The translations under genes and the position numbers were made by a program. Shown one piece after another: positions 1 to 64,000 of a stretch of 64,000 bases of DNA (position 1 is its first letter; each line of letters begins with the position of its first letter). The notes under the pieces are model-generated. The model saw only the letters and a program-made list of their open reading frames with translations. It did not search any database and had not been told where the DNA came from. The DNA is taken from NCBI GenBank assembly GCA_964522415.1, contig CAZFVQ010000017.1, forward strand, positions 4,723-68,722, in the 5' to 3' direction. Source of the stretch: an uncultured Rikenellaceae bacterium (GTDB lineage Bacteria; Bacteroidota; Bacteroidia; Bacteroidales; VadinHA17).

Positions 1-306
1 CATTGCAATGAAGCAACACCAAAACTGAAGGCATGGTATGAGAAGGCAAAAAATGATGGTGTTGAAATTTTTTCTGTCTGTACCACAAACAACAGGCAGG
101 AATGGACAGATTATATTGAAAAACATGATCTTACCTGGATAAACGGATGGGATCCCGACCGGCACACACATTTTGATTATTATTATAATGTTCAGGCCAC
201 ACCAATGGTTTATATACTGGATAAAGACAAAAAAATCATAGCCAAGAAGCTGTCGATCGATGATATACCCTCATTTATCGATAATTACAGAAAATATTTC
301 AGATAG
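1..306 (+). CDS. C-terminal part of a TlpA/thioredoxin-like (redoxin) protein, truncated by the window start
   Basis: Hand translation of frame +1: HCNEATPKLKAWYEK...VEIFSV...YNVQATPMVYILDKDKKIIAKKL...FR*. The leading HC is probably the end of a CxxC motif and the TP is the cis-Pro motif. Not in the ORF track. Confidence 0.75.
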   Translation, partial: HCNEATPKLKAWYEKAKNDGVEIFSVCTTNNRQEWTDYIEKHDLTWINGWDPDRHTHFDYYYNVQATPMVYILDKDKKIIAKKLSIDDIPSFIDNYRKYFR

Positions 307-314
307 AAACTGTA

Positions 315-1322
315 CTATTCCAGCTGTCTGAGATTTTTCAGCAGTTCATACAGGCTGTTAAAGTTCAGTACTTTTTCATCATTTACAAGAGACCATCCCC
401 CGCCTTCTTCCAGCACTTTAATATATGGCCGTGTTTTACCGGATGAAATCCTGAATCCCCTCCTCCCCAAGGCTTTAGTAGTCCAGTTTCTCTGTCTTCC
501 TGTGCCTCCTTCAAGGTACAGCTCACCATTGTAAGCCGGGCTGAAGCCGAAACTGCCGTCTTCCGGATCAAATCCGGTACGTTCAGAATCAAAGAGACAT
601 TCAAAATAATTCATCAGCCAAAGATCTTCAGGAGCACCTTCTTTTATATCTGCTTCGGTGATAAGCCAGATTTTATCAGCATTATTGACTGCAATATTAA
701 AATCATGGGTGGAAAAAACTATTGTTTTGCCTGATTCAGTGAGATCCTTCATCAGTTTAAGCACACCGAACTTTCCGGAAATATCAAGAAAAGCCAGAGG
801 TTCATCCATTATCAGAATATCAGTATCCTGGGCAAGTACCCTGGCTATCATTGCTCTCTGCCGTTCACCGTCAGACAGTTCGGAAATGAGCCTGTCTGAA
901 AAATTTGTCAGACCTGCCCTATTTATCGAATCAATAATAATTTCACCGGCAATCCGGTCAGGCCTGCCGGTCCAGTCTGTATAGGGAAATCGTCCGAGAG
1001 CAACCAGATCATATACCCTCATATGGCTCACTCTTATTATTTCAGTTGAAATATATCCGACATTTCTGGCAAATTTTATTCTGGAATAATGTCTGGTATC
1101 CTCATTCCGTATCAGTACTGAGCCACCAATGTTCTTCTGCAGACCGGTGATTGTTCTGAGAAGAGTACTTTTCCCTATACCGTTGCGGCCAAGAACCGCG
1201 ATCAGTTCCCCTTTTCCGGCAGAGGCATCCAGTGGCGGCAGTATAGGTATTTTCTTCCTGCCATGGATATAACCGATAATCAAGGAGTTTACAGTTAATA
1301 TTTCCCGTGGAAGTTTTTTCAT
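315..1322 (-). CDS. btuD: ABC transporter ATP-binding protein, cobalamin/iron-chelate family (BtuD-like)
   Basis: Walker A GRNGIGKST, signature LSDGERQR, Walker B ILIMDEP, H-loop STHD. Real start is most likely the ATG at 1322, which overlaps the btuC stop (TGATG coupling); the ORF track's extension to 1610 lies inside btuC. Confidence 0.88.
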   Translation of the reverse strand: MKKLPREILTVNSLIIGYIHGRKKIPILPPLDASAGKGELIAVLGRNGIGKSTLLRTITGLQKNIGGSVLIRNEDTRHYSRIKFARNVGYISTEIIRVSHMRVYDLVALGRFPYTDWTGRPDRIAGEIIIDSINRAGLTNFSDRLISELSDGERQRAMIARVLAQDTDILIMDEPLAFLDISGKFGVLKLMKDLTESGKTIVFSTHDFNIAVNNADKIWLITEADIKEGAPEDLWLMNYFECLFDSERTGFDPEDGSFGFSPAYNGELYLEGGTGRQRNWTTKALGRRGFRISSGKTRPYIKVLEEGGGWSLVNDEKVLNFNSLYELLKNLRQLE

Positions 1323-2401
1323 CAGAACAGTTCGGAGCTTATATTTTTCCTTAAAACAATCCAGATAACCACCGGAATACCGATCAGGGATGTAACGGAA
1401 TTCACCGGCAGAATTTTTTCCGATCCGGGCAACTGGGAAAAGATATCGCTGATGAGCATGACGGAGGCTCCGGTAAAGACGGTACCGGGTACAAGCAGAC
1501 GATGATCTGATGTTTTTAATATATTGCGGACTATGTGAGGTACTGCAATGCCAATGAATGCTATCGGGCCGCAGAATGCAGTCACGCTGCCTGACAGAAT
1601 ACTTGTGCATGCAAAAATAATTATCCGGGCAGAAGTTATATTCAATCCTGAACTCGTTGCATAGTTTTCTCCTATCAGTAATGCATTGAGCATTTTAACC
1701 GACAACATGCTAAGGATGACACCTGCTGCGACTGAAACAGACAATACATTAAGCTGTTCGGCGGAAAGGTTTCCCAGACTGCCCATTGTCCAGATTACAT
1801 AAGCCTTCAGCATGGATTCACTGCTGAAGTACTGAAGAATACTTACGATGGCGGAAATTCCGCTTGCCAGCATCATCCCAATAATGAGTACCGTCATGAT
1901 GCTTCGCACCCTGGCTGATATGAACAGCATCAGTATCATGACTGCGCCTGCACCGGCCCATGCGGCGGAAACGAGTATCCAGTTTCCGCCTGCTGTAATT
2001 AATGCAGGTCCGGATACTGAGGGAAAGCCCAGGATTACAAGTGCAACTCCAAGTCCCGCACCTGAGCTTACGCCAAGGACATAGGGTCCTGCCATTGGAT
2101 TCCTGAAAACGGTCTGCATCTGGAGTCCGCTCAGTGACAGGGCAATACCTACAAGGATTGCTGTAATGGCTTTAGGAAGTCTGAATTTCAAAACGAGTGT
2201 CTGTACAGTTTCATCGCCCATCCCCGCAAGAGATCGTAAAACATCTGACGGCTTAAGGGATACGGAACCCAGGAATAAGTCAAGAACAAACAGGACAAGA
2301 AGCAGTATAAGAAGGCCCGGGAAGATCCATCTCCTCATCCTTGTCATTGAAGGGGAAGAGGCAGGGTTTGCATGCCCGGTGATATTTTTTTCGTCAGTCA
2401 T
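1322..2401 (-). CDS. btuC: FecCD/BtuC-family ABC permease
   Basis: FRLPKAITAILVG, MQTVFRNPMAGPYVLGVSSGA, G(P)IAFIGIAVPH motifs; multiple TM segments; under a cobalamin riboswitch. Confidence 0.9.
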   Translation of the reverse strand: MTDEKNITGHANPASSPSMTRMRRWIFPGLLILLLVLFVLDLFLGSVSLKPSDVLRSLAGMGDETVQTLVLKFRLPKAITAILVGIALSLSGLQMQTVFRNPMAGPYVLGVSSGAGLGVALVILGFPSVSGPALITAGGNWILVSAAWAGAGAVMILMLFISARVRSIMTVLIIGMMLASGISAIVSILQYFSSESMLKAYVIWTMGSLGNLSAEQLNVLSVSVAAGVILSMLSVKMLNALLIGENYATSSGLNITSARIIIFACTSILSGSVTAFCGPIAFIGIAVPHIVRNILKTSDHRLLVPGTVFTGASVMLISDIFSQLPGSEKILPVNSVTSLIGIPVVIWIVLRKNISSELF

Positions 2402-3576
2402 TCAATCTTTCTGTAATAAACCGTTTCATAAGCAGGAAAAATCTCCGGATGAATTATTGAAGCAATATCTTTTAGAATTACATGAGGATTCATGGCACCG
2501 CTTTCCCAATAATCATTGCCGCCGTTTACATTAAGTCTTTTATTGTTATTATACACTCTGTCATTAATGAACGGAGGCATTGATCCAAGCCTGTTATCAA
2601 TGGCAACAATTTCCTGTTTCAAGGAAACACTTCCGGTATTGAGCCATATGTCAGCCTTCAGTGCGGCAGCATAAACTGATTCCAGGCTGTAGGGCATGGC
2701 TAGCGCAGATTTGGTATCCCGCCATAAATAACTGCCACCTGCATCATCAACAAATTTACTGATATACGAATTTCCCGGTGAGACAAACCATGTATCCCGG
2801 AATGGCAATCCCAGCATAACAACCGGTCTGGAGGTCGTTTCACCTATAAGTTCCCTGAGGTTCAGATATGAATTCCGGATTTCCCTGAACAGGGAATCAG
2901 CCAGCTCCTCACAACAGTACAGGGCACCAAAGACCTTTATCCATTCAGCCTTTCCCAAAGGATCTGTTTCAAGATAATCAGCATTGTACATCACACTCAG
3001 CCCCAGTTCGCTGATTTTGGCAGTATAACCTGCGGATTCACTGCCTATTCCATATATCATGACAAGATCAGGTGAGGATTTAACAATAAGCTCGGTATTG
3101 AGACCCGAATCATAACCTATATCACTGACGAGTCCCTGGTTTATCCTGTTATTAATTTCACTATCAAAGACAAAGCCGGCTCCTGAAACCCCAACAATTG
3201 AATTCTGACGGCCAAGTGCCCTGATCATTGCAATATGTGTGGTTGACATGCAGATTATCCTGTTTAACGGGACATTGATAATTTTTGAAGGATCGGATTT
3301 AAGTTCTTTCGGGCATGAATCGTTTTTCAGGTAATATTCATGAATCACATTGCCTGCACCCTGCCAGGGATCCGTAATGCGAAGGATGGTACAGCTGTCA
3401 GTAACACGCAGGTCAAAGCGTTCGGCATAACTGATATCCCCTCCGGAAGCTTTCTGTATTTTTTCCCTTTTCCGGTCTTTACAGCAGGAAGGGAAAAGCA
3501 TCAGCAGGAAAAAAACAGACAACAACAGGTATAATATTTTATATTTCAATATTCTTACTTTTCCCAAACAATACAT
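2398..3576 (-). CDS. btuF: Periplasmic substrate-binding lipoprotein, BtuF/FecB family (start uncertain, 3576 or nearby)
   Basis: Lipoprotein-like signal ending LFPSC; ETDPLGKAEWIK and WESGAMNPHVILKD are typical of Bacteroidetes B12/iron binding proteins; ATGA overlap with btuC. Confidence 0.82.
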   Translation of the reverse strand: MYCLGKVRILKYKILYLLLSVFFLLMLFPSCCKDRKREKIQKASGGDISYAERFDLRVTDSCTILRITDPWQGAGNVIHEYYLKNDSCPKELKSDPSKIINVPLNRIICMSTTHIAMIRALGRQNSIVGVSGAGFVFDSEINNRINQGLVSDIGYDSGLNTELIVKSSPDLVMIYGIGSESAGYTAKISELGLSVMYNADYLETDPLGKAEWIKVFGALYCCEELADSLFREIRNSYLNLRELIGETTSRPVVMLGLPFRDTWFVSPGNSYISKFVDDAGGSYLWRDTKSALAMPYSLESVYAAALKADIWLNTGSVSLKQEIVAIDNRLGSMPPFINDRVYNNNKRLNVNGGNDYWESGAMNPHVILKDIASIIHPEIFPAYETVYYRKIE

Positions 3577-3689
3577 CTTAATGTCATGTCCCGCTACCAT
3601 CGGCCATTATTCATTGTTTACAGGAAATCAAGTGATGAATCAGAAGAATTAAACTCTGAGCTTTTCTTCCCGAAAGCGTTGAACAGTGG

Positions 3690-3878
3690 TTTCCGGCAGG
3701 TCTTCTGACTTGTCCCGGTCCGGCGAAGCCTTCCCATTCCGTCTGTCGGAACAGTGGCAGGGTATCACAGGACCATCATCGTAATAACGATCGGGCATCA
3801 CAGCAGCGGGTACTGTCGCGGATTCTCACCGCATTCCCTTTTCATTGCAACAATTACTACAGGTTGCAAAACCAGAAC
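3690..3878 (-). promoter_or_regulatory. Cobalamin (AdoCbl) riboswitch upstream of btuFCD
   Basis: Minus strand reads GGTTTT...AAAAGGGAATGCGGTGAGAATCCGCGACAGTACCCGCTGCTGTG...GCCACTG...GGGAAGGC...AAGTCAGAAGACCTGCC, which are the conserved cobalamin-riboswitch blocks including the B12 box. A TATCTTTGC -7 promoter element lies just upstream (about 3882-3890). Confidence 0.95.
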
Positions 3879-3996
3879 AAAGCAAAGATATACTTTTTAT
3901 GTTATACACAAAGGATCCGGATTTTCATTGAGGCGAAACAGCTATCCGCTATCATGCTGAAAGCAATGTGGAAACCATTCAACTGATAATGATCTC

Positions 3997-5040
3997 CTAC
4001 AGAGTTCCGCAGGAATTTCTCAGTTCAAGGCCGGGAGGTATGTTCACCTGTCTTTTGAACTTACTTTTGCCAGCATTTTTCACTTCAGACCAGATCATAT
4101 TTGCTGCTTTCAAAGCAAGACCTGAAACAGGTTTTTTAAGACAGGTTACCGGAGTGAACATAAGATCGAATCCCGGCCCGTCTTCCATTGATATCAGTGC
4201 AATATCCTGGGGGACACGCAGCTTTTTATATCTCAGCATAGACATAACCGGATACACGAGTCCGGCATGCATAACCAGAATTATTTCGGCCCTGAAAGGA
4301 GGCCGGAGGAATTGTTCAATCTGACTGAAATAGTATTCATCATCGGTAAAAGTACTTTCAAACTCAACTACAACAGGTTTATTTGTCTGCCTGTCTTTTC
4401 CTGAAAGGGCGGAGATCATCTGATCAATCACAGATATATCATGTTTTGCCAATCTTTTATCAGTAGCAATAATAATATTCTTATATCCGAGTTTATGTAC
4501 ATGATCTGCCACAAGCTGTATACCTGCAGCACTATCCGTATTCACGGTGCTGAGTCTACCTGTTTTGATGCTTTTTTCCAGAAGGATGAAGGGATAAGAT
4601 GCTGCCCTCAGAGTTCTTATAGTCTGATCATCAGCAGTTTCTCCCATCAGGATCAGGCCACTGAAAAATTTCCTGAAAGATCCGATCATTCTGTCATAAC
4701 GCTGATCATCGGGGTCTTTTGTGATTATTGAGAATCCCAGTCCTATACTATGAAATGATTTCTGCAGATACGGCGTGATACTCTGAACAAATGAATCTCC
4801 CAAAGAAGGGACTATCATTCCTATTATACCGGGTTTCTCTTCATGTGGCAGTATTTCCCCTTTTTCTTCCTGTGCGCTGAAATAGCCCATCTGCCTGGCC
4901 ATTGCCCATACTTTTTCCTGTGTCTCCCTGCGAATCCCATGCTGGTCGGCCTTATTGTTCAGTACCAGCGACACCAGTGTACCTGAAACACCCAATCTGG
5001 CAGCAAGATCTTTATTTTTAAATTTCTTCATTTTTTTCAT
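3997..5040 (-). CDS. LacI-family transcriptional regulator
   Basis: N-terminal HTH KNKDLAARLGVSGTLVSLVLNNK, hinge IRRETQEKVWAMARQMGY, C-terminal sugar-binding-like domain (LRVPQDIALISMED, PVTCLKKP). Confidence 0.88.
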   Translation of the reverse strand: MKKMKKFKNKDLAARLGVSGTLVSLVLNNKADQHGIRRETQEKVWAMARQMGYFSAQEEKGEILPHEEKPGIIGMIVPSLGDSFVQSITPYLQKSFHSIGLGFSIITKDPDDQRYDRMIGSFRKFFSGLILMGETADDQTIRTLRAASYPFILLEKSIKTGRLSTVNTDSAAGIQLVADHVHKLGYKNIIIATDKRLAKHDISVIDQMISALSGKDRQTNKPVVVEFESTFTDDEYYFSQIEQFLRPPFRAEIILVMHAGLVYPVMSMLRYKKLRVPQDIALISMEDGPGFDLMFTPVTCLKKPVSGLALKAANMIWSEVKNAGKSKFKRQVNIPPGLELRNSCGTL

Positions 5041-5244
5041 CTGTGGTGACAAATATATTTAGGCTGTTTTTGGAAAACAGTTATAAAAATAATGTTTTTT
5101 TCACTGTTTAGGTTAAAATTTCCTTTTAAATGTTCCCATGTCATGTCCCTCCGGCTTAATCACAATCATCGGACTCATTGCAGTTCAGCCGGGACGGACA
5201 GCCATGGAATGGTTTTTACTGTACAAGGATCATTGAAAAGCACT

Positions 5245-7215
5245 TTATCTTTTAGGCGGTTTATATCCTTTTTGCTTTGCAGCCTGTTCAAGTCGTTGTT
5301 GCCATTTAGATTTCGGTGGAGCTTTCTTTTTATTTTCCTCCAGGGTGGCCAGTACTTTATCAGCATCAATAAATCTTTTTGACATGGCATTCTGCAGCCA
5401 GGTTATCATATTGGCAAGAAAATAATAATATGTCAATCCTGATGAGAAATTATTGAAGATGAACAAGAACATAACCGGCATCATGTACATCATTACCTTC
5501 ATTCCCGGCTGATCCTGGCCTGAAGTGGTCCCGGACATTTTGGTTGTGACTATGGACGATATTGTCATCAGCAGGGTCCACAGGCTCACATGGTCACCAT
5601 ACCAGGGTATTTTAAACGGAAGGTTGAGAATTGAATCATATGTGGAAAGGTCTGTTGCCCAAAGGAAGGATTCCTGTCTCAGCTCTATGGAAACAGGAAA
5701 GAATCTGAACATTGCAAACAGTATGGGAAATTGCAAAAGCATTGGCAGGCAGCCTCCCATTGGATTCACTCCTGCTCTTTTATAGAGATCCATGGTTGCC
5801 TGCTGCTTTTTCATTGCATCTTCCTGTTTTGGGTATTTTTTCCCCAGTTCATCCACCAGTGGTTTTAGGATTTTCATCTTGGCGGTAGACTGGTAAGATT
5901 TGAAAGTCAGCGGGTAGAGAACAACTTTTATTAATATTGTAAGAATAAGAATGATAATACCGTAACTGCTCACATATCTTTCCAGCCAGTTAAAAACCGG
6001 AATAATAACAAACCTGTTGATCCATCCGACTATGTTCTTGCCGACAAATATTATCTTATCCATATCATAGCCTTCCTTTCGCAATGTCGAAATATGATTC
6101 GGGCCATAATAGAATCTAAGGGCAAGGTTTGTTTCCGGACTGTTTTCAATGGGAACTCCCAATTCGGAGGTAAAGTAACGGATATATTTTTCAGATGTGA
6201 GAGTTTTGACAGAAGTTATGGAAGCACTGAGAAAATAATTATCCGTAATGAGCACTGATGAAAAAAACTGATCAACATAGGCCACCCAGCTTAATCTTGT
6301 GGTTATGTCAACCTTTTCAACTTCCTTGTTTGATCTCAGCCGCAATCCGTCAACATCGTCCTGATAATATTTATACCTGATGGTGGTATACATATCTTCA
6401 TTCTGCCGGCCTTTTTCCTGCTGGGGCAGATACATCCTCCAGTCGAGTTCAATATTATTCTGGTTTTCAGGAAGAATACCATGCATGTTTTTAAATGTAA
6501 CATCATAATCGACACTGTTCTTTCCCGGTTCCAGAGTATATTTGTATTCAATATATCTTTCATCGTCTGCAGCCAGTCTGAGCACCACACTAAGCGGTTC
6601 CGACATTACCTGGTAATGCCTTTTTTCGGAAAGCGGGCTAAAATACAGGTTGTTTGTCTGTATTGCCTTGTTGTCTGAAGTAAAGAAATTGAACCCGAAT
6701 ACAGTTGAGTCTCCTGAAAAGAGAATAAGGGGTCTGGCATCGTGGGTTGTGAAATCTTTCACCCGTGCGGAATAAACCCGGCCCCCCTTAAGGGAAATCC
6801 TGAGGTCTATCTTATCGTTTTCCAGTATAATAAACTCATCTTCCCCATCCGCTGATCCTGCAAACACACCATATTGTCCGGGATCTGCCACGGGCACTCC
6901 GCCTGTGGCTGTTTGTGGTATTGTTTCGGGTTCAGCAATTGCACTGTCAGCAGGGATTTCTACAATCCCGGGTATTGTGCCGAGTTTCAGGTTCAGTTCA
7001 CTGATCTTTTCGAGCACATCCGGATGATTGGGTTTAAATCGTAAAGCATTGACATATTCAGTCCGGGATCTTTCAAAATTTCCTTTATTATATTCTGTTT
7101 CCGCTGCGGTCAGTGCTTTTTCAAATTCCTTGTTGAGCCGGCTGTTATTGTAAATACTGAAACCGATGAAGATCATGAAGATCAGTATCAGTCCTGTAAT
7201 AGTATTTTTGTCCAT
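5245..7215 (-). CDS. yidC: Membrane protein insertase YidC
   Basis: MDKNTITGLILIF N-terminal anchor; YGIIILILTILIKVVLYPLT, VNPMGGCLPMLLQFPILFAMF, SSGLTYYYFLAN motifs. Confidence 0.96.
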   Translation of the reverse strand: MDKNTITGLILIFMIFIGFSIYNNSRLNKEFEKALTAAETEYNKGNFERSRTEYVNALRFKPNHPDVLEKISELNLKLGTIPGIVEIPADSAIAEPETIPQTATGGVPVADPGQYGVFAGSADGEDEFIILENDKIDLRISLKGGRVYSARVKDFTTHDARPLILFSGDSTVFGFNFFTSDNKAIQTNNLYFSPLSEKRHYQVMSEPLSVVLRLAADDERYIEYKYTLEPGKNSVDYDVTFKNMHGILPENQNNIELDWRMYLPQQEKGRQNEDMYTTIRYKYYQDDVDGLRLRSNKEVEKVDITTRLSWVAYVDQFFSSVLITDNYFLSASITSVKTLTSEKYIRYFTSELGVPIENSPETNLALRFYYGPNHISTLRKEGYDMDKIIFVGKNIVGWINRFVIIPVFNWLERYVSSYGIIILILTILIKVVLYPLTFKSYQSTAKMKILKPLVDELGKKYPKQEDAMKKQQATMDLYKRAGVNPMGGCLPMLLQFPILFAMFRFFPVSIELRQESFLWATDLSTYDSILNLPFKIPWYGDHVSLWTLLMTISSIVTTKMSGTTSGQDQPGMKVMMYMMPVMFLFIFNNFSSGLTYYYFLANMITWLQNAMSKRFIDADKVLATLEENKKKAPPKSKWQQRLEQAAKQKGYKPPKR

Positions 7216-7374
7216 TCTTTCTGTTAGTATTATTTTCTTCCCTTGTAAAAAATCACCCCGTCTTTTTAAATACTGTTGGCATACATAAATTTATAAGCCC
7301 GTTCATTTTTTGGCACAAATATATCTTTAACTTCTGTCAAAGCAATAAAAATTTGTTTCTGGTTAAGGGCAGTA

Positions 7375-9597
7375 CTAGCGGTTATGGTCTTCAAATTCTG
7401 ACTGGTCAATCATTTTAACTTTTTCCTCAAGGATTTTGATCATATTTTTTGCATTGTCAATCTTTTCCCTGACCTCACGAATCATTGTTTCGGCATTGAT
7501 CGATTTGGTAAAAAATCCGATATTGTTTTCCCAGAGTACTATATCATTTTCCAGTTGCTTGATTTTTATAAAAAATTTATCGCGTTCATTTCTGATTTTT
7601 CTTGATGCATTGGGATTTGTTTTTAGATTTTCCAGTCTGGATCTGAACTTGAGAATACTTTTATCATCATCTCCGATTTTCAGCCTGTCAAATTCCTTGT
7701 TCAGTGTGATACGGTACTTGTTTGTAATCTCATCCTTTCTGTTAAAGGGAACAAATCCTATTTCAGCCCATCTCCGCTGGATGTCCTTAAGTCGTTCGAA
7801 GGCTTCCTCTATGTCCGCCCCTGCATCAAATTTTTCAATTTCCTGGATCAGTGCAAGTTTTGCTTTTAGATTATCTTCATAGGATGTATCCAGATCATTG
7901 AAAAACTCCGCCTTTTTGTCAAAAAAATGGTCACAGGCTTTCCGGAATCTTTTCCAGAGTTTTTCGGATTGCTTTCTGGGGACAGGACCGACATCCTTCC
8001 AGTTTTTTTGAAGTTTTATAAGGGCATCCGTGGTTGCTTTCCAGTCGGTACTGTCCTGCAGTGCCTCTGCCTGAAGACACAAATCAATTTTAAGCTGGAG
8101 ATTGGTCTGTTGTACTTCCTTATTGTCGGCATAGAAATTTCTTTTTTTATCGAAAAAGCTGTCACATGCATCCCGGAATCTCTGATATACCTTATTATTT
8201 TGTTTTTTTGGCGCAAATCCGATTGTTCTCCACATTTTCTGCAGCGCCATTATTTTTTCGGCTTTTTCATCAAATTCCTTGAAATTCGTAATTTCGAGAA
8301 GATTTATTTCCTCCACTTCCTCACACAGGGCTATCTTTGCTTCCAGATTTCTGCGCTGAACATCCTTCTGATTTTCGAAGTATTCATAATGCCGCTTATT
8401 TATCTGAGAAGTTGCCTCCCTGAAGCGTTCCCATATTTCATTTTTCGATTCAATGGGTACAGGACCTATTTCACGCCACTGATTATGATATTCCTGCAGG
8501 ACACGAAAGGCGTTTACCGGATTTGGTTCAAGAAGAAGTTCTTCAGCTTTTTCACACAACAGCACTTTGGTTTCAAGATTCTTTTTCAGATCAAGGTCAC
8601 GTAACTCTTTATTAATTTTGATATAATCATAAAAAATTTCCACGTGATGATGATAATTCTCCCAAAGGTGCTTCACTGCGTTCTGGGGAACCACACCTGT
8701 CGAATGCCACTCATTCTGAAGTGATCTGAATTCATTGAAAGTTTTGTTTATTGATTCCTCACGGTTGACAAGTTCTTTTATCTTGTCGATTATCTCATAT
8801 TTCTTCTTAAGGTTTTCGTATTTTTCGGCTTCCTGTATCCTGTTAAAATCAGTCTTCTTTTGCCTGTATTTATCCAGAAGGTGCTTAACCCTTGCTTCAA
8901 GCGGATCGACCCAGGAACGGTAATCCTCAAGAGTGCCACCGCCTTCCAGGAATTTATTCTTTCTTTCTTCAGCTTCCTGCTTTAGCTTTTTATAAAAAAA
9001 TACCTTTAACCTGTCTACATCATTCCGAATTTCCGACGGCGGCCTGTTATCAATCAGAAGTGCCAGTGTCTCGACAAGATCATTCTTCGAATAACCAGAA
9101 TAATCAACAGGGGGGAGTTCAATATCATCAAGATTTTCGACTTCACTTTCGTGTTCCTCAGTTCCGGATTGATTTTCATGCTCCCTTACTGTTTTCCTTT
9201 TTCTTTTTACAGGAATTCCATCTTCCTTGTCGTGCTGTTCCCCGTCTGCATGCTCACTTTCAGCCTCTACTCCGGCAGTCTGATCATCCACGGCAGGCTC
9301 CCCTTCGGGCCGTTCCCCGTCTGCATGCTCACTTTCAGCCTCTACTCCGGCAGTCTGACCATCCACGGCAGGCTCCCCTTCGGGCCGTTCCCCGTCTGCA
9401 TGCTCACTTTCAGCCTCTACTCCGGCAGTCTGACCATCCACGGCAGGCTCCCCTTCGGGCCGTTCCTTCTGATTATCAATAATTCTGGCTGCCGGAATTA
9501 CTTCACCATTTGTATTTCTCTCAGTTCCGGGGGCATTTTCATTTGCCCCGGATTGTTCATTACGAACAGAGTCATCCGGATCTTTCTCTATTATCAT
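7375..9597 (-). CDS. DUF349 domain-containing protein with an acidic repetitive N-terminus
   Basis: Repeated helical units of the form K..LCE.AE...LQ..W..IG.VP......W.RFR.ACD.FF, typical of DUF349. Confidence 0.85.
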   Translation of the reverse strand: MIIEKDPDDSVRNEQSGANENAPGTERNTNGEVIPAARIIDNQKERPEGEPAVDGQTAGVEAESEHADGERPEGEPAVDGQTAGVEAESEHADGERPEGEPAVDDQTAGVEAESEHADGEQHDKEDGIPVKRKRKTVREHENQSGTEEHESEVENLDDIELPPVDYSGYSKNDLVETLALLIDNRPPSEIRNDVDRLKVFFYKKLKQEAEERKNKFLEGGGTLEDYRSWVDPLEARVKHLLDKYRQKKTDFNRIQEAEKYENLKKKYEIIDKIKELVNREESINKTFNEFRSLQNEWHSTGVVPQNAVKHLWENYHHHVEIFYDYIKINKELRDLDLKKNLETKVLLCEKAEELLLEPNPVNAFRVLQEYHNQWREIGPVPIESKNEIWERFREATSQINKRHYEYFENQKDVQRRNLEAKIALCEEVEEINLLEITNFKEFDEKAEKIMALQKMWRTIGFAPKKQNNKVYQRFRDACDSFFDKKRNFYADNKEVQQTNLQLKIDLCLQAEALQDSTDWKATTDALIKLQKNWKDVGPVPRKQSEKLWKRFRKACDHFFDKKAEFFNDLDTSYEDNLKAKLALIQEIEKFDAGADIEEAFERLKDIQRRWAEIGFVPFNRKDEITNKYRITLNKEFDRLKIGDDDKSILKFRSRLENLKTNPNASRKIRNERDKFFIKIKQLENDIVLWENNIGFFTKSINAETMIREVREKIDNAKNMIKILEEKVKMIDQSEFEDHNR
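9237..9466. repeat. 75-bp tandem repeat, about 3 copies, in-frame in DUF349 (25-aa unit ERPEGEPAVDGQTAGVEAESEHADG)
   Basis: CCCGTCTGCATGCTCACTTTCAGCC... starts at 9241, 9316 and 9391; I see one substitution among the copies. Confidence 0.95.
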
Positions 9598-9896
9598 AGC
9601 AAGTCCTTTCTAATTTCAGGTCTCTATTGGAAATCTTAACCATGTAAGCTATCATGGACATTTAAGCTACGAAAATATTGAAATATTTAATAAACTCAAA
9701 GGCCCGGAGAAATTAATATGACAATCTGTTAATTACATCTGCCATATAATGAGAGTTTAAATATATTTTCACTTTCTTTTTTACAATAGTTCATTAAATT
9801 TTTGAGTCTTTTGATTCCCTTCAAATATATATATTTGATTATGAATGCATTATTAAAACATGAATGATAATAAATTTGCATAAGGAATATTTTGTT

Positions 9897-10076
9897 ATGA
9901 GTACTACAAGAGTATTATTAATCATTGCATTACTGGCACTTGCGGGATTCAGTCTTTACCGGAAAAATTCCAGGCAGAAGCAGAGAGAACAGGAAATTGG
10001 ACAAAAAAAAGACAGCGGGAAATCTTTTTCATCCGAATTTCAAAAGGATGATTATGAACCTTATTCAGGGAATTAA
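9897..10076 (+). CDS. Small single-pass membrane protein, 59 aa, unknown function
   Basis: MSTTRVLLIIALLALAGFSLYRK N-terminal TM followed by a charged tail ending DDYEPYSGN; AT-rich upstream region with TATATTTG. Confidence 0.6.
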   Translation: MSTTRVLLIIALLALAGFSLYRKNSRQKQREQEIGQKKDSGKSFSSEFQKDDYEPYSGN

Positions 10077-10082
10077 CATATT

Positions 10083-11372
10083 TCAAAGTCTGTTTTTTGT
10101 GGCAAGATGCCGGAAGGGATTAACCACCTTCTGCAGAAGTCTCAGGCTGTCTGTCAATATCTCGGCTGTTCCCTGCATGTTCTGGGTAAATTCAAGTTCC
10201 CTGCCATAAAGAGTTTTTAGTCCCCCTGGCAGAATTATCTCTATTATATAAGCATCCCCGGCCGGGACAAGTGATTTGGATTCCACAATTCCACGCACCA
10301 TTCCGTATTCGAGATAGGGATATCCGGCAAGCTTGATATTTACGGCCTGGCCCGGTCTGACTTTTCCAGATCTGTACATATTGAGATCAACCCTTCCGAT
10401 ATAATTTCCCGGATCAAGGGGAACGACACTCAAAACAGGTTCATCCCTTGCCACCATCTGATTCTGCTTCCAGAATTTTGTAAAGGTGACAATGCCGTCT
10501 ACAGGAGATATGATCAGATAGGTATTTTCCCAAATTCGTATCTGTGCTTTAAGATTGTTGAGGGATTCTGTCAGAACGGAAAATAATCTTGCTCTTTCTT
10601 CGACCATTTTTATCCTGTAATCCTGCAACTCCTGATTTTTCTGTGCGAGTTCAAGGATTTTGGCTGCATGATCAAGCCTGACGTCCTGGAGTTCAATATT
10701 GATTTTGTTGAAGGTCTGGCGCGAGATATCGAGTTCGCTTTCAGAAAACACTTTATCAGCAAAAAGGGATGAATCCCTGGTGAATTTTTTTGCTTCAATA
10801 CGTTGGTTTTCAAGATAAAATTTTTCTTTTTCTTTTACTCTTAGGATATATTCCTCCAGCCCTTCTATTTCCCGGATAACCGAAGATATCTTATATCCGT
10901 AAAAATCATTTTTAACATAGTTCTCATAATCGGACAGGTTTTTAAGAAAACTACCCCAGTATTCCTGTATCTCACCAAGTTCAGAGAAAGATGGAAGGGA
11001 TCCGGCCGATATCGACCCGGGATCCTGTATCGCCTCAATATTCTCTCTCAGTTTCCTAACCTGATCAATTGATGCAGCTGTTTCCATCACAGCAAGCAAT
11101 CGGCCTGTACGAACCGTCTCACCATCGCTGACATACCAGTTTAAAATACGTCCGCTTATTTTTGACACAAGAGTAACCGGAGGATTCTCCGTGGTAATCT
11201 GCACAGGCGACGGAACCACATTTGGATAACGGATAATCCAGGCAAAAGCCAGGATAATCAGAATAACTGCAGAAATTGCAGCAGTTCCCCATCTGACGAG
11301 TTTCCCCGGCGGATTTGAAATAATCTCACGAACAGCTTCGGAATACAGTATTTCCGTTTTATCTTCTTTCAT
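10083..11372 (-). CDS. HlyD-family type I secretion membrane-fusion (adaptor) protein
   Basis: Cytoplasmic N-terminus (EIISNPPGKLVRWG), one TM, biotinyl-lipoyl half motifs (SKISGRI; ISPVDGIV), long coiled coil, GQAVNIKLAGYPYLEYG; directly downstream of the PCAT. Confidence 0.93.
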   Translation of the reverse strand: MKEDKTEILYSEAVREIISNPPGKLVRWGTAAISAVILIILAFAWIIRYPNVVPSPVQITTENPPVTLVSKISGRILNWYVSDGETVRTGRLLAVMETAASIDQVRKLRENIEAIQDPGSISAGSLPSFSELGEIQEYWGSFLKNLSDYENYVKNDFYGYKISSVIREIEGLEEYILRVKEKEKFYLENQRIEAKKFTRDSSLFADKVFSESELDISRQTFNKINIELQDVRLDHAAKILELAQKNQELQDYRIKMVEERARLFSVLTESLNNLKAQIRIWENTYLIISPVDGIVTFTKFWKQNQMVARDEPVLSVVPLDPGNYIGRVDLNMYRSGKVRPGQAVNIKLAGYPYLEYGMVRGIVESKSLVPAGDAYIIEIILPGGLKTLYGRELEFTQNMQGTAEILTDSLRLLQKVVNPFRHLATKNRL

Positions 11373-11381
11373 TCTGTCATA

Positions 11382-13568
11382 TTAATTGCCAAGTTCAAGC
11401 TGGTTTTTAATAAGATTAAAATAAAATCCTTTCTGTTCAATAAGCGAATCATGGTTTCCTGTTTCCACTATCCGCCCTTTATCCATAACAACAATTTTAT
11501 CCGCATTTCTCACAGTGCTGAGTCTGTGTGCAACAATAACCACAGTTTTTTTCCTGAAATATCCTGCAAGATTTTCAACAATGGCTTTTTCATTGTTGGC
11601 ATCAAGAGAGTTAGTCGCTTCATCGAATATCAGTATATCCGGATCTTTATACAGAACACGGGCAATAAGAATTCTTTGTTTCTGTCCTTCACTCAGGCCA
11701 TGCCCGTTTGCCCCGATTTTTGTGTTATAACCCAAGGGGAGTGATTCAATGAATTCCCTGATGTTTGCCATTTCAACTGCCTTGAATAGTCTTTCCTCAT
11801 CAATTTCTGAATTACCAGGAGAAATATTTGATGCGATGGATTCCGGAAAAATAAAACCATCCTGCATAACGGCTCCGGTTTTTTCTCTCCAGATTCTGAG
11901 ACTGAGGTTTGTAAGCCTGGTGTCTCCTACAAGGATTTCTCCCATGACAGGCTGGTAGAATCCAAGGATCAGCTTGAGCAGGGTTGTTTTGCCGCTGCCG
12001 CTTGTTCCCACAACAGCAGTTGTTTTATTTTCCCCGATGACGAGATTTATATCCTGTAAAACAAAAGGTGAATGAGGCCCTTCATACTGAAATGACAAAT
12101 TATTAATTATCAAATCTTTCCTATCAGGAAGCCGTGAAATTTTTGAATCAGGATCTGCTTCCTCTTCTTCCATCCCGTGAACTTCGGCAAGCCTGTTCAG
12201 GCTCATTCCGGCATCCTGTGTTGTACTGAAAAATCCTATGATCTGATTCAGGGGAACATTGAGCTGACCTATGATGAACTGGACAGCGAGCATCATACCA
12301 AGTGTCATATTCCCTTTCAGAACTGCAGTTGCTGAAACGACTGTGATCAGAAGATTTGTTATCTCATTGAGAAAAGTGCCTCCGGCAGTCTGATACTGAA
12401 GCAATCCCAGTCCCTTCGATTTCAGGGCAAACAGCGAAGCCTGCAGATTTTCCCAGTCCCAGCGTTTCAGCGATTCGCTCTGGGTAAGCTTTATTTCCTG
12501 CATCCCATTCACAATATTTATAAGCTTGCTGTTGGCTACTGACATCTCACGGAACCTCTCATGATCAAGTCTTGCCCTTGATTTCATAAATACCGACACC
12601 CAAAGCACATACAATACCGATCCGGTAAGAAAAAGAGCCAGTATTTTCAGATTGTAGACTGCAAGAACGATACTGAACACGATGATATTGAAAAATGAAA
12701 ACAATATGCTCAGGCTGGTTGAGGTCAGAAAATTCTCTATTCTGTTGTTATCATCAATTCTCTGAAGAATATCACCTGTAAGTTTAGTATCGAAGAATGC
12801 TATGGGCAGGGACATCAGTTTCCTGAGAAAGCCGGAAATTATTGATACATTGACACGGGCTCCGATATGAAGAAGCAGCCATCCTCTGATGAATTCCACT
12901 GACATACGGCCGATTACCAGAGCGAGTTGGGCAAAGAGTATCAGATATATGAAGCCCAGATCGCTGTTATTGAGACCGGTATCAATTATTGCCTGCGTAA
13001 GGAAGGGAATAATAAGCTGAATTACACTGCCAATAAGCAATCCCAGCATCAGCTGGCCGAAATATTTTTTATACAGCTTAAAATATCTTGCAAGGAATCT
13101 GAAGCCGTTCACGGGTTCAGATTCATTTTCTTTTTCCAGCAGTGCCGGGGTGGGTTCCAGGATCAGCACCAGCCCGGCCGGTTTGCCATCTTCCAGAGTA
13201 CTTGCCCATTTTTTTATAAATTCATCCTTGTTCAGGGAAAGGAGGCCTTCAGCAGGATCAGCAATCAGAATTTTATTTTTCCTTATCCTGTAAACAACAA
13301 CAAAGTGTTTCTGCCTCCAGTGTACTATACAGGGCATTGGAACCTTGTCAAACAACATATCGAAGGGGATTTTAACCCCGATAGTCCTGAATCCCAGGTT
13401 ACCTGCAGCCTCTGACAAGCCAAGAAAAGAAACTCCTTCCCGCGTTATATAACATTTTCGACGGATTGATTCAAGATTGAAGTTTTTTTTATAATAGGAT
13501 GCTACCATTTTAAGGCAGGCAGGACCACAATCCATTGCATCTGGCTGTCTTACAAAAGGAAATGACAT
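11382..13568 (-). CDS. Peptidase C39-containing ABC transporter (PCAT; SunT/LagD/ComA-like)
   Basis: N-terminal QPDAMDCGPACL (catalytic Cys) and HWRQKHFVVVY (catalytic His), ABC membrane domain, Walker A GTSGSGKTT, LSEGQKQR, IFDEATNSLD. Confidence 0.95.
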   Translation of the reverse strand: MSFPFVRQPDAMDCGPACLKMVASYYKKNFNLESIRRKCYITREGVSFLGLSEAAGNLGFRTIGVKIPFDMLFDKVPMPCIVHWRQKHFVVVYRIRKNKILIADPAEGLLSLNKDEFIKKWASTLEDGKPAGLVLILEPTPALLEKENESEPVNGFRFLARYFKLYKKYFGQLMLGLLIGSVIQLIIPFLTQAIIDTGLNNSDLGFIYLILFAQLALVIGRMSVEFIRGWLLLHIGARVNVSIISGFLRKLMSLPIAFFDTKLTGDILQRIDDNNRIENFLTSTSLSILFSFFNIIVFSIVLAVYNLKILALFLTGSVLYVLWVSVFMKSRARLDHERFREMSVANSKLINIVNGMQEIKLTQSESLKRWDWENLQASLFALKSKGLGLLQYQTAGGTFLNEITNLLITVVSATAVLKGNMTLGMMLAVQFIIGQLNVPLNQIIGFFSTTQDAGMSLNRLAEVHGMEEEEADPDSKISRLPDRKDLIINNLSFQYEGPHSPFVLQDINLVIGENKTTAVVGTSGSGKTTLLKLILGFYQPVMGEILVGDTRLTNLSLRIWREKTGAVMQDGFIFPESIASNISPGNSEIDEERLFKAVEMANIREFIESLPLGYNTKIGANGHGLSEGQKQRILIARVLYKDPDILIFDEATNSLDANNEKAIVENLAGYFRKKTVVIVAHRLSTVRNADKIVVMDKGRIVETGNHDSLIEQKGFYFNLIKNQLELGN

Positions 13569-13639
13569 TCTTGCCGGGAAAAGATATTATAGGTTTAAAT
13601 TATTTAATATTTACTCTGAAAGTCATCCGGTAAATTATT

Positions 13640-13692
13640 GTGCAATGTAATTATTTTAATAATTTTTTTACGCAAACTAAATAGTATATTTG
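13640..13692. promoter_or_regulatory. Divergent promoter region for the PCAT (-) and the ECF sigma (+)
   Basis: TATATTTG at 13685-13692 matches the Bacteroidetes -7 element for the sigma gene. The minus strand has TTTG...TACATTGC toward the PCAT, with a slightly long spacing (23 nt). Confidence 0.45.
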
Positions 13693-13716
13693 TTTTTCAA
13701 TTCAGATTGACCAGAA

Positions 13717-14289
13717 TTGTTTAAAAGGATAACAGATTCAAAGATCATTGCAGGCATTAAGGCTCAGGATGATAATATTCTTGAATGGATTTATGATAAT
13801 TATTACCAAACCGTAGAAAATCACGTAATTAAAAATAGCGGTTCACCTGATGATGTGCCTGATATTTTTCAGGATACCATCATTATTCTCTACAAGCAAA
13901 TCTCGGCTGATTCTCTCAGTTTATCCTCCGATCTCAAAGCTTACTTTTTTGGAATAGCACGTAATCTGTGGAATGCCAGACTCAGACAAAAGAACAGGAT
14001 GACCGGAATCGGGTCCCGCTTCGATATGGCAGATGAATCAGGCTCAGAAGAGAGCGAGGACCTGATTTTTGAAAGAATCATGAGCAGGGCATTCTATAAA
14101 TTAAAACCGGATTGTCAGACCATTCTGACCTTATTTTCTGACGGTTGCACTTACCAGGAGATTACCGGGAAGATGCAGCTGAAAAACGAAGTATATGCAA
14201 GGAGAAAGAAATACTTGTGTAAGGAGGCACTCCTTGAACTTATCAAGACCGATGCCGAATATCAGGAATATTTACGCTTCCTGAAATAG
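13717..14289 (+). CDS. ECF-type (sigma-70 group 4) RNA polymerase sigma factor
   Basis: 190 aa; region 2 (DDVPDIFQDTIIILY...LKAYFFGIARNLW) and region 4 HTH (KLKPDCQTILTLF...TYQEITGKM...YARRKKYLCK); TTG start. Confidence 0.9.
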   Translation: MFKRITDSKIIAGIKAQDDNILEWIYDNYYQTVENHVIKNSGSPDDVPDIFQDTIIILYKQISADSLSLSSDLKAYFFGIARNLWNARLRQKNRMTGIGSRFDMADESGSEESEDLIFERIMSRAFYKLKPDCQTILTLFSDGCTYQEITGKMQLKNEVYARRKKYLCKEALLELIKTDAEYQEYLRFLK

Positions 14290-17200
14290 AAAATCAAAGC
14301 GGTCACGGGCAGTGAAAGCAGAAGGAATACTATTGCCATTAATCTGACAGGCGGATATATCGGTGAATTTTCTCCGTAAACAATCAGAGTTGCCCAGAAA
14401 TATGGATGAGATTTAAGCTGTGTGGCATTTTTAAGATAAGCAGTCCGCGATTTTTTCAGTGATTTGCTTTTAGTATAACCTTTTTTAAGATTTTCATAGA
14501 ATCTGCTTACTATTTCAGTTCCTGATTTATCCTCAATTTCCCACATAGACATTACCACAGACCGGCTTCCGGAATAAAGAAATCCCCTTGCAAGGCTAAG
14601 AATGCCTTCACCAGATGACAAAATACCTGTTCCTGTATTACAGGAACTCAGCACCACCATTTTAGCCCTGAGCGGCATTCCGTAAACTTCCGACGTATAC
14701 AGCAGTCCGTCATCCGGACTGTCATTCATCTGTGAAAATATCATTGCTGAATTCATGGGGTGCTGATCGTTAAGCAATGTATGCATTGCCAGATGAATAA
14801 TATTGTAGTTCAGTGCCTCGTTTTTAAAAACTGATTCTTTAGCCTTTTCATTCAGAAAAAGATTACCACGGGAAATTGAAGCGACATATTCCGCTTCCTG
14901 GCGTGCATATGGCAGGTCATAGAGCAAACCCCTTTCCTGCTGGTTTTGAGGAAAGAGCGAATCAAGCTTTATATCAGTTCCGTAAAAGGGAGCAAAAGCT
15001 GCCAGTCTGATCTTTCCCGGAATATTTCTGGAACCAATCTCCTTCATTAATGTTGCCGAATATGCATATGAAATATCAAAATCATTCATCAGGTAATCCA
15101 GTTTCCTGTAAAGGATACCTTCTCCTTCATATTTTGAGGAGAGTATCGTTTCGAAAGGAAGATATGACAGATAATTGTCGGGAGATATCAGCAGATTTCG
15201 GGATATAAAATACTTTTGCACCGGTTCGACAAGCATTTTATAAAGTGTTGTACCGGCCTCCTGATATTTGATAAATGCATTCCTTGCATCCTTGACGAGT
15301 GCCGGATTTGAAAGCAAATCCCTGAATTCACCGAGAGTTTTAAACAACACTGAATCAATCCTGTACGATACCAGTTCCTTGTACTTTTTGTTGACAACAA
15401 AAATATAAAGCAGGGAATCCGCAACAATATAACTGATGTAATTATTTTTTCTTCCGACTATTGACGGTATTTCTGTCATTAAAGGGGCGACTGTATTGTA
15501 CTTGAGTGCGAAATATTCCGGATAGTATTTCTCAAAAGTCAGTATCAGTGAGTCACGTGCCCTGATCGATACCAGTATCTTTTCATTCCACCCGGCAAGA
15601 AGCAGTTTGTTTGGTTTTGCCTTTTCTTTTTCCAGTGAGATCTTCGAATTCAGCATTCCTATTTCCCGTTGAAGGGATTGTTCATAATCTGCAATTTCCG
15701 GAGGAATGTGCAACTGTATGGCATTCAGTTCACGTGTCGTTGCCAGCAAACCTGCAACCTTGCTTTTTTCTGCAATCTGGAAGGTTTTTTCAAGATATGA
15801 ACGATCTGAGCTTAGCCTGTAACATAATTCAGAATCCCTTATTGCCATCAGGTACGATTTTCTGTAATGATCCCCCAGTACTATCCTGCTCTCCTCCTCA
15901 CTGATATTCAATCTTATCTTGTCAACGGCATCAATGATATGATGCGAAGTGGCAGCTGCCGCTTTGAGTATTCCCATATCCTGTGTTTCCGAAAAAATAT
16001 CCGTCAGTATCTCATATTTTGAACGGAGTATCCTTACATATCGCCTGTCGGCCTGTACCGAATCAATTTCAGGATTCGCAAGAGAATCGAATGATTGTCC
16101 TGTCTGCGATCCATAAAAAAGAAGTTCCTGAATTTTTGCAAGAGCCTCCCTGCTCTGACCGTTGTAATGCAGGGCCCTGGCATATCCTTCATAGACCGGA
16201 TCCCGAAGATTGGCATCCTGCGGATGTCGTGAAAGATAATCATTGCAAAGGGAGAAATACTTTATTGCAGCTGCGGCATCATTCCTGTAATTAAGCAAAT
16301 ACGCAGCATAGTTCTTTAATGCCTCTGTATAATATCTGGAATCCGTACCATAATAGCTGCCCGATCTTTTCAGCAATTCAGTCAGCAGCGATTCGCCCTT
16401 CCTTATATTACCTGCATTTGCCTGGGCAATTGCATAAGTATGTATCATGTTGAAGGAATGAATGGAATTATCCTTAACCGCAAGTTCAATTCCCTTACTG
16501 AAATATTCTTCCTCCCTTTCAGTCATACCAAGATATCCGTAATTTATTGCCATGCTGTTGATCAGTGTAATATAATTCTGATCCATTTCCATATGATTCT
16601 TTTCCCAGACCGATTCAGCCTGCTCAAAATAGATCCTTGCCTTTGCATAATCTCCCATTCTTGCATACCCTGCTCCAATACTGCTGTATAAATCAGAGAG
16701 ATCTCTTTCCTGAAAAGCTTTCAGCATTCCCAGTGCCCTGTCCGTGTATTCAATGAAATTTTTATAATCATTGTTTAAAACCGATGCGCCGATAAGTGTA
16801 GTATATGCGGAAGCAATTTCAGGCCGGATTTCATCATAAAATTTCCCGGATATATCTATATACCTGGTCAGATAATCCCGGACTCCCGAATAATTACCAA
16901 GATGATTATGTGCCACACCAAGATTAAAAAGAGCTTTAAAATAACGGTCGTCTTCAATATTCAAGCTGTCTTTCAGGCGTATCGATTCTCTCAGATGAAT
17001 AACGGCATTATCGTATCTTGAAGAAAGCAGATTACTTACCCCGGTGTAATAGAGTAATTCAGCTTCAGTCTGCAAGTCGGACTGATTTACGATAATTAAT
17101 TTTTCAAGACTGTCGGCAAAAGACAAGAGGCCCGCGATGTTTCCTCCCGAACTGAAATTACGGATTCTCTTACTGATTTTATCAAGGGAATCTGAATTTT

Positions 17201-17351
17201 CAGGCTTGCTCTGACGGGTCATTAAAAAAATATTGTTACGAGAGGAAAAATCCGGAAAACTGACACAATATTCTGCCCGGATCAAACACAGGGCTGCTGC
17301 TATAATTAAAAACCTGAATCTTAAATAGTGTTTAACTGACTTCCGGTACAC
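14262..17351 (-). CDS. TPR-CHAT protein (caspase-like CHAT peptidase) with N-terminal signal-like segment and C-terminal TM anchor
   Basis: Multiple TPR-like helix pairs; CHAT motifs LLISPDNYLSYLPFE, LPYARQEAE, IIHLAMH (His), VVLSSCNTG (Cys), GEGILSLARGF.YSGSRSVVMSMWEIED, HPYFWA; hydrophobic C-terminus followed by RKRKYS. Confidence 0.93.
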   Translation of the reverse strand: MYRKSVKHYLRFRFLIIAAALCLIRAEYCVSFPDFSSRNNIFLMTRQSKPENSDSLDKISKRIRNFSSGGNIAGLLSFADSLEKLIIVNQSDLQTEAELLYYTGVSNLLSSRYDNAVIHLRESIRLKDSLNIEDDRYFKALFNLGVAHNHLGNYSGVRDYLTRYIDISGKFYDEIRPEIASAYTTLIGASVLNNDYKNFIEYTDRALGMLKAFQERDLSDLYSSIGAGYARMGDYAKARIYFEQAESVWEKNHMEMDQNYITLINSMAINYGYLGMTEREEEYFSKGIELAVKDNSIHSFNMIHTYAIAQANAGNIRKGESLLTELLKRSGSYYGTDSRYYTEALKNYAAYLLNYRNDAAAAIKYFSLCNDYLSRHPQDANLRDPVYEGYARALHYNGQSREALAKIQELLFYGSQTGQSFDSLANPEIDSVQADRRYVRILRSKYEILTDIFSETQDMGILKAAAATSHHIIDAVDKIRLNISEEESRIVLGDHYRKSYLMAIRDSELCYRLSSDRSYLEKTFQIAEKSKVAGLLATTRELNAIQLHIPPEIADYEQSLQREIGMLNSKISLEKEKAKPNKLLLAGWNEKILVSIRARDSLILTFEKYYPEYFALKYNTVAPLMTEIPSIVGRKNNYISYIVADSLLYIFVVNKKYKELVSYRIDSVLFKTLGEFRDLLSNPALVKDARNAFIKYQEAGTTLYKMLVEPVQKYFISRNLLISPDNYLSYLPFETILSSKYEGEGILYRKLDYLMNDFDISYAYSATLMKEIGSRNIPGKIRLAAFAPFYGTDIKLDSLFPQNQQERGLLYDLPYARQEAEYVASISRGNLFLNEKAKESVFKNEALNYNIIHLAMHTLLNDQHPMNSAMIFSQMNDSPDDGLLYTSEVYGMPLRAKMVVLSSCNTGTGILSSGEGILSLARGFLYSGSRSVVMSMWEIEDKSGTEIVSRFYENLKKGYTKSKSLKKSRTAYLKNATQLKSHPYFWATLIVYGENSPIYPPVRLMAIVFLLLSLPVTALIFYFRKRKYS

Positions 17352-17594
17352 CTTAAATCTTAGTTTATAATTCTTATATATCCGATTTTCAAAAATACCT
17401 TCTATTTTTGAACCTTTAACAAATATTGATCACAAACCCGAATTCACAAAGTACTGTATAAGTGCACTTTAAAAAAAAGTGCAATTTTTTCTTATATTTT
17501 CGTGTCACAAAAGAGGCTTAAATGACATGTATTAGCAGAACTATCAATAATTAATTTCAGAAAATTAAGTGGTAACAAATAAAACTAAAAAAAA

Positions 17595-17738
17595 ATGAAA
17601 AACCTGAATTCTTCCAAGACGAGAGACATTTTTGCCGATTATGAACTTACAATTGATGAGATGTTCAATATAAGAGGTGGCGATAAAGTGCGTAGTGAAC
17701 CCATCATACTGCCTCCCTCCCCACCCATTTTGATTTGA
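17595..17738 (+). CDS. Double-glycine-leader precursor peptide, 47 aa (not in the ORF track)
   Basis: Hand translation: MKNLNSSKTRDIFADYELTIDEMFNIRGG|DKVRSEPIILPPSPPILI*. ELTIDEMFNIRGG fits the ELSxxELxxIxGG leader consensus cleaved by C39 peptidases; an A-rich translation-initiation region precedes the ATG; a PCAT is encoded 4 kb away. Confidence 0.85.
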   Translation: MKNLNSSKTRDIFADYELTIDEMFNIRGGDKVRSEPIILPPSPPILI

Positions 17739-17912
17739 GCTGCAAATATATTATTATTAATATCAGGTACAGGCTTTTTTATACTGTTGTTTTAATTATC
17801 CGGCAAGCGGGATAAAGAATTCCTGCCCCTGGAAGGATATATATATAATAAAGTGGCTCTATAAAAACAGCCTGGCATGCTGATTGATGAGTATTATAAT
17901 AAACATATATCC

Positions 17913-18662
17913 ATGAAAACTATTGATTTTTCTTATTTCATTGAGCGATTTCTTGCGGGAGAAATGAATGAAGCTGAAGAAGAGTGGTTTCAAAATGAGC
18001 TTGGCAGGAATGAGAAACTCCGCCACGAAATTACTCTGAGACAGCTCACAAACACAACCCTTAAGGATCATGATGTCCTGCAGCTCAGGAATAAGCTGAC
18101 TGCAATTGCATCAAAGAAAGCTGAACCAAAACCATCCAAAAACGGACGCAGGCACAAGGATCTTACCAGGGCAGCAGTATTTGCAGGACTGGTTCTCTTC
18201 GGAACGCTTGCTTTTCTCAACAACAGAACAATGTCCACCGATGAGATCTTTGATCATTATTACAAGTTTTATGACATTACAACTCCCCTGCGATCGGTAA
18301 ATGATGCCGGCAATACTGATTATCTGACAGCCATTGAATACTTCAATGTAAAGGATTATTACAATGCAGCGCATTATTTCAGCAAGGTTCTGAGTAGTGA
18401 TCCCAGATTTATTGAATCGGTTCTGATGACAGGAGTATCAAAATTCGAGGAAGAAAAATATTCCGAGGCAAAATCATCATTTACAAAAGTTATGGACAAC
18501 AGGGATAATCTTTTCTTTGAAGATGCTCAGTGGTACCTCTCATTATGTTATCTGAAGACATCCGAAAAGGATAAGGCTGTTAATACATTGAAAGCTGTAA
18601 AGGAATCGGGCAGTGTTTACAGCAGGAATGCAGGGAAAATACTTAAAAAGATAAGGTTGTAA
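17913..18662 (+). CDS. Single-pass membrane TPR protein, putative anti-sigma factor
   Basis: N-terminal helical domain (IERFLAGEMNEAEEEWFQNEL) like the sigma-binding N-terminus of Bacteroidetes anti-sigmas, a TM (AAVFAGLVLFGTLAFLN), then TPRs ending AQWYLSLCYLK...A...L. Start chosen at ATG 17913. Confidence 0.75.
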   Translation: MKTIDFSYFIERFLAGEMNEAEEEWFQNELGRNEKLRHEITLRQLTNTTLKDHDVLQLRNKLTAIASKKAEPKPSKNGRRHKDLTRAAVFAGLVLFGTLAFLNNRTMSTDEIFDHYYKFYDITTPLRSVNDAGNTDYLTAIEYFNVKDYYNAAHYFSKVLSSDPRFIESVLMTGVSKFEEEKYSEAKSSFTKVMDNRDNLFFEDAQWYLSLCYLKTSEKDKAVNTLKAVKESGSVYSRNAGKILKKIRL

Positions 18663-18720
18663 ACAGCCTGGCAGGCCCTGCAGAGGGGTGATATCACCAT
18701 TAATTCCAAAATAGAGACAA

Positions 18721-18758
18721 ATAAAAATGACCGCTTTTTTTCGGGCTGTCATTTTTAT
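18721..18758. terminator. Probable bidirectional intrinsic terminator
   Basis: Perfect 11-bp inverted repeat ATAAAAATGAC/GTCATTTTTAT between convergent genes. Confidence 0.6.
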
Positions 18759-20704
18759 TTTTCATTCTTCCTGGCAATTATTTTCACTTCAGTCCTTCGG
18801 TTCATCCTTCTGCCTTCAAATGTGATATTGTCGCCGATTGGTGAAGTATTGCCGTAACCCATGTACTGAAGCCTGTCAGGAGAAATACCATTTTCAATAA
18901 GATAATTAACAACAGACAATGCCCTTTTTTCGGATAGCTGCAAATTATACTGATCAGTACCGGTAGAATCAGTATAACCTCCTATTTCAACTATAAAATC
19001 CTCATTGATTCTCAATAACTCGGCCAGGTTTGCAAGTTCGGACATGGATTCTTTTTTCAGCTCCCAACGGTCAATTTCATAAAATACATTGGTCAAAAGC
19101 ATTTTTTCTCCTATCCTCACAGGGCTCAATGCTATTTTTTTAATCAGGGGCTCCATCACTGAATGAATTCCCTCAAACATAAAATTCTCCGAATAAAAAA
19201 GATATCCGGGTTTTGATACATTTATTCCATAATTATTTCCAGAAGGCAGACATACCAGGAAATTTCCCAGGTCATCTGTCCTACTTTTAATGGTAACTCT
19301 GTTCGTTGTCAGGTTTATCAGCTCAAACTCAGCCTTCAGCATTTTACCGGTCTCCCTGTCAGTAACCCTTCCCCTGAGATAGGAAACAGGATTTGGCCTG
19401 AATGATTTGTCAAGTGTGAACCAGAATATATCCTTTCCGTTTGAATTTTCACGTTTTGAAGAAAAATAGGCTTTCTGCCCGCTGGCTTCTATCACAAGTC
19501 CCATTTCATCATTTGCTGTGTTTACCGGATATCCCAGGTTCTGTGGTTCAGTCCAGGTACTGTCATCCTGCATCCTTGTCAGGTAAATATCAAAACCACC
19601 CATTCCCGGTCTGCCATCGGACGAAAAGTAGAGCGTTCTGCCGTCAAAATGTATGAAAGGTGACATTTCATCACCTTCTGTATTGATCTTATCCCCCATA
19701 TTTACCGGTTCCTTCCAGCTGCTGTTTTCACTCAAAACTGAATACCATAAATCTTTTCCACCCATTCCCCCCGGCCTGTTACTTGAAAAAAAGAGCATAT
19801 TCCCGTCTGCACTGATTGATGGTGTCGATTCCCAAAAAGATGTATTCACGGGAGGACCCAGGTTGTAAGGGAATGACCATTTGCCATTATTATAGGCAGA
19901 AAAATAAATATCACAACTACCATAACCACCCGGTCTGTCACAGGCAGCGAAATACATATAATTCCCACTCGAAGAAAGGGTTGCTGCACCTTCGTTTTGT
20001 GCTGTATTCAATGGTGCCCCGGCATTAAAGGGGCTTGTCCATCCTGTATCCGACAGAAAACTTATGTAAAAATCCTCCTGATAATTCGGACGGTTAAGAA
20101 AATCAGTAGTTGTGTAGGATTGCCGTGTGAACATAAGAGTCCGGCCGTCAGCAGTTATTGATGGCCAGTATTCATCATCCCTGGTATTGATTGAACAGCC
20201 TATACTCACCGGATTGAACGGCACGGGGTTTTTTACCGCTTCAATGGCAAATTTGCAGTTTTCAATGTTCTTTTCAGCAATTTTATTGTTTTTGGCAATA
20301 CCTCCGCCGTGTCTCAGATATGCCCTGTAATTCTTCAATGCCTGATAATAGTTCTCAATCAGCATTTCTGCGCTGGCAAGGCTGAAGAATGCCGGGATAT
20401 ATGCCATAGAATCTATGCTTACGGCTTTCCGGTAATATTCAGCAGCCATGTCAGGTTTATTTTGTTTCGTATACATTTCCCCGAGCATCATATATGCTTC
20501 ATAGAATCCGGGATCATGCGAGATGGCAATCTTAAACAGTGTTTCTGCCTTTTTAAAGTCGAAATAGTCATAATATGTAACACCGTCATTATAGGTTTTT
20601 ATTGCCTTATTCGAATTGCTGTGCAATGATTGGGTAGAAACGTTTTGCGGCATGAGACAGAAAGCAGCAATTGTCAAAAATATGACCCGGATTTTTCTCA
20701 CCAT
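18755..20704 (-). CDS. OmpA-family protein with TPR, PD40 beta-propeller and carboxypeptidase-regulatory-like domains (PorE/PG1058-like architecture)
   Basis: TPRs at the N-terminus, repeated PSITADGRTLMFT / PSISADGNMLFFSSNRPGG units, C-terminal IGGYTDSTG..YN..LSEKRA..V...NRRTE OmpA motif. Confidence 0.9.
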   Translation of the reverse strand: MVRKIRVIFLTIAAFCLMPQNVSTQSLHSNSNKAIKTYNDGVTYYDYFDFKKAETLFKIAISHDPGFYEAYMMLGEMYTKQNKPDMAAEYYRKAVSIDSMAYIPAFFSLASAEMLIENYYQALKNYRAYLRHGGGIAKNNKIAEKNIENCKFAIEAVKNPVPFNPVSIGCSINTRDDEYWPSITADGRTLMFTRQSYTTTDFLNRPNYQEDFYISFLSDTGWTSPFNAGAPLNTAQNEGAATLSSSGNYMYFAACDRPGGYGSCDIYFSAYNNGKWSFPYNLGPPVNTSFWESTPSISADGNMLFFSSNRPGGMGGKDLWYSVLSENSSWKEPVNMGDKINTEGDEMSPFIHFDGRTLYFSSDGRPGMGGFDIYLTRMQDDSTWTEPQNLGYPVNTANDEMGLVIEASGQKAYFSSKRENSNGKDIFWFTLDKSFRPNPVSYLRGRVTDRETGKMLKAEFELINLTTNRVTIKSRTDDLGNFLVCLPSGNNYGINVSKPGYLFYSENFMFEGIHSVMEPLIKKIALSPVRIGEKMLLTNVFYEIDRWELKKESMSELANLAELLRINEDFIVEIGGYTDSTGTDQYNLQLSEKRALSVVNYLIENGISPDRLQYMGYGNTSPIGDNITFEGRRMNRRTEVKIIARKNEK

Positions 20705-20708
20705 ACAC

Positions 20709-21338
20709 TCAGGGTATATGCATATATTTATGTATCTGAAGTGATATTCTCCATACGGGATTTTTAAGCACATAACTTACAATTTCCGGAATAACAGATT
20801 CAAATCTGCTCCATTCCGGCTGAAGATAAAGCCTGCACTTATTGCCAACAAGCGATCGGTATTTCTCAGCCCATTTAAAATCATCTCCTGTTTCAATTAT
20901 GATTTTAAGCTCATGAGCCATATTGCAGATCATATCCTGGGGAGGTGCCTCTCTCTTTGGGGAGAGACAGATCCAGTCCCATTTCCCGCTTAGCGGACAA
21001 GATCCTGAGGTTTCAATAAAAGTCCGGATTTTATTTTTCCCGAGGCCTTTGCAGAGATAATCAAGATTCCACATAAGAGGCTCACCACCTGTAACAATAA
21101 CTGAGTCAGTCCCGGATTTTATGGCATTGTTTATTATATCTTCAGTTTTTACCAGTGGATGAATATCCGGATTCCATGCAAATTTTGTATCACACCAGTT
21201 GCATCCCACATCACAGCCTCCCAGCCTTATAAACCAGGCTGCCTTTCCGGAATGGAATCCTTCACCCTGTACTGAATGAAACTCTTCAACCAAAGGAAGA
21301 TTAAAGCCATCCGGCCGACCTGAGGATATTTTAACCAT
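20709..21338 (-). CDS. queE: 7-carboxy-7-deazaguanine synthase QueE (radical SAM)
   Basis: EEFHSVQGEG, FIRLGGCDVGCNWCDT (CxxxCxxC), VTGGEP, LQPEW, ISLQIHKY. Confidence 0.93.
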   Translation of the reverse strand: MVKISSGRPDGFNLPLVEEFHSVQGEGFHSGKAAWFIRLGGCDVGCNWCDTKFAWNPDIHPLVKTEDIINNAIKSGTDSVIVTGGEPLMWNLDYLCKGLGKNKIRTFIETSGSCPLSGKWDWICLSPKREAPPQDMICNMAHELKIIIETGDDFKWAEKYRSLVGNKCRLYLQPEWSRFESVIPEIVSYVLKNPVWRISLQIHKYMHIP

Positions 21339-21403
21339 AATATTTTGCAGAATCCTTAATTGCAGAACCTGCACAAATATAGGCAAAATTTGTTTTCAGT
21401 GTA

Positions 21404-22501
21404 TTATTTTCTGATTTTCAGAAGTTTCAGGAAAGCATCGAAAAAGAATGTATTATCATGAATACCTGAAAAATCCTGCGCCCCGGGACCATAGGAAAAA
21501 ATCGGGACCATGGAGGCTGAATGGTCGGTTGTTCCGAATGCTGCTTTTACTGTTCCCTCATCAGCATTTCCCCCGGTTAACGCCAGACCACCGGTTTCAT
21601 GATCTGCAGTTACAACAACCAGAGTCTGACCATTTTTCTCCGCAAAGTCCAGTGCAATACCAACAGCCCTGTCCATATCAATCAGTTCCGAGGTTATATA
21701 ATCTATGTCATTGGCATGTGCTCCCCAGTCAATCATGGAACCTTCAATCATCAGGAAAAAGCCATTTTTATCACGGCTCAGCACTTCTATTGCTTTTCTT
21801 GTCATTTCTTCAAGAATTCCTGTCCGGCCTTCGCTTTCACGCGGCATATGCACTTCTGCCAGCAGGCCGGCCAGTTTATCCGAAGATGAGGCTTTCATTT
21901 CACCGGGAGTATAAACAAGATCGAAACCCTGTTCCTCCAGTTCTGCTGCCAGGTCCCGGCCATCTGCACGTTTGCGGAAATGACTTTCTCCGCCGCCCAG
22001 AAACACGTCAACCGATCCGTTCAGAAAGTGCAGTGCTATATCTTCATAATTATTCCGGCTGGAATTATGAGCTATGAATGAGGCCGGTGTGGCATGTGTT
22101 ATGGAACTGGTACTCACTAATCCGGTTGCCAGCCCATTCTCATGTATAACCTCAAGGACGGATACTGCAACTGATTCATCCGGATTGAGTCCCAGCATTC
22201 CGTTGTTTGTCTTCACCCCGCATGCAATAGCAGTACCACCAGCTGCCGAATCAGTTATATAATTATCAGCCGAACTTGTGATGCTGAGGCCTGAATAAGG
22301 GAATTTCTGAAGGTTAAGGGCTGCTTTATTCACTGTCATTCCTGCAGTAACATGAGTCACACCCATCCCGTCACCGATAAACAGAATGATATTTTTGGTT
22401 TCACCGGAAAAATGTTCATTTCTACATCCAGGCAGAAGCAGGGAACCTGTCAGAATAATACCCAGTAACAATAATATCAAATGTCTCTTTTTTGTTTTCA
22501 T
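21404..22501 (-). CDS. Alkaline phosphatase, probable lipoprotein
   Basis: IGDGMG, TDSAA (Ser nucleophile), HATPA, EGSMIDWGAH, TADHETG; lipobox-like LLPGC. Confidence 0.92.
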   Translation of the reverse strand: MKTKKRHLILLLLGIILTGSLLLPGCRNEHFSGETKNIILFIGDGMGVTHVTAGMTVNKAALNLQKFPYSGLSITSSADNYITDSAAGGTAIACGVKTNNGMLGLNPDESVAVSVLEVIHENGLATGLVSTSSITHATPASFIAHNSSRNNYEDIALHFLNGSVDVFLGGGESHFRKRADGRDLAAELEEQGFDLVYTPGEMKASSSDKLAGLLAEVHMPRESEGRTGILEEMTRKAIEVLSRDKNGFFLMIEGSMIDWGAHANDIDYITSELIDMDRAVGIALDFAEKNGQTLVVVTADHETGGLALTGGNADEGTVKAAFGTTDHSASMVPIFSYGPGAQDFSGIHDNTFFFDAFLKLLKIRK

Positions 22502-22570
22502 GTCTACAATTTTTTATTATTAATAGTAATGAGAATTTATTTTCAAGTTTCTGTTATAACATCGGTCTGA

Positions 22571-24349
22571 TCAATTTGTTTTTCCAAACAATAACTCTTT
22601 TTCGCGCGGAATGGCATTTTTTACCCAATTTTCAGGTACTATTTTCCAGTTGTTCAACGCTTTTGGAGTAATCACTTTTTCAGATTCAATTTCCCCGAGA
22701 ATGAAATAACGAAGATCCCGTTCCGTAGAATTTATGAGCCGTTGCATCAGGTAATCCGCTCTGATTCCTGCACCTCTGGTCAAATGGCCTCCGCCGCCGT
22801 TTCCGCGGTATGAATTGAGTGCAACATTATAGTATTTGTGTTTTTCGAAAGGTCTGCCATCACTCAGGGATCTGATAACAACCATTTTGCCTTCAGGTCT
22901 GCTTACATCAACAATATAATCCAGTCCGGCAGCAGAATCAAAGTTATAGGATTGATTTCTCAGCCATGCCCGACCGTTTGAAATTTCCGGTTTACCGTTT
23001 TTGCCAGGCCTGTATTTTAAAAGATAATCTCCCGGACCTTTCATGGGATTCAGCCACAGGGAATAGCTGTAATCAAGGTATTTCTGTATCTCTTCGCCTG
23101 TCAGGCTCATTGTATAGAGTATATTTTCGAACCTGTATAGTTTGAACATATCACCAACCGTAAGAGGTCCCTTACTGATCCCTTCATCGAATGAAAGCGG
23201 AGCTGCAAAGGAAATATCGGCACCGGTCAGTTTCAGCTGAATGGAATGTATCATGTCCACAAAGGGTGATGAACCGAAATATGAATCACGTGATGAAATA
23301 TCTGAATCAGAACTGCCTATAACCCTGTTCACGTAATTATTGACAGCTTCCCTTTGCATATTGAATTTTTCCGTGAATTCAGCATCAGGGGAAAGAGCAG
23401 ATGTTTTGACAATATGACCCGATATCTTTCTTCTCCTTTCTTTCCTGTCGTTTTTATTTGAAAATACTATTTCAGCAACTGCAATATTCTGCGCCCTGCT
23501 TCCTCCGTTTAATATCAGTAAGGTATCTCCCATCCTGTTAACAAAAATTTCATTGGCCACCCGGTGATCATGTCCGGTAAAAATGATATCAAAACCCGGA
23601 ATATTATAGGCAACTGCTGCAGATCCGTTTTCTTCCATGGGATGAACAGTGGTATTCTCTCTGTTCCATCCTGAATGGAAAAGTCCGACTACCAGATCAG
23701 GTTTTTCCTTTTTTATCCGGGGCATCCATAATTCCGCGGTACTGACCATATCCCTGAATTCTATTCCGGAGTAGAGTTCTTCCGGAAGCCAGTTGGAAAT
23801 ATAAGGTGTCGTAAGTCCGAGAACTGCCACTTTTATTCCCTTTTTTTCAATCAATGCATAAGGACTGAAATAGGGCTCACCTGTACCGATATCGACTGCA
23901 TTTGCAGCAAGCAGCGGAAAACAGTATTCAGACCGCAGGCGGTCATAGACTGAATGTCCTGCTTCAATATCATGGTTTCCGACAGTAGCTGCATCATAAC
24001 CGAGATGATTAAACACATCAGACATCAGATGGGATGAAAGTGTATCAACGTAATTGTAATAGTACACAGCCGGCTGACCCTGAATGTTATCACCATTATC
24101 AAGAAGAAAAACAACATCCTTTTCCCCTGCTGCCTTTTTAAAAAATGAGGATGCATGTGCCAGGGATGCATCAAGCGGCTTCATATCAATAAAATCATAA
24201 GGCAGTATAACTCCATGAATATCGGTTGTTTCAATTATTGAGACGCTGACTGTCTCTTCTTCCCCGCAGGATAATACAAATATTGCCAGGAAAAATAAGG
24301 GGAATAGTTTAATTTGGAAGTATTTCATGATCCGCTTATTTCTGTTCAT
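22571..24349 (-). CDS. 2',3'-cyclic-nucleotide 2'-phosphodiesterase/5'-nucleotidase family lipoprotein (CpdB-like)
   Basis: Metallophosphoesterase motifs TTDIHG, DNGD, GNHD, GHDH, plus a 5'-nucleotidase C-terminal domain (LYRFEN, NSYRGNGGG); alternative start at 24328. Confidence 0.9.
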   Translation of the reverse strand: MNRNKRIMKYFQIKLFPLFFLAIFVLSCGEEETVSVSIIETTDIHGVILPYDFIDMKPLDASLAHASSFFKKAAGEKDVVFLLDNGDNIQGQPAVYYYNYVDTLSSHLMSDVFNHLGYDAATVGNHDIEAGHSVYDRLRSEYCFPLLAANAVDIGTGEPYFSPYALIEKKGIKVAVLGLTTPYISNWLPEELYSGIEFRDMVSTAELWMPRIKKEKPDLVVGLFHSGWNRENTTVHPMEENGSAAVAYNIPGFDIIFTGHDHRVANEIFVNRMGDTLLILNGGSRAQNIAVAEIVFSNKNDRKERRRKISGHIVKTSALSPDAEFTEKFNMQREAVNNYVNRVIGSSDSDISSRDSYFGSSPFVDMIHSIQLKLTGADISFAAPLSFDEGISKGPLTVGDMFKLYRFENILYTMSLTGEEIQKYLDYSYSLWLNPMKGPGDYLLKYRPGKNGKPEISNGRAWLRNQSYNFDSAAGLDYIVDVSRPEGKMVVIRSLSDGRPFEKHKYYNVALNSYRGNGGGGHLTRGAGIRADYLMQRLINSTERDLRYFILGEIESEKVITPKALNNWKIVPENWVKNAIPREKELLFGKTN

Positions 24350-24365
24350 GATCCGCTTATTTCTG
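24324..24365. repeat. Exact 21-bp tandem duplication spanning the start codon of the CpdB-like gene
   Basis: TTCATGATCCGCTTATTTCTG occurs at 24324-24344 and 24345-24365. Confidence 0.9.
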
Positions 24366-24465
24366 AGGAATGAACAATAAAACCCATAAAACTAGGAAAG
24401 AATATCTTTAAATAGAGTTATTTCATGTACTTTTAAGCAATTTATTTGTAAAAAATTTATTATTT

Positions 24466-25641
24466 ATGGTGTTGACCGGTCTGGAACAGCTGAAAAAACA
24501 ATTTCCTTCCCCTCTGAAAGGAAAGAAGATAGCCGTTTTATGCCATGCTCCCAGTATTACAAGGGATTTTGTTCACATCACAGAAATTTTCCGGAATAAC
24601 AAAGATTGTCATCTTGCTGCTGTCTTCGGGCCACAGCACGGCCTTTTCGGACAGACTCAGGATAACATGATTGAATGGGAAGGAGATCAGGATCCTGTTT
24701 TCAATATTCCGGTTTACAGCCTGTATGGGGAGCACCGCAAACCGACAGAGGCCATGCTTGATGGTATAGAAGCCCTTGTCATTGATCTCCAGGATGTGGG
24801 GGCCAGGCTGTACACCTATGTGTGGACAGTGAAATTATGCATTGAAGCATGCAGCGAAAAAGGAATACCGGTATGGATACTTGACCGTCCCAATCCGGTG
24901 GGATTACTCCCCTTTGACGGTCCGGTTATGAAAGAAGATTTTTTTACTTTCGTGGGCGGAGCCTGTATACCCTTATGCCACAGAATGACAATCGGGGAAA
25001 TGGCTGAATGGATCAGGGTGAAATATTACCCGTCGGCTGAACTCAATATTTTATGGATGAAAGGCTGGCGCCGCCGCAGCCTTTTCAATATGACAGGACT
25101 TCCCTGGGTATTACCGTCACCGAACATGCCCTGTCTTCAGACTGCAGTGGTATATCCGGGAACCGTACTTGCCGAAGCCCTGAATATTTCCGAAGGAAGA
25201 GGAACGACAATACCCTTTGAACTGATAGGAGCTCCCTTCATTGACGGGGGAAAGCTGAAAAAAGAACTGGACAGCAGGCATATTCCCGGATGCCGGTTTA
25301 GAGTACATAATTTCATTCCCACATTCAACAAATATGCGGATGAGTATTGCAGAGGCATACAGATACACGTTACTGATCATGAGAATTATCATCCGGTTGC
25401 CACGGCACTTGAGCTGATCGATTCAATAATTGAAACCTCTCCGGAAGGAAGCCTGGAATTCAATCCACCTCCTTACGAATATGAGGAAAAACTCATGCCA
25501 TTCGACATATTGTCCGGAGATTCGATAATGAGAAAAGTTTTATTGAACCGTGGATCTCTTAAAAGAGAAAAGGAAAGATGGAAAGATGAAATTGAAGAAT
25601 TCAGAAAGGAATTCAGAAATATTTCCATGTATCCCGAATAG
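24466..25641 (+). CDS. DUF1343 / exo-beta-N-acetylmuramidase NamZ family
   Basis: FGPQHG, YSLYGEHRKP, DLQDVGARLYTY, LDRPNP, PSPNMP, SEGRGTT.PFE motifs. Confidence 0.9.
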   Translation: MVLTGLEQLKKQFPSPLKGKKIAVLCHAPSITRDFVHITEIFRNNKDCHLAAVFGPQHGLFGQTQDNMIEWEGDQDPVFNIPVYSLYGEHRKPTEAMLDGIEALVIDLQDVGARLYTYVWTVKLCIEACSEKGIPVWILDRPNPVGLLPFDGPVMKEDFFTFVGGACIPLCHRMTIGEMAEWIRVKYYPSAELNILWMKGWRRRSLFNMTGLPWVLPSPNMPCLQTAVVYPGTVLAEALNISEGRGTTIPFELIGAPFIDGGKLKKELDSRHIPGCRFRVHNFIPTFNKYADEYCRGIQIHVTDHENYHPVATALELIDSIIETSPEGSLEFNPPPYEYEEKLMPFDILSGDSIMRKVLLNRGSLKREKERWKDEIEEFRKEFRNISMYPE

Positions 25642-25692
25642 GCAATTCCTGAATATGTTATACATATCCTGTGTACAAATCCCGGATCCTGT

Positions 25693-26088
25693 TTATATTT
25701 CCGTATCCTGTTTAAAGCAGGAAGACAGCTTTTCAATCAGTTGTTTCGAATAAATAGGCTTTATAAGAAAATCATCGAAGCCGGATTTATACATATTATC
25801 CATATCGCCGGTAAAGCTGTAGGCAGTCTGGGCAATAAGCTTTACTTCCCTGCGAAGCTCCCTTATTTTTTTGGCTGAAGTGTATCCGTCCATAACCGGA
25901 AGCTGGATATCCATCAGGACCATATCAATACCGGGATCATTTACAACAAATTCCACTGCTTCCCTGCCATCACCGGCATTCAGCAATATTGCTTCCGTTT
26001 TTTCCAGAATCTTGTTAAGATACAACCTGCTTGACAGATCATCTTCCACAATCAGGATTTTTTTCCCTTTCAGGATTGACTCATGCAT
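25693..26088 (-). CDS. Single-domain response regulator (receiver only)
   Basis: VEDD, LMDIQLPVMDG (phospho-Asp), AQTA, FLIKP. Confidence 0.92.
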   Translation of the reverse strand: MHESILKGKKILIVEDDLSSRLYLNKILEKTEAILLNAGDGREAVEFVVNDPGIDMVLMDIQLPVMDGYTSAKKIRELRREVKLIAQTAYSFTGDMDNMYKSGFDDFLIKPIYSKQLIEKLSSCFKQDTEI

Positions 26089-26100
26089 TTTAAAACCAAA

Positions 26101-26484
26101 TTATTCAAACAGACCTTCATCACGCAACAGTAACAAAATTGCGGACTGTGATACTACTATATATTTTTCCTTGTTGAATTCTATTTCAATGGCACTGTTT
26201 TGCAGATATACGGCCTGATCGCCTTCCCTGGGCTGAAGGGGCACATATTTTGGTTCTTCAGGTTTATTCTTCCACTGCTCATCTGTATCGTGAATCAGAG
26301 GGATCGGATAACCGGGTCCTACTTTCAGTACATATCCGATCTGAACCTTCTCGTTTTCATTGACCCCGGGCGGCAGATACAGACCACTCTTTGTCTTCGA
26401 CTGAGGAATTTTTGGCTTGATAAGAATCCTGTCACCAATAACGATAAGCTTTTGCAGGTCTTTTTCGTCTAATAATACACTCAT
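26101..26484 (-). CDS. GroES-family co-chaperonin paralog
   Basis: GDRILIKP, KTKSGLYLP (mobile loop), G.VLKVGPG, EGDQAVY...IEF..EKY.VV...IL; no groEL adjacent. Confidence 0.85.
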   Translation of the reverse strand: MSVLLDEKDLQKLIVIGDRILIKPKIPQSKTKSGLYLPPGVNENEKVQIGYVLKVGPGYPIPLIHDTDEQWKNKPEEPKYVPLQPREGDQAVYLQNSAIEIEFNKEKYIVVSQSAILLLLRDEGLFE

Positions 26485-26594
26485 GTTATTTTAAGTCAGA
26501 TGCAAATTTACCAAAAATTATGAAAACCTTGAACGGAAATACATAATTAGGTAATATTGCAGTTAAAGTGTATTTTATATGCGCTCTTCAATCA

Positions 26595-27209
26595 ATGAAA
26601 AACACCGGTAAATACAGGACCATACGATCAGTTTCCACAGGATTCTACAGGGAAAAAGGAAGCAGATTCATTTCTTTTGCCTATCCCTTAAAAAACTCAG
26701 ATGATATAAAACCGATTATCGATTCGGTCAAAAAGGAACACCATGAAGCCAGGCATAATTGTTATGCATGGGTAAGGGGAATCTCAGGTGAAAAATGGAG
26801 AGCAAATGACGACGGGGAACCTTCCGGTACGGCTGGCCGTCCTATTCTTGGCCAGATAAGGTCCTTCGGGCTTACAAATATTCTAATTATCGTTACAAGG
26901 TATTTCGGGGGGACTCTTCTTGGAACAGGGGGTCTCATCAGTGCTTACCGGAATGCGGCCCGTTCTGCTCTGGAAAATGCTGAAATAACCGAGTATGTTC
27001 TTAAGGACAGATATGAACTGGTTTTCCCCTATCAGTCCATGAATGATGTAATGAGTATAATAAAGGAAGAAGATCTGGATCAGTCGGAACATTCTTTCGA
27101 CATGGAATGCAGGATGACAGTCTCTGTTAAGACATCAGCTGCAGAAAGGATAATTTTACGTTTTTCCAGGGTTGAAGATTTGAAATACAGATATCTTGAA
27201 ACAGAATAA
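26595..27209 (+). CDS. YigZ/IMPACT family protein
   Basis: EKGSRFI, ARHNCYAW, DDGEPSGTAGRPIL, RYFGGTLLGTGGL..AY. Confidence 0.92.
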   Translation: MKNTGKYRTIRSVSTGFYREKGSRFISFAYPLKNSDDIKPIIDSVKKEHHEARHNCYAWVRGISGEKWRANDDGEPSGTAGRPILGQIRSFGLTNILIIVTRYFGGTLLGTGGLISAYRNAARSALENAEITEYVLKDRYELVFPYQSMNDVMSIIKEEDLDQSEHSFDMECRMTVSVKTSAAERIILRFSRVEDLKYRYLETE

Positions 27210-27322
27210 CCTGAACGGGCCCTGAGAAAGTTTTTAATAAATTATTAACACTTAACGGTCAGTCATTAAACTTATTTAAATTTGATATGTAATGCGATAC
27301 GCTTTAAAAAAGTCATAAGTTG

Positions 27323-28234
27323 ATGAAAAACAGAAGCCTGGTATCAATAGATGATTTCAATAAAGAAGAAATTCTTCAGATTCTGGACCTTGCGGGCAAA
27401 TTTGAAATTCAGCCTGTCGGAAGGCTGCTTGAAGGCAAGGTGATAGCGACTCTTTTTTTTGAGCCATCCACCAGAACCCGTTTGAGTTTTGAAAGTGCCA
27501 TAAACCGTCTTGGAGGAAAGATAGTCGGTTTTGCCGACTCGACAATCTCGAGTGTCACAAAAGGAGAGACTTTGTTTGACACAATAAAGATGGTAAACAG
27601 TTATGCTGATCTGATTGTAATCAGGCATCCGTTTGAAGGCAGTGCAAGGTATGCGAGCGAGATCGCCACGGTACCGGTGATCAATGCCGGGGATGGGGCC
27701 AACCAGCATCCGACCCAGACCCTTCTGGATCTTTATTCAATTAAGAAAACACAGGGAAGTCTTGACAATCTCAATATTTTTATGGTAGGCGATCTCAAAT
27801 ACGGGCGGACTGTTCATTCTCTTCTTATGGCAATGGCTCACTGGAACACTACATTCAACTTCATTTCACCTGAAGAATTGAGACTGCCCGATGAGTTTAA
27901 ACTTCACCTCGACAATGCAGGTCTTAAATACTATGAACATCTCGATTTCTCCGATATCATTTCCAGGGCTGATATCATTTACATGACTAGAGTCCAGAAG
28001 GAAAGATTTTCCGATCCCATAGAATATGAGAAGGTAAAAAATGTATATGTTCTCAGGAATTCCATGCTGTGGAACACAAAACCGAATCTGAGAATTCTCC
28101 ATCCCCTGCCGCGGGTCAATGAAATTCATACTGACGTCGACACCAATCCTAAAGCTTACTATTTTCAACAGGCGCTCAATGGAGTATTCACCCGACAGGC
28201 TATATTATGCACTTTACTTGATTTGAATTTTTAA
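27323..28234 (+). CDS. pyrB: Aspartate carbamoyltransferase catalytic subunit
   Basis: [40 protein letters not shown]. Confidence 0.97.
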
Positions 28235-28244
28235 AGGCACAAAG

Positions 28245-28706
28245 ATGAAAGAAGGAAAACAGCAGCTTGTAGTAAGCGCCATTCAGAACGGCACAGTCAT
28301 TGATCATGTTCCCGCGAAAAGCCTTTTTAAGGTAATACAGATCCTTGGCCTCGATCATATAGATAACCAGATTACATTCGGAACAAATCTTGAAAGCAAA
28401 AAGCTCGGACGCAAAGCGATTATAAAAATATCTGGAAGATACTTCGAGGATAATGATATTAACAGGATAGCGCTTGTAGCACCTGAAGCAAAGCTTAATA
28501 TCATAAAAGACTATGCAGTTGTTGAAAAGAAGGTGGTAAAAGTTCCTGATTATATAACTGCCATTGCAAGATGCATGAACCCGAAATGCATTACAAACCT
28601 TGAAAATGTCACAACCCGTTTCCTGGTGATTTCAAAGAAAAATATTGCGCTTAAGTGCCGTTATTGTGAAAAAATAACAAGCGAGGAAAATCTGAAGATC
28701 ATCTGA
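28245..28706 (+). CDS. pyrI: Aspartate carbamoyltransferase regulatory subunit
   Basis: V.AIQNGTVIDH, Zn-binding CMNPKCI and CRYCEK. Confidence 0.96.
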   Translation: MKEGKQQLVVSAIQNGTVIDHVPAKSLFKVIQILGLDHIDNQITFGTNLESKKLGRKAIIKISGRYFEDNDINRIALVAPEAKLNIIKDYAVVEKKVVKVPDYITAIARCMNPKCITNLENVTTRFLVISKKNIALKCRYCEKITSEENLKII

Positions 28707-28735
28707 TCATGCCGCTGATCCGGCTCTGTCTTCTT

Positions 28736-29203
28736 CTAACGCAGTCTGTCATATGATCTGACAAGGTCGTCATCCTTTTTTATTCTCCTGTAAGCCAGAA
28801 TGACAAGAAAAATATTGACAAATGGAATGAATATCCCGTATTGCAGACTCTGTTGCAGGAGATTCTGCCTGGCAAACAGGATTCCGTTATAAACTGCAAG
28901 GACGGTAAGTAAAAAAATAATAAACAAAAGGATCAGTAAGATCTTCATCTGGAGCTTTCTGTTTTTATACAAAAAAACAGAAAGCAGCGAAACAAAAGGA
29001 ACTGATACGGACAATACAAACAGAACCGGGGTATTCCTTTCAACAGAAAAATTACCTTCCGGCGCAAGCTGAGATATTCCCCTGACATTCATCAGGTATT
29101 CCTTTTCATTATCGCCGGTGAATTTAAATAAATGTCCTGCAAGGAATAAGCCTGCAAAAACAGTTGTCAATATCAGAAAAACCGATTGAATACGCTGGAT
29201 CAT
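28736..29203 (-). CDS. DUF4293-family membrane protein
   Basis: MIQRIQSVFL start and LAYRRIKKDDDLVRSYDRLR end, which I recognise as this Bacteroidetes family; four TM segments. Confidence 0.85.
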   Translation of the reverse strand: MIQRIQSVFLILTTVFAGLFLAGHLFKFTGDNEKEYLMNVRGISQLAPEGNFSVERNTPVLFVLSVSVPFVSLLSVFLYKNRKLQMKILLILLFIIFLLTVLAVYNGILFARQNLLQQSLQYGIFIPFVNIFLVILAYRRIKKDDDLVRSYDRLR

Positions 29204-29611
29204 GTTTCAAAATATTGATGAAGGGTAAAAATAATTTGTTTTATTTAAAAAACGACTTGTTCCCGAAAGAAAATAAGCACATAATTGCTATCTGCTTTTT
29301 ATGAATATTTAACAATATTAACATGTTAAGAATTAATAATAAAATGACAAAATATCTACCTTTGTCAGTCCTTTTTTGTTTTAAGGATTTGATTTTATGA
29401 TTCATTTATCTTACTTGCTAAGGACAAGAGGGTGTATGTGCAAGCCTTTGAACTATTAGTGATTAAATATGTTTAAAAAGAGAATTTAATGAACTTGTCA
29501 GCAGGTAATACATAGGAACAGCAGGATTTTTACACTGCTCTTAACAAGCATACCAGCCTGACAATAAAGATTACAGCAAGGACTTACTATAAATTGGCAT
29601 AATTATCTTTT

Positions 29612-30706
29612 ATGAACAAACGGTTTAAATTAATAATAACTATCGTACTGATTCTGTTGGGTACCTTTGTTATTCTGTATCCCAAACTAAAGCCTGTTTT
29701 CGCAGCAAGGCAGAGTTCCCCTGAATCTGGTAATCCGGGTGGCCCCGGAACGGGACCGGCTCGTAATCTCCTTAACGTGAGTGGTTTTATTATTTCTCCC
29801 ACAACCATGGACGAGTTGATTAACAGTATCGGAACCTTAAGGCCGGACGAAGAGGTCGATTTGGCATTTGAAACATCAGGAAAAATTGTCGGACTACATT
29901 TCAATGAAGGCAGCAGGGTTAAAAAGGGAGATCTTCTGGCCGAAATAAATGACAAGCCTCTTCAGGCGCAGCTGCAGAAACTGCAGGCCCAGATCAAACT
30001 TGTTGAGGAAAAAGAATTCCGTCAGCGCAGTCTGCTTGACAAGGACGCGATAAGTCAGGAAAGCTATGATCAGATCGTCACTGAACTTCAGAGTGTTCAG
30101 GCGGATATCAACCTCATCCTTGCAAGGATTGCTGAAACAGAATTACGTGCACCTTTCGACGGAATTATTGGCCTGAGATATCTCAGTGAAGGAAGTTATG
30201 CAACTCCCTCCACAAAAATTGCCCGGCTTATTAAAATGAGTCCTATCAAACTGGAATTTTCAATTCCCGAGAGATATGCCGATGATGTCAAAATCGGTTT
30301 CCCGGTCGTGTTTTCGGTTGATAATAAAAACTATGATGCACGTGTTTATGCAGTTGATCCAAAGATTGACCTTGTTACAAGAACCATAGTTCTAAGAGCC
30401 CTGTATCCCAACTCCAGGGAAGAGCTTAAATCAGGAAGATATGCTCAGGTAACGCTGAAACTGAACCAGATAGAGAATGCTATATCCATTCCAAGTGAAG
30501 CCCTGATACCGGAAATGGAAGGTGAAATGGTTTATGTTTTCAGAAAAGACAGAGCTGAAAGCATAAAAGTCAAAACGGGATTAAGAACAGAATCCCATAT
30601 ACAGATTGCGGAAGGATTAAATTTCGGGGATACTTTGATAATCACAGGTATTCTGCAACTTCGGCAGAGCCTGCCTGTTGTATTGGACACGCTGATTTCC
30701 AATTAA
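29612..30706 (+). CDS. RND efflux periplasmic adaptor subunit
   Basis: SGKIVGLHFNEGSRVKKGDLL, APFDGIIG, YAVDPKID..TRT. Confidence 0.93.
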   Translation: MNKRFKLIITIVLILLGTFVILYPKLKPVFAARQSSPESGNPGGPGTGPARNLLNVSGFIISPTTMDELINSIGTLRPDEEVDLAFETSGKIVGLHFNEGSRVKKGDLLAEINDKPLQAQLQKLQAQIKLVEEKEFRQRSLLDKDAISQESYDQIVTELQSVQADINLILARIAETELRAPFDGIIGLRYLSEGSYATPSTKIARLIKMSPIKLEFSIPERYADDVKIGFPVVFSVDNKNYDARVYAVDPKIDLVTRTIVLRALYPNSREELKSGRYAQVTLKLNQIENAISIPSEALIPEMEGEMVYVFRKDRAESIKVKTGLRTESHIQIAEGLNFGDTLIITGILQLRQSLPVVLDTLISN

Positions 30707-30723
30707 TTACTTAAAATCAAACC

Positions 30724-33700
30724 ATGAGCTTATCATCAGTCAGCATAGAAAGACCGGTTCTCACATCAGTGTTCGCAATTGTCATTCTGCTTTTCGGAAT
30801 AGTAGGCTTTACATTTCTGGGTGTAAGGGAATTCCCGAGTGTTGATCCTGCCATTATCACTGTTATGACATCATATCCGGGTGCCAATTCTGATGTTATT
30901 GAGACACAGATAACGGAACCGCTTGAGCAGAATATCAACGGTATTCCGGGAGTCAGATCCCTGACAAGCGTCAGCAGTCAGGGATCAAGCAGGATCACCG
31001 TTGAGTTTGAACTTTCCGTCGACCTGGAGACTGCAGCTAATGATGTCAGGGATAAAGTATCACAGGCAATGAGACTTCTGCCACGTGACTGTGATCCGCC
31101 CACTGTGTCAAAAGCTGATGCGGATGCCAATCCCATCCTTTTCCTGACAGTTGAAAGCAGTAAACGGTCATTGCTTCAGCTTTCTGAAATTGCTGAACTG
31201 ACACTGAAGGAACAACTTCAGACAATTTCCGGCGTAAGTGCCGTAAGTATTTTCGGTCAGAAAAGATATGCAATGAGACTGTGGATCGATCCTGCCAAGC
31301 TTGCAGGATACGGATTGACGCCCATGGATGTAAGGAACACCATCAACAGGGAAAATGTGGAACTTCCCTCCGGAAGCATTGAAGGAACCAACACCCAGCT
31401 TTCTATCCGGACCATGGGCCTGATGACCACCCCTCAGGAATTTAATGATTTAATACTCAAGCAATCAGGAGATAACATAGTAAGATTCAGAGATGTTGGA
31501 AGGGCGGAACTTGGTCCGGAAGATATCAGGGGGATTTTAAAAAGAGACGGAGTCCCGATGGTTCAGATCGCCATGATACCACAACCCGGCTCCAATCACA
31601 TTGACATAGTGGACGAGGTTTACACGAGGCTTGAGTACATACAGAAAGATCTGCCGGATGATGTTAAAGTCAATGTAAATTATGACAACACTGAATACAT
31701 ACGGTCCTCAATAAAAGAAGTCCAGCATACCATATACATAGCCTTCTTTCTTGTTGTGATTATCATTTATGTCTTCCTCCGCAACTGGAAGGCAACCCTT
31801 ATACCCATACTTGTCATTCCCATTTCACTTGTAGGTTCATTCTTTATAATGTACCTGGCAGGCTTTACCATAAATGTACTTACCCTGCTTGCACTTGTAC
31901 TTGCCATTGGCATTGTCGTTGATGATGCAATTATTGTAATGGAAAACATTTTTGTCAAGGTCGAATCGGGTATGGAACCTGTTGAAGCCGGACTGAAGGG
32001 ATCCCAGGAGATTTTTTTCGCCATCATAGCAACTACGATTACGCTTATCTCTGTTTTTTTCCCGATAGTTTTTCTTGAGGGAATCACAGGCCGTCTTTTC
32101 AGGGAATTCAGTGTTGTAATGGCAGGAACTGTTGCAATATCTGCATTTCTGGCACTTACACTTACCCCCATGATTTCAACCAAGTTGCTAAGGCGCGAAA
32201 AGAAACCAAGCTGGTTCTACAGGAAAACCGAACGTATGTTCGAGGGCCTGAACAAAGTCTACCAGAATGGTCTTGACTCCTTTCTCAAACGCAGGCAATA
32301 TGCTATTGTAATACTTGTTGCAGCCCTTGGGATCATAGTACTGCTCTGGCTGACGCTGCCTGCGGAAATGGCCCCTCTTGAGGACAGGTCTCAGATTACT
32401 GTAAACATGTCGGCAACCGAGGGTGCTACATATGAATTTCTGCTTGCATATGCGGATGATGTTGCTCAGCTTGTTGAAGAAGAAGTACCGGAAAGACTAA
32501 GCTATACCTCAATGGTCAGGGGTGGCAGTTTTGGCAATCTCAGGATAATGCTTGAGAAACCAAATGACAGGGAACGGACCCAGCAGCAAATAGCCGAAGA
32601 TCTGGCGGCAGAGCTGAGGAAAAAGACCAGGGCAAGATCATTTGTCATACAGCAGTCCACATTCGGATCAAGGCGTTCGGGGCAGCCGGTTCAATATGTT
32701 CTTCAGGCCACATCAATTGATAAACTGAGGGAAATCCTTCCTGAATTCATGGCAAAAGTAATGGACAGTGATATTCTTGAAATGGCTGATGTCAATCTCA
32801 AATTCACAAAACCCGAACTCAGAATCCATATCGACCGCGAAAAAGCCACTAATCTCGGAGTGTCGACCCAGAACATAGGGCAGACACTGCAGCTGGCTCT
32901 AAGTGGTCAGCGTTTCGGATATTTCTTCATGAACGGAAAACAATACCAGATACTTGGTGAACTTGCCCGGGAGGACAGAAACAAACCTCTTGATCTGAAA
33001 TCATTGTACGTAAGAACCGATAATCAGGAGATGATCCAGTTTGATAATCTTGTAAGTTTGTCTGAAGAAACAGCACCTCCGCAGCTGTACCGTTATAACA
33101 GGTTTGTTGCAGCCACAGTTTCCTCAGGACTAACAAAAGGCAGGACAATAAGCGAAGGCCTTGCTGAAATGGACAGGATAGCCGCTGAAGTTCTTGATGA
33201 TTCATTCCGGACCGCACTTGCAGGAGACTCAAAAGACTTCAGGGAGAGTTCATCAAGTCTTATGTTTGCATTTTCACTTGCACTGATACTTATCTTTCTT
33301 GTGCTGGCCGCACAATTCGAGAGCTTCAAGGATCCTATTATCGTTATGGGTACTGTGCCGCTCGCCCTTTTCGGCGCTTTGCTGTTTATGTGGTATTTTA
33401 ACATAACCATGAATATATTCAGCCAGATAGGAATTATAATGCTGATAGGACTGGTTTCAAAGAATGGAATTCTTATTGTAGAATTTGCCAACCAGAGAAA
33501 AAGAGCGGGAATGAAAAAACAGGAAGCAATCAGATATGCTGCAGCCGCAAGATTCAGGCCAATCCTTATGACCAGTCTGGCAACAATTTTTGGGATTGCC
33601 CCGCTTGCCCTCGGACTCGGAGAGGGAGCTCAAAGCCGTGTTGCAATGGGGATCGCCGTTGTCGGCGGAATGATCTTCGCAACATTCCTTACACTTTTTG

Positions 33701-33801
33701 TGGTTCCGGCCATATATACCTATATCTCAAGTGAAATAGCTGTCACTGCCGATACAGGCAAAACTGAAATTAAAACTGAAATTAATGAAACGACCATATA
33801 A
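30724..33801 (+). CDS. RND efflux permease (AcrB/HAE family)
   Basis: 1025 aa; GIVVDDAIIVMEN, KNGILIVEFA, RFRPILMT; 12-TM RND layout. Confidence 0.95.
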   Translation: MSLSSVSIERPVLTSVFAIVILLFGIVGFTFLGVREFPSVDPAIITVMTSYPGANSDVIETQITEPLEQNINGIPGVRSLTSVSSQGSSRITVEFELSVDLETAANDVRDKVSQAMRLLPRDCDPPTVSKADADANPILFLTVESSKRSLLQLSEIAELTLKEQLQTISGVSAVSIFGQKRYAMRLWIDPAKLAGYGLTPMDVRNTINRENVELPSGSIEGTNTQLSIRTMGLMTTPQEFNDLILKQSGDNIVRFRDVGRAELGPEDIRGILKRDGVPMVQIAMIPQPGSNHIDIVDEVYTRLEYIQKDLPDDVKVNVNYDNTEYIRSSIKEVQHTIYIAFFLVVIIIYVFLRNWKATLIPILVIPISLVGSFFIMYLAGFTINVLTLLALVLAIGIVVDDAIIVMENIFVKVESGMEPVEAGLKGSQEIFFAIIATTITLISVFFPIVFLEGITGRLFREFSVVMAGTVAISAFLALTLTPMISTKLLRREKKPSWFYRKTERMFEGLNKVYQNGLDSFLKRRQYAIVILVAALGIIVLLWLTLPAEMAPLEDRSQITVNMSATEGATYEFLLAYADDVAQLVEEEVPERLSYTSMVRGGSFGNLRIMLEKPNDRERTQQQIAEDLAAELRKKTRARSFVIQQSTFGSRRSGQPVQYVLQATSIDKLREILPEFMAKVMDSDILEMADVNLKFTKPELRIHIDREKATNLGVSTQNIGQTLQLALSGQRFGYFFMNGKQYQILGELAREDRNKPLDLKSLYVRTDNQEMIQFDNLVSLSEETAPPQLYRYNRFVAATVSSGLTKGRTISEGLAEMDRIAAEVLDDSFRTALAGDSKDFRESSSSLMFAFSLALILIFLVLAAQFESFKDPIIVMGTVPLALFGALLFMWYFNITMNIFSQIGIIMLIGLVSKNGILIVEFANQRKRAGMKKQEAIRYAAAARFRPILMTSLATIFGIAPLALGLGEGAQSRVAMGIAVVGGMIFATFLTLFVVPAIYTYISSEIAVTADTGKTEIKTEINETTI

Positions 33802-33840
33802 AGAATTTACCCACACGGGCATGACTTTAGATTCATGGGA

Positions 33841-33906
33841 GTTCCCCGGCAAACAGGGACAGGCTCCCCGTTTAACCGGGGCTGGTTCCCGATAAACCGG
33901 GGCAAG
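33841..33906. repeat. Three tandem 22-bp REP-like mini-palindromes between the RND permease and TolC genes
   Basis: GTTCCCCGGCAAACAGGGACAG / GCTCCCCGTTTAACCGGGGCTG / GTTCCCGATAAACCGGGGCAAG; each is a CCCC...GGGG hairpin. Confidence 0.65.
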
Positions 33907-33937
33907 TATCCTACCATTAAAATTAAATTATAGACAA

Positions 33938-35260
33938 ATGAGAAGGAAGGTCTTACTGGTTAGTCTGCTGATTCTTTGCAAGACAGTATCTCTTTACCCC
34001 CAAAAAATCTATTCGCTTAATACCTGTATCTATACGGGCCTGGAAAGGAACTATTCACTTCTGATCAGCAGAAACACTGAATCCATTGCAAAAAACAACT
34101 TCAGTCCCGGTAATGCCGGCTTCCTGCCTACCCTTGATCTGAGCGGGAGACACAGCGGAACCTATAATGATGTGACACAGAATCTCAGGGACGGGACACA
34201 AAGTGTTTCACGGGATGTATTCAATACAACTTCATCCGCGGGGCTTACTCTGGGAATGACAATCTTCAGTGGGTTCAGCGTACAGACCTCTTACAAAAAG
34301 CTGAATGAACTTCAGCAGATAGGGGAACTTAATACCCAGCTGGCAGTTGAAAATCTTGTCGCCGATATCATTTCAGGGTATTATACATACATTCAGCAAT
34401 TGCAACTTATGAACACCCTTCAGTACGCTGTTACACTTTCCAGGGAACGCCTCAGAATTGATGAGGACCGTTATCTTCTTGGTTCGAGTTCAAAACTCCA
34501 GGTATTGCAGTCAAGGGTTTATTTAAACGCCGACAGTTCAAGACTTTCACGCCAGACGGAGGTTGTCAGGGCAGCCCAGATAAGACTTAATGAAATGATG
34601 GCTGTACCGGATCCGGGAGAACATTTTTCAACAAGTGATACTTCTATCTCCATCAATTCGGATCTGATCTATGAGAATTTGCTGGATGATACAATGATAA
34701 AAAATACCAGTCTTCAGATTGCCTCAAAGGACAGGATCGTTTCCGAATATGATTACAAACTTGCAAGCTCCCGTTCATATCCCTATCTGAATATGACTTC
34801 GGGCTATTCATATAATTTCAACAGCTATTCAACGGGTACGTCATCGAACCAGGCAATCAGCGGCATGAATTACGGACTGACACTGGGAATGAATTTATTC
34901 GATGGTTTCAACCAGCGGAGAAGTATCCGAAACTCTCTTATTGAGATAGAGAACAAAGATCTCAGATACCAGGATCTCGAGCAGGGAATCAGAGCCGACC
35001 TCCTGACTATGTACAGTGCCTACAGCAATTATCTCAGGCTGGTCAAACTTGAAGAACAGAATCTTCAGACAGCCTCCGAAAATCTTTCAATAGCCATGGA
35101 GAGATATAAACTGGGCAGCCTTTCCGGACTGGATCTGAGAGAAGTGCAGAAAAGCCTGCTTGACGCCAGGGAAAGTCTTCTTGCAGTACAGTATCAGACC
35201 AAAATAGCTGAAATTTCACTTTTACTGATTTCAGGCAGAATTATGGATTACTACCAGTAA
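33938..35260 (+). CDS. TolC-family outer-membrane efflux channel
   Basis: Signal peptide, two OEP repeats (FLPTLDLS...; YPYLNMT...NLFDGF; ERYKLGSLSGLDL). Confidence 0.92.
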   Translation: MRRKVLLVSLLILCKTVSLYPQKIYSLNTCIYTGLERNYSLLISRNTESIAKNNFSPGNAGFLPTLDLSGRHSGTYNDVTQNLRDGTQSVSRDVFNTTSSAGLTLGMTIFSGFSVQTSYKKLNELQQIGELNTQLAVENLVADIISGYYTYIQQLQLMNTLQYAVTLSRERLRIDEDRYLLGSSSKLQVLQSRVYLNADSSRLSRQTEVVRAAQIRLNEMMAVPDPGEHFSTSDTSISINSDLIYENLLDDTMIKNTSLQIASKDRIVSEYDYKLASSRSYPYLNMTSGYSYNFNSYSTGTSSNQAISGMNYGLTLGMNLFDGFNQRRSIRNSLIEIENKDLRYQDLEQGIRADLLTMYSAYSNYLRLVKLEEQNLQTASENLSIAMERYKLGSLSGLDLREVQKSLLDARESLLAVQYQTKIAEISLLLISGRIMDYYQ

Positions 35261-35302
35261 CCATTCAGCATATTACTATATATTTGTGCATCATTTTAAT
35301 CT

Positions 35303-36166
35303 ATGCAAAACAAAACTGAACTGATCACAAATCCTGATGGCAGTATATTCCACCTTAATCTTCTGCCCGGTGATATTTCCGACAAAATAATAATTGTGGG
35401 TGATCCCGGCAGAGTTGACATGCTGGCTGAATTATTTGATGAAATAAGAGTAAAAAAGGAAAACCGCGAATTCAAAACAATAACCGGAATGTTCGCCAGC
35501 AGCGAGATCACGGTAATTTCCTCCGGTATCGGGACTGACAACATTGATATTCTGATCAACGAACTGGATGCACTGGCAAATATTGATTTAAAAACGGGTG
35601 AAGCAAAAAAAGAATCCGTATCACTTAACCTGATCAGAATAGGTACCTCGGGAGGTTTGCGGAATGATGTTCCTGCCGGTTCCTTCGTCCTTACGGAAAC
35701 AGCTGTGGGATTTGACGGCCTGCTGCATTTCTATTCGGAATTTGACTGGATACTTGACACAGTCCTGGCTGATCTTCTGGCTGAATACCTGGAATGGCCG
35801 GATACACTCCCCTACCCCTATGCCGTTAAGGCCAGTGATCAGCTTGCCGGATTTTTCAGATCCGAAAAATTCATCAGGGGCATAACAGTATCAGTACCTG
35901 GATTTTATGGTCCCCAGGGAAGAAAACTTCGTCTTGAGCCTTTTGACAGTGAAATGAACAGGAAGCTGTCGGAATTTACATTCCGCGACAAAAAGATCTG
36001 CAATTATGAGATGGAAAGCTCTGCTCTTTACGGATTATCAACCCTGCTTGGACACAAAGCTCTCACTATTTGTGCAGTTATTGGCAACAGGGCCGACGGG
36101 GAATTCATTTCAGACTACAAACCTCTGATCAGGGAACTGGCAATGAATGTGTTTCAGGTCATCTGA
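35303..36166 (+). CDS. Nucleoside (uridine-type) phosphorylase, PNP_UDP_1 family
   Basis: VGDPGRV, NREF, GIGTDNIDI, IRIGTSG, GFYGPQGR, NYEMES. Confidence 0.88.
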   Translation: MQNKTELITNPDGSIFHLNLLPGDISDKIIIVGDPGRVDMLAELFDEIRVKKENREFKTITGMFASSEITVISSGIGTDNIDILINELDALANIDLKTGEAKKESVSLNLIRIGTSGGLRNDVPAGSFVLTETAVGFDGLLHFYSEFDWILDTVLADLLAEYLEWPDTLPYPYAVKASDQLAGFFRSEKFIRGITVSVPGFYGPQGRKLRLEPFDSEMNRKLSEFTFRDKKICNYEMESSALYGLSTLLGHKALTICAVIGNRADGEFISDYKPLIRELAMNVFQVI

Positions 36167-36226
36167 TTTCCAGTTTGGAATAATTTTGAATATTCTTATG
36201 TTTGTATAAGGATATAATTTAAGAAT

Positions 36227-37219
36227 ATGGCAATGTCCACTACAGATCCTGTAAAAGAAACAGTTTCAGATGAAATAGATCTTCGGGATTTATTCAATAG
36301 AACGGGGCAAACAATATCGAGGTGGTTCAGGGCAATTGGCCGGGCTTTTTTAATATCAATCATATTCCTGATAAGAAATACGCTACCATTAATTCTAAGC
36401 ATATTAGCCGGTATTGGAATATCATTTGCCCTGAAATGGAGTACAAAACCTTTGTTTGTTTCAGAAATTACACTCCAAAGCAATGCTGCCTCCACCGCGG
36501 ATATGATTTCCAATATCAATCAGCTTTATATCCTCATCCATGAAAAGAATTACAATAGTGTAGCATCAGCATTATCAATCAGTCCTGAGGATGCTGCTTT
36601 AATAAAGAAAATCCGGGCATATTGGGTCATTGACAAAAACCGTGACGCTATTCCGGATTTTATTGATTACCGGGATTCCCATAATATTTATGATTCAGTT
36701 GATGTAAGGATGACTGACAGGTTTGTTGTTCAGGTGATAGTCAGAAAATCGGATGAAATATCAAAGATGAGGGACAGATTATTCTCATATGTTAATAATA
36801 ATCCGGTTTTCGTACAGCATAATAACTTCAGACTCAAAATGATTGACGAATTGCTAACAAGGCTTGACTATGATATTGAACAACTTGACAGTCTTCAGAA
36901 AGTGAAATATTTTGAAGAAACCAGGAATATTATACCGGAAAAAGGAGGGCAGGTGATTTTCATTCAGGATCATTCCACACAATTGGTATACAATGACATA
37001 TATGACCTGTATGGCAGAAAGCAATCTCTTGATGGACAAAAAAGCCTTCATAATCAAATACTTTCAGTCATTAATGATTTTCATCAGCCATTAAAACGTC
37101 ATAACGGAGCATTGTATTATGGCAAAATAGTTATTCCGGTCTGTTTCTTTTCGATCCTTCTTTTTCTCATAATAAAACCCAACAGAGCCAGGCTAAAGGA
37201 AGTTTTCAATAAGTATTGA
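36227..37219 (+). CDS. Wzz-like polysaccharide chain-length determinant / co-polymerase
   Basis: DEIDLRDLF N-terminus, TM segments near both ends with a periplasmic coiled region between; convergent with the polysaccharide cluster. Confidence 0.6.
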   Translation: MAMSTTDPVKETVSDEIDLRDLFNRTGQTISRWFRAIGRAFLISIIFLIRNTLPLILSILAGIGISFALKWSTKPLFVSEITLQSNAASTADMISNINQLYILIHEKNYNSVASALSISPEDAALIKKIRAYWVIDKNRDAIPDFIDYRDSHNIYDSVDVRMTDRFVVQVIVRKSDEISKMRDRLFSYVNNNPVFVQHNNFRLKMIDELLTRLDYDIEQLDSLQKVKYFEETRNIIPEKGGQVIFIQDHSTQLVYNDIYDLYGRKQSLDGQKSLHNQILSVINDFHQPLKRHNGALYYGKIVIPVCFFSILLFLIIKPNRARLKEVFNKY

Positions 37220-37230
37220 TTCAGGAATAA

Positions 37231-38544
37231 TTAATGTGGATCTGCAGTGTTCTCTCCCTGATGATCAGAAGGATGTACGGGAATTAATAATATGCAATAG
37301 AAAAGTACGAAGAACATAATTCCCCATTGTCGTACAAGTATTGATTCAAAGAGCATACTAATAACAACAATGATTAAAAAGGGGATTATTAAGTCCGGAT
37401 TCCATGTTCGCCTCCGTTTTATCAACGGGGTTAACAACATCCATAATAATATCAGAGATCCGGGAATACCAAATGCCAGCTGTGTCTCAAGGAACTGATT
37501 ATGAGAATTCAGTCTGACATCTGCTTCAACATTAAAACCCTGTTTTCTGTGCTCTTCAGAAAGCTTTTCCCGTGAATCAAGACCAACTCCGAACAGCGGT
37601 TTGCTCTTTATAAGATTAAATGTTGAATACCAGGATCTTGTACGCGGTTCTATATTAATCCAGTCAGTTTGTTCTGCTAAAATTTTATCTATCACATTCT
37701 CAGACCAGTAATTTAGCCTTTCATTGGTTCGCATTATATTGAAAATGATGAAAAAAATAAACGGGATTAGAAAAACAAAGCCAACCCGGTATAAGGTTCT
37801 TCTCACTTTTTTGAATATATAATAAATGATGACCAGGGAAATAATAATAAAACCCGCTCTGACTGCAAGGCAATAGACAAATAACAAGAAAACTGCACCC
37901 GACAGAATATACCAGTATCTTTTTATTTTAAAAAGATCCGGAGTGAACAAAATCAATGTGAAAGCCCATATTGTTTTAAAAGATATATAAGTAGGACTCT
38001 CGAATGCTGCCAGATTTGCCCAGGAAAACACGGATAAATCCATACTGTCCCAGGGCTGAAAAGCAATAATACCTTCTTCAAGCGATATATTTTCAAAAGA
38101 AACTCTCAGGAACTGATAAATGGCAATCAGAAAAATGCCAGCGATATAGAATAAAAATGGCATTCTTATTCTTTTCATAAAATGATCGGATGTCAGAATG
38201 GGGAATACCATAACAGGCACCAGAATAAACATTAGTTTTTCAACAACATTACTTAGATTAAAATTAAAAATCAATGCAAACGCATGGATCAGGAAATACA
38301 GAATTAATGGGATAACTATTAGAATTTCAGATCTGAAGCGTTTTAAATAGTAATCAAAGTCTGTTATCCAGCAGATAAGTCCGAAAAAAATCGTTAATGC
38401 CAGCGGGTACAGGGACCAGTTTCTGGGGAACGGCATTAGGAAAAGAGTAAAACAGAGAGTATAAATCCCATAAAGTATCCATCTTTCTTTTAACAGAAAA
38501 CTTCCCCGTGTCAGATTCAAATTGCTTTTCATTATGGATTTCAT
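37231..38544 (-). CDS. O-antigen ligase / Wzy_C-family membrane protein
   Basis: About 12 TM segments; periplasmic loop R...W...KPLFGVG and SHNQFLE motif. Confidence 0.8.
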   Translation of the reverse strand: MKSIMKSNLNLTRGSFLLKERWILYGIYTLCFTLFLMPFPRNWSLYPLALTIFFGLICWITDFDYYLKRFRSEILIVIPLILYFLIHAFALIFNFNLSNVVEKLMFILVPVMVFPILTSDHFMKRIRMPFLFYIAGIFLIAIYQFLRVSFENISLEEGIIAFQPWDSMDLSVFSWANLAAFESPTYISFKTIWAFTLILFTPDLFKIKRYWYILSGAVFLLFVYCLAVRAGFIIISLVIIYYIFKKVRRTLYRVGFVFLIPFIFFIIFNIMRTNERLNYWSENVIDKILAEQTDWINIEPRTRSWYSTFNLIKSKPLFGVGLDSREKLSEEHRKQGFNVEADVRLNSHNQFLETQLAFGIPGSLILLWMLLTPLIKRRRTWNPDLIIPFLIIVVISMLFESILVRQWGIMFFVLFYCILLIPVHPSDHQGENTADPH

Positions 38545-38565
38545 GAAACAAGTAAATAAAGTATT

Positions 38566-39651
38566 TTAATTCTTTACTTTTTTCACGAATAAGGAAACAA
38601 ATGTAAAAAATATCATCAGGATTAACATCAGGAGAGTAAGTATAACAGAACCAAGATCCTGGAAGAGCAAAACAAATATAATTAACAATATGTTTATTAA
38701 TAATAATATTATTGTTATTCCTAAATGTGAAAATCCACTGGTTAGCAGAAGATGATGTATGTGATTATGGTCTGCTTTAAATGGTGATTTTCCATTTATC
38801 AATCTGAGGAGAAATATGCGCAGGGTATCGAAAAGTGGAATAATCAGCAGACTAATTGCGATTGCCGGAGCTGAATTAAATTTGAATTTACCGGTGACCG
38901 TCAGATTGGATTCGAGGAATTTCACGGTAAGAACTGCAATGATTAATCCGATTATCATCGCTCCTGTGTCTCCCAGAAATATTTTATTCTTTTCACTGAA
39001 AACATTAAACCAGAAAAAGGCAATTAATGTACCTGCAAGTGAAAAGGATAAAATTCCGTAATTAATATTTCCGGTAAGAATAAACCAAATACCATAAAAA
39101 GCCGAAGTCAAAAATCCGATTCCCGATGCAAGTCCGTCAATACCGTCAATGAGGTTATAACCATTAATGATAAGCAGAAAAACAAAAAGGGTAAAAGGCA
39201 GACTTAGCAGGTATGGCACTTTCCCAATTCCAAAAACATTATGAAAATCAGATAAAAAAAATCCTCCAAGCCAGATTACTATCATTGATGCCAGTATTTG
39301 ACCAAGGAATTTTTTCCTGGGATCTATAACCAGAATATCATCCTTGATTCCAATAAAGAAAATTGTTATAAGGCCACCTAGTATATAGGCCAGTTCCGGT
39401 GCTGCATCGCGATGCGAAAACAGGATTATCGCAAGGGTAAAACCTGCAAAAACAGCTAATCCGCCAAGTGTGGGCGTGTTATTTGTGTGTGAAGTACGCT
39501 CATTTTCAATGGCATATAATTGTTTATAATAAGATATTCTTATTATGACCGGCACTGAAACGTATGTAATTATCAAAGCACATAAAAATCCGGCAATTAA
39601 TCTGATCCAATCCGGAATAAGTATTATATCGGCTAAATAGTTATTATTCAC
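38566..39651 (-). CDS. WecA/MraY-family (GT4 transferase family) undecaprenyl-phosphate HexNAc-1-phosphate transferase
   Basis: TPTLGG, IGIKDD, NGYNLIDGIDGL, IFLGDTG, ADHNHIHH; GTG start. Confidence 0.92.
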   Translation of the reverse strand: MNNNYLADIILIPDWIRLIAGFLCALIITYVSVPVIIRISYYKQLYAIENERTSHTNNTPTLGGLAVFAGFTLAIILFSHRDAAPELAYILGGLITIFFIGIKDDILVIDPRKKFLGQILASMIVIWLGGFFLSDFHNVFGIGKVPYLLSLPFTLFVFLLIINGYNLIDGIDGLASGIGFLTSAFYGIWFILTGNINYGILSFSLAGTLIAFFWFNVFSEKNKIFLGDTGAMIIGLIIAVLTVKFLESNLTVTGKFKFNSAPAIAISLLIIPLFDTLRIFLLRLINGKSPFKADHNHIHHLLLTSGFSHLGITIILLLINILLIIFVLLFQDLGSVILTLLMLILMIFFTFVSLFVKKVKN

Positions 39652-39766
39652 AATACAAAGATTAAAAGGTATGATTTCTTAAATAACGGGAAAATAATCC
39701 TGACATTACCTGTGAGGTTTTAAAAAATGTGTAAAGATCCATACCTTACCGGAGATATCATTTCCC

Positions 39767-40852
39767 CTATCTGATTTCATTAAGTAAATTTAAATATTTC
39801 TCCAGTATTTTGTTCCAGCTGTATTTATTTCCTGCAAGTTCAAGTGCACTATCCCTATACCGGTCTCTGTCTGTTTTTCCGAGAAATTCAATTTTTTCAA
39901 TACATTCAGAAAGCTGTTCTGCATCCCTGAAATAAAACTGCTTACCTGCGGTAACTTCCCGGTTGAATCTGTTATCATGTGCCAGGATAACATTGCCACT
40001 CCCCATAGCTTCAAGCAGGGAAGGATTTGTACCTCCAACCGAGTGCCCGTGTATATAAGCTTTACATGAAAATCTCAGCGGATTAATAATTTTTTTATCA
40101 TAAATTCCTCCTGGAAATCTGATCCGGCCCGAATAATCTTTCCCAACAATTGATTTTACATATTGATTTTCAATAAAATTACCAACAACTACAAGAGGAG
40201 ACAATGTTCTTGATCTGAGGTATCCGTCAATTATTACATGAAGATTGTTTTCAGGTTCAATCCGGCTGACAATCAGATAATAATTATTATGCAAGAGATT
40301 AAATTCTTCAAGAATTAAACTATTATAGTCAGTGTTGATTTCAGTGCCATATTCAATAAGCCTCACTTTCCTTTTCAAAAAAGGATATGACTTACACAGA
40401 ATTTTTTTTATTTCTTCAGAATCTGCAATAATATAATCCGAACATCTTACAGCAAGTATTTCCGACAGCTTCAGATATATTTTTTTTAGCAGGGACCATT
40501 TGCCTCTCCTGTATTCAAGACCATCAGGATTTGTTAGAATAACAGTATTTTTAAAAGCCTTAAGAAAATAGAAAATTGATCCTCCACTACTTGCCACAAG
40601 AATGATATCTGAGTTTTCAATACCCCATTTTATCCCTTCATAATAATATCTCAGGGGATTTTCAGATTTTGTTACACTGGAAAAAAACAGATCAACACCA
40701 TTGTAATTATTCCTGTCATAAGATCCGGCATCACATTCTACTGAGACATGAAAACCCTTAGCGGCAAGGCGCCAGGATATCTCTTCGGCAAATGTTTCAA
40801 ATCCCCCGTATTTTGCCGGGATGCCCCGTGTTCCGACAATTGCTATTCTCAT
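39767..40852 (-). CDS. DUF1972-containing GT-B glycosyltransferase (rhamnosyltransferase-like)
   Basis: GTRGIPAKYGGFETF, NPDGLEY.RGKW, SRIEPENN, HGHSVGGTNPSLLEAM. Confidence 0.88.
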   Translation of the reverse strand: MRIAIVGTRGIPAKYGGFETFAEEISWRLAAKGFHVSVECDAGSYDRNNYNGVDLFFSSVTKSENPLRYYYEGIKWGIENSDIILVASSGGSIFYFLKAFKNTVILTNPDGLEYRRGKWSLLKKIYLKLSEILAVRCSDYIIADSEEIKKILCKSYPFLKRKVRLIEYGTEINTDYNSLILEEFNLLHNNYYLIVSRIEPENNLHVIIDGYLRSRTLSPLVVVGNFIENQYVKSIVGKDYSGRIRFPGGIYDKKIINPLRFSCKAYIHGHSVGGTNPSLLEAMGSGNVILAHDNRFNREVTAGKQFYFRDAEQLSECIEKIEFLGKTDRDRYRDSALELAGNKYSWNKILEKYLNLLNEIR

Positions 40853-41955
40853 ATTTCATCTGTTATGACATTATAAACCGAGCGTATCATTTTCTGATAT
40901 GAATATTTTTCAGCTGTCTTACGGGCATTTAAAGACATTTGATAATACTTTTTCTCATCCATAAATACCTTGTGTATTTTATCGATAAGCTGCTTCCGGT
41001 CAAGTGGATCTGCCTGATACCCGTTTATCCCGTCCTCCACCATTTCTTTTACCCCCCCTGCAAAAGGTACAATTACCGGTATTCCATAAGCCAGAGCTTC
41101 AAGAATAGTCATACCAAATGTTTCTTTAAAAAGTTCGGGAATAGACAGATTAACAACCAGATTGGCTAAAATATAGAATTTATGCAAATCAGCAGCCCCA
41201 GGGTAAAGTCCCAGATTGGACGGGATAATTTTTCCATCGAAATAAGCCTTTATTTCTGATTCTTCAGCATTTAAAACAAGAATAAACCGGAAATCCTGTA
41301 AATCAATTGCCAGCTGGTAAAAAATATCAATACCCTTATATTTCTTCAGCGAGCAGATCATAAGGATGGTAAATGGTTTCCTGAATAGAGGAGTATGACT
41401 TCCGGCCAAAGCAGAAAATTCAGGGTCCAGTGAATTATAAACAAGCTCCTTCCTGTCTCTTTCAATATTGTAGCTGTTAAACAGATACTCAGAAACAAAA
41501 ATAGCTTTGTCGGCATATCTGATTAAAATCAATTGCGCAATTCTGTGGATTAAATTCTTTCTTACAGGGTTTTCATGAACATGGTAAATTATTTTCCTTT
41601 TGACCAGTTTTGCTCCTAAAGTGGCTCCGAATGGCATGATGGTATTTATGTAAAATATGACATTCTTTTCTTTTACATATCCCAGTGATACAAAAAAATA
41701 CCTTATCTGCAACAACAGAAAACCCATGAAAGTTAATAAACGGTTTTGCGAGAATTTGTAAAATACTTTATGGTATGTTACCCCCCGGAGTCCCGAAAGA
41801 CAACCTCCTTCAAGCTGTGATGTATAAAGATCAATTTTCAAACCATTGTTTATCAAACCCTTTATCACTGAAGCCAAAACTCTGGGACTACCACTATAGT
41901 CATTTAAGGTATGGAAAATAATAACCCGGTCGGGTGTCTTTATATCTGAGGACAT
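40849..41955 (-). CDS. GT4-family glycosyltransferase
   Basis: DYSGSPRVL, KKYKGID, ETFGMTILEALAYGIPVI (EX7E motif). Confidence 0.9.
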   Translation of the reverse strand: MSSDIKTPDRVIIFHTLNDYSGSPRVLASVIKGLINNGLKIDLYTSQLEGGCLSGLRGVTYHKVFYKFSQNRLLTFMGFLLLQIRYFFVSLGYVKEKNVIFYINTIMPFGATLGAKLVKRKIIYHVHENPVRKNLIHRIAQLILIRYADKAIFVSEYLFNSYNIERDRKELVYNSLDPEFSALAGSHTPLFRKPFTILMICSLKKYKGIDIFYQLAIDLQDFRFILVLNAEESEIKAYFDGKIIPSNLGLYPGAADLHKFYILANLVVNLSIPELFKETFGMTILEALAYGIPVIVPFAGGVKEMVEDGINGYQADPLDRKQLIDKIHKVFMDEKKYYQMSLNARKTAEKYSYQKMIRSVYNVITDEI

Positions 41956-41960
41956 CTGCT

Positions 41961-42770
41961 TTAGTTTTTTCTAAGCGCTGATAATATATAATAGGCAAAG
42001 ATATAAGCAACCAGCCATAAATAATGTTTGGGTTTCTTACCCAGATGATGATTTTTAATTTTAAGTTCCTCCAGTGAGGCAGTCACTACATTTTTACTTA
42101 TTCCCCCGGTAAGTGTATTAACAAGTGTGGTTTCTACAACAACAAACTGAAATCCGTTTAATCCGGCTCTTAACATAAAATCATAATCCATTGCTATTCT
42201 GTAATCCAAAGAAAATACCCCTGTTTGTTCAAATACATTTCTTGACACAAAAGTTGCTGCATGTGCAATCCGCATTGTCTGAAAAATCCTGTCAGGACGG
42301 CTTTTATGGAATTTAACATAACGGCAGCCATCCCGGCTCCACAGATTAGCATGACCTGTAATAATCTCTGTTCCTGGCTTCAGGGATTGCACTATCTGTG
42401 TAAAAGCGTCACTTTCATACCAGTCATCAGAACCCAGAAATGAAATAAAATCACCCGTTGAATATTTTATTCCTTTATTAAAAGCATCTGCAATACCTCT
42501 GTCAGGTTCGCTTATCCAATAATCTATAAATTTTTCATATTCTTTAATAATACCGAGAGTCTTATCAGTACTGCCTCCATCAATGATAATTAATTCGATA
42601 TTCTTCCAGGTTTGCCCGATAACACTTTTGATTGCCTTTTCAAGTGTTTTCTCTCCATTAAAAACTGCTGTTACCACGGTAAAAAGAGGACCCTCCCTTT
42701 TTATTTGCAAATTGCCGGGTTGTTTATCAACGGGTTGTTTATCAATCAGTCTCAAACCTCCTTGTTCCAT
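41961..42770 (-). CDS. GT2-family glycosyltransferase (WcaE-like)
   Basis: VVTAVFNG, IIDGGSTD, SEPDRGIADAFNKG, LGSDD, AMDYDF. Confidence 0.92.
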   Translation of the reverse strand: MEQGGLRLIDKQPVDKQPGNLQIKREGPLFTVVTAVFNGEKTLEKAIKSVIGQTWKNIELIIIDGGSTDKTLGIIKEYEKFIDYWISEPDRGIADAFNKGIKYSTGDFISFLGSDDWYESDAFTQIVQSLKPGTEIITGHANLWSRDGCRYVKFHKSRPDRIFQTMRIAHAATFVSRNVFEQTGVFSLDYRIAMDYDFMLRAGLNGFQFVVVETTLVNTLTGGISKNVVTASLEELKIKNHHLGKKPKHYLWLVAYIFAYYILSALRKN

Positions 42771-43720
42771 ATTTTTCTTTTCTTAATAACCTGTTCAATA
42801 TATCTCCATCTGTCTGCCCAGTCGTGATTACGGACGCATTCATCATAATTTTTTTCAATCAGAGGAATATAATTCTGAAAATTCTTTAATATCTCTTTAA
42901 TCTGTTCGGCCGGATCATTCATGTTAACTTCAATTCCAGGATCATAACCAAACAGTTCTTTCATCTCGTCGGGGATTATTCCAAGGATAAGACATTTGGA
43001 CGCAATTGACTGAAGATATCTGTTGGTCATTGTGGTCAAACCTCCGCTCCTTTCACTATGAGTAACTGATCCGGGGAAACATACAGAAATCCTGCTTCGT
43101 CCCAATCCGCTGATAAAATCAGATCTTTTCCTGTAAATAACTTCTCCCGGAACCCTTTCATACACATAGCTGACACCAGATTCTTTTAGTTTTTCCACAA
43201 CCTTTTCATGCCAAAGATCATACTTTCTCCCGATCTGTATTACATCTATATTTTTCTGAGAATAATCAAAAGCCCTGTAAACACAATTTCTGACCCCCTC
43301 AGGGCACCATAACACATAAACATCTTTAAGGGTTTTCTGCAGATAACCGGCGGACTCCCTGGACGATATCAACAGCAGTTTTATGTTACAGGCTTTTACC
43401 ATTTTCCCAATTAATCCATAAGATGCGGGCCAGGCATCAAAAAGATAAAGGATATTATCAGATGAAAAAAAAAGATGAGGAACACTTCTTCCAATACCGG
43501 TTACTCCCATTGAAATGCAAAATGCCGGAGGTTTATTTTTTGGGAAAAATTTATTGATATATTCTGAAACTGAGGGGCGTATAATTTTTTTTAAATACCT
43601 GGATTCATTGCAGATTATAAAAGGAAATAATTCCATGACTGTTGTTTCAAAATCATCAACATCAGCCATGGAGACATGCTGTCTCTCCGGATTTTTAGTT
43701 CTAATAAGACGTAATTTCAT
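42752..43720 (-). CDS. Putative GT-B glycosyltransferase (CgeB/Glyco_trans_1_2-like C-terminus)
   Basis: GR.Y, SRISVCF, TNRYLQSIASKCLILG, HDWADRW resemble the C-terminal half of GT-B enzymes; embedded in the cluster. Confidence 0.55.
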   Translation of the reverse strand: MKLRLIRTKNPERQHVSMADVDDFETTVMELFPFIICNESRYLKKIIRPSVSEYINKFFPKNKPPAFCISMGVTGIGRSVPHLFFSSDNILYLFDAWPASYGLIGKMVKACNIKLLLISSRESAGYLQKTLKDVYVLWCPEGVRNCVYRAFDYSQKNIDVIQIGRKYDLWHEKVVEKLKESGVSYVYERVPGEVIYRKRSDFISGLGRSRISVCFPGSVTHSERSGGLTTMTNRYLQSIASKCLILGIIPDEMKELFGYDPGIEVNMNDPAEQIKEILKNFQNYIPLIEKNYDECVRNHDWADRWRYIEQVIKKRKIWNKEV

Positions 43721-44987
43721 GTTCAGTTCCATTTTGTTTAAGGCAGGACATCAGAAATCCGGCGGAAATCAGGAGGATTGCCATTTCATGACTGAACAAA
43801 CCACAGACAACATAGTTGGCAATGAACAGGGTAAAGGTGCAACCCAGTAAAACCAGACGAATATACTGTCTCTGAAGTGTATCTTTCTTATATCCTTTAA
43901 TACTCTCCCTGCCCAGGTAATAAAAGAAAAGGAGAATAAATACAATCCCGAGAATTCCCTCTTTCACCAGTATGAAAAAGAATCCATTATGAACCCATGG
44001 TACTGCGGTCCAGTATTTTCCATCCAGGAGAATCTGCGTATCAAGAGTGACAAGTTTCCCGTATCCTCCACCCAGGATTTTATGCAACAGATTACTTTCA
44101 GAAAATGTAATCCAGCTCCTGTAGGCTTCATATCCCCTGTAATAAGTAACAACATCCTCATAATCAGTAAGATTTCTAACCCTGACTTCCCTGAATGAAT
44201 TAATGAGTTTATAGAGAATGCTATTGTTAAATGTCAATCCTTCCTTTGAACCAATTATTGATACAGAAATCAGCAATACTGCTATCAGAGTAAATCCTGC
44301 AAACATCAATTTGTCTTTACGTACGGTTTTTAAACTGAAAAGGCCTACGAATATAAAAAGAAGAATCCAGTATGTTCTTGATGCAAAGAGATATATTGCT
44401 ATCAGATTTATAATTACGACCAGATATTTTCCGGTCTTTTTTTTAAATATTTTAAATCCGAAATATTCTGAATATCCGGCTGTAACCAAACTCAAAATAC
44501 ATACAGGAGATCCGCTTGCAACAACAAATCTTGCTTCTGTATAGGGTGAAAGAAAAGCAACAAACCCTGCATTAATGACAGTCAATACAATAAACAGGAT
44601 AGCAGTTATAACTCCTATAAGCACAATGGAAATAAAAAATTGACGGAGTGTAAATATCTTTGACATCTGATAACCTGTAATGATCATTATCAGAGGAATG
44701 GAAAGATAAAAAAAACCCTGAGTAAAATGATAGAGGTCACTTTTACCGGACATCAGCAGGGCCCACAGCAGGGGTGTTGCAATAAGAACGGGAACAATGA
44801 CAGGTTTTAGTGTAAACTTCATCCTGGCTCCGGCAATTGTTACAAGAAAAATTAAATACAAGATCCAGATAATCTTGTGCGAAACAAAAAAATACAGGGT
44901 TAAGAATAAGAAAAGCAAAGACATCAGTAATAATCTTGCAAATGCAGATCTTCCCGGAATTCTTATAACAGACTTTATTTTAAACAT
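43701..44987 (-). CDS. Wzy-like O-antigen polymerase (second Wzy_C-type protein)
   Basis: About 11 TM segments; ASRT, R..EA, GGGYG and HNGFFFIL motifs. Confidence 0.7.
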   Translation of the reverse strand: MFKIKSVIRIPGRSAFARLLLMSLLFLFLTLYFFVSHKIIWILYLIFLVTIAGARMKFTLKPVIVPVLIATPLLWALLMSGKSDLYHFTQGFFYLSIPLIMIITGYQMSKIFTLRQFFISIVLIGVITAILFIVLTVINAGFVAFLSPYTEARFVVASGSPVCILSLVTAGYSEYFGFKIFKKKTGKYLVVIINLIAIYLFASRTYWILLFIFVGLFSLKTVRKDKLMFAGFTLIAVLLISVSIIGSKEGLTFNNSILYKLINSFREVRVRNLTDYEDVVTYYRGYEAYRSWITFSESNLLHKILGGGYGKLVTLDTQILLDGKYWTAVPWVHNGFFFILVKEGILGIVFILLFFYYLGRESIKGYKKDTLQRQYIRLVLLGCTFTLFIANYVVCGLFSHEMAILLISAGFLMSCLKQNGTEHEITSY

Positions 44988-45046
44988 TAAAAACCTGATC
45001 GAAACACCAAAATCCTGACTGATTATTTATTATCCAAATAAATATA

Positions 45047-46549
45047 CTATTGATTCCTGAAATACTGAAAAATATTCAGTAATTTGAAATTATCGTTCTT
45101 ATACGACAATAATATAAAATAAAGGGCATAAATGGTCAGCATGACCAACAGGGATATTAAATTATAATCATAAAACCTGCTGATTTTCAATAATACAAAT
45201 CCCGCAAAAAGCGCAAAGAACAGGCTGCCTGCAATGATGGTGCAATCAGACCTTTTAAGGATTTCCTTTAAGGTTATACCGGTTGTCCTGTGATAATTAT
45301 TAATAAACAACACTGATCCGGATGCGGTAGCCATCGCATATGCAATCACAACACCGTAAACAGGTATAAAATATCCCGCGATTATCCCGATTATGGTGTT
45401 AAACAGCAGAATAAACAGTGTCATGAACAGAATACCGTTCAGACGACCTTCTCCCAGCGAATTGAAATATGCCTGTACATTTAGCACATTGATGAGCATA
45501 CCTGCTGCAAGAATATAAATACAATTCATGAATACAGGTTCCACATTGCCAATCCAGATCCTTGACAGGTAGGGTGTAAATAAAATAATTCCTGCAAAAA
45601 GCGGGAATGCAATGAATAATACAAATGAAAAGCCTTTTTCATAAATATATTTAATTGTGATTTTGTGAGTTTGCTGAAAATGTGATACTATAGGCATTGT
45701 AATCTGATCCATACCTGCAATTACCTGCCTCAGCTGACCAATTACACGACTTGCCATTTCATAAAAGCCCAGGGTATTTATTCCATGAAATCTGCTTATA
45801 AGTATCTTTGTAAGCGGATCTGTCAGTATCTGGCCTATTGATATTACCTGCATTTTATAACCATAATTCAACAATTCCTTAAAGGCCTGTCTGTCCCATT
45901 TCATTTCTTTTATTGAAAATCCTTTCTGAATTTTTGTTATAAAATAATAGGAAACAATCAATACAATAAAGGCCTGAATTGCCTGGGCAATTGCAAGTCC
46001 GGTCAGACCCAAACGTGGAATAAGGATAATTGCCATGACCAGGTATAATACGGCTGTTGTTCCATAGGTGATATTCCTGATATAGTTTTTCTGAAAACCT
46101 TCCAGTGCCGAGGTAAGTATATTTCCTGCAGAAAAAAAGAAAAGTCCTGAAAGAGAAATTGGCAATACTGTCATGGCAAGATCAAAATATTTTATTTCTA
46201 TCAGCCTGGTTATGAAAAAGAAAGCCAATATATAGACCAGTATTCCCATAATAATGAATAAAACAGAAATTGATATAACTGAGGTGTAGAGTAATTTGCT
46301 GATTTTTCCGGATTCTTCCCTGGCATCGTATTCTGCGACATATTTAACAACTGCCGTGGAAAACCCAAGATTTGAAAGATTGGCAACTGAAGCGGCTGCT
46401 ACAGTAAGAGACCAGATTCCAAGCAGTTCAACTCCCAACTGAAAAAACAGAATCCTGTAAATAAAAAAATAGACCAATCCGGTAATAACAACCTGTACAA
46501 CTGAAGTACCTACATTAAGAGCTATTCTGTTTCTTGAATTTACAGGCAT
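45047..46549 (-). CDS. Wzx flippase (MOP superfamily)
   Basis: 500 aa with 12-14 TM segments; LGIWSL, LGFSTAVVKYVAEY, LGFYEMASR. Confidence 0.88.
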   Translation of the reverse strand: MPVNSRNRIALNVGTSVVQVVITGLVYFFIYRILFFQLGVELLGIWSLTVAAASVANLSNLGFSTAVVKYVAEYDAREESGKISKLLYTSVISISVLFIIMGILVYILAFFFITRLIEIKYFDLAMTVLPISLSGLFFFSAGNILTSALEGFQKNYIRNITYGTTAVLYLVMAIILIPRLGLTGLAIAQAIQAFIVLIVSYYFITKIQKGFSIKEMKWDRQAFKELLNYGYKMQVISIGQILTDPLTKILISRFHGINTLGFYEMASRVIGQLRQVIAGMDQITMPIVSHFQQTHKITIKYIYEKGFSFVLFIAFPLFAGIILFTPYLSRIWIGNVEPVFMNCIYILAAGMLINVLNVQAYFNSLGEGRLNGILFMTLFILLFNTIIGIIAGYFIPVYGVVIAYAMATASGSVLFINNYHRTTGITLKEILKRSDCTIIAGSLFFALFAGFVLLKISRFYDYNLISLLVMLTIYALYFILLSYKNDNFKLLNIFQYFRNQ

Positions 46550-46593
46550 CGGGGTAAAAAAACTGATTATTCAGATTCACGTAACCTTTTTAT

Positions 46594-47577
46594 CTACAGA
46601 TTCTCCCAATACCACTTCAGGGCTTCTTCCAGGCCTTTTCTCATATTATGCGTCGGAGAGTATCCCAGGAGACTTTTCGCCTTTTCAACCGATGCAAGTG
46701 AATGAGGTATATCCCCTGCCCTTTCCGGTCCATAAACAGGTTTGATTTCAAGTATCCGGTTGTCATATTTTCCTGCAATATCACGTATCAGTTCAAAAAG
46801 AGTATTCAGATCAGTCCTTTCCCCATGGGCAACATTATAAACCTGGTTTATTGCATCCGGCCTGTCTGCAAGTGCAGCCAGATGATTAGCCTGAATTACG
46901 TTGTCGATATAGGTGAAATCCCGTGAATAACTGCCGTCACCGTTTATCACAGGGGAATCGTGTTTCATCAGCTTCTTTACAAAAAGCGGTATGACTGCAG
47001 CATAAGCTCCGTGCGGATCCTGGCGCCTGCCAAAAACATTGAAATAGCGTAGTCCGATGACCTCAATATTATATATTGAAGCAAAATTAGCTGCAAAAAG
47101 TTCATCAACATATTTTGTAATCCCGTAGGGAGATAAAGGCTTCCCTATCCTGTCCTCCATCTTGGGCAATCCGGGATGATCCCCGTAGGTCGAGGAGCTT
47201 GCAGCATATATAAATCTTTTTATACCTGCCTCCCTGGATGCAAAAAGCATCTTTACAAATCCCCCGATATTAACATCCGTTGATGTAACGGGATCCTTTA
47301 TTGATCTGGGAACCGATCCCAGGGCAGCCTGATGGAACACAATATCAGCATCTGAAACGGCTTCCAGGCAGTCATTGTAATTCCTTATATCTCCTTCCAG
47401 CAGTCTGAATCCGGGATGGTTCATACAATCTTTCAGGTTTTCACGCTTCCCGGTTGAGAAATTATCGAGACAGGTTACCTGGTTGTCACAGGATAAAAAT
47501 GACTCGATAAGATTTGAACCAATAAAACCGGCTCCGCCGGTCACAAGTATTCTTTTGTTTCTAATCACTCGTTCCAT
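46594..47577 (-). CDS. SDR-family UDP-GlcNAc(A) 4-epimerase (WbpP/TviC-like)
   Basis: GGAGFIGSNL, HQAALGSVPRSI, AASSSTYGD, SPYGITK (YxxxK), LRYFNVFG, RDFTY, GDIPHS. Confidence 0.92.
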   Translation of the reverse strand: MERVIRNKRILVTGGAGFIGSNLIESFLSCDNQVTCLDNFSTGKRENLKDCMNHPGFRLLEGDIRNYNDCLEAVSDADIVFHQAALGSVPRSIKDPVTSTDVNIGGFVKMLFASREAGIKRFIYAASSSTYGDHPGLPKMEDRIGKPLSPYGITKYVDELFAANFASIYNIEVIGLRYFNVFGRRQDPHGAYAAVIPLFVKKLMKHDSPVINGDGSYSRDFTYIDNVIQANHLAALADRPDAINQVYNVAHGERTDLNTLFELIRDIAGKYDNRILEIKPVYGPERAGDIPHSLASVEKAKSLLGYSPTHNMRKGLEEALKWYWENL

Positions 47578-47613
47578 ATGCAGCATTGACAAAAAGTGGT
47601 TTTCCGGAATTTC

Positions 47614-48777
47614 TCAGGGTTTCGCAAACATCATAATTATTTCATTCAGTATGAATTCTGCCGTCTTTCCGTTTCCATAAAACGCAGGATATTCAAGTTC
47701 TGTATCATCATCGATAAATTTCATGAATCCATTTCTTATTCTTTCCGGATCTGCATCTACAAGCTCGGCTGTTCCGTTTTTTACCAGTTCAACCCATTCG
47801 GTTTCCGCCCTGAGAACAAGACAGGGCTTTCTGAAGAAATGTGATTCTTTCTGCACACCCCCTGAATCAGTTATTATCATCCTGGAAGTTTTTTCCAGAA
47901 GTATCATTTCGAGATAGGATACAGGTGGGATCAGACGTATATATTTACTGTTCCTGAGATCATTGTAGAGTGATTCGAGCCTGGTTCTGAGAGAGAGGGT
48001 TGTACGGGGATGAAGAGGCATCACAAAAGGAACGGAATGTTCCCTGGCAAGCGTAATCAGGGTCAGCATCAGGGTTTCAAGGCGGGAAATATCATCTGTA
48101 TTTATTTCCCGATGAATAGTGGCGAGTACAAATTCTTCCCTCTTCACTGATATGCTCCTGTGAAATCCGGATTTCTTCTTTTCAGCCAGTCCGGCATAAA
48201 AAAGAGCATTGTCGTACATAATATCGCCCGTCAGGTATATCTTGGGATTGTCGATAGTGTATGGGGGACTGTTTTCCGGCCTGAATCCCTCACGCATCAG
48301 GTTTTTAAATGCGGAGTTTGTAGGTGCAAAAAGAAGGGTTGATGCATGGTCACTGATTATCCGGTTAAGCTCTTCCGGCATGGTTTTATTGAAGGATCTC
48401 AATCCGGCTTCAATATGAATTACGGGAAAATGTAGCTTTGCAGCTGCTAATGCCCCGGCCAGTGTTGAATTTGTATCTCCGTACAAAACCACGCAATCCG
48501 GCTTTTCATTGAGGAGAACCTCTTCTATGCCACTGATCATCATTGATGTTTGCTTTCCATGGCGCGAAGAGCCTACGGCAAGATTGTAATGCGGTTTGCT
48601 TATGTCAAGTTCATCAAAAAAAACACCAGACATCTCCTTGTCATAATGTTGTCCTGTATGAACTATTATTTCGCTTATTCTTTCAGGGAAATTGAGTTTT
48701 ATTGCCCTGCTTATTGCCGAAGCTTTGATGAACTGAGGCCTGGCCCCGACAATATTCATAAGTTTTATATGTGACAT
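47614..48777 (-). CDS. wecB: Non-hydrolysing UDP-N-acetylglucosamine 2-epimerase (WecB/WbpI family)
   Basis: GARPQFIK, HTGQH, GDTNST, HIEAGLRS, MPEE.NR, TDSGG.QKE. Confidence 0.92.
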   Translation of the reverse strand: MSHIKLMNIVGARPQFIKASAISRAIKLNFPERISEIIVHTGQHYDKEMSGVFFDELDISKPHYNLAVGSSRHGKQTSMMISGIEEVLLNEKPDCVVLYGDTNSTLAGALAAAKLHFPVIHIEAGLRSFNKTMPEELNRIISDHASTLLFAPTNSAFKNLMREGFRPENSPPYTIDNPKIYLTGDIMYDNALFYAGLAEKKKSGFHRSISVKREEFVLATIHREINTDDISRLETLMLTLITLAREHSVPFVMPLHPRTTLSLRTRLESLYNDLRNSKYIRLIPPVSYLEMILLEKTSRMIITDSGGVQKESHFFRKPCLVLRAETEWVELVKNGTAELVDADPERIRNGFMKFIDDDTELEYPAFYGNGKTAEFILNEIIMMFAKP

Positions 48778-48848
48778 TGCCTTCCGTAAATATGGAAAAC
48801 AAATTTAGCATAATAAATCTTATCCGTCAATAGTTTTTTGACCGACTG

Positions 48849-50411
48849 TTATTTAGCGTAGCTAACTGCACGTGTTTCCCTGATCACCGTAATTTTTATC
48901 TGTCCGGGATAGGTCATTTCATTCTGTATTTTTCTTGCGATATCGAATGAAAGGCCTTCGGCGTCCTTGTCTGATACATTTTCAGCACCGACAATTACAC
49001 GGAGTTCTCTTCCGGCCTGTATGGCATAAGTTTTCATAACTCCGGGATACTGCAATGCCAGGGATTCAAGTTCCTTGAGCCTCTTGATATATGATTCCAC
49101 CACTTCACGGCGGGCTCCCGGACGGGCACCGGAAATAGCATCACATACCTGTACCACAGGTGCTATAAGCGTTGTCATTTCAGTTTCATCGTGATGTGCA
49201 CCGATTGCATTGCATATTTCAGGTTTTTCCTTATACTTTTCAGCGATTTTCATTCCCAGTATTGCATGGGGTAGTTCAGGTTCATCATCAGGCACCTTAC
49301 CAATATCATGCAACAATCCGGCTCTTTTTGCCAGTTTGGGATTCAGTCCGAGTTCCGCAGCCATTATTGAAGCAAGATTGGCTACTTCCCGGGAATGCAT
49401 GAGCAGGTTCTGACCGTAGGAGGATCTGTATTTCATTTTTCCAATCAGTCGTATCAGTTCCGGATGAAGACCATGAATTCCAAGGTCTATTGTCGTTCGT
49501 TTTCCGGTTTCAAGGATCTCTTCCTCGATCTGTTTTCTGGTTTTTTCAACAATTTCCTCAATCCTTGCAGGATGAATCCTGCCATCGGTAACAAGCTGAT
49601 GCAATGCAAGCCTGGCTATTTCCCTCCTTACCGGATCAAATGCCGAAAGAACAATTGCCTCCGGTGTGTCATCAACAATTATCTCAACACCGGTTGCTGC
49701 CTCAAGAGCCCTGATATTTCGTCCCTCACGTCCTATTATACGACCTTTTATTTCATCCGAATCGATATGAAAGACAGTAACCGCATTTTCAATGGCATTT
49801 TCAGCAGCAACCCTCTGAATTGTCTGGATAATTATTCTTTTAGCTTCTTTGTTTGCCGTCATTTTTGCCTCATCAAGTATTTCATTGATATAGGACATTG
49901 CACCGGTCTTTGCCTCTTCCTTAAGGGATTCTATAAGATTTTCCCTTGCTTCCTCAGCAGATAATCCGCAAATGACTTCCAGTTTTTCCACCTGCTGGCG
50001 GTGTAGCTTCTCAAGCTCTTCATTCTTTTTATCAATTATTTCAAGCTGGGCATTAAGGTTCTCGCGAATCGCATCACCTTCATTCTTCCTGCGCTGTGCT
50101 TCTTCAATTTTCTGGGACAGTGTAAGTTCTTTCTGCCTTATTCTGTTTTCTGACTGAGCAATTCTGTTGTTTTTATCGTTTATTACTTTTTCGTGCTCGG
50201 TCTTAAGCTGAAGAAATCTTTCCTTTGCCTGAAGTATTTTTTCTTTTTTGATTACTTCTGCTTCTGATTCAGCTTCATTTATGATTTTCCGGCTTTTCTT
50301 ATTAAGAGCCGTATGCCAGGCAAGGAATCCTATCCCCAATCCTGTTACCAGTGCAGCAGCACACAATATGATAGTTAGCAAACTGCTGACCGTTGTGATT
50401 AATAATGTCAT
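48849..50411 (-). CDS. rny: Ribonuclease Y
   Basis: N-terminal TM and coiled coil, KH domain ([12 protein letters not shown]), HD domain (LHDIGK), [19 protein letters not shown]. Confidence 0.97.
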
Positions 50412-50448
50412 GTTTTCTGTAATTGTGTTTATAGTCTATAATAAAAAA

Positions 50449-50640
50449 CCCGCAGAGTTCCCTCAGATTTTATAAAACCCCATGTCTACATGGTTGAAGT
50501 TCCTGTCCCGGGTCGGACTTCCATTGTCACACCGGAGTGTGATCCTGACGAATCAGGATAAGGCCTGTCCTTGCCAGATCAAGGTGGACTTCAAAGTTTT
50601 AACTGTTGAGTTCCAAAAATGATTGAAGAAACAATGCGGG
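50449..50640 (-). ncRNA. ssrS: 6S RNA-like structured RNA between zapA and rny
   Basis: About 190-nt segment whose ends pair (CCCGCA...TGCGGG), followed by a T-tract on the minus strand; the zapA-6S-rny synteny is established. Confidence 0.8.
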
Positions 50641-50668
50641 CAATTATTTGCTATTTTAAAGAACGCTG

Positions 50669-50962
50669 TTACTCTTTTTTTTCAAGAGCAGAATCAATCT
50701 TGTGAATCAGCTCCTGTATTGCTTCCGGGACATAATCACTTTCCAGCCTGTCTTCCTGTTCCGTGAGTTTAATCACATACTGCAAAGCTGCCATTGCCAG
50801 AAAATCCTGAACATCCTTGCCGGTGTAGCGTTGTTTATACTGCAACACCTTCTCATTAATCATCCTGGCAGCTTTTCTGATCTTTTCTTCATTTTCCCGT
50901 TCCACTTTCAACGGATAATATCTGTCGGCAACATTAACTCTGATCGATAGTTTATCATCCAT
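50669..50962 (-). CDS. zapA: Cell division protein ZapA
   Basis: VADRYYPL.V...EE.IRKAA..IN, DVQDFLAMAAL. Confidence 0.92.
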   Translation of the reverse strand: MDDKLSIRVNVADRYYPLKVERENEEKIRKAARMINEKVLQYKQRYTGKDVQDFLAMAALQYVIKLTEQEDRLESDYVPEAIQELIHKIDSALEKKE

Positions 50963-50971
50963 TGATATATT

Positions 50972-51265
50972 TTATCTGTTTAAAAGAGCAACACATCTGT
51001 CTATTTCCCGCACTAATTCTGTTATCTTTCTCTTCGCTTCTCCCGTGTTTCCACTATCGCCCAACAGTGCTCCTGATAATTTGATCCTTTCGTATTGAAT
51101 TTCAAGTTCCTTAATTCTTTCCTCACGTTCCTGAAGAACCATCCTTAATTCTTCATTGTTTTTTTCAAGATCCTGAAATACTGATTTAAGATTTTCATAA
51201 GTGCTTAACAGTTCATCCAGCTTTTTGTTCAAGCGTTTTAAATCTGAATAAACACTGTCGGACAT
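50972..51265 (-). CDS. Coiled-coil protein upstream of zapA (ZapB-like)
   Basis: Heptad coiled coil ending ITELVREIDRCVALLN; start chosen at ATG 51265. Confidence 0.75.
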   Translation of the reverse strand: MSDSVYSDLKRLNKKLDELLSTYENLKSVFQDLEKNNEELRMVLQEREERIKELEIQYERIKLSGALLGDSGNTGEAKRKITELVREIDRCVALLNR

Positions 51266-51387
51266 ATCAGAATCTTTAATACAAAAGTAATCATTGTTGA
51301 TCAATTTTTCAAAAATTTGATTCAAATAGTTTGCACAACTGTTCCGGATATATAGATTTGTAAATCATAAACGGAAAATGCAATACC

Positions 51388-53109
51388 ATGCCTGTTTTTA
51401 AAATTTTAGTGTTACTGCTGCTTCTTTTCGGTTTACCGGATGATTCACCGAAAGACAAAAATTTATTTATATCACCGGTCAGGATTCCGCTTTCATTATC
51501 AGCAAATTTTGCAGAACTCAGGGCAGATCATTTCCATTCCGGAATAGACATCAGGACCCAGGGTGTCATTGGCAAAGAAGTGGTTGCTGCAGCTGATGGA
51601 TATATTTACAGGATAAGCGTGGCGCCCGGCGGATTTGGCAAAGCCCTTTATCTGAGACATCCTTCAGGCTATTCAACCGTTTATGGGCACCTCGACCGTT
51701 TTGTGACTGAAGTGGAAGAATATGTAATTGATTATCAGTATCAGAAAAAAAGCTTTAACGTATCCCTGTTTCCGCCGAAAAATAAATTCTCATTCAGGCA
51801 GGGTGAGGTAATTGCCTGGTCAGGGAATACCGGAAGTTCAGGCGGCCCCCATCTTCATTATGAAATAAGAAAATCCGATTCAGAGATTCCGGTTAATCCC
51901 CTTTTTTTTGAATTTGGTGCAGGAGATGATATAGCTCCGATACTGGAAAGACTCGCCATCTATCCTCTTGGCAGTAACACACGCATCAACGGAGTGAAAG
52001 CGGTAAAGAAAATAAACCTGGCAGGCGGACACGGAAATTATTATATACCTTCTGAAAATGAAATTACAATTTCCGGACCTGCAGGATTTGGCATAAAATC
52101 CTACGATCTCCTGAATGACAGTTATAACAAGTGCGGAATCTACTCAACAGAACTGAAGATTGACGGTAAGACAATCTTCAGGAATATAATGGATGAATTT
52201 TCATTCAGTGAATCGAGATACATCAACAGCCATATTGATTATGAAACCTATATAAAAGAAAGTGCTCGTTTTGAAAGAACTTTTCTCCTGCCCAATAACC
52301 AGCTGAGCACATACAGGGATGTAGTTAACAGGGGAATTTACAATTTCAACGAAGACAAAATTTATCATGTTTCCCTTGAAATAAGGGATGTACATGACAA
52401 TTTATCTGTTCTGGCCTTTAAAGTAAAAGGCAGGCCCGTTGATGCCCGCGATGACAGTGGTTTATCCGAACCGGGACTTATTATGATGCCTTATAAGCGA
52501 TCTAACAGGTTCCGTGCAGGCAATATCGCTGTTTCCATCCCTGAAGGAGCTCTATATGACACTCTTATGTTCCGCTACAAAAAAGAGCCGCCTGGAAATG
52601 GAATGTTATCTGAACTTCATCATGTTCATGACAGATTTACTCCGCTTCACAAGTCCTATTCCCTTTCAATAAAACCCTTGTCAATACCTGCGGGAAAAGA
52701 ATCCAAGCTGCTGATAGTAAATCTCAGGGACAATAACACAAGAATTCCCTTGTCCGGCCGGCTTTCCGACGGATTCGTAAATGGACAGGCTTCAGTATTC
52801 GGAATGTTTTATATTGGCATAGATACAATTCCTCCGCTTGTTGCAGCCGTCGGTTTCAGCAATGGAGCCGATCTCTCCGGACGAAAGGAAATGAGAATAA
52901 GGATCACCGATAATCTGTCGGGAATAAAATCATATGAACCCTTTATTGACGGCAACTGGGCTTTATTCGAATATGATCAGAAAAACAGGGTTCTGATCTA
53001 CAAATTTGATCCCGGAAGAATAAGAAAGGGAACGAATCACACTCTTGTACTGAAAGTGACCGACAACAGGGACAATGTAAGCAATTTTACCGCTGACTTC
53101 CGATGGTAG
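51388..53109 (+). CDS. M23-family metallopeptidase
   Basis: HFHSGID (HxxxD), YGHL, GNTGSSGGPHLHYE (HxH); signal peptide. Confidence 0.92.
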   Translation: MPVFKILVLLLLLFGLPDDSPKDKNLFISPVRIPLSLSANFAELRADHFHSGIDIRTQGVIGKEVVAAADGYIYRISVAPGGFGKALYLRHPSGYSTVYGHLDRFVTEVEEYVIDYQYQKKSFNVSLFPPKNKFSFRQGEVIAWSGNTGSSGGPHLHYEIRKSDSEIPVNPLFFEFGAGDDIAPILERLAIYPLGSNTRINGVKAVKKINLAGGHGNYYIPSENEITISGPAGFGIKSYDLLNDSYNKCGIYSTELKIDGKTIFRNIMDEFSFSESRYINSHIDYETYIKESARFERTFLLPNNQLSTYRDVVNRGIYNFNEDKIYHVSLEIRDVHDNLSVLAFKVKGRPVDARDDSGLSEPGLIMMPYKRSNRFRAGNIAVSIPEGALYDTLMFRYKKEPPGNGMLSELHHVHDRFTPLHKSYSLSIKPLSIPAGKESKLLIVNLRDNNTRIPLSGRLSDGFVNGQASVFGMFYIGIDTIPPLVAAVGFSNGADLSGRKEMRIRITDNLSGIKSYEPFIDGNWALFEYDQKNRVLIYKFDPGRIRKGTNHTLVLKVTDNRDNVSNFTADFRW

Positions 53110-53171
53110 AAATTACCATTAACTGATCCGGCCCCAGAACAGGTAATCGGAAATCAGATCCGGTTATTTAT

Positions 53172-54074
53172 TTACTGATAAATTTTCTCCGGATATACTC
53201 CTTCCTGCACCATCTTCCTGATGTTTTCAACAACATAAGGTTTGTCTTCACGATAAGTGACACCAAACCATCTGTCATTACTCATCAGGACCTTTATACG
53301 GATATCTCCCTTTTTGATATACCTGTCGAGCGTATTTGGAATAAGCAGTTCGGACCTGGTTTCCATGCCATGTTCTTCAATAAAACTCCTGAAATCTTCC
53401 CTGAGTACATTAAAACACCCTGGTTTGAATCCAAACAGATTCATCGACACTATTTCGCTGCCGGTATAATGCTGTTCCCCCCCGTCAGGTGCAGGAGCTT
53501 TTGCGCCACTGGCCGTTTTTTCAATCTTCAGCACTTCGACAATATTCTCCAGAAGGCCGTTTGAGTCAACATTGCACACACCCCTGTTCACGTAGCCATG
53601 GTCGGACAGGGTATTTCCCAGTTTATATCCGACAATGCAATAAGTATCCGGTTCCTTGTCATTCACCAGAAAATCATGAAGGATTTTCAGGGAGTCATAT
53701 CCATAAAAATCATCCGCATTTATTATTCCAAACGGTTCCCGGACATTATTCTCAGCAACCAGTACTGCATGGCTGGTACCCCATGGTTTTACACGGTCGG
53801 GCGTTATTTTTGAACCCTCCGGAACATTTGTCAGTTCCTGGAAGACATAATCAAGTTCAATTTTGTTTTTTAGTTTTTCAAAAAATCTCTCCTTTACCTG
53901 GGCTTCCAGGTCACGCCGTATGATAAAGACTATCTTGCCAAAACCGGCCCGGATGGCATCATAAATTGAATAATCGATAATTGTTTCACCTGAGGGTCCG
54001 ACTTCATCAAGCTGTTTATTTCCGCCGTATCGGCTTCCCATTCCCGCTGCAAGAATTAAAAGTGTAGGCTTCAT
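53172..54074 (-). CDS. Sugar-phosphate nucleotidyltransferase family protein
   Basis: LAAGMGSRYGGNKQLD, KPWGTSHA, INADDFYG, WFGVTY..D. Confidence 0.88.
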   Translation of the reverse strand: MKPTLLILAAGMGSRYGGNKQLDEVGPSGETIIDYSIYDAIRAGFGKIVFIIRRDLEAQVKERFFEKLKNKIELDYVFQELTNVPEGSKITPDRVKPWGTSHAVLVAENNVREPFGIINADDFYGYDSLKILHDFLVNDKEPDTYCIVGYKLGNTLSDHGYVNRGVCNVDSNGLLENIVEVLKIEKTASGAKAPAPDGGEQHYTGSEIVSMNLFGFKPGCFNVLREDFRSFIEEHGMETRSELLIPNTLDRYIKKGDIRIKVLMSNDRWFGVTYREDKPYVVENIRKMVQEGVYPEKIYQ

Positions 54075-54147
54075 ATTTTAATGGATTTTGGTCTGTACAA
54101 TTATAAGTAAAAAAAATGTTATTTTTAACACTTTGAAAAAAAGTAAG

Positions 54148-54894
54148 ATGAATTATAAACTTGAAATTTGCGTTGACAGTGTTGAATCAGCAATCAATGC
54201 ACAGAAAGGCGGCGCAACCCGCGTGGAACTTTGCGACAATCTTCCCGAGGGGGGTACGACTCCCTCTTACGGCACCATACTAAACGCCCGGCAGAATCTT
54301 GATATCCTGCTTCATGTAATAATCAGGCCAAGAGGCGGTGATTTCCTGTACACCACCCGGGAATATGAAATAATGCTTCGGGATATTGAAATGTGCGGTG
54401 AGATCGGTGCAGACGGAATAGTAATCGGTCTTCTGAATGCTGACGGCACAATCGATGTGGAACGAACTCAGCAACTGGTAAAAGCTGCTGATACAATGGC
54501 TGTTACATTTCACAGGGCCTTTGATATGTGCTCAGATCCCCTTAAAGGGCTTGAAGATATTATTCTTACCGGTGCAACACGAATACTTACATCCGGTCAG
54601 AAGGATACAGTACCACTGGGATCGGAACTTATCAGCACTCTGGTGAAGCAGGCCGGAGAGAGAATTACAATAATGCCGGGCAGTGGTCTTAACGAGTCAA
54701 ATATTGCTGAGATGGCCAGGGTTACAGGAGCCAGGGAATTTCATCTGACAGGCCGGAAAATAGTAGAAAGCAGGATGAAATTCCGCCGTGAAGGAATACC
54801 CATGGGAGGCTTTCCGGATATACCGGAATTTTCAAGAAAAGTAGCTGATCCGGAAAGAATAAGAAAAATCATAAACATACTTAATTCCCTGTAA
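54148..54894 (+). CDS. cutC: Copper homeostasis protein CutC
   Basis: LEICVD, RVELC..L.EGGTTPS, IRPRGGDF, TFHRAFD, RILTSG; start chosen at ATG 54148. Confidence 0.93.
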   Translation: MNYKLEICVDSVESAINAQKGGATRVELCDNLPEGGTTPSYGTILNARQNLDILLHVIIRPRGGDFLYTTREYEIMLRDIEMCGEIGADGIVIGLLNADGTIDVERTQQLVKAADTMAVTFHRAFDMCSDPLKGLEDIILTGATRILTSGQKDTVPLGSELISTLVKQAGERITIMPGSGLNESNIAEMARVTGAREFHLTGRKIVESRMKFRREGIPMGGFPDIPEFSRKVADPERIRKIINILNSL

Positions 54895-54975
54895 ATCATT
54901 TTAAGATATTGCTCTGATGAAAATCAGCACGCTGTCTGTGATCTTTTATATATAAAACAAAAAATAAAATATAAT

Positions 54976-56697
54976 ATGAGAAAAATTATTGCAGTAGTTC
55001 TTTCAGTATTCTCAGGATTTCTATTGAGCCTGCATCCGGGCACTGCCTGTACAAATTTCATTGTAACAAAGGGAGCTTCGCAGAACGGGTCAGTGATGAT
55101 CACCTATTCGGCTGACTCACATGTTTTGTACGGTGAGCTGTATTACCGTCCGGCCAGGGATTATCCCACCGGGGCAATGATGGATGTTTATGAATGGGAT
55201 TCCGGCAGATTCCTGGGCAGGATAAGGCAGGTTCCCCATACATATTCAGTAGTAGGCAACATGAATGAATTTCAGCTTTCAATTGCTGAAACAACATTCG
55301 GAGGTATTGGATCATTATCTGATCCCGAAGGAATACTTGATTATGGAAGTCTTATTTACATTACGCTTCAGAGGGCCAAAAATGCAAGAGAAGCTATAAA
55401 AGTCATGTCGAAACTTCTCTCTGAATACGGATATGCCAGCTCCGGGGAATCATTTTCCATAGCCGACAAAAATGAAGCATGGATATTCGAGATGATCGGG
55501 AAAGGTCCCGGAAACAAGGGTGCTGTCTGGGTGGCCCGTCTTGTTCCCGACGGTTATATATGCGCGCATGCCAACCAGGCACGTATCCGGACATTTCCCC
55601 TTGCCACCGGAAAAAAGAACAGTGTATCAATCACTTCAAAGGACCTCAGCAGACTATACGATCCGCTTGTGGAATGTGTTTATGCATGGGATGTAATAGA
55701 AGTTGCAAGGGCAAAACAATTATATAGTGGTACTGACAAGGATTTCAGCTTTTCTGATATCTACAATCCGGTCGATTTTTCAGGTGCAAGGTTTTGTGAA
55801 ATGAGAGTCTGGGCATTTTTCAGGGCCCTCCACCATGACATGGATCGGTATGAGAATTATGCTGCCGGTCATGACCTTGATAACCGCATGCCTTTATGGA
55901 TCAAGCCAGAGCGTAAGATTTCCAATTATGATCTCATGAATTTCATGCGTGACCACCTTGAGGGAACACCTTTTGACATGAGAAAAGACATAGGTGCCGG
56001 TCCCTTCGGATCGCCTTACAGATGGCGCCCGCTGACATGGTCGGTATCCGGTGAACCGGATTCGCCATCCTATTGCAATGAAAGGGCAACAGCCACACAG
56101 CAGACAGGATTTGTGTTTGTCTCCGAAAGCCGCAACTGGCTCCCTGATCCCATAGGGGGAATTTTCTGGTTCGGGGTTGATGATGCATCAACAACCGTCT
56201 TTAATCCAATATACTGTAGTGTAACTGAAATTCCTGAATGCTTCAGGGTTGGCAACGGTAACCTGGTCACATACTCTCCGACCTCAGCCTTCTGGCTTTT
56301 CAATCTTGTGGCGAATATGTGCTATTCCAGGTATGACATGATGAGCGGGGATGCAATAAAGGTGCAGAAAAGACTGGAACTGGGATATATTGCTGAAACG
56401 GCAGAGACAGATGACAAAGCGGTAAAACTATATGAAAAGGATGTATGGGAAGCCCGGGATTACCTTACAGCATATTCCCTGAAAACTGCAAAAAACACAT
56501 TTGACGAATGGAAAACACTTAGTGAATATCTTCTTGTAAAATATATCGACGGAAATATCAGGACTGAGAAGAACGGAAAATTTGAAGTAAGTCCCGATAA
56601 TTATCCGGCAATGCCGGAACAACCCGGTTATCCTGATTCGTGGAGGAAGTCTGTCATCAGGGATACAGGTGACAAACTGCGTGTTCCGGAAGAATAA
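54976..56697 (+). CDS. C69-family dipeptidase (Ntn hydrolase)
   Basis: Signal peptide followed by CTN (N-terminal Cys nucleophile), GNMNE.QL.IAETTFGG, YGYASSGESF, AHANQ, YRWRP. Confidence 0.9.
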   Translation: MRKIIAVVLSVFSGFLLSLHPGTACTNFIVTKGASQNGSVMITYSADSHVLYGELYYRPARDYPTGAMMDVYEWDSGRFLGRIRQVPHTYSVVGNMNEFQLSIAETTFGGIGSLSDPEGILDYGSLIYITLQRAKNAREAIKVMSKLLSEYGYASSGESFSIADKNEAWIFEMIGKGPGNKGAVWVARLVPDGYICAHANQARIRTFPLATGKKNSVSITSKDLSRLYDPLVECVYAWDVIEVARAKQLYSGTDKDFSFSDIYNPVDFSGARFCEMRVWAFFRALHHDMDRYENYAAGHDLDNRMPLWIKPERKISNYDLMNFMRDHLEGTPFDMRKDIGAGPFGSPYRWRPLTWSVSGEPDSPSYCNERATATQQTGFVFVSESRNWLPDPIGGIFWFGVDDASTTVFNPIYCSVTEIPECFRVGNGNLVTYSPTSAFWLFNLVANMCYSRYDMMSGDAIKVQKRLELGYIAETAETDDKAVKLYEKDVWEARDYLTAYSLKTAKNTFDEWKTLSEYLLVKYIDGNIRTEKNGKFEVSPDNYPAMPEQPGYPDSWRKSVIRDTGDKLRVPEE

Positions 56698-56715
56698 AGA
56701 CAATGAATTTTGAAT

Positions 56716-56746
56716 TTTGAATTTTAAATTTGTTTTAATAGATTTG
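56716..56746 (+). promoter_or_regulatory. Bacteroidetes sigma-A-type promoter of rplS
   Basis: TTTG (56716-19), 19-nt spacer, TAGATTTG (56739-46). Confidence 0.65.
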
Positions 56747-56795
56747 CGGGCAATTTTCAGACCACCATTGTACAGAACACGAAATATATTTCGAG

Positions 56796-57143
56796 ATGAA
56801 TCTAATGAATGTTGTTGATAAAGAACTGGCGGTAAAGAATGACTTTCCGAAGTTCCAGGCAGGAGATACCATTACCGTGCACTATAAGATTATTGAGGGT
56901 AACAAGGAAAGAATCCAGCAATTCAGGGGGGTTGTCCTTCAAAGGGCAGGCAACGGACATACCGCTACCTTTACCGTAAGAAAAATGTCTGGCAACGTTG
57001 GTGTTGAAAGAATATTCCCTGTTTCATCCCCTTTCATCTCTAAGATAGAGATCAACAAGCATGGGAAAGTCCGCAGGGCAAGAATATTTTACTTTCGTGA
57101 CCTGACCGGTAAAAAGGCAAGGATTAAGGAAAGGAAATTCTGA
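56796..57143 (+). CDS. rplS: 50S ribosomal protein L19
   Basis: F.AGDT..VHYKI.EG.KERIQ.F.G, GVERIFP..SP, GKVRRA...[11 protein letters not shown]. Confidence 0.98.
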
Positions 57144-57197
57144 AAAGTACCTTCAAAAAAAGGATCTCCGGTCTTTCAGTTTTTAAATCAGATATCC

Positions 57198-60026
57198 TTA
57201 TATCCTATCCAGTAATTCCACTTTTCTGGCTTTGGCTTCCTCTGTTAGTTTTGTTGCCTGTTCATCAGCCTGCCGGATTAAAAGCTCAGCTTTTTTATCG
57301 GCTTCTGTTATGAGGGTTTCAGCAGCTTTCCGTGCAGCAAGTTTTGCCACGGCTCCCTTTGATGCAGCTTCATCAGTTAGTTTCTGTGCCTGAATACCGG
57401 CTTCCTTACGGATTGTCCCGGCAGATCTTGCAGCTTCTTCACGGAGTTGCTGAGCCTTGATTTCGGCTTCTCTGATAAGTCTGTCACCACGTTCCTCAGC
57501 CTCTTTCCTGAGTTTTTCCCTGCTTTCATCGACAGTTTTGGTCACGCTTTCCCTTACAGCATCAGTAGTTGCCGACTTCAGTCCCGAAGCACTTTCCTCC
57601 GATCCGCTTCCAAACACAGGAGTAACAAGCGGTTTCCCGAACATACCGCTAAGTCTGACATTTACCTTCATCACATCAGACGGCATTTTCAGTGCAAAGC
57701 CCAGAGTTGATGCCTGGGCTGACAATCCGTCAATGAATGAATTTACAGAACTACCCAGTTCCGACCTCGGAATTTCAGTTTTTATAAGGTAATTCATTGT
57801 CTGGTCAATTCCCTGATCCCCGCTGATATTCATTCTTACATTCCCTGCCTTTATATCAAAGGGATTTACATACACCCTGCCATTTCTGACAGTAAAGCTC
57901 AGGTTCAGATCCCTGAAAGTATTGGTATAATTTTCACCAAGCTTCAGAAACTCTTTCATCCTGTCATATGCAGCAGATTCAATCAGCGTAACCTGGTCAG
58001 ACTGTAATTTTCCTTCTCCCGTAATTGTACTCACCAGAGGCATGATATCTTTCCCCAGAAGACTTTCAAATGAAAGATTCAGATTCACTTTCCCGTCAAC
58101 TCCCTGTGCAGCAGGTGCAAACTTCTGAATAGTATTAAATGTCTCGAATCCGTCACGGATACCTATTTCTCTGATATTAAAGCCTGCCCTCATCAGGGGT
58201 CTGAGGGTATCACGCGTATCATAGTCGGCATTCATCGACACTTTGCCTCCCAGGATATCCATCTCTGTTTCCCTCATGCTCAAAACACCGTCTTTTACCA
58301 GGATATGTCCCCTGACATTATTTGCATGGATTTTTCCATAAGAAAAATTACTGATCAAAGCAATGAAATCGAAGTCGATGTTCCCGGGTATTTTAATTAG
58401 TGCAAGAGCGGTGGTGTCTTCAGTTTCCGGGATATTCCCGGCAATTTTTGACAAAATCTCTGATGCATCAATCAGTTTTGATGTAAGGTCAAGCCTTCCC
58501 TTTATTGTCTCATTCTTAAAAATGAACGGAATATAGTTTTCCAGTCTTCCACTGAATCTGAAATCGCTGTTCTTACCTATATTCAGGTCAGCATCCGAAA
58601 GTGCCGCATAAGCCGGTGTAAATTCAAACCCCGCATTGTTAACCCTGATTTCCGGATAGCCCGCCATTTCCACCTGCATATTTTTTATTGACAGGCTGCC
58701 GGAAGCCTTGAAGTTGTCATACTGCTTCCTGTCAATCATGGAAAGCTGCCCGGCCATCATTACTGACATATCGACAAGTCCTGAAAGATCCGTACTGTCC
58801 AGAGGAATCGCATCTGACAGGGCGTCAAGATCCAGTTTCCCGTTCACGGATAACCTGACATCAGGATCACTAACCGGGGTTTTCAGGGAAAATTCGAAAT
58901 CAAAGGGATTGCCTGCCAGCTCCATATGGAATTTATCGATATTCACCACACTATTGTCCAAATCATTCCCGTCAACAAAAGCTGCTGCCTGAAGATTGAT
59001 ATTGCTTATTTTTTCGGGAAGGGCCGGATAGCTCACAAGTCCGTCATTAACAACAAGGTTTAGAGCAATATCCGGCATTGTTGAATCAGCATCGCTGTAG
59101 ACTCCTGTGGCTGATCCTGAAAATGAAAAACTCCCTGCGGCATTCAAATCCCGGAAATCATTCATATAAACTGCAGGAACAAGAGACAGAAGTGTTTTGA
59201 ATGATGTCTGTTCAGATTTAAAAGTGAGATCGGTGGAAATATCATCTCCGGGCATTGCGACCCATCCGGAAAAACTGATTTTCAAATCATTTATTGTCAG
59301 ATGATTTTCGCGGAAAGTGAACTTATAATCATCGAGGTTTGCTAACAGGTCAAGATCACCCTTTGCCCCGGCCCGGTTGAGATATTTAATACCATCCATT
59401 ATAAAATTCACATCACCGGAAGCAAGTTTTATCTTCAGATCTGTTTCATTCGAAGTCATATCGCCCGAGAGTAAAAAATTCAGATCATTTATACTCGCTT
59501 TCATATCAAGTCCATGATCATTGTAAACAAGAGAACTGTTGACAGCCTTTACCCTTTTCAGAAGGATTTTCAAATCTGAAGATGTTGTATCAGTTGCTTC
59601 AGGTGAGCCTGATTCTGTATCCCCGAATATATCCCAGTTAAATGATCCGTCATCCAGGTAGGTAAGGTTAAGCAGAGCTTTGTCAAGAACAATTGATTTG
59701 ATCTCATATCCTGTTTTCCTGAACACACTTGGCAGATAAAAAACGAGATCCAGTGACCTGAAACCTGCCAGAGTATCATTTTCAAATTTCCCGATACCCA
59801 CCACTGATACATTATCCAGTCCCAATGCAAGATTCGGAAAGTTCCTGAAAAAATTCAGCTTGTAGTCATGAACATTAACTGTCGCATAGATGGATTCATT
59901 TATAATCTGTTCCACTTTTGCCTTTATCTCATCCCTGAAAATTACAGGCACGGTGACAAGCAGAATCAAAACAAGCAGGATCAGCCCTGACAAGGATAAT
60001 AATATGATTTTCAAAGGCTTTTTCAT
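57198..60026 (-). CDS. AsmA-family protein with an Ala/Glu/Lys-rich repetitive C-terminal helix
   Basis: N-terminal TM anchor, long beta-rich body with an internal duplication, AsmA-like C-terminal region, then EA..KA repeats. Confidence 0.8.
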   Translation of the reverse strand: MKKPLKIILLSLSGLILLVLILLVTVPVIFRDEIKAKVEQIINESIYATVNVHDYKLNFFRNFPNLALGLDNVSVVGIGKFENDTLAGFRSLDLVFYLPSVFRKTGYEIKSIVLDKALLNLTYLDDGSFNWDIFGDTESGSPEATDTTSSDLKILLKRVKAVNSSLVYNDHGLDMKASINDLNFLLSGDMTSNETDLKIKLASGDVNFIMDGIKYLNRAGAKGDLDLLANLDDYKFTFRENHLTINDLKISFSGWVAMPGDDISTDLTFKSEQTSFKTLLSLVPAVYMNDFRDLNAAGSFSFSGSATGVYSDADSTMPDIALNLVVNDGLVSYPALPEKISNINLQAAAFVDGNDLDNSVVNIDKFHMELAGNPFDFEFSLKTPVSDPDVRLSVNGKLDLDALSDAIPLDSTDLSGLVDMSVMMAGQLSMIDRKQYDNFKASGSLSIKNMQVEMAGYPEIRVNNAGFEFTPAYAALSDADLNIGKNSDFRFSGRLENYIPFIFKNETIKGRLDLTSKLIDASEILSKIAGNIPETEDTTALALIKIPGNIDFDFIALISNFSYGKIHANNVRGHILVKDGVLSMRETEMDILGGKVSMNADYDTRDTLRPLMRAGFNIREIGIRDGFETFNTIQKFAPAAQGVDGKVNLNLSFESLLGKDIMPLVSTITGEGKLQSDQVTLIESAAYDRMKEFLKLGENYTNTFRDLNLSFTVRNGRVYVNPFDIKAGNVRMNISGDQGIDQTMNYLIKTEIPRSELGSSVNSFIDGLSAQASTLGFALKMPSDVMKVNVRLSGMFGKPLVTPVFGSGSEESASGLKSATTDAVRESVTKTVDESREKLRKEAEERGDRLIREAEIKAQQLREEAARSAGTIRKEAGIQAQKLTDEAASKGAVAKLAARKAAETLITEADKKAELLIRQADEQATKLTEEAKARKVELLDRI

Positions 60027-60254
60027 CTGAATATGATTTTTGTTTTAACAGTATGACAACCGGCTCCCGCATAAGCGAAGAAACTGCATATGACCGGCAA
60101 TCCGGGATTAACAGAAGTAAAATTAGTGAAATTATTGAAACTTTGAAAGCTGAAAACCAGTGCTGTTCCGGCAATTTTTCCATTTTCCGGCCCCTGCCGT
60201 CTCATCCTGCTTTATTTTTCCAAATTTTATTATATTTGCAATCAGTTGAGAAAT

Positions 60255-60328
60255 GGTCCCGTAGCTTAACTGAATAGAGCATCTGACTACGGATCAGAAG
60301 GCTGTGGGTTTGAATCCCGCCGGGATCA
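60255..60328 (+). tRNA. tRNA-Arg (anticodon ACG); CCA not encoded
   Basis: Acceptor stem GGTCCCG/CGGGATC, anticodon arm TCTGA-CT ACG GA-TCAGA, T arm GTGGG-TTTGAAT-CCCGC; upstream TATATTTGCA -7 element (60231-60240). Confidence 0.96.
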
Positions 60329-60337
60329 CTTGAATAA

Positions 60338-60378
60338 AAACGCAATCAGCATAATTTTGTCTGGTTGCGTTTATTTTT
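60338..60378 (+). terminator. Hairpin and T-tract downstream of tRNA-Arg
   Basis: AAACGCAATCAG pairs with CTGGTTGCGTTT, followed by ATTTTT. Confidence 0.6.
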
Positions 60379-60403
60379 GATGATAATTCCGTAAAAACCA
60401 GAT

Positions 60404-61060
60404 TCAATCTGTAATATATTCCCTGATCCTGCGTGCAAGATATTCAGTATAGGTTTCCTTGACCATAATGCTTTTGCTTTCCTTGTCTATTGTATCATAA
60501 ATGAATTCTCCCTCTGTCATGATTTTTTCCTTGCAAATACCATAACCATGATAGGCAAAAATGAATCCGATAATGCAATATGCTGTCTGCTCCGGAATAC
60601 CTTCCTTGCTCGTAATTTCCTTCAAAACTTCAATTGCTATATGTTTAATGATTTCTTTATCAAAGGGCTTTTGCAATTTGAAGAGATTATTTTCACCAAG
60701 AAGCAATTTGTAAAGCTTATCTATGATTTTAGGATCCTTTATGGTAATCTGCTTGTCACGGGATTCAAATCTGACCGACAGAATGGGCTCCCGGTTCTTT
60801 TCAAAGTCAATCACTTTTATTTCTTCTTCAAAATACGAACTGGTTCCAAAAGCATATACAACATACCTGATCAGGTGATTGATCCTCTCCCTTGAGAGTC
60901 CGTATCCGCGGGAAAGACGTTCAGTAAGGCCCCATTCAGGAATATCTTCATTGTTACGGATTCCTTGCTTGCCATCCCATTCGGAAATTGGTTTAAAAGG
61001 GAAAACAATTGGTCTCCCAGCCTGGTTGTCGTCAAATTCTTTATTTTTCTTCATTGCCAT
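60404..61060 (-). CDS. Hypothetical protein, 218 aa, no family recognised
   Basis: Long ORF with protein-like composition next to the tRNA, flanked by AT-rich DNA. Confidence 0.65.
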   Translation of the reverse strand: MAMKKNKEFDDNQAGRPIVFPFKPISEWDGKQGIRNNEDIPEWGLTERLSRGYGLSRERINHLIRYVVYAFGTSSYFEEEIKVIDFEKNREPILSVRFESRDKQITIKDPKIIDKLYKLLLGENNLFKLQKPFDKEIIKHIAIEVLKEITSKEGIPEQTAYCIIGFIFAYHGYGICKEKIMTEGEFIYDTIDKESKSIMVKETYTEYLARRIREYITD

Positions 61061-61757
61061 TTTATTATCGTATAAATTATGAAAACTAAGCGCTTTTTTA
61101 AAAACAGGGCTTATTTTGAATTAAAATCCTGAATATCTGAAACATAATAGACACGAGCTTCTTTGAAAATCATATGCAGAATCAATTACCTCTTACGTAA
61201 AAAAAAAAATCTGGTTGCATTACGGACCAGACTTTTATTCCATTTTTTGTCCATTTTTTGGAAACACATGACAAGTGGCAGATTTTTAGCGAGTTATTTA
61301 ATTATATATTCAATGTTGATATCTAGTTAAAAAGTGTTAATAACAGTATGACAAATACCCTTGACATATATTTGAAATATTTTATATATTTACACCTGAT
61401 AAAAGGAAACTGAAAGTTATTTTAAGAATTTGATTGGGCAACCTGATTTGGTGTTGTATTTTTGGCTGGTTGGATTCAGTCTCCTTTTTTTAAGTTGATT
61501 GAAAAGCTTGCTGCAATAATAGTCGCGGAGGCCGGCATCTTTAAATGGGTTTAAGTTATCATGGTTTTAGGTTTTTTCATTTCTCCTCTTCTGCCGGCCT
61601 TTTTTCTTTTCTTATATTTTTTCTGTAATCCGGGTAACAAAATGCCTCCCCTTTATATTAAACAAGCAATTAAAAGGGCGGCATAGCCGGTTTTGAAGTT
61701 TTACCTTGCGAATAGTTTTGCTTCATGTCTAAAATGTCGCCCTTTCTTTTCAACAGT

Positions 61758-63029
61758 TTATTTTTTCTGCAGATGAAGATCAGCAAACCTTAGATACTGC
61801 TGCCAGTCATATTCGGTAACGGCATGTACTCCTGTTCTGATATGGTAGCCGATCCTGCTCACCACAGGTGAATTGACCGGAGGCATATCGACTGCGGGAA
61901 ATTCTTCCCCGGTCAGCAGTTTATATACAGGTGAAGCTCCCCTGCAGGAAAGGAATTCTCCCCTCGGATCAGCCCACTGATCTTCCTCGGCACTGGCAAC
62001 ATAAACAGGTCTCGGTGCTATCAGGGCAATCAGCTGATGCTGGTCGACCGGCAGCAGTTCCTCTCTTTCATTATATTTATTGAAATTACTGCAAAACCAG
62101 TGAGGGAATGATCTGTTAATGCTGCCAACGGTCTCACCGAATGCCCGTTTGGAAAGAGCAGCGCCGCCGCATCCCGAGTTATTGGAAATGACAAGGGCAA
62201 ATCTTTCATCCACGGCACCTGCCCATAATGCAGTTTTCCCCAGGCGGGAATGCCCCATGACTATCACTTTGGCGGGATCGACTGAAGGCAGTGTAAGAAG
62301 ATAATCCATTGCACGGGACAGTCCCCATGCCCATGCGGCAATGGTTCCCCATGATGAATCATCCCGCTCCCCGTCATATAGTCCGTGGACCCCGTTTCTG
62401 AACCCGTCATCATAATCAGGATCAGCATCTCCATAATATATGGTGGCCACTCCGTAGCCCCCCGAAACAATCATGTCAACAGGCCAGGACGAGGAAGCCA
62501 GACCTCTGCCTGCTTCTGAGGCCCTGTTTTCAAATACACCATAATCCTTATTGTTCCTTATCCAGCTTTCCGGAACGGCAATAGCGGGATCAGATGTAAG
62601 CGTGTGGTTGCCATAAAAATTATATCCGAGAAAAACAGGAACTCCCCCAGGCTTCTTTGGCATGTACAGGAGCATTGTCATTGTCAGTTCCCGGCTGCCG
62701 TTTTTCAGAGTCAGGTTAATTTCCTTACGTACAGCCTTCCCGTTCAGAGCATTCTCATCTGAAGACAACTCACTGGCCTTGATCTCACCGTACCACTCCG
62801 GAGCAATCCCATATATCTCCTTTTCAAAAATACTGAGTATTTCCTCCCGGCGCTTTTTCCAGGAGCTTTTATTACTGACTGTCCTGCCATTCTCAAATTT
62901 CAGCGGATCCGGAAGTTTGTAGGCAGGAACTTTGGATTCATCATAATTGGCAACAAACTGCTGTCCCGGCAAAAAATTAATATTTACCAGGAACAGAATA
63001 ACAGAAAATATAAATACCGGTCTCTTCAT
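61758..63029 (-). CDS. CE15-like glucuronoyl esterase (alpha/beta hydrolase), secreted
   Basis: NYDESKVP.Y.LPDPL, AWAWGLSRAMDYL, GHSRLGK nucleophile motif, SGCGG, E...ADP.GE. Confidence 0.85.
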   Translation of the reverse strand: MKRPVFIFSVILFLVNINFLPGQQFVANYDESKVPAYKLPDPLKFENGRTVSNKSSWKKRREEILSIFEKEIYGIAPEWYGEIKASELSSDENALNGKAVRKEINLTLKNGSRELTMTMLLYMPKKPGGVPVFLGYNFYGNHTLTSDPAIAVPESWIRNNKDYGVFENRASEAGRGLASSSWPVDMIVSGGYGVATIYYGDADPDYDDGFRNGVHGLYDGERDDSSWGTIAAWAWGLSRAMDYLLTLPSVDPAKVIVMGHSRLGKTALWAGAVDERFALVISNNSGCGGAALSKRAFGETVGSINRSFPHWFCSNFNKYNEREELLPVDQHQLIALIAPRPVYVASAEEDQWADPRGEFLSCRGASPVYKLLTGEEFPAVDMPPVNSPVVSRIGYHIRTGVHAVTEYDWQQYLRFADLHLQKK

Positions 63030-63147
63030 GTTGATAAAATTATTTTAACTATATGAGGACATACCAGACTCATGCCGCGGCCACATGTTCCGGCCATAAC
63101 GCGGATTGTATACACGGTCTGCCTGCCGCATGAATATCTTGCCAGAA

Positions 63148-64000
63148 CTATATTTTTATAAATATTTTATGCTTGTAAAGCCAGTAAGTCACGTACCAGA
63201 ATCCGGCCCAGACACCAAGACTGGTAAGAATACTTACCATCTGAGGTCCTGTCCAGGAAAACAATAAATTAATAAAGGGACCAACCATTTTTTGAATCAG
63301 TTCACCGCTTCCAATGTGGAAAAATATATATATAAAAATGCTGTTCATTCCTACAACAATAAAAAACCACGCAAATTTCGGGAACAGTTTTTTAACGTCA
63401 ATAAGCCAGTAGCACAGGCAAAGTGCCAGTATTGTCCATCCTCCGCTGACAAAAACGAAGGAAGAAGTGGCTATTTTCTTGATGATGGGTGTGATATTCA
63501 GCAGGTCGAGGGCATACCCCACTGCCAGGGCGGAGATTCCGCCAATAATCAGCATTCTGATTTTTTCCTTTTGAGTTCTTTCACTCATTAGCAGCCTGCC
63601 GCAAAGAACACCCCACACTGTATGTGCCGTTGTTGAAACAAAGTTAAGACTTGCCCAGATACTTGACTTGTCAACACCTTCAATCTTATTATTGAACCAT
63701 GCGCCGAGATTCTCATAGGGAACCCATGGATTGTTAAAACCCTGAACGGGGAAAAAGCGGTATGCCAGATCGATGAACAACAAAATAAGCAGGGTGAATA
63801 TTAACTGAAACCTAAAGCTTTTATTCCTTATCAGAAAAGCAACAAGATAGGTTACAGATAATTGTGCGAGAACATTCTGAAGCCGTAAAACAAAATGACC
63901 GGCCTCGATGAAATACAGTGCCCAGCCGAAAAACAGCAGCAAAAATGCTCTTTTGAATGCGTGACGGTTTATCTGGCCGATAGTGGATCCTTTTCTTATC
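63148..64000 (-). CDS. DUF5009 / HGSNAT-like membrane acyltransferase, 5' end beyond the window
   Basis: The frame stays open to the window edge; NVLAQL, PIIKKIATSSFV..SGGW, IVVGMNSIFIY motifs. Confidence 0.8.
   Translation of the reverse strand, partial: IRKGSTIGQINRHAFKRAFLLLFFGWALYFIEAGHFVLRLQNVLAQLSVTYLVAFLIRNKSFRFQLIFTLLILLFIDLAYRFFPVQGFNNPWVPYENLGAWFNNKIEGVDKSSIWASLNFVSTTAHTVWGVLCGRLLMSERTQKEKIRMLIIGGISALAVGYALDLLNITPIIKKIATSSFVFVSGGWTILALCLCYWLIDVKKLFPKFAWFFIVVGMNSIFIYIFFHIGSGELIQKMVGPFINLLFSWTGPQMVSILTSLGVWAGFWYVTYWLYKHKIFIKI

What the first reader, a model, noticed from the sequence alone, without database searches (positions are those of the whole stretch)
10083..18662. Candidate peptide-signalling circuit: PCAT/HlyD exporter, GG-leader peptide, exported TPR-CHAT protease, anti-sigma and ECF sigma
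Seen: six genes arranged <-HlyD <-PCAT | sigma-> <-TPR-CHAT | peptide-> TM-TPR->, with two divergent promoter regions. The PCAT catalytic Cys/His and the CHAT His/Cys are intact, and the cassette contains no modifying enzyme. Established: C39 PCATs cleave after GG leaders and export peptides; TPR domains bind peptide pheromones in Gram-positive RRNPP regulators; a TPR-CHAT protease (Csx29) cleaves a sigma-binding protein (Csx30) in type III-E CRISPR; ECF sigmas are commonly released by proteolysis of membrane anti-sigmas. Inference: the exported Pro-rich peptide binds the CHAT TPRs, the activated caspase-like protease clips the extracytoplasmic TPR domain of the anti-sigma, and the sigma is released, possibly with positive feedback. 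This would be quorum-sensing-like or damage signalling in a Gram-negative Bacteroidetes. I cannot say whether it is already published.
Basis: partly seen in the sequence, partly recalled or inferred. Interest (0 to 1): 0.92.

Follow-up and report, generated by a model that had tools for sequence, protein, structure and literature searches.

The report
Peptide-linked ECF sigma / TPR-CHAT signalling module
This uncultured Bacteroidales genome carries a conserved gene set (an exported mini-peptide, a periplasmic caspase-like protease, an alternative sigma factor and its membrane anti-sigma factor) that looks like a self-inducing peptide signalling circuit of a kind not yet described in this phylum, though its biochemistry is still untested.

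Summary
Only the TM-TPR start changes, probably to 17913.

Comparative genomics shows a real module:
- The TPR-CHAT gene sits next to homologues of this ECF sigma and this TM-TPR protein in 26 of 27 well-flanked distant metagenomic loci, in five gene orders.
- A GG-leader mini-peptide gene lies divergently upstream of CHAT in 74 of 75 clade loci and 36 of 45 distant loci.
- The TM-TPR protein is very probably the anti-sigma factor. It overlaps the sigma gene in other clades. Its N-terminal model matches only solved anti-sigma domains, but those matches are individually not significant.
- A fixed-spacing promoter-like motif (window 17503-17531) precedes the peptide gene. Its distant-clade counterpart also precedes the sigma/anti-sigma operon, so the peptide gene appears to belong to the sigma's autoregulated regulon.
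- PCAT and HlyD are linked only in some lineages.

An almost invariant Arg-Ser in the anti-sigma's periplasmic linker is a concrete candidate cleavage site.

The closest known system is the fused TPR-CHAT anti-sigma DdvA of Myxococcus. I found no published description of this module.

The parts
10083..11372 (-). HlyD-family periplasmic adaptor (429 aa, one N-terminal TM segment). Accessory exporter subunit.
   Evidence: Pfam HlyD_3 and NCBIfam type_I_hlyD, below cut-off. TM segment 23-55. Syntenic in all clade loci. Linked to the module in only a few distant loci: L140 and L155.
11382..13568 (-). PCAT: C39 peptidase fused to an ABC exporter (728 aa). Predicted to remove the GG leader and export the peptide.
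   Evidence: Pfam C39 E 1.9e-37, ABC_membrane, ABC_tran. Invariant C14/H88/D104 in 49 sequences. It is the most conserved gene of the cassette, at 70-94% identity.
13592..13612 (-). Conserved block next to the PCAT start. On the minus strand it contains a Bacteroidetes housekeeping-type -7 box (TAnnTTTA/G).
   Evidence: Alignment of 78 intergenic regions, consensus GTAAAGATATTTATATTTT. The promoter assignment rests on the published Bacteroidetes sigma-A consensus (my own knowledge) and is an inference.
13679..13692 (+). Conserved GGAAATAnTATATTTG block upstream of the sigma gene. TATATTTG matches the housekeeping -7 box (TAnnTTTG), so sigma appears to be constitutively transcribed here.
   Evidence: consensus; coordinates. 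No ECF-type motif lies upstream of sigma in this clade.
13717..14289 (+). ECF-type sigma factor (190 aa, sigma-2 plus sigma-4). The TTG start is conserved.
   Evidence: TIGR02937 above its cut-off. Profile hits RpoE, SigW, SigH and SigL structures over the full length. Next to CHAT in 26 of 27 well-flanked distant loci.
14262..17351 (-). TPR-CHAT caspase-like protease (1029 aa). It has an N-terminal signal-like segment and a C-terminal TM anchor with a basic RKRKYS tail, so its body is periplasmic.
   Evidence: Pfam CHAT E 2.3e-54 and TPR_12. Invariant H853/H857/C904. Hydrophobic segments 12-33 and 996-1025. The orthologue family occurs only in Bacteroidales/Bacteroidota.
17503..17531 (+). Bipartite promoter-like motif TGTCACAAA-N12-GACATGTA (TGTCAC-N17-CATGTA), about 64 nt upstream of the peptide ATG. 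Candidate target of the cassette's ECF sigma.
   Evidence: The only copy in 64 kb, with 0 expected. Same 29-nt spacing with a non-conserved spacer in 69 clade loci, always upstream of the peptide gene. The distant-clade counterpart GGT(T/A)ACCTTTT-N10-11-GnAT precedes both the peptide genes and the sigma operons.
17595..17738 (+). GG-leader precursor peptide (47 aa). Leader MKNLNSSKTRDIFADYELTIDEMFNIRGG; predicted mature 18-mer DKVRSEPIILPPSPPILI.
   Evidence: Present in 74 of 75 clade loci. Core consensus is (D/E)x(D/E)P(I/V)(I/L)(K/L)PxxPP(I/V)(K/R)I. Tandem copies occur in some genomes. GG-leader genes hold the same position in 36 of 45 distant loci.
17913..18662 (+). Putative anti-sigma factor (249 aa from M13; the ORF is open from 17877). 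It has a cytoplasmic ASD-like three-helix domain, one TM segment and a periplasmic 3xTPR domain. The juxtamembrane loop holds the invariant R139-S140 (261-aa numbering).
   Evidence: Start. Model pLDDT 76 overall and above 90 in the TPRs. The N-terminal model (pLDDT 85) matches only RsiW, RslA, MucA and RseA chains. Homologues overlap the sigma gene in other clades. Arg-Ser (or Arg-Thr) is present in 55 of 57 distant homologues.

Best explanation
The locus encodes a self-contained peptide-to-ECF-sigma signalling circuit. The 47-aa precursor is cut after its GG leader by the C39 domain of the PCAT and exported with the HlyD adaptor. This yields a short, unmodified, proline-rich peptide of about 13-18 residues that reaches the periplasm of the producer and its neighbours. 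Two inner-membrane-anchored proteins expose TPR domains there: the TPR-CHAT protease and the ASD-TM-TPR anti-sigma, which holds the ECF sigma on its cytoplasmic domain. Peptide binding to one or both TPR modules lets the CHAT His/Cys protease act as site-1 protease on the anti-sigma's periplasmic linker; the candidate site is after the invariant Arg139. Intramembrane proteolysis then frees the sigma. The sigma transcribes from the TGTCAC-N17-CATGTA promoter, producing more peptide (positive feedback) and more anti-sigma (reset). In most relatives it also drives a soluble histidine-kinase-like protein that this window has lost.

Shown here: the gene module and its conservation, the topologies, the intact catalytic residues, and the shared promoter motif.

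Strongly inferred: the sigma/anti-sigma pairing, and the peptide gene's membership of the sigma regulon.

Inferred only: peptide binding, CHAT cleavage of the anti-sigma, and the population-level (quorum) role.
For: Module conservation. CHAT, sigma and TM-TPR homologues are adjacent in 26 of 27 distant loci with at least 2.5 kb of flank, in five gene orders and with unrelated neighbours. GG-leader genes lie divergently upstream of CHAT in 74 of 75 clade loci and 36 of 45 distant loci.

Anti-sigma assignment. The sigma and TM-TPR genes overlap as one operon in many clades. The N-terminal 60 residues are the most conserved part of the protein. All nine Foldseek matches of its model are ECF anti-sigma domains (RsiW, RslA, MucA, RseA). 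There is a single TM segment with basic residues on the N-terminal side.

Regulon. A fixed-spacing bipartite motif with a variable spacer lies upstream of the peptide gene in 69 clade loci and occurs once in the 64-kb window. The related motif in distant clades lies upstream of peptide genes in 48 loci and directly upstream of sigma in 27 of 58 loci, which is ECF-style autoregulation.

Periplasmic protease. There is a signal-like N-terminus and a C-terminal TM anchor, and the His/Cys dyad is invariant.

Receptor-ligand signal. Peptide cores are clade-specific. Their divergence correlates only with the two periplasmic TPR regions (rho 0.20, Mantel p 0.001 each), not with sigma, the ASD, PCAT or PorE. 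The anti-sigma TPR domain resembles peptide-binding TPRs and the protease adaptor NlpI.

Candidate cleavage site. Arg-Ser is invariant in a low-confidence loop.

Precedent. Periplasmic TPR-CHAT is fused to an anti-sigma in DdvA, where CHAT was proposed as site-1 protease (PMC11506125).
Against: There are no experimental data, and every genome is an uncultured MAG or a metagenome contig. The ASD fold matches have E-values of 3-9, so each is individually non-significant. Pfam zf-HC2 reaches only E 0.5 on one distant homologue. In the window clade, sigma has a housekeeping-type promoter and is not next to the anti-sigma. PCAT/HlyD are absent from most distant loci and no outer-membrane partner is in the cassette, so the export route is uncertain. 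The covariation is weak, may be inflated by the faster evolution of the TPR regions, and does not separate the two TPR candidates. The invariant Arg-Ser could be structural. CHAT could equally process or destroy the peptide. The regulon beyond the locus could not be scanned.
Confidence: 0.5

Rival explanations
1. The anti-sigma's own TPR domain is the peptide receptor, and a conventional route releases the sigma. CHAT is not the site-1 protease. Instead it matures, trims or degrades the peptide (quenching or turnover), or cleaves another periplasmic substrate.
For: Peptide-core divergence correlates as well with the anti-sigma's periplasmic TPR as with the CHAT TPR. The anti-sigma TPR domain has the 3-repeat fold of TPRs that bind short C-terminal peptides. 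Many cores end in acidic or hydrophobic C-termini that would suit a TPR clamp.
Against: CHAT is as tightly linked to sigma and anti-sigma as they are to each other (26 of 27 loci), which suggests a core signalling role. The related system DdvA places TPR-CHAT directly in the anti-sigma. The anti-sigma linker has an invariant Arg-Ser.
Confidence: 0.2
2. This is an envelope-damage or phage sensor of the DdvA type. CHAT senses a foreign or damage-associated protein, and the small peptide is a securin-like pseudo-substrate or inhibitor that keeps CHAT quiet (homeostatic negative feedback) or serves as an alarm to kin.
For: DdvA-DdvS controls defence islands and its signal is thought to be a periplasmic protein. 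Separase-type TPR-CHAT proteases are controlled by pseudo-substrates. The peptide and the anti-sigma sit in one sigma-dependent transcription unit here.
Against: No defence genes are nearby, and sigma, CHAT, TM-TPR and the peptide give no PADLOC hit. The locus is a syntenic core-genome region, not an island. Peptide cores do not generally mimic the Arg-Ser linker.
Confidence: 0.13
3. This is a class II bacteriocin-type locus. The GG-leader peptide is an antimicrobial exported by PCAT/HlyD, and the TM-TPR and/or CHAT proteins give immunity or regulation.
For: A GG leader with PCAT and HlyD is the classic bacteriocin export set. Bacteroidetes do make GG-leader toxins, the bacteroidetocins (PMC6671954). 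Tandem peptide copies occur.
Against: The cores are only about 9-20 residues, lack Cys, are acidic and proline-rich rather than amphipathic or cationic, and are conserved within clades. The locus is single-copy, syntenic and vertically inherited. PCAT/HlyD are usually not linked, whereas sigma, anti-sigma and CHAT always are. The bacteroidetocin loci described contain a 5-TM protein and a thiol oxidoreductase, which are absent here.
Confidence: 0.07
4. The genes are neighbours by descent only and do not work together.
For: Within the window's clade the unrelated flanking genes are just as syntenic.
Against: The module persists outside that clade with different flanks and five gene orders. A shared promoter motif links the peptide and sigma genes.
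Confidence: 0.03

Closest known systems
[quoted passage not shown]
   Same: An ECF sigma is held by a single-pass anti-sigma. A periplasmic TPR-CHAT module with a His/Cys dyad is proposed to act as site-1 protease on the juxtamembrane linker, followed by RseP-type cleavage.
   Different: Here the system is split into two proteins: ASD-TM-3xTPR, and signal-TPR-CHAT-TM. The ASD lacks the zinc ligands. A dedicated GG-leader peptide gene belongs to the module. There is no CBASS/CRISPR regulon nearby. The phylum is Bacteroidota, whereas that paper found DdvA-like proteins only in Myxococcota and one Comamonas species. There is no sequence-level match to solved CHAT structures.
Craspase: type III-E Cas7-11 with Csx29 (TPR-CHAT), Csx30 and a CASP sigma
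   Same: A TPR-CHAT protease cleaves a sigma-sequestering protein to release an ECF-like sigma.
   Different: Craspase is cytoplasmic and RNA-guided, and there is no CRISPR here. NCBIfam Csx29 scores 15.7 bits against a cut-off of 300, and the III-E sigma model scores 17.9 against 100.
ComC/ComAB/ComDE and BlpC/BlpAB/BlpHR of streptococci (GG-leader pheromones)
   Same: A small unmodified GG-leader peptide is processed and exported by a PCAT. Its gene is induced by the pathway it triggers (autoinduction).
   Different: Those peptides are sensed by a membrane histidine kinase in Gram-positive bacteria. Here the read-out is an ECF sigma/anti-sigma pair with a protease in a diderm periplasm. The histidine-kinase-like gene found in relatives has no sensor or TM domain and is absent from the window.
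RRNPP regulators (Rap, NprR, PlcR, PrgX)
   Same: TPR domains bind short linear signalling peptides.
   Different: RRNPP receptors are cytoplasmic, fused to HTH or phosphatase domains, and need peptide re-import. Here the TPRs are periplasmic and there is no HTH.
RseA/DegS/RseP sigma-E pathway of E. coli
   Same: A single-pass class I anti-sigma is removed by site-1 then site-2 proteolysis after a periplasmic peptide signal (C-termini of outer-membrane proteins). The ASD fold matches RseA and MucA, and the sigma profile best matches RpoE.
   Different: There the site-1 protease is a PDZ serine protease that senses stress peptides. Here it would be a caspase-like CHAT protease with TPRs sensing a dedicated, genetically encoded peptide.

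Membership tests
PCAT (peptidase-containing ABC transporter) | N-terminal C39 peptidase with a catalytic Cys/His(/Asp), a six-helix ABC membrane domain and a nucleotide-binding domain in one chain | tested here: met
   Pfam C39, ABC_membrane and ABC_tran. C14, H88 and D104 are invariant. It is below the equivalog cut-offs of TIGR03796 and TIGR01193, so it is a family-level member only.
PCAT (peptidase-containing ABC transporter) | A cognate substrate with a double-glycine leader is encoded nearby | tested here: met
   The peptide gene at 17595-17738 has ...ELTIDEMFNIRGG|. Cleavage itself was not tested.
Double-glycine (GG) leader peptides | A leader of about 15-30 aa ending in GG, with hydrophobic residues at -4, -7 and -12 and an acidic residue at -8/-9 | tested here: met
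   The leader consensus FxxFxLSxEEMxxVRGG is conserved in 74 clade loci and in distant loci.
Double-glycine (GG) leader peptides | A match to a curated precursor family model | tested here: not met
   No Pfam or NCBIfam hit, even at E 10.
ECF (group 4) sigma factors | Only sigma-2 and sigma-4 regions, about 190 aa, scoring above the family model cut-off | tested here: met
   TIGR02937 46.0 bits against a cut-off of 42.9. Full-length profile matches to RpoE, SigH, SigW and SigL structures.
ECF (group 4) sigma factors | Autoregulation from its own promoter and co-transcription with the anti-sigma | tested here: inconclusive
   Met in 27 of 58 distant loci, which have the motif directly upstream of a sigma-anti-sigma operon. 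Not met in the window clade, where sigma has a TAnnTTTG-type promoter and is separated from the anti-sigma.
Class I anti-sigma factors (ASD) | An N-terminal helical anti-sigma domain fold | tested here: inconclusive
   The AF2 model of residues 13-92 has pLDDT 85. All nine Foldseek PDB matches are ASDs bound to ECF sigmas, but with E-values of 3-9 and TM-scores (query-normalised) of 0.37-0.54.
Class I anti-sigma factors (ASD) | Zinc-binding HxxxCxxC motif (ZAS subclass) | tested here: not met
   There are no Cys or His at these positions. zf-HC2 reaches only E 0.5 on one distant homologue.
Class I anti-sigma factors (ASD) | Physical binding to the partner sigma | not testable with these tools
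TPR-CHAT proteases (clan CD) | A CHAT domain with a conserved His/Cys dyad, preceded by TPR repeats | tested here: met
   PF12770 E 2.3e-54 and TPR_12. H853/H857 and C904 are invariant.
DdvA-type TPR-CHAT anti-sigma | ASD, TM segment and periplasmic TPR-CHAT in one polypeptide | tested here: not met
   The ASD-TM and TPR-CHAT parts lie on separate proteins in all 160 loci examined.
Type III-E craspase (Csx29) | Association with Cas7-11/gRAMP and a match to the Csx29 model | tested here: not met
   NF041237 scores 15.7 bits against a cut-off of 300. No cas genes are in the window or the loci, and there is no PADLOC hit.
RRNPP peptide receptors | A cytoplasmic TPR receptor fused to an HTH or phosphatase domain | tested here: not met
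   Both TPR proteins are membrane-anchored with periplasmic TPRs and have no HTH.

The most novel reading that the evidence does not exclude
Bacteroidota have a genuine peptide quorum-sensing system of a new architecture. A GG-leader autoinducer is read in the periplasm by a tail-anchored caspase-like TPR-CHAT protease. That protease acts as a ligand-gated site-1 protease on a TPR-bearing anti-sigma, cutting after an invariant Arg, and so switches on an ECF sigma that amplifies the peptide. If true, it would be the first peptide pheromone pathway wired to an ECF sigma, and the first defined ligand and substrate for a periplasmic CHAT protease.
Probability: 0.33. Interest if true: 0.9.

Novelty: new variant of a known kind. 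Interest (0 to 1): 0.78.

Why it matters
Peptide pheromones are regarded as a Gram-positive speciality, and dedicated cell-cell signalling in Bacteroidota is poorly understood even though the phylum dominates gut, sediment and marine habitats.

This module offers a compact, testable candidate. It has a defined peptide, a defined promoter, a defined sigma/anti-sigma pair and a protease with a predicted cleavage site.

It would also give bacterial CHAT (caspase/separase-like) proteases a natural ligand and substrate. For the only studied periplasmic example, DdvA, the signal is unknown.

The clade-specific peptides and the matching promoters also form a natural set of potentially orthogonal signal/sigma/promoter parts for Bacteroidota.

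Tried and rejected
- Curated models for the peptide: Pfam and NCBIfam gave nothing, even at E 10.
- Sequence search of the CHAT profile against PDB returned only generic TPR hits and no DdvA or Csx29.
- The profile of the anti-sigma N-terminus against PDB sequences gave no meaningful hit. Pfam on the N-termini gave nothing beyond a zf-HC2 match at E 0.5.
- Whole-protein Foldseek of the TM-TPR model was dominated by the TPR domain, so the N-terminal domain was modelled separately.
- Word-based homology searches with TM-TPR and sigma returned only within-clade orthologues. Distant members came instead from the neighbourhood of a 29%-identical CHAT and from a metagenome scan seeded with it.
- P0039, a generic TPR-CHAT protein, has no sigma neighbour, so the association is specific to this CHAT subfamily and not to all TPR-CHAT proteins.
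- The idea that the peptide mimics the Arg-Ser cleavage loop was rejected. Only the window and a few relatives have Arg-Ser or Lys-Ser in the core.
- The extra promoter-regex hits downstream of TM-TPR in five loci are most likely coding sequence of the histidine-kinase-like gene, spelling its SHEVRTHMN motif.
- Rfam found no known RNA in 9.5-19.5 kb. The generic sigma-70 and terminator scan was uninformative.
- Seven literature searches found no description of this module. The supplements of the ECF classification paper are not held. A review notes CHAT-domain neighbours for group ECF54, without an anti-sigma factor.

Full report
OBSERVATION

The six ORFs are present as described.
- Pfam and NCBIfam identify a HlyD-family adaptor (10083-11372, -) and a PCAT with C39, ABC-membrane and ABC-ATPase domains (11382-13568, -).
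- They also identify a sigma-70 family protein that passes the ECF model TIGR02937 (13717-14289, +; TTG start).
- The 1029-aa TPR-CHAT protein (14262-17351, -) matches Pfam CHAT at E 2.3e-54.
- The TM-TPR protein (17877-18662, +) has weak TPR hits.
- The 47-aa ORF (17595-17738, +) reads MKNLNSSKTRDIFADYELTIDEMFNIRGG|DKVRSEPIILPPSPPILI. It matches no curated model.
- The catalytic residues are intact and invariant among orthologues: CHAT H853/H857/C904 and C39 C14/H88/D104.
- Orthologues of the TM-TPR protein begin at MKTIDFSYF, so its real start is probably 17913.

IS THE ASSOCIATION MORE THAN SYNTENY?

The CHAT protein has a sharply bounded orthologue family (50-100% identity, then below 30%), all from Bacteroidales MAGs.

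A scan of one genome per GTDB species found 379 relatives. The best 80 loci are all uncultured Bacteroidales and carry all six genes in the same order. However, the housekeeping flanks (QueE-like, PorE-like OmpA, DUF349, YidC) are just as conserved. That clade alone therefore shows only vertical inheritance.

The decisive evidence comes from outside the clade.
- A 29%-identical CHAT (P0038, locus L081) has different flanks. It still has a divergent 47-aa GG-leader gene upstream, and a convergent operon of a homologous sigma plus a 503-aa protein whose C-terminus is homologous to the window's TM-TPR protein.
- A metagenome scan seeded with this protein gave 80 further loci.
- Of the 27 loci with at least 2.5 kb on both sides of CHAT, 26 carry both the sigma and the TM-TPR homologue, in five different gene orders. 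Only 3 carry a PCAT.
- GG-leader ORFs lie divergently upstream of CHAT in 36 of 45 loci with enough upstream sequence, and in 74 of 75 loci of the window's clade.

The core module is therefore peptide + TPR-CHAT + sigma + TM-TPR. PCAT and HlyD are facultative neighbours.

THE TM-TPR PROTEIN AS ANTI-SIGMA

- In many clades its gene overlaps the end of the sigma gene, as is typical of sigma/anti-sigma operons.
- Its N-terminal 60 residues are the most conserved part of the protein and carry the pattern FIERYxAGEMNEAExxWFxKEL. From my own knowledge, this resembles the first helices of anti-sigma domains without the zinc ligands.
- The AF2 model has three or four N-terminal helices, one TM helix (about 96-115) preceded by basic residues, and a confident 3xTPR periplasmic domain.
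- A separate model of the N-terminal domain (pLDDT 85) gave only nine Foldseek matches among 350,542 PDB chains. All nine are cytoplasmic anti-sigma domains bound to ECF sigmas: RsiW, RslA, MucA and RseA. Their E-values are 3-9. Each match is non-significant on its own, but as a set they are telling.
- The sigma profile best matches RpoE, whose partner is RseA.
- An exhaustive HMM search found 638 representative clusters carrying this N-terminal module. They fall into two architectures: about 250 aa with one copy, and about 500 aa with four tandem copies.

TOPOLOGY OF CHAT

CHAT has a signal-like N-terminus and a C-terminal TM helix followed by a conserved basic tail (RKRKYS). This holds in the window protein, its orthologues and P0038. 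The TPR-CHAT body should therefore be periplasmic and tethered to the inner membrane, facing the anti-sigma's TPR domain.

REGULATORY WIRING

Phylogenetic footprinting of the CHAT|peptide intergenic region revealed an invariant bipartite motif, TGTCACAAA-N12-(G/T)ACATGTA.
- It can be read as TGTCAC-N17-CATGTA and has a non-conserved spacer.
- It is present in 69 clade loci, always upstream of the peptide gene.
- In the window it lies at 17503-17531 and is the only copy in 64 kb, with 0 expected.

The sigma and PCAT genes instead carry blocks that match the Bacteroidetes housekeeping -7 box TAnnTTTG. That consensus comes from my own knowledge.

In the distant clades the equivalent motif is GGT(T/A)ACCTTTT-N10-11-(G/C)G(A/T)AT, which shares the GTnAC core.
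- It lies upstream of the first peptide gene in 48 loci.
- With one mismatch per half-site allowed, it also lies immediately upstream of the sigma gene in 27 of 58 loci. These are the loci where sigma and anti-sigma form an operon.

Autoregulation is the hallmark of ECF sigmas. I therefore infer that this motif is the sigma's promoter and that the peptide precursor gene belongs to its regulon.

In the window clade the unit under this promoter is peptide -> anti-sigma. In 59 of 70 clade loci it also includes a 275-aa soluble HisKA/HATPase protein. That gene recurs in several distant loci but is missing from the window and its closest relatives L001-L005. A stem-loop with compensatory changes follows the peptide stop codon in most loci and has decayed in the window.

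THE PEPTIDE

- The leaders are conserved throughout.
- The cores are short (median 18 aa in the distant set; 13-18 in the window clade) and lack Cys.
- They are clade-specific. The window clade has (D/E)x(D/E)P(I/V)(I/L)(K/L)PxxPP(I/V)(K/R)I. Other clades have ...SRDKDIFDFEEE, KSEDIYVDLN, YGIPTPIIITE or DGEGEGDLILIPD.
- Some genomes carry two to five tandem copies.
- Within the window clade, pairwise divergence of the core correlates with the CHAT TPR region (rho 0.198, Mantel p 0.001) and with the anti-sigma periplasmic TPR (rho 0.199, p 0.001).
- It does not correlate with sigma, the ASD, PCAT or the neighbouring PorE gene.
- The effect is small, and the faster evolution of the TPR regions may inflate it.
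- The anti-sigma TPR domain superposes on YbgF, on TPRs that bind short peptides (Sti1, CHIP, SycD/PcrH) and on NlpI, a protease adaptor.

CANDIDATE CLEAVAGE SITE

The anti-sigma linker between the TM helix and the TPR domain contains an Arg-Ser pair.
- Arg139 is invariant and Ser140 is conserved in at least 90% of 37 clade sequences.
- Arg-Ser or Arg-Thr is present in 55 of 57 distant homologues.
- It lies in a low-confidence loop of the model.

From my own knowledge, several clan CD proteases (separase, metacaspases, gingipain R) cut after Arg. This makes R139 a concrete but unproven site-1 candidate.

MECHANISM AND RIVALS

The best-supported reading is an autoinducing peptide-to-ECF-sigma circuit in which the TPR-CHAT protease couples peptide sensing to removal of the anti-sigma.
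- Shown: module conservation, topology, intact active sites and the shared promoter motif.
- Strongly inferred: the sigma/anti-sigma pairing, and the peptide gene's place in the regulon.
- Inferred only: which TPR binds the peptide, that CHAT cleaves the anti-sigma, and that the system measures population density.

The rivals are as follows.
- CHAT acts on the peptide, and the anti-sigma is the direct receptor.
- The system is a DdvA-like damage or phage sensor, with the peptide as inhibitor or alarm. Against this, there are no defence neighbours and no PADLOC hits.
- The locus makes a bacteriocin. This fits poorly with very short, non-cationic, clade-conserved cores, a syntenic core-genome position and an inconstant PCAT. 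It also differs from the bacteroidetocin loci.

COMPARISON WITH KNOWN SYSTEMS

The nearest precedent is DdvA-DdvS of Myxococcus xanthus (PMC11506125). In DdvA a zinc ASD, a TM helix and a periplasmic TPR-CHAT are one protein, CHAT autoproteolysis is proposed as site-1 cleavage, and the signal is unknown. That paper found DdvA-like proteins only in Myxococcota and one Comamonas species.

The present module differs in four ways. It is a split version, it occurs in Bacteroidota, its ASD has no zinc ligands, and it carries a dedicated exported peptide.

It is not a craspase, because the Csx29 and III-E sigma models score far below their cut-offs and there are no cas genes. It is not RRNPP, because its TPRs are periplasmic and it has no HTH. 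It shares peptide biogenesis and autoinduction logic with ComC/BlpC systems, but not their receptor type.

A review mentions CHAT-domain neighbours for ECF group ECF54, without anti-sigma factors. I could not check the underlying supplement. Seven full-text searches found no description of this module.

VERDICT

I class it as a new variant of ECF sigma/anti-sigma signalling: a split DdvA-like TPR-CHAT system coupled to a GG-leader peptide. It is widespread in uncultured Bacteroidota and apparently undescribed. Interest 0.78.

Noticed in passing
L007-L080 (e.g. L008 about 7800-8640, -); also L140, L142, L143, L146, L149-L151, L155. Absent from window 18663-18754.: A 270-280-aa soluble HisKA + HATPase_c protein with no TM or sensor domain is encoded directly downstream of the TM-TPR anti-sigma gene in 59 of 70 clade loci and in several distant loci. 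The window and L001-L005 have lost it. It may be an output arm of the circuit.
   Followed up: partly
window 18291-18296 (TM-TPR R139-S140, 261-aa numbering): An Arg-Ser pair sits in the periplasmic juxtamembrane loop of the anti-sigma. Arg is invariant and Ser at least 90% conserved in 37 clade sequences, and Arg-Ser/Thr occurs in 55 of 57 distant homologues. The loop has low model confidence. It is a candidate site-1 cleavage site.
   Followed up: partly
L081 12492-14003 (-), and proteins P0307, P0320 and others: The roughly 500-aa anti-sigma homologues carry four tandem copies of the ASD-like N-terminal module ahead of the TM helix. This architecture raises the question of how many sigma molecules one anti-sigma can hold.
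   Followed up: no
window 13717 (TTG start) and 14262-14289: The sigma gene uses a TTG start codon that is conserved across the clade. The sigma and CHAT genes overlap tail-to-tail by 28 bp, also conserved. This could allow low sigma translation and convergent-transcription interference.
   Followed up: no
L055 about 8650-10000; L125 8370-9629; L104 8510-8983; L051: The GG-leader peptide gene is amplified in tandem in some genomes: five identical copies in L055, four in L125, three in L104 and two in L051.
   Followed up: partly
Clade loci, 12-20 nt after the peptide stop codon. Window 17739-17790 has only a remnant (CAGGTACAGGCTTTTTT at 17764-17780).: A stem-loop (CCTGnn...nnCAGG, with compensatory changes between loci) follows the peptide gene in most loci. 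It may be an attenuator or RNA-stabilising hairpin between the peptide and anti-sigma genes. Its 5' arm is lost in the window.
   Followed up: partly
Window about 17532-17594 and the equivalent 5'UTRs in the loci: The roughly 60-nt leader between the promoter motif and the peptide ATG is itself conserved within clades (for example AATTACCCTGAATTAGTATCAATACTTA). There is no Rfam match, and its function is unknown.
   Followed up: no
window 9230-9466: A near-perfect 75-bp x 3.2 tandem repeat lies inside the DUF349 protein gene (7375-9597, -). It encodes 25-aa acidic repeats (ERPEGEPAVDGQTAGVEAESEHADG).
   Followed up: no
window 29612-35260 and 36200-47600: An RND efflux operon (adaptor, 1025-aa pump, TolC-like OEP at 33938-35260) lies next to a low-GC (0.35-0.37) polysaccharide biosynthesis cluster (Wzy-like, GT4, GT1, flippase). 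The OEP is the only TolC-type gene seen in the window that could in principle serve the PCAT/HlyD pair.
   Followed up: no

What the first reader, a model, noticed from the sequence alone, without database searches (positions are those of the whole stretch)
14262..17351. Caspase-family CHAT protease with apparent extracytoplasmic, C-terminally anchored topology
Seen: a hydrophobic N-terminal signal-like segment (FRFLIIAAALCLIRA), a long TPR region, a CHAT domain with His (HLAMH) and Cys (LSSCNTG), then a TM (LMAIVFLLLSLPVTALIFYF) and a positive-inside tail RKRKYS. Established: the characterised CRISPR-linked CHAT proteases are cytoplasmic. Inference: this enzyme faces the periplasm on the inner membrane, the same compartment as the partner's TPR domain, and could act as a site-1 protease in regulated intramembrane proteolysis.
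Basis: partly seen in the sequence, partly recalled or inferred. Interest (0 to 1): 0.7.

Follow-up and report, generated by a model that had tools for sequence, protein, structure and literature searches.

The report
Periplasmic caspase-like protease in a sigma-factor switch
This gene encodes a caspase-family (TPR-CHAT) protease that most likely sits on the outer face of the inner membrane of an uncultured Bacteroidales bacterium and is always encoded beside an ECF sigma factor, its membrane anti-sigma factor and (in this lineage) a small exported peptide, which suggests a peptide-triggered proteolytic gene switch that nobody has tested.

Summary
ORF 14262-17351(-) encodes a 1029-aa protein with a signal-like N-terminus, about 350 aa of KLC/LGN-type TPRs, a helical middle region, a CHAT domain (Pfam E 2e-54; invariant H857/C904), a C-terminal TM helix and the tail RKRKYS.

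The topology signals are conserved: C-terminal TM plus basic tail in 79/79 orthologous loci, N-terminal hydrophobic segment in 77/77. About 90% of 132 full-length cluster representatives in a 1.8-billion-protein library show the same. The bulk of the protein is therefore almost certainly periplasmic.

The site-1-protease idea is plausible but unproven.
- The protease is linked to a related ECF sigma and a TM/TPR anti-sigma in 5 of 6 independent distant contexts.
- A fused precedent exists: M. xanthus DdvA has a periplasmic TPR-CHAT for which self-cleavage has been proposed.

In this lineage a double-glycine-leader peptide (17595-17738) with a C39 ABC exporter and HlyD adaptor is added. The peptide/anti-sigma operon has an invariant promoter, GTCACA-N14-GACATGTA. 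Relatives carry the same promoter class upstream of their sigma genes.

Best reading: a split DdvA-like switch, possibly fired by an autoinducing peptide. It is a new variant of a known kind. No cleavage, binding or topology was shown.

The parts
14262..17351 (-). TPR-CHAT protease gene, 1029 aa, GTG start
   Evidence: ORF. Pfam CHAT E 2.3e-54 plus TPR families. 326 relatives among GTDB species genomes, the best 80 all from Bacteroidales MAGs.
17271..17351 (-). N-terminal signal-like segment (residues 1-27): basic n-region, hydrophobic core LIIAAALCLI, then RA/EY
   Evidence: Hydropathy. A hydrophobic segment is kept in 77/77 orthologous loci despite sequence divergence. Whether it is cleaved is not determined.
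16122..17189 (-). TPR region (residues ~55-410), KLC/LGN type; fastest-evolving part of the protein; candidate ligand-binding domain
   Evidence: Pfam TPR_12. AF2 pLDDT 80-93. Foldseek matches to LGN, KLC-peptide and Rap-CSF complexes. Mean p-distance 0.60 and the best correlation with peptide divergence.
15282..16064 (-). Helical middle (scaffold) region, residues ~430-690
   Evidence: AF2 secondary structure. Many invariant residues at 480-620.
14373..15263 (-). CHAT (caspase-fold) protease domain, residues 697-993
   Evidence: Pfam. AF2 model of residues 620-1029 has pLDDT 91.6. Foldseek: Csx29 E 5.8e-15, separase 1.9e-11, DdvA 6.5e-11, gingipain R 8.6e-6.
14781..14783 (-). Codon of putative catalytic His857 (IHLAMH*TL)
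   Evidence: Invariant in 32 orthologues and in 67 diverse CHAT proteins. Coordinates checked.
14640..14642 (-). Codon of putative catalytic Cys904 (LSSC*NTG)
   Evidence: Invariant. Coordinates checked.
14265..14348 (-). C-terminal TM helix (residues 1002-1023) plus cytoplasmic basic tail RKRKYS (1024-1029)
   Evidence: TM plus net-positive tail in 79/79 loci and in 119/132 full-length cluster representatives. AF2 helix 1002-1028, only ~8 residues after the last CHAT strand.
13717..14289 (+). ECF-type sigma-70 family factor (190 aa), convergent with the CHAT gene; the 3' ends overlap by 28 nt
   Evidence: TIGR02937 46 bits (cut-off 42.9) and Sigma70_r2. Present in every locus. The overlap is 16-46 nt in all 80 loci. 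A TAnnTTTG-type housekeeping promoter box lies upstream.
17492..17535 (+). Conserved promoter-like element: T-rich stretch, then GTCACAAA-N12-GACATGTA (core 17504-17531), ~63 nt upstream of the peptide ATG
   Evidence: Unique in the window. Fixed spacing in 73/75 loci. One site per locus in 78/81 loci and none elsewhere in 1.56 Mb. The same GTYAMC-N14-(G)ACAT class lies upstream of sigma genes and neighbouring genes in distant relatives.
17595..17738 (+). Double-glycine-leader peptide gene (47 aa): leader MKNLNSSKTRDIFADYELTIDEMFNIRGG, predicted mature peptide DKVRSEPIILPPSPPILI (17682-17735)
   Evidence: ORF. Conserved in about 75 of 78 loci that hold the region, with leader ..EEMI.VRGG and core ending P-[IV]-[IVL]-[KL]-P-x-x-P-P-[IV]-x-I. 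No Pfam or NCBIfam family. Metatranscriptome contigs cover its 3' end.
17913..18662 (+). Anti-sigma-like partner (249 aa from the conserved second Met; the ORF opens at 17877). Cytoplasmic N-domain residues 1-86, TM 87-102 (18171-18218), periplasmic TPR domain 103-249
   Evidence: Alignment of 72 orthologues. TPR hits. Homologues in distant loci are translationally coupled to a sigma gene. No known anti-sigma Pfam domain, so the role is inferred.
18285..18296 (+). Conserved P-L-R-S in the juxtamembrane periplasmic linker of the partner; speculative cleavage site (P1 Arg)
   Evidence: RS is kept in at least 90% of orthologues. An Arg at a similar position is seen in distant subfamilies, e.g. 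PITRGES. Separase cuts after Arg (PMC11506125, section 8). This is inference only.
11382..13568 (-). Peptidase-C39 ABC exporter (PCAT), 728 aa, with the intact motif QPDAMDCGPACL
   Evidence: Pfam Peptidase_C39 E 1.9e-37, ABC_membrane, ABC_tran; TIGR01193/TIGR03796. Syntenic in all loci.
10083..11372 (-). HlyD-family membrane-fusion adaptor of the exporter
   Evidence: Pfam HlyD_3, TIGR01843. Syntenic.

Best explanation
**What it is.** The gene encodes a type-I inner-membrane protein. Its TPR array and caspase-fold CHAT protease domain face the periplasm. A C-terminal TM helix holds them at the membrane, leaving a six-residue basic tail in the cytoplasm.

**What it belongs to.** It is the protease arm of a three-part switch conserved across Bacteroidota. 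The other two parts are an ECF-type sigma factor and a single-pass anti-sigma-like protein with a periplasmic TPR domain. In effect this is the M. xanthus DdvA design (anti-sigma fused to a periplasmic TPR-CHAT) split into two polypeptides.

**Proposed mechanism in this lineage (all steps inferred):**
1. The 47-aa precursor is cut after its Gly-Gly by the C39 ABC exporter and is exported with the HlyD adaptor.
2. The roughly 12-18-aa proline-rich mature peptide, with the conserved C-terminus PP[IV]x[IL], accumulates.
3. The peptide binds a periplasmic TPR groove. The protease's own fast-evolving TPR array is the better candidate.
4. Binding switches on the His857/Cys904 dyad.
5. The protease cuts the partner's juxtamembrane periplasmic segment (site 1).
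6. An RseP-type site-2 protease, not encoded in the window, finishes the job and the sigma factor is released.
7. The sigma factor transcribes the peptide/anti-sigma operon from GTCACA-N14-GACATGTA. This gives positive feedback through the peptide and a reset through new anti-sigma.

**Shown by sequence and comparison:** the domain make-up, the conserved topology signals, the conserved catalytic dyad, the fold, the gene linkage and the promoter class.

**Not shown:** the location itself, protease activity, the substrate, peptide binding and sigma release.
For: **Domains and dyad.**. The CHAT fold model has pLDDT 91.6 and matches Csx29, separase and DdvA.

**Topology.**. The same N-signal plus C-terminal TM architecture occurs in about 90% of 132 full-length representatives. 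The partner has the opposite orientation.

**Linkage beyond phylogenetic inertia.**
- L081: CHAT, a sigma/anti-sigma operon and a GG-leader peptide.
- L083: CHAT flanked by two sigma/anti-sigma pairs.
- L086: sigma, anti-sigma and CHAT consecutive on one strand.
- L085 and the P0219 contig: CHAT within 6 kb of the pair.

**Promoter.**
- The window motif is unique and invariant.
- The same GTYAMC-N14-(G)ACAT class lies upstream of sigma genes in relatives. It also lies upstream of both the peptide and the sigma gene in L081.
- The sigma gene and the exporter operon carry housekeeping TAnnTTTG boxes instead.

**Peptide.** It has a canonical GG leader and a conserved short non-cationic core. The C39 motif of the exporter is intact.

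**Co-variation.** Peptide divergence tracks the periplasmic parts: CHAT TPR partial r 0.33, CHAT protease 0.27, partner periplasmic domain 0.24. It does not track the partner's cytoplasmic domain or the ABC membrane domain, both about 0.

**Expression.** Metatranscriptome contigs cover the peptide/anti-sigma operon.

**Precedent.** DdvA has a periplasmic TPR-CHAT; removing it exposes DdvA to RseP, and CHAT self-cleavage has been proposed (PMC11506125).
Against: - No experiment bears on location, activity, substrate or ligand.
- Relatives in Flavobacteriia-like genomes keep CHAT, sigma and anti-sigma but have no GG peptide. L070 has lost the peptide. The peptide therefore cannot be the universal trigger.
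- The partner has no recognisable anti-sigma Pfam domain.
- One distant C-anchored CHAT (L084) has no sigma pair on its 12-kb contig.
- The 80 close loci are one syntenic lineage, so their agreement counts as a single observation.
- The co-variation signal is weak and favours fast-evolving domains.
- Metatranscriptome evidence is contig presence only.
- No site-2 protease gene is in the window.
- What the sigma factor controls beyond its own loop is unknown. Only one site lies in the window.
Confidence: 0.5

Rival explanations
1. The protease and anti-sigma pair senses some other envelope or environmental cue. The peptide is an output of the sigma regulon, for example a signal aimed at other cells or a bacteriocin-like product, and not the trigger.
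For: The core trio exists without any GG peptide in L083, L085 and L086, and L070 has lost it. In those relatives the promoter class sits upstream of secreted or outer-membrane protein genes, so regulon outputs vary. The peptide gene lies behind the sigma-type promoter, as an output gene would.
Against: The mature peptide is short (12-18 aa), proline-rich and neutral or acidic, which is unlike cationic bacteriocins. Its core co-varies weakly with the periplasmic domains but not with the exporter. A signal gene sitting under the pathway it activates is the usual autoinducer layout (general knowledge; ComC and AgrD are examples).
Confidence: 0.2
2. The CHAT protease acts on the exported peptide itself, either maturing it or destroying it (signal turnover), and not on the anti-sigma protein.
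For: Enzyme and peptide would share a compartment. Peptide and protease genes are divergent neighbours. Peptide divergence correlates with all CHAT-protein regions.
Against: The protease stays linked to the sigma/anti-sigma pair where no peptide exists. The peptide core has no residue conserved as an obvious internal cleavage site; its variable N-terminal part is mostly Gly/Asp/Glu.
Confidence: 0.1
3. It is an antiphage sensor like DdvA. The periplasmic TPR-CHAT detects a phage component and releases a sigma factor that turns on defence genes located elsewhere.
For: The only characterised periplasmic TPR-CHAT (DdvA) and the craspase Csx29-Csx30-RpoE axis both serve defence.
Against: There are no PADLOC matches for the protease, sigma or partner. 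No CRISPR, CBASS or other defence genes lie nearby. The locus is embedded in conserved housekeeping synteny (QueE-like, PorE-like, DUF349, YidC) and not in a variable island. A self-made exported peptide does not fit a phage cue.
Confidence: 0.08
4. The CHAT protein works mainly as a non-catalytic co-receptor or scaffold (TPR-TPR complex with the partner), or it only cleaves itself.
For: TPR arrays are protein-interaction modules. DdvA's active site is incomplete and in a resting state.
Against: His857 and Cys904 are invariant in orthologues and across 67 diverse CHAT proteins. The protease domain is the most conserved part of the protein, with mean p-distance 0.35 against 0.60 for the TPRs. 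The fold matches active Csx29 better than DdvA (TMq 0.61 against 0.48).
Confidence: 0.07
5. The protein is cytoplasmic and merely tail-anchored, and the N-terminal hydrophobic stretch is not a targeting signal.
For: No topology experiment or dedicated predictor was available.
Against: This would put the conserved basic tail outside and leave a conserved basic-n-region/hydrophobic N-terminus unused, against the positive-inside rule. Both signals are kept in 79/79 and 77/77 loci and in about 90% of distant representatives.
Confidence: 0.03

Closest known systems
DdvA-DdvS of Myxococcus xanthus (transmembrane anti-sigma with a periplasmic TPR-CHAT; PMC11506125; PDB 8rot/8rw5)
   Same: Both have a periplasmic TPR plus scaffold plus CHAT body of similar size (DdvA CHAT 702-991 with H862/C907; here 697-993 with H857/C904). 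Both are paired with an ECF sigma. The same mechanism has been proposed for DdvA: CHAT as site-1-like protease, then RseP. Foldseek E 6.5e-11.
   Different: - DdvA is one polypeptide: an N-terminal zinc anti-sigma domain, a TM, then TPR-CHAT.
- Here the anti-sigma-like protein and the protease are separate. The protease is anchored by a C-terminal TM instead, and the partner lacks the zinc motif.
- DdvA controls a CBASS/CRISPR island and is thought to sense phage. Here there are no defence genes, and a self-made GG-leader peptide with its exporter is attached.
- The model fits Csx29 better than DdvA.
Craspase: Csx29 (TPR-CHAT) with Cas7-11, Csx30, Csx31 and RpoE (type III-E CRISPR)
   Same: This is the best structural match (E 5.8e-15, TMq 0.61). 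It follows the same logic: an allosterically activated TPR-CHAT cuts a protein that restrains an ECF-type sigma factor.
   Different: Craspase is cytoplasmic, RNA-guided and bound to Cas7-11. The NCBIfam Csx29 model scores 15.7 bits against a cut-off of 300. No cas genes are present here.
Gram-positive double-glycine peptide pheromone systems (ComC/ComAB-type) and other PCAT-exported peptides
   Same: A GG leader of the LSxxEMxxIxGG type, a C39-peptidase ABC exporter with an intact Cys motif, a short mature peptide, and a peptide gene behind a promoter of the pathway it would activate.
   Different: Those peptides are sensed by a membrane histidine kinase. Here no such receptor lies nearby, and the sensing arm would be periplasmic TPR domains, a cysteine protease and an ECF sigma/anti-sigma pair, in a diderm organism.
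Classical regulated intramembrane proteolysis of anti-sigma factors (DegS/RseA/RseP; PrsW/RsiW; Prc/FecR-type)
   Same: A single-pass N-in anti-sigma with a periplasmic domain, and a membrane-tethered periplasmic site-1 protease activated by a peptide-like ligand (DegS is activated by C-terminal peptides of outer-membrane proteins; general knowledge).
   Different: The protease class is unrelated: clan CD cysteine protease rather than serine or metalloprotease. The ligand-binding module would be TPR rather than PDZ. None of the steps has been shown here.
RRNPP peptide receptors (Rap, NprR, PlcR, PrgX)
   Same: TPR-type domains that bind short exported peptides. The Rap-CSF complex is among the structural matches of the TPR region.
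   Different: RRNPP receptors are cytoplasmic and act after peptide re-import. They have no protease domain and occur in Firmicutes.
Gingipains (clan CD cysteine proteases of Porphyromonas)
   Same: An extracytoplasmic caspase-fold cysteine protease in Bacteroidota. Foldseek E 8.6e-6 to RgpB.
   Different: Gingipains are secreted through the type IX system, are degradative virulence enzymes, have no TPRs or TM anchor, and have no sigma-factor linkage.

Membership tests
CHAT domain proteases (Pfam PF12770; caspase/separase fold, clan CD) | Match to the family profile above its curated threshold | tested here: met
   185.2 bits against a cut-off of 24, E 2.3e-54, full-length profile match 1-288/289.
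CHAT domain proteases (Pfam PF12770; caspase/separase fold, clan CD) | Conserved His-Cys catalytic dyad | tested here: met
   H857 and C904 are invariant in 32 orthologues and in 67 diverse CHAT proteins.
CHAT domain proteases (Pfam PF12770; caspase/separase fold, clan CD) | Caspase-like fold | tested here: met
   AF2 model pLDDT 91.6. Foldseek: Csx29 5.8e-15, separase 1.9e-11, DdvA 6.5e-11, SAVED-CHAT, gingipain. This is a predicted structure, not a solved one.
CHAT domain proteases (Pfam PF12770; caspase/separase fold, clan CD) | Peptide-bond cleavage activity | not testable with these tools
   Needs an enzyme assay.
DdvA-type anti-sigma factors (periplasmic TPR-CHAT fused to a cytoplasmic anti-sigma domain) | TPR-CHAT body located in the periplasm | tested here: inconclusive
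   Topology signals are strong and conserved, but this is a prediction. No SignalP/DeepTMHMM run or experiment was available.
DdvA-type anti-sigma factors (periplasmic TPR-CHAT fused to a cytoplasmic anti-sigma domain) | N-terminal zinc-binding anti-sigma domain and TM in the same polypeptide as the TPR-CHAT | tested here: not met
   The N-terminus is a signal-like segment and the TM is C-terminal. The anti-sigma-like domain is on a separate 249-aa protein that lacks an HxxxCxxC motif.
DdvA-type anti-sigma factors (periplasmic TPR-CHAT fused to a cytoplasmic anti-sigma domain) | Cognate ECF sigma gene adjacent | tested here: met
   The sigma gene at 13717-14289 passes TIGR02937. It is present in all loci and in 5 of 6 distant contexts.
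DdvA-type anti-sigma factors (periplasmic TPR-CHAT fused to a cytoplasmic anti-sigma domain) | Incomplete active site (missing three-helix motif), dimeric arrowhead | tested here: inconclusive
   The model has three helices after the catalytic Cys and fits Csx29 better than DdvA. I could not superpose coordinates or model a dimer.
Type III-E craspase protease Csx29 | Match to the Csx29 model and association with Cas7-11/Csx30 | tested here: not met
   NF041237 scores 15.7 bits against a cut-off of 300. No cas genes were found among the neighbours.
ECF sigma / class I anti-sigma pairs | Partner carries a recognisable anti-sigma domain that binds the sigma factor | tested here: inconclusive
   None of 24 members hits a Pfam anti-sigma family. 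The layout fits: a conserved ~45-aa N-terminal helical domain, one TM and a periplasmic domain. In five distant loci the homologue overlaps the 3' end of a sigma gene. Binding was not tested.
Double-glycine-leader peptides exported by C39 ABC transporters (PCAT substrates) | Leader ending in Gly-Gly with the hydrophobic pattern, and a C39 exporter with catalytic Cys nearby | tested here: met
   Leader ...LTIDEMFNIRGG is conserved in about 75 loci. The exporter shows Peptidase_C39 at E 1.9e-37 with the motif QPDAMDCGPACL. Cleavage and export were not tested. The peptide matches no curated peptide family.
Site-1 proteases of regulated intramembrane proteolysis (a functional class, not a homology family) | Signal-dependent cut in the extracytoplasmic part of an anti-sigma factor that licenses a site-2 protease | not testable with these tools
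   Only circumstantial support: shared compartment, membrane-proximal active site, gene linkage and the DdvA precedent.

The most novel reading that the evidence does not exclude
A peptide quorum-sensing circuit of a new design in a diderm phylum. A double-glycine-leader autoinducer would be read in the periplasm by the TPR array of a membrane-anchored caspase-like protease. The protease then fires an ECF sigma factor by cutting its anti-sigma partner, and the sigma factor in turn drives more peptide. The wider, peptide-less family (more than 100 clusters at 50% identity among the best 150 relatives alone) would then be a general, unrecognised class of site-1 proteases for ECF signalling in Bacteroidota.
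Probability: 0.3. Interest if true: 0.85.

Novelty: new variant of a known kind. Interest (0 to 1): 0.62.

Why it matters
- **Site-1 proteases for Bacteroidota ECF factors.** ECF sigma factors are most numerous in Bacteroidota, at about 22 per genome (PMC7826278). For most of them the trigger and the site-1 protease are unknown. A large, uncharacterised family of periplasm-facing, membrane-anchored TPR-CHAT proteins that travel with a specific sigma/anti-sigma pair would supply a candidate protease class. It would also extend caspase-type regulated proteolysis, known from separase, craspase and the proposal for DdvA, to routine envelope signalling.
- **Peptide signalling in a diderm.** The peptide-coupled version in this lineage would be a rare case of peptide autoinduction in a diderm.
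- **A tractable test for the DdvA idea.** Here the likely ligand is written in the genome and can be synthesised. For DdvA the signal is unknown, and its authors state that this blocks the test.
- **If the proposal is wrong.** The finding is still a well-delimited conserved gene module with a defined promoter.

Tried and rejected
- **Sequence-only PDB searches.** Searches with family profiles returned only generic TPR proteins. DdvA and Csx29 appeared only by fold comparison.
- **Full-length AF2 model.** With 32 close sequences the CHAT region was poor (pLDDT 66.6 overall). TPR occlusion of the dyad could not be assessed, and its Foldseek hits were all TPR proteins.
- **Second homologue search.** A search with the CHAT domain alone returned mostly gene fragments of the same family. 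Depth for the second model came from distant hits of the first search.
- **Peptide families.** No Pfam or NCBIfam family matches the window's peptide. Only the L081 peptide gave sub-threshold hits to bacteriocin leader models.
- **Anti-sigma domain.** No Pfam anti-sigma domain was found in 24 partner homologues.
- **Defence systems.** PADLOC gave no match for the protease, sigma or partner.
- **Attenuator.** The generic promoter/terminator scan and folding of the peptide/anti-sigma spacer gave nothing above shuffles, so an attenuator there is not supported.
- **Literature.** Searches for CHAT combined with ECF, Bacteroidetes or signal peptide found only the DdvA and craspase papers. The ECF re-classification paper does not mention CHAT in its main text, and its supplements are not held.
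- **T9SS or sortase-type signal, considered and dropped.** The C-terminus is not a T9SS domain. The SP[VI]Y stretch before the TM is simply the short linker after the last CHAT strand.
- **Conserved KYS ending as a cytoplasmic docking motif, considered.** It is at least partly explained by overlap with the sigma gene.

Full report
**1. The observation**

The window holds an ORF at 14262-17351 on the minus strand. It has a GTG start and encodes 1029 aa.
- The N-terminus is MYRKSVKHYLRFRF-LIIAAALCLI-RAEY.
- TPR profiles hit residues 138-364, and AF2 models helical repeats from about 55 to 410.
- Pfam CHAT covers residues 697-993 at E 2.3e-54.
- The motifs IHLAMHTL and LSSCNTG are present.
- A 22-residue hydrophobic helix (1002-1023) is followed by RKRKYS and the stop codon.

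In an alignment of 67 CHAT proteins down to about 20% identity, the only invariant His and Cys are H857 (the second His of HLAMH) and C904.

**2. Topology**

No signal-peptide or TM predictor was available, so I used conservation.

A genome scan found 326 relatives in one-per-species genomes. The best 80 loci all come from uncultured Bacteroidales.
- All 79 loci with a complete 3' end keep a C-terminal hydrophobic helix followed by a net-positive tail of 4-9 residues.
- All 77 loci with an intact 5' end keep an N-terminal hydrophobic stretch, usually behind Lys/Arg, although the sequence there is not conserved. This pattern is what a targeting signal shows.

A profile search of 1.84 billion cluster representatives gave 26,204 hits at E<=1e-30. 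Of the 132 full-length proteins among the best 150:
- 119 have the C-terminal TM plus basic tail;
- 119 have an N-terminal hydrophobic segment;
- 108 have both.

For the body to be cytoplasmic, both signals would have to be ignored and the basic tail would have to face outward. I rate that at about 3%.

I cannot say whether the N-terminal segment is cleaved. Many orthologues have a Cys near the end of the hydrophobic core, and a few resemble a lipobox.

The high-confidence model of residues 620-1029 (pLDDT 91.6) places the last CHAT strand (989-993) only about 8 residues before the TM helix. The active site should therefore sit close to the membrane surface.

**3. Fold**

Sequence searches of the PDB see only the TPRs. 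The CHAT-domain model matches the following:

| Target | E-value | Note |
|---|---|---|
| Csx29, the craspase protease | 5.8e-15 | TMq 0.61 |
| Separase | 1.9e-11 | |
| DdvA | 6.5e-11 | TMq 0.48 |
| SAVED-CHAT | 1.6e-6 | |
| Gingipain R | 8.6e-6 | |

The TPR region resembles the peptide-binding TPRs of LGN and kinesin light chain, and the Rap-CSF complex.

**4. Surroundings**

The gene order in the window is as follows.

| Coordinates | Strand | Gene |
|---|---|---|
| 10083-11372 | - | HlyD adaptor |
| 11382-13568 | - | C39-peptidase ABC exporter, intact QPDAMDCGPACL motif |
| 13717-14289 | + | ECF-type sigma factor |
| 14262-17351 | - | The protease |
| 17595-17738 | + | 47-aa ORF |
| 17877/17913-18662 | + | 249-aa protein |

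The sigma gene's 3' end overlaps that of the protease gene by 28 nt.

The 249-aa protein has three parts:
- a conserved ~45-aa N-terminal helical domain, MKTIDFSYFIERY.AGEMNEAE..WF..EL..NEKLR;
- a basic stretch followed by one TM;
- a periplasmic TPR domain.

The 47-aa ORF is a textbook double-glycine precursor: MKNLNSSKTRDIFADYELTIDEMFNIRGG | DKVRSEPIILPPSPPILI. Its features across the related loci are:
- About 75 of the 78 loci that hold the region keep it.
- The leader reads ..EEMI.VRGG.
- The core is short and not cationic. It consists of a few Asp/Glu/Gly residues followed by P-[IV]-[IVL]-[KL]-P-x-x-P-P-[IV]-x-[IL] at the C-terminus.
- One locus has five tandem copies and one has two.
- One locus (L070) has lost it.

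The peptide matches no Pfam or NCBIfam family.

**5. Is the linkage meaningful?**

All 80 close loci share the whole neighbourhood, housekeeping genes included (QueE-like, PorE-like, DUF349). They therefore count as one observation, and I looked at distant relatives.

| Locus (protein) | Similarity to the window protein | What it holds |
|---|---|---|
| L081 (protease P0038) | 29% identity | GG-leader peptide of a different core, divergent from the protease as in the window; convergent sigma + anti-sigma operon whose anti-sigma has the same C-terminal TPR domain |
| L083 (protease P0043) | 34% over the CHAT part | Protease flanked by two overlapping sigma/anti-sigma pairs |
| L086 (partner P0288) | 19-28% identity | Sigma, anti-sigma and protease consecutive on one strand; protease has a signal-like N-terminus and a C-terminal TM plus basic tail |
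| P0219 contig (partner P0219) | 19-28% identity | Protease and a beta-helix gene divergent from the sigma/anti-sigma pair |
| L085 (partner P0237, Flavobacteriaceae) | 19-28% identity | Protease 5.7 kb from the sigma/anti-sigma pair |
| L084 (protease P0039) | distant | No sigma/anti-sigma pair on a 12-kb contig |

The L081 and L083 rows started from protease homologues; the L086, P0219 and L085 rows started from partner homologues.

The trio of TPR-CHAT, ECF sigma and TM/TPR partner therefore recurs in 5 of 6 independent contexts.

In all five distant pairs the partner gene overlaps the end of a sigma gene. This is the best evidence that the partner is an anti-sigma factor, because no Pfam anti-sigma domain is detected.

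The GG peptide appears only in the window's lineage and in L081. It is an add-on and not part of the core.

**6. Promoter evidence**

About 63 nt upstream of the peptide ATG lies a T-rich stretch followed by GTCACAAA-N12-GACATGTA (17492-17535).
- It is unique in the 64-kb window.
- It has fixed spacing in 73 of 75 loci examined. The other two are tandem-copy artefacts of my extraction.
- It occurs exactly once per locus in 78 of 81 sequences and nowhere else in 1.56 Mb.

The sigma gene and the exporter operon instead carry Bacteroidetes housekeeping TAnnTTTG boxes.

Relatives carry the same promoter class:
- In the Flavobacteriia-like relatives, GTTAAC-N14-(G)ACAT lies upstream of the sigma genes. 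It also lies upstream of neighbouring genes for a beta-helix protein, an outer-membrane beta-barrel and type-IX-secreted proteins.
- There are three sites each in L083 and L085, against about 0.1 expected.
- In L081, GGGGTTACCTTTTT...GAATAnTA precedes both the peptide gene and the sigma gene.

The simplest reading is that this is the promoter class read by this family of sigma factors. In the window it drives the peptide/anti-sigma operon, which gives positive feedback through the peptide and negative feedback through the anti-sigma.

Three metatranscriptomes from sludge and wastewater hold contigs over 17635-18717 and almost nothing over the protease, sigma or exporter genes. This is weak evidence, because it rests on contig presence only, but it is consistent.

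**7. Who might bind the peptide?**

Across 61 loci I compared peptide-core divergence with divergence of each domain, controlling for the ABC ATPase domain.

| Domain | Partial r |
|---|---|
| Protease TPR array | 0.33 |
| CHAT domain | 0.27 |
| Partner periplasmic domain | 0.24 |
| Sigma | 0.17 |
| HlyD | 0.17 |
| C39 domain | 0.09 |
| ABC membrane domain | 0.02 |
| Partner cytoplasmic domain | 0.00 |

The TPR array is also the fastest-evolving part of the protease, with p-distance 0.60 against 0.35 for CHAT. This points weakly to the periplasmic parts, and the protease TPRs most of all. Fast-evolving domains are favoured by the method, so I treat it as a lead.

**8. Mechanism**

The best-supported model is a split version of DdvA. 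In M. xanthus, DdvA is an anti-sigma factor whose roughly 900-aa periplasmic domain is a TPR-CHAT. Removing that domain exposes DdvA to RseP. The authors propose signal-induced CHAT cleavage of the juxtamembrane linker as the site-1 step. They cannot test this because the signal is unknown (PMC11506125).

Here the protease is a separate type-I membrane protein and the anti-sigma a separate type-II one. In this lineage a candidate signal is encoded on the spot.

An Arg in the partner's juxtamembrane periplasmic linker is conserved from the window's family (P-L-R-S, nt 18285-18296) to the Flavobacteriia-like subfamilies (PITRGES). Separase cuts after Arg, so this Arg is a speculative P1 site.

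*Shown:* domains, dyad, fold, conserved topology signals, linkage and promoter class.

*Inferred:* location, activity, substrate, ligand, and the involvement of a site-2 protease, which is not encoded in the window.

**9. Rivals**

- **The peptide is an output and the cue is something else.** The peptide-less relatives favour this. I give it 0.2.
- **The protease matures or degrades the peptide.** 0.1.
- **A phage sensor like DdvA.** 0.08. There are no PADLOC hits and no defence genes, and the locus sits in stable housekeeping synteny.
- **A non-catalytic scaffold.** 0.07. This runs against an invariant dyad and a protease domain that is the most conserved part of the protein.
- **A cytoplasmic protein.** 0.03.

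**10. Novelty and score**

The protein is a clear member of the CHAT family. Extracytoplasmic CHAT is not new: DdvA has been solved, and this C-anchored architecture is abundant among unstudied proteins.

What I could not find described in the literature is:
- the two-protein arrangement;
- its recurrent coupling to a specific sigma/anti-sigma family in Bacteroidota;
- the shared promoter class;
- the GG-leader peptide and exporter module attached to it.

I file it as a new variant of a known kind, with interest 0.62. The mechanism is testable with a synthetic peptide, which is its main attraction.

Noticed in passing
window 14262-14289: The protease and sigma genes converge and their 3' ends overlap by 28 nt. 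An overlap of 16-46 nt is kept in all 80 related loci (28 nt in 54 of them). The RKRKYS tail of the protease and the ...EYLRFLK end of the sigma factor are therefore coded on opposite strands of the same bases. This may explain the very conserved KYS ending and could allow transcriptional interference.
   Followed up: partly
L007:7804-8625(-) and 66 other related loci; absent from the window: In 67 of 81 related loci, a gene for a 273-aa soluble histidine kinase core (HisKA + HATPase_c, no TM) follows the anti-sigma gene on the same strand. The operon there is peptide, anti-sigma, kinase. The window's own subclade (window, L001-L004) and L070 lack it, and no copy is found anywhere in the 64-kb window. 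It may be an output arm of the system.
   Followed up: partly
L052 (between anti-sigma and protease), L048, L070: The peptide gene is present in five identical tandem copies in L052 and in two diverged copies in L048. It is missing in L070, which keeps the promoter motif.
   Followed up: partly
L083, L085, L086 (Flavobacteriia-like relatives): These loci have no GG peptide. The family's promoter class (GTTAAC-N14-GACAT) sits upstream of genes for a beta-helix protein, a small outer-membrane beta-barrel, Por_Secre_tail (type IX) cargo and a MamF/MmsF-like membrane protein, which suggests a local regulon of envelope and secreted proteins.
   Followed up: partly
window 17877-17912: The anti-sigma-like ORF opens at ATG 17877. 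All orthologues begin at the second Met (MKTIDFSYF..., 17913), so the true start is probably 17913.
   Followed up: yes
window 17271-17351 and orthologues: Most orthologues have a Cys inside or at the end of the N-terminal hydrophobic core. A few read like a lipobox (for example ..FIVGC..SAGC). The protein might be lipid-modified at its N-terminus as well as TM-anchored at its C-terminus.
   Followed up: no
window 7375-9597(-), repeats at about 9150-9450: The DUF349 protein (740 aa) carries three tandem copies of an acidic ~25-aa unit (ERPEGEPAVDGQTAGVEAESEHADG) near its N-terminus.
   Followed up: no
window 9864-10076(+): A 70-aa ORF with one hydrophobic helix (MSTTRVLLIIALLALAGFSLY...) lies between the DUF349 and HlyD genes. 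It is detectable by tblastn in most related loci, and its function is unknown.
   Followed up: no
window 3678-3891(-): A cobalamin riboswitch (Rfam RF00174, 102.8 bits) lies upstream of a periplasmic-binding-protein / ABC transporter operon (315-3600).
   Followed up: no
window about 36000-46500: A lower-GC stretch (0.35-0.37 against about 0.42) holds a polysaccharide biosynthesis cluster: Wzy-like ligase, glycosyltransferases and a flippase. This is typical of variable surface-glycan loci.
   Followed up: no
window 29612-35260(+): A complete RND efflux operon (HlyD-type adaptor, AcrB-type pump, OEP outer-membrane channel). This is the only TolC-like gene in the window and a possible outer-membrane partner for the peptide exporter, which has none of its own nearby.
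   Followed up: no
window 17463-17483(+): A hairpin followed by a T-run (TGCACTTTAAAAAAAAGTGCA ATTTTTT) lies immediately upstream of the conserved promoter element. It was found by the generic terminator scan, and the total count of such sites was not above shuffles.
   Followed up: no
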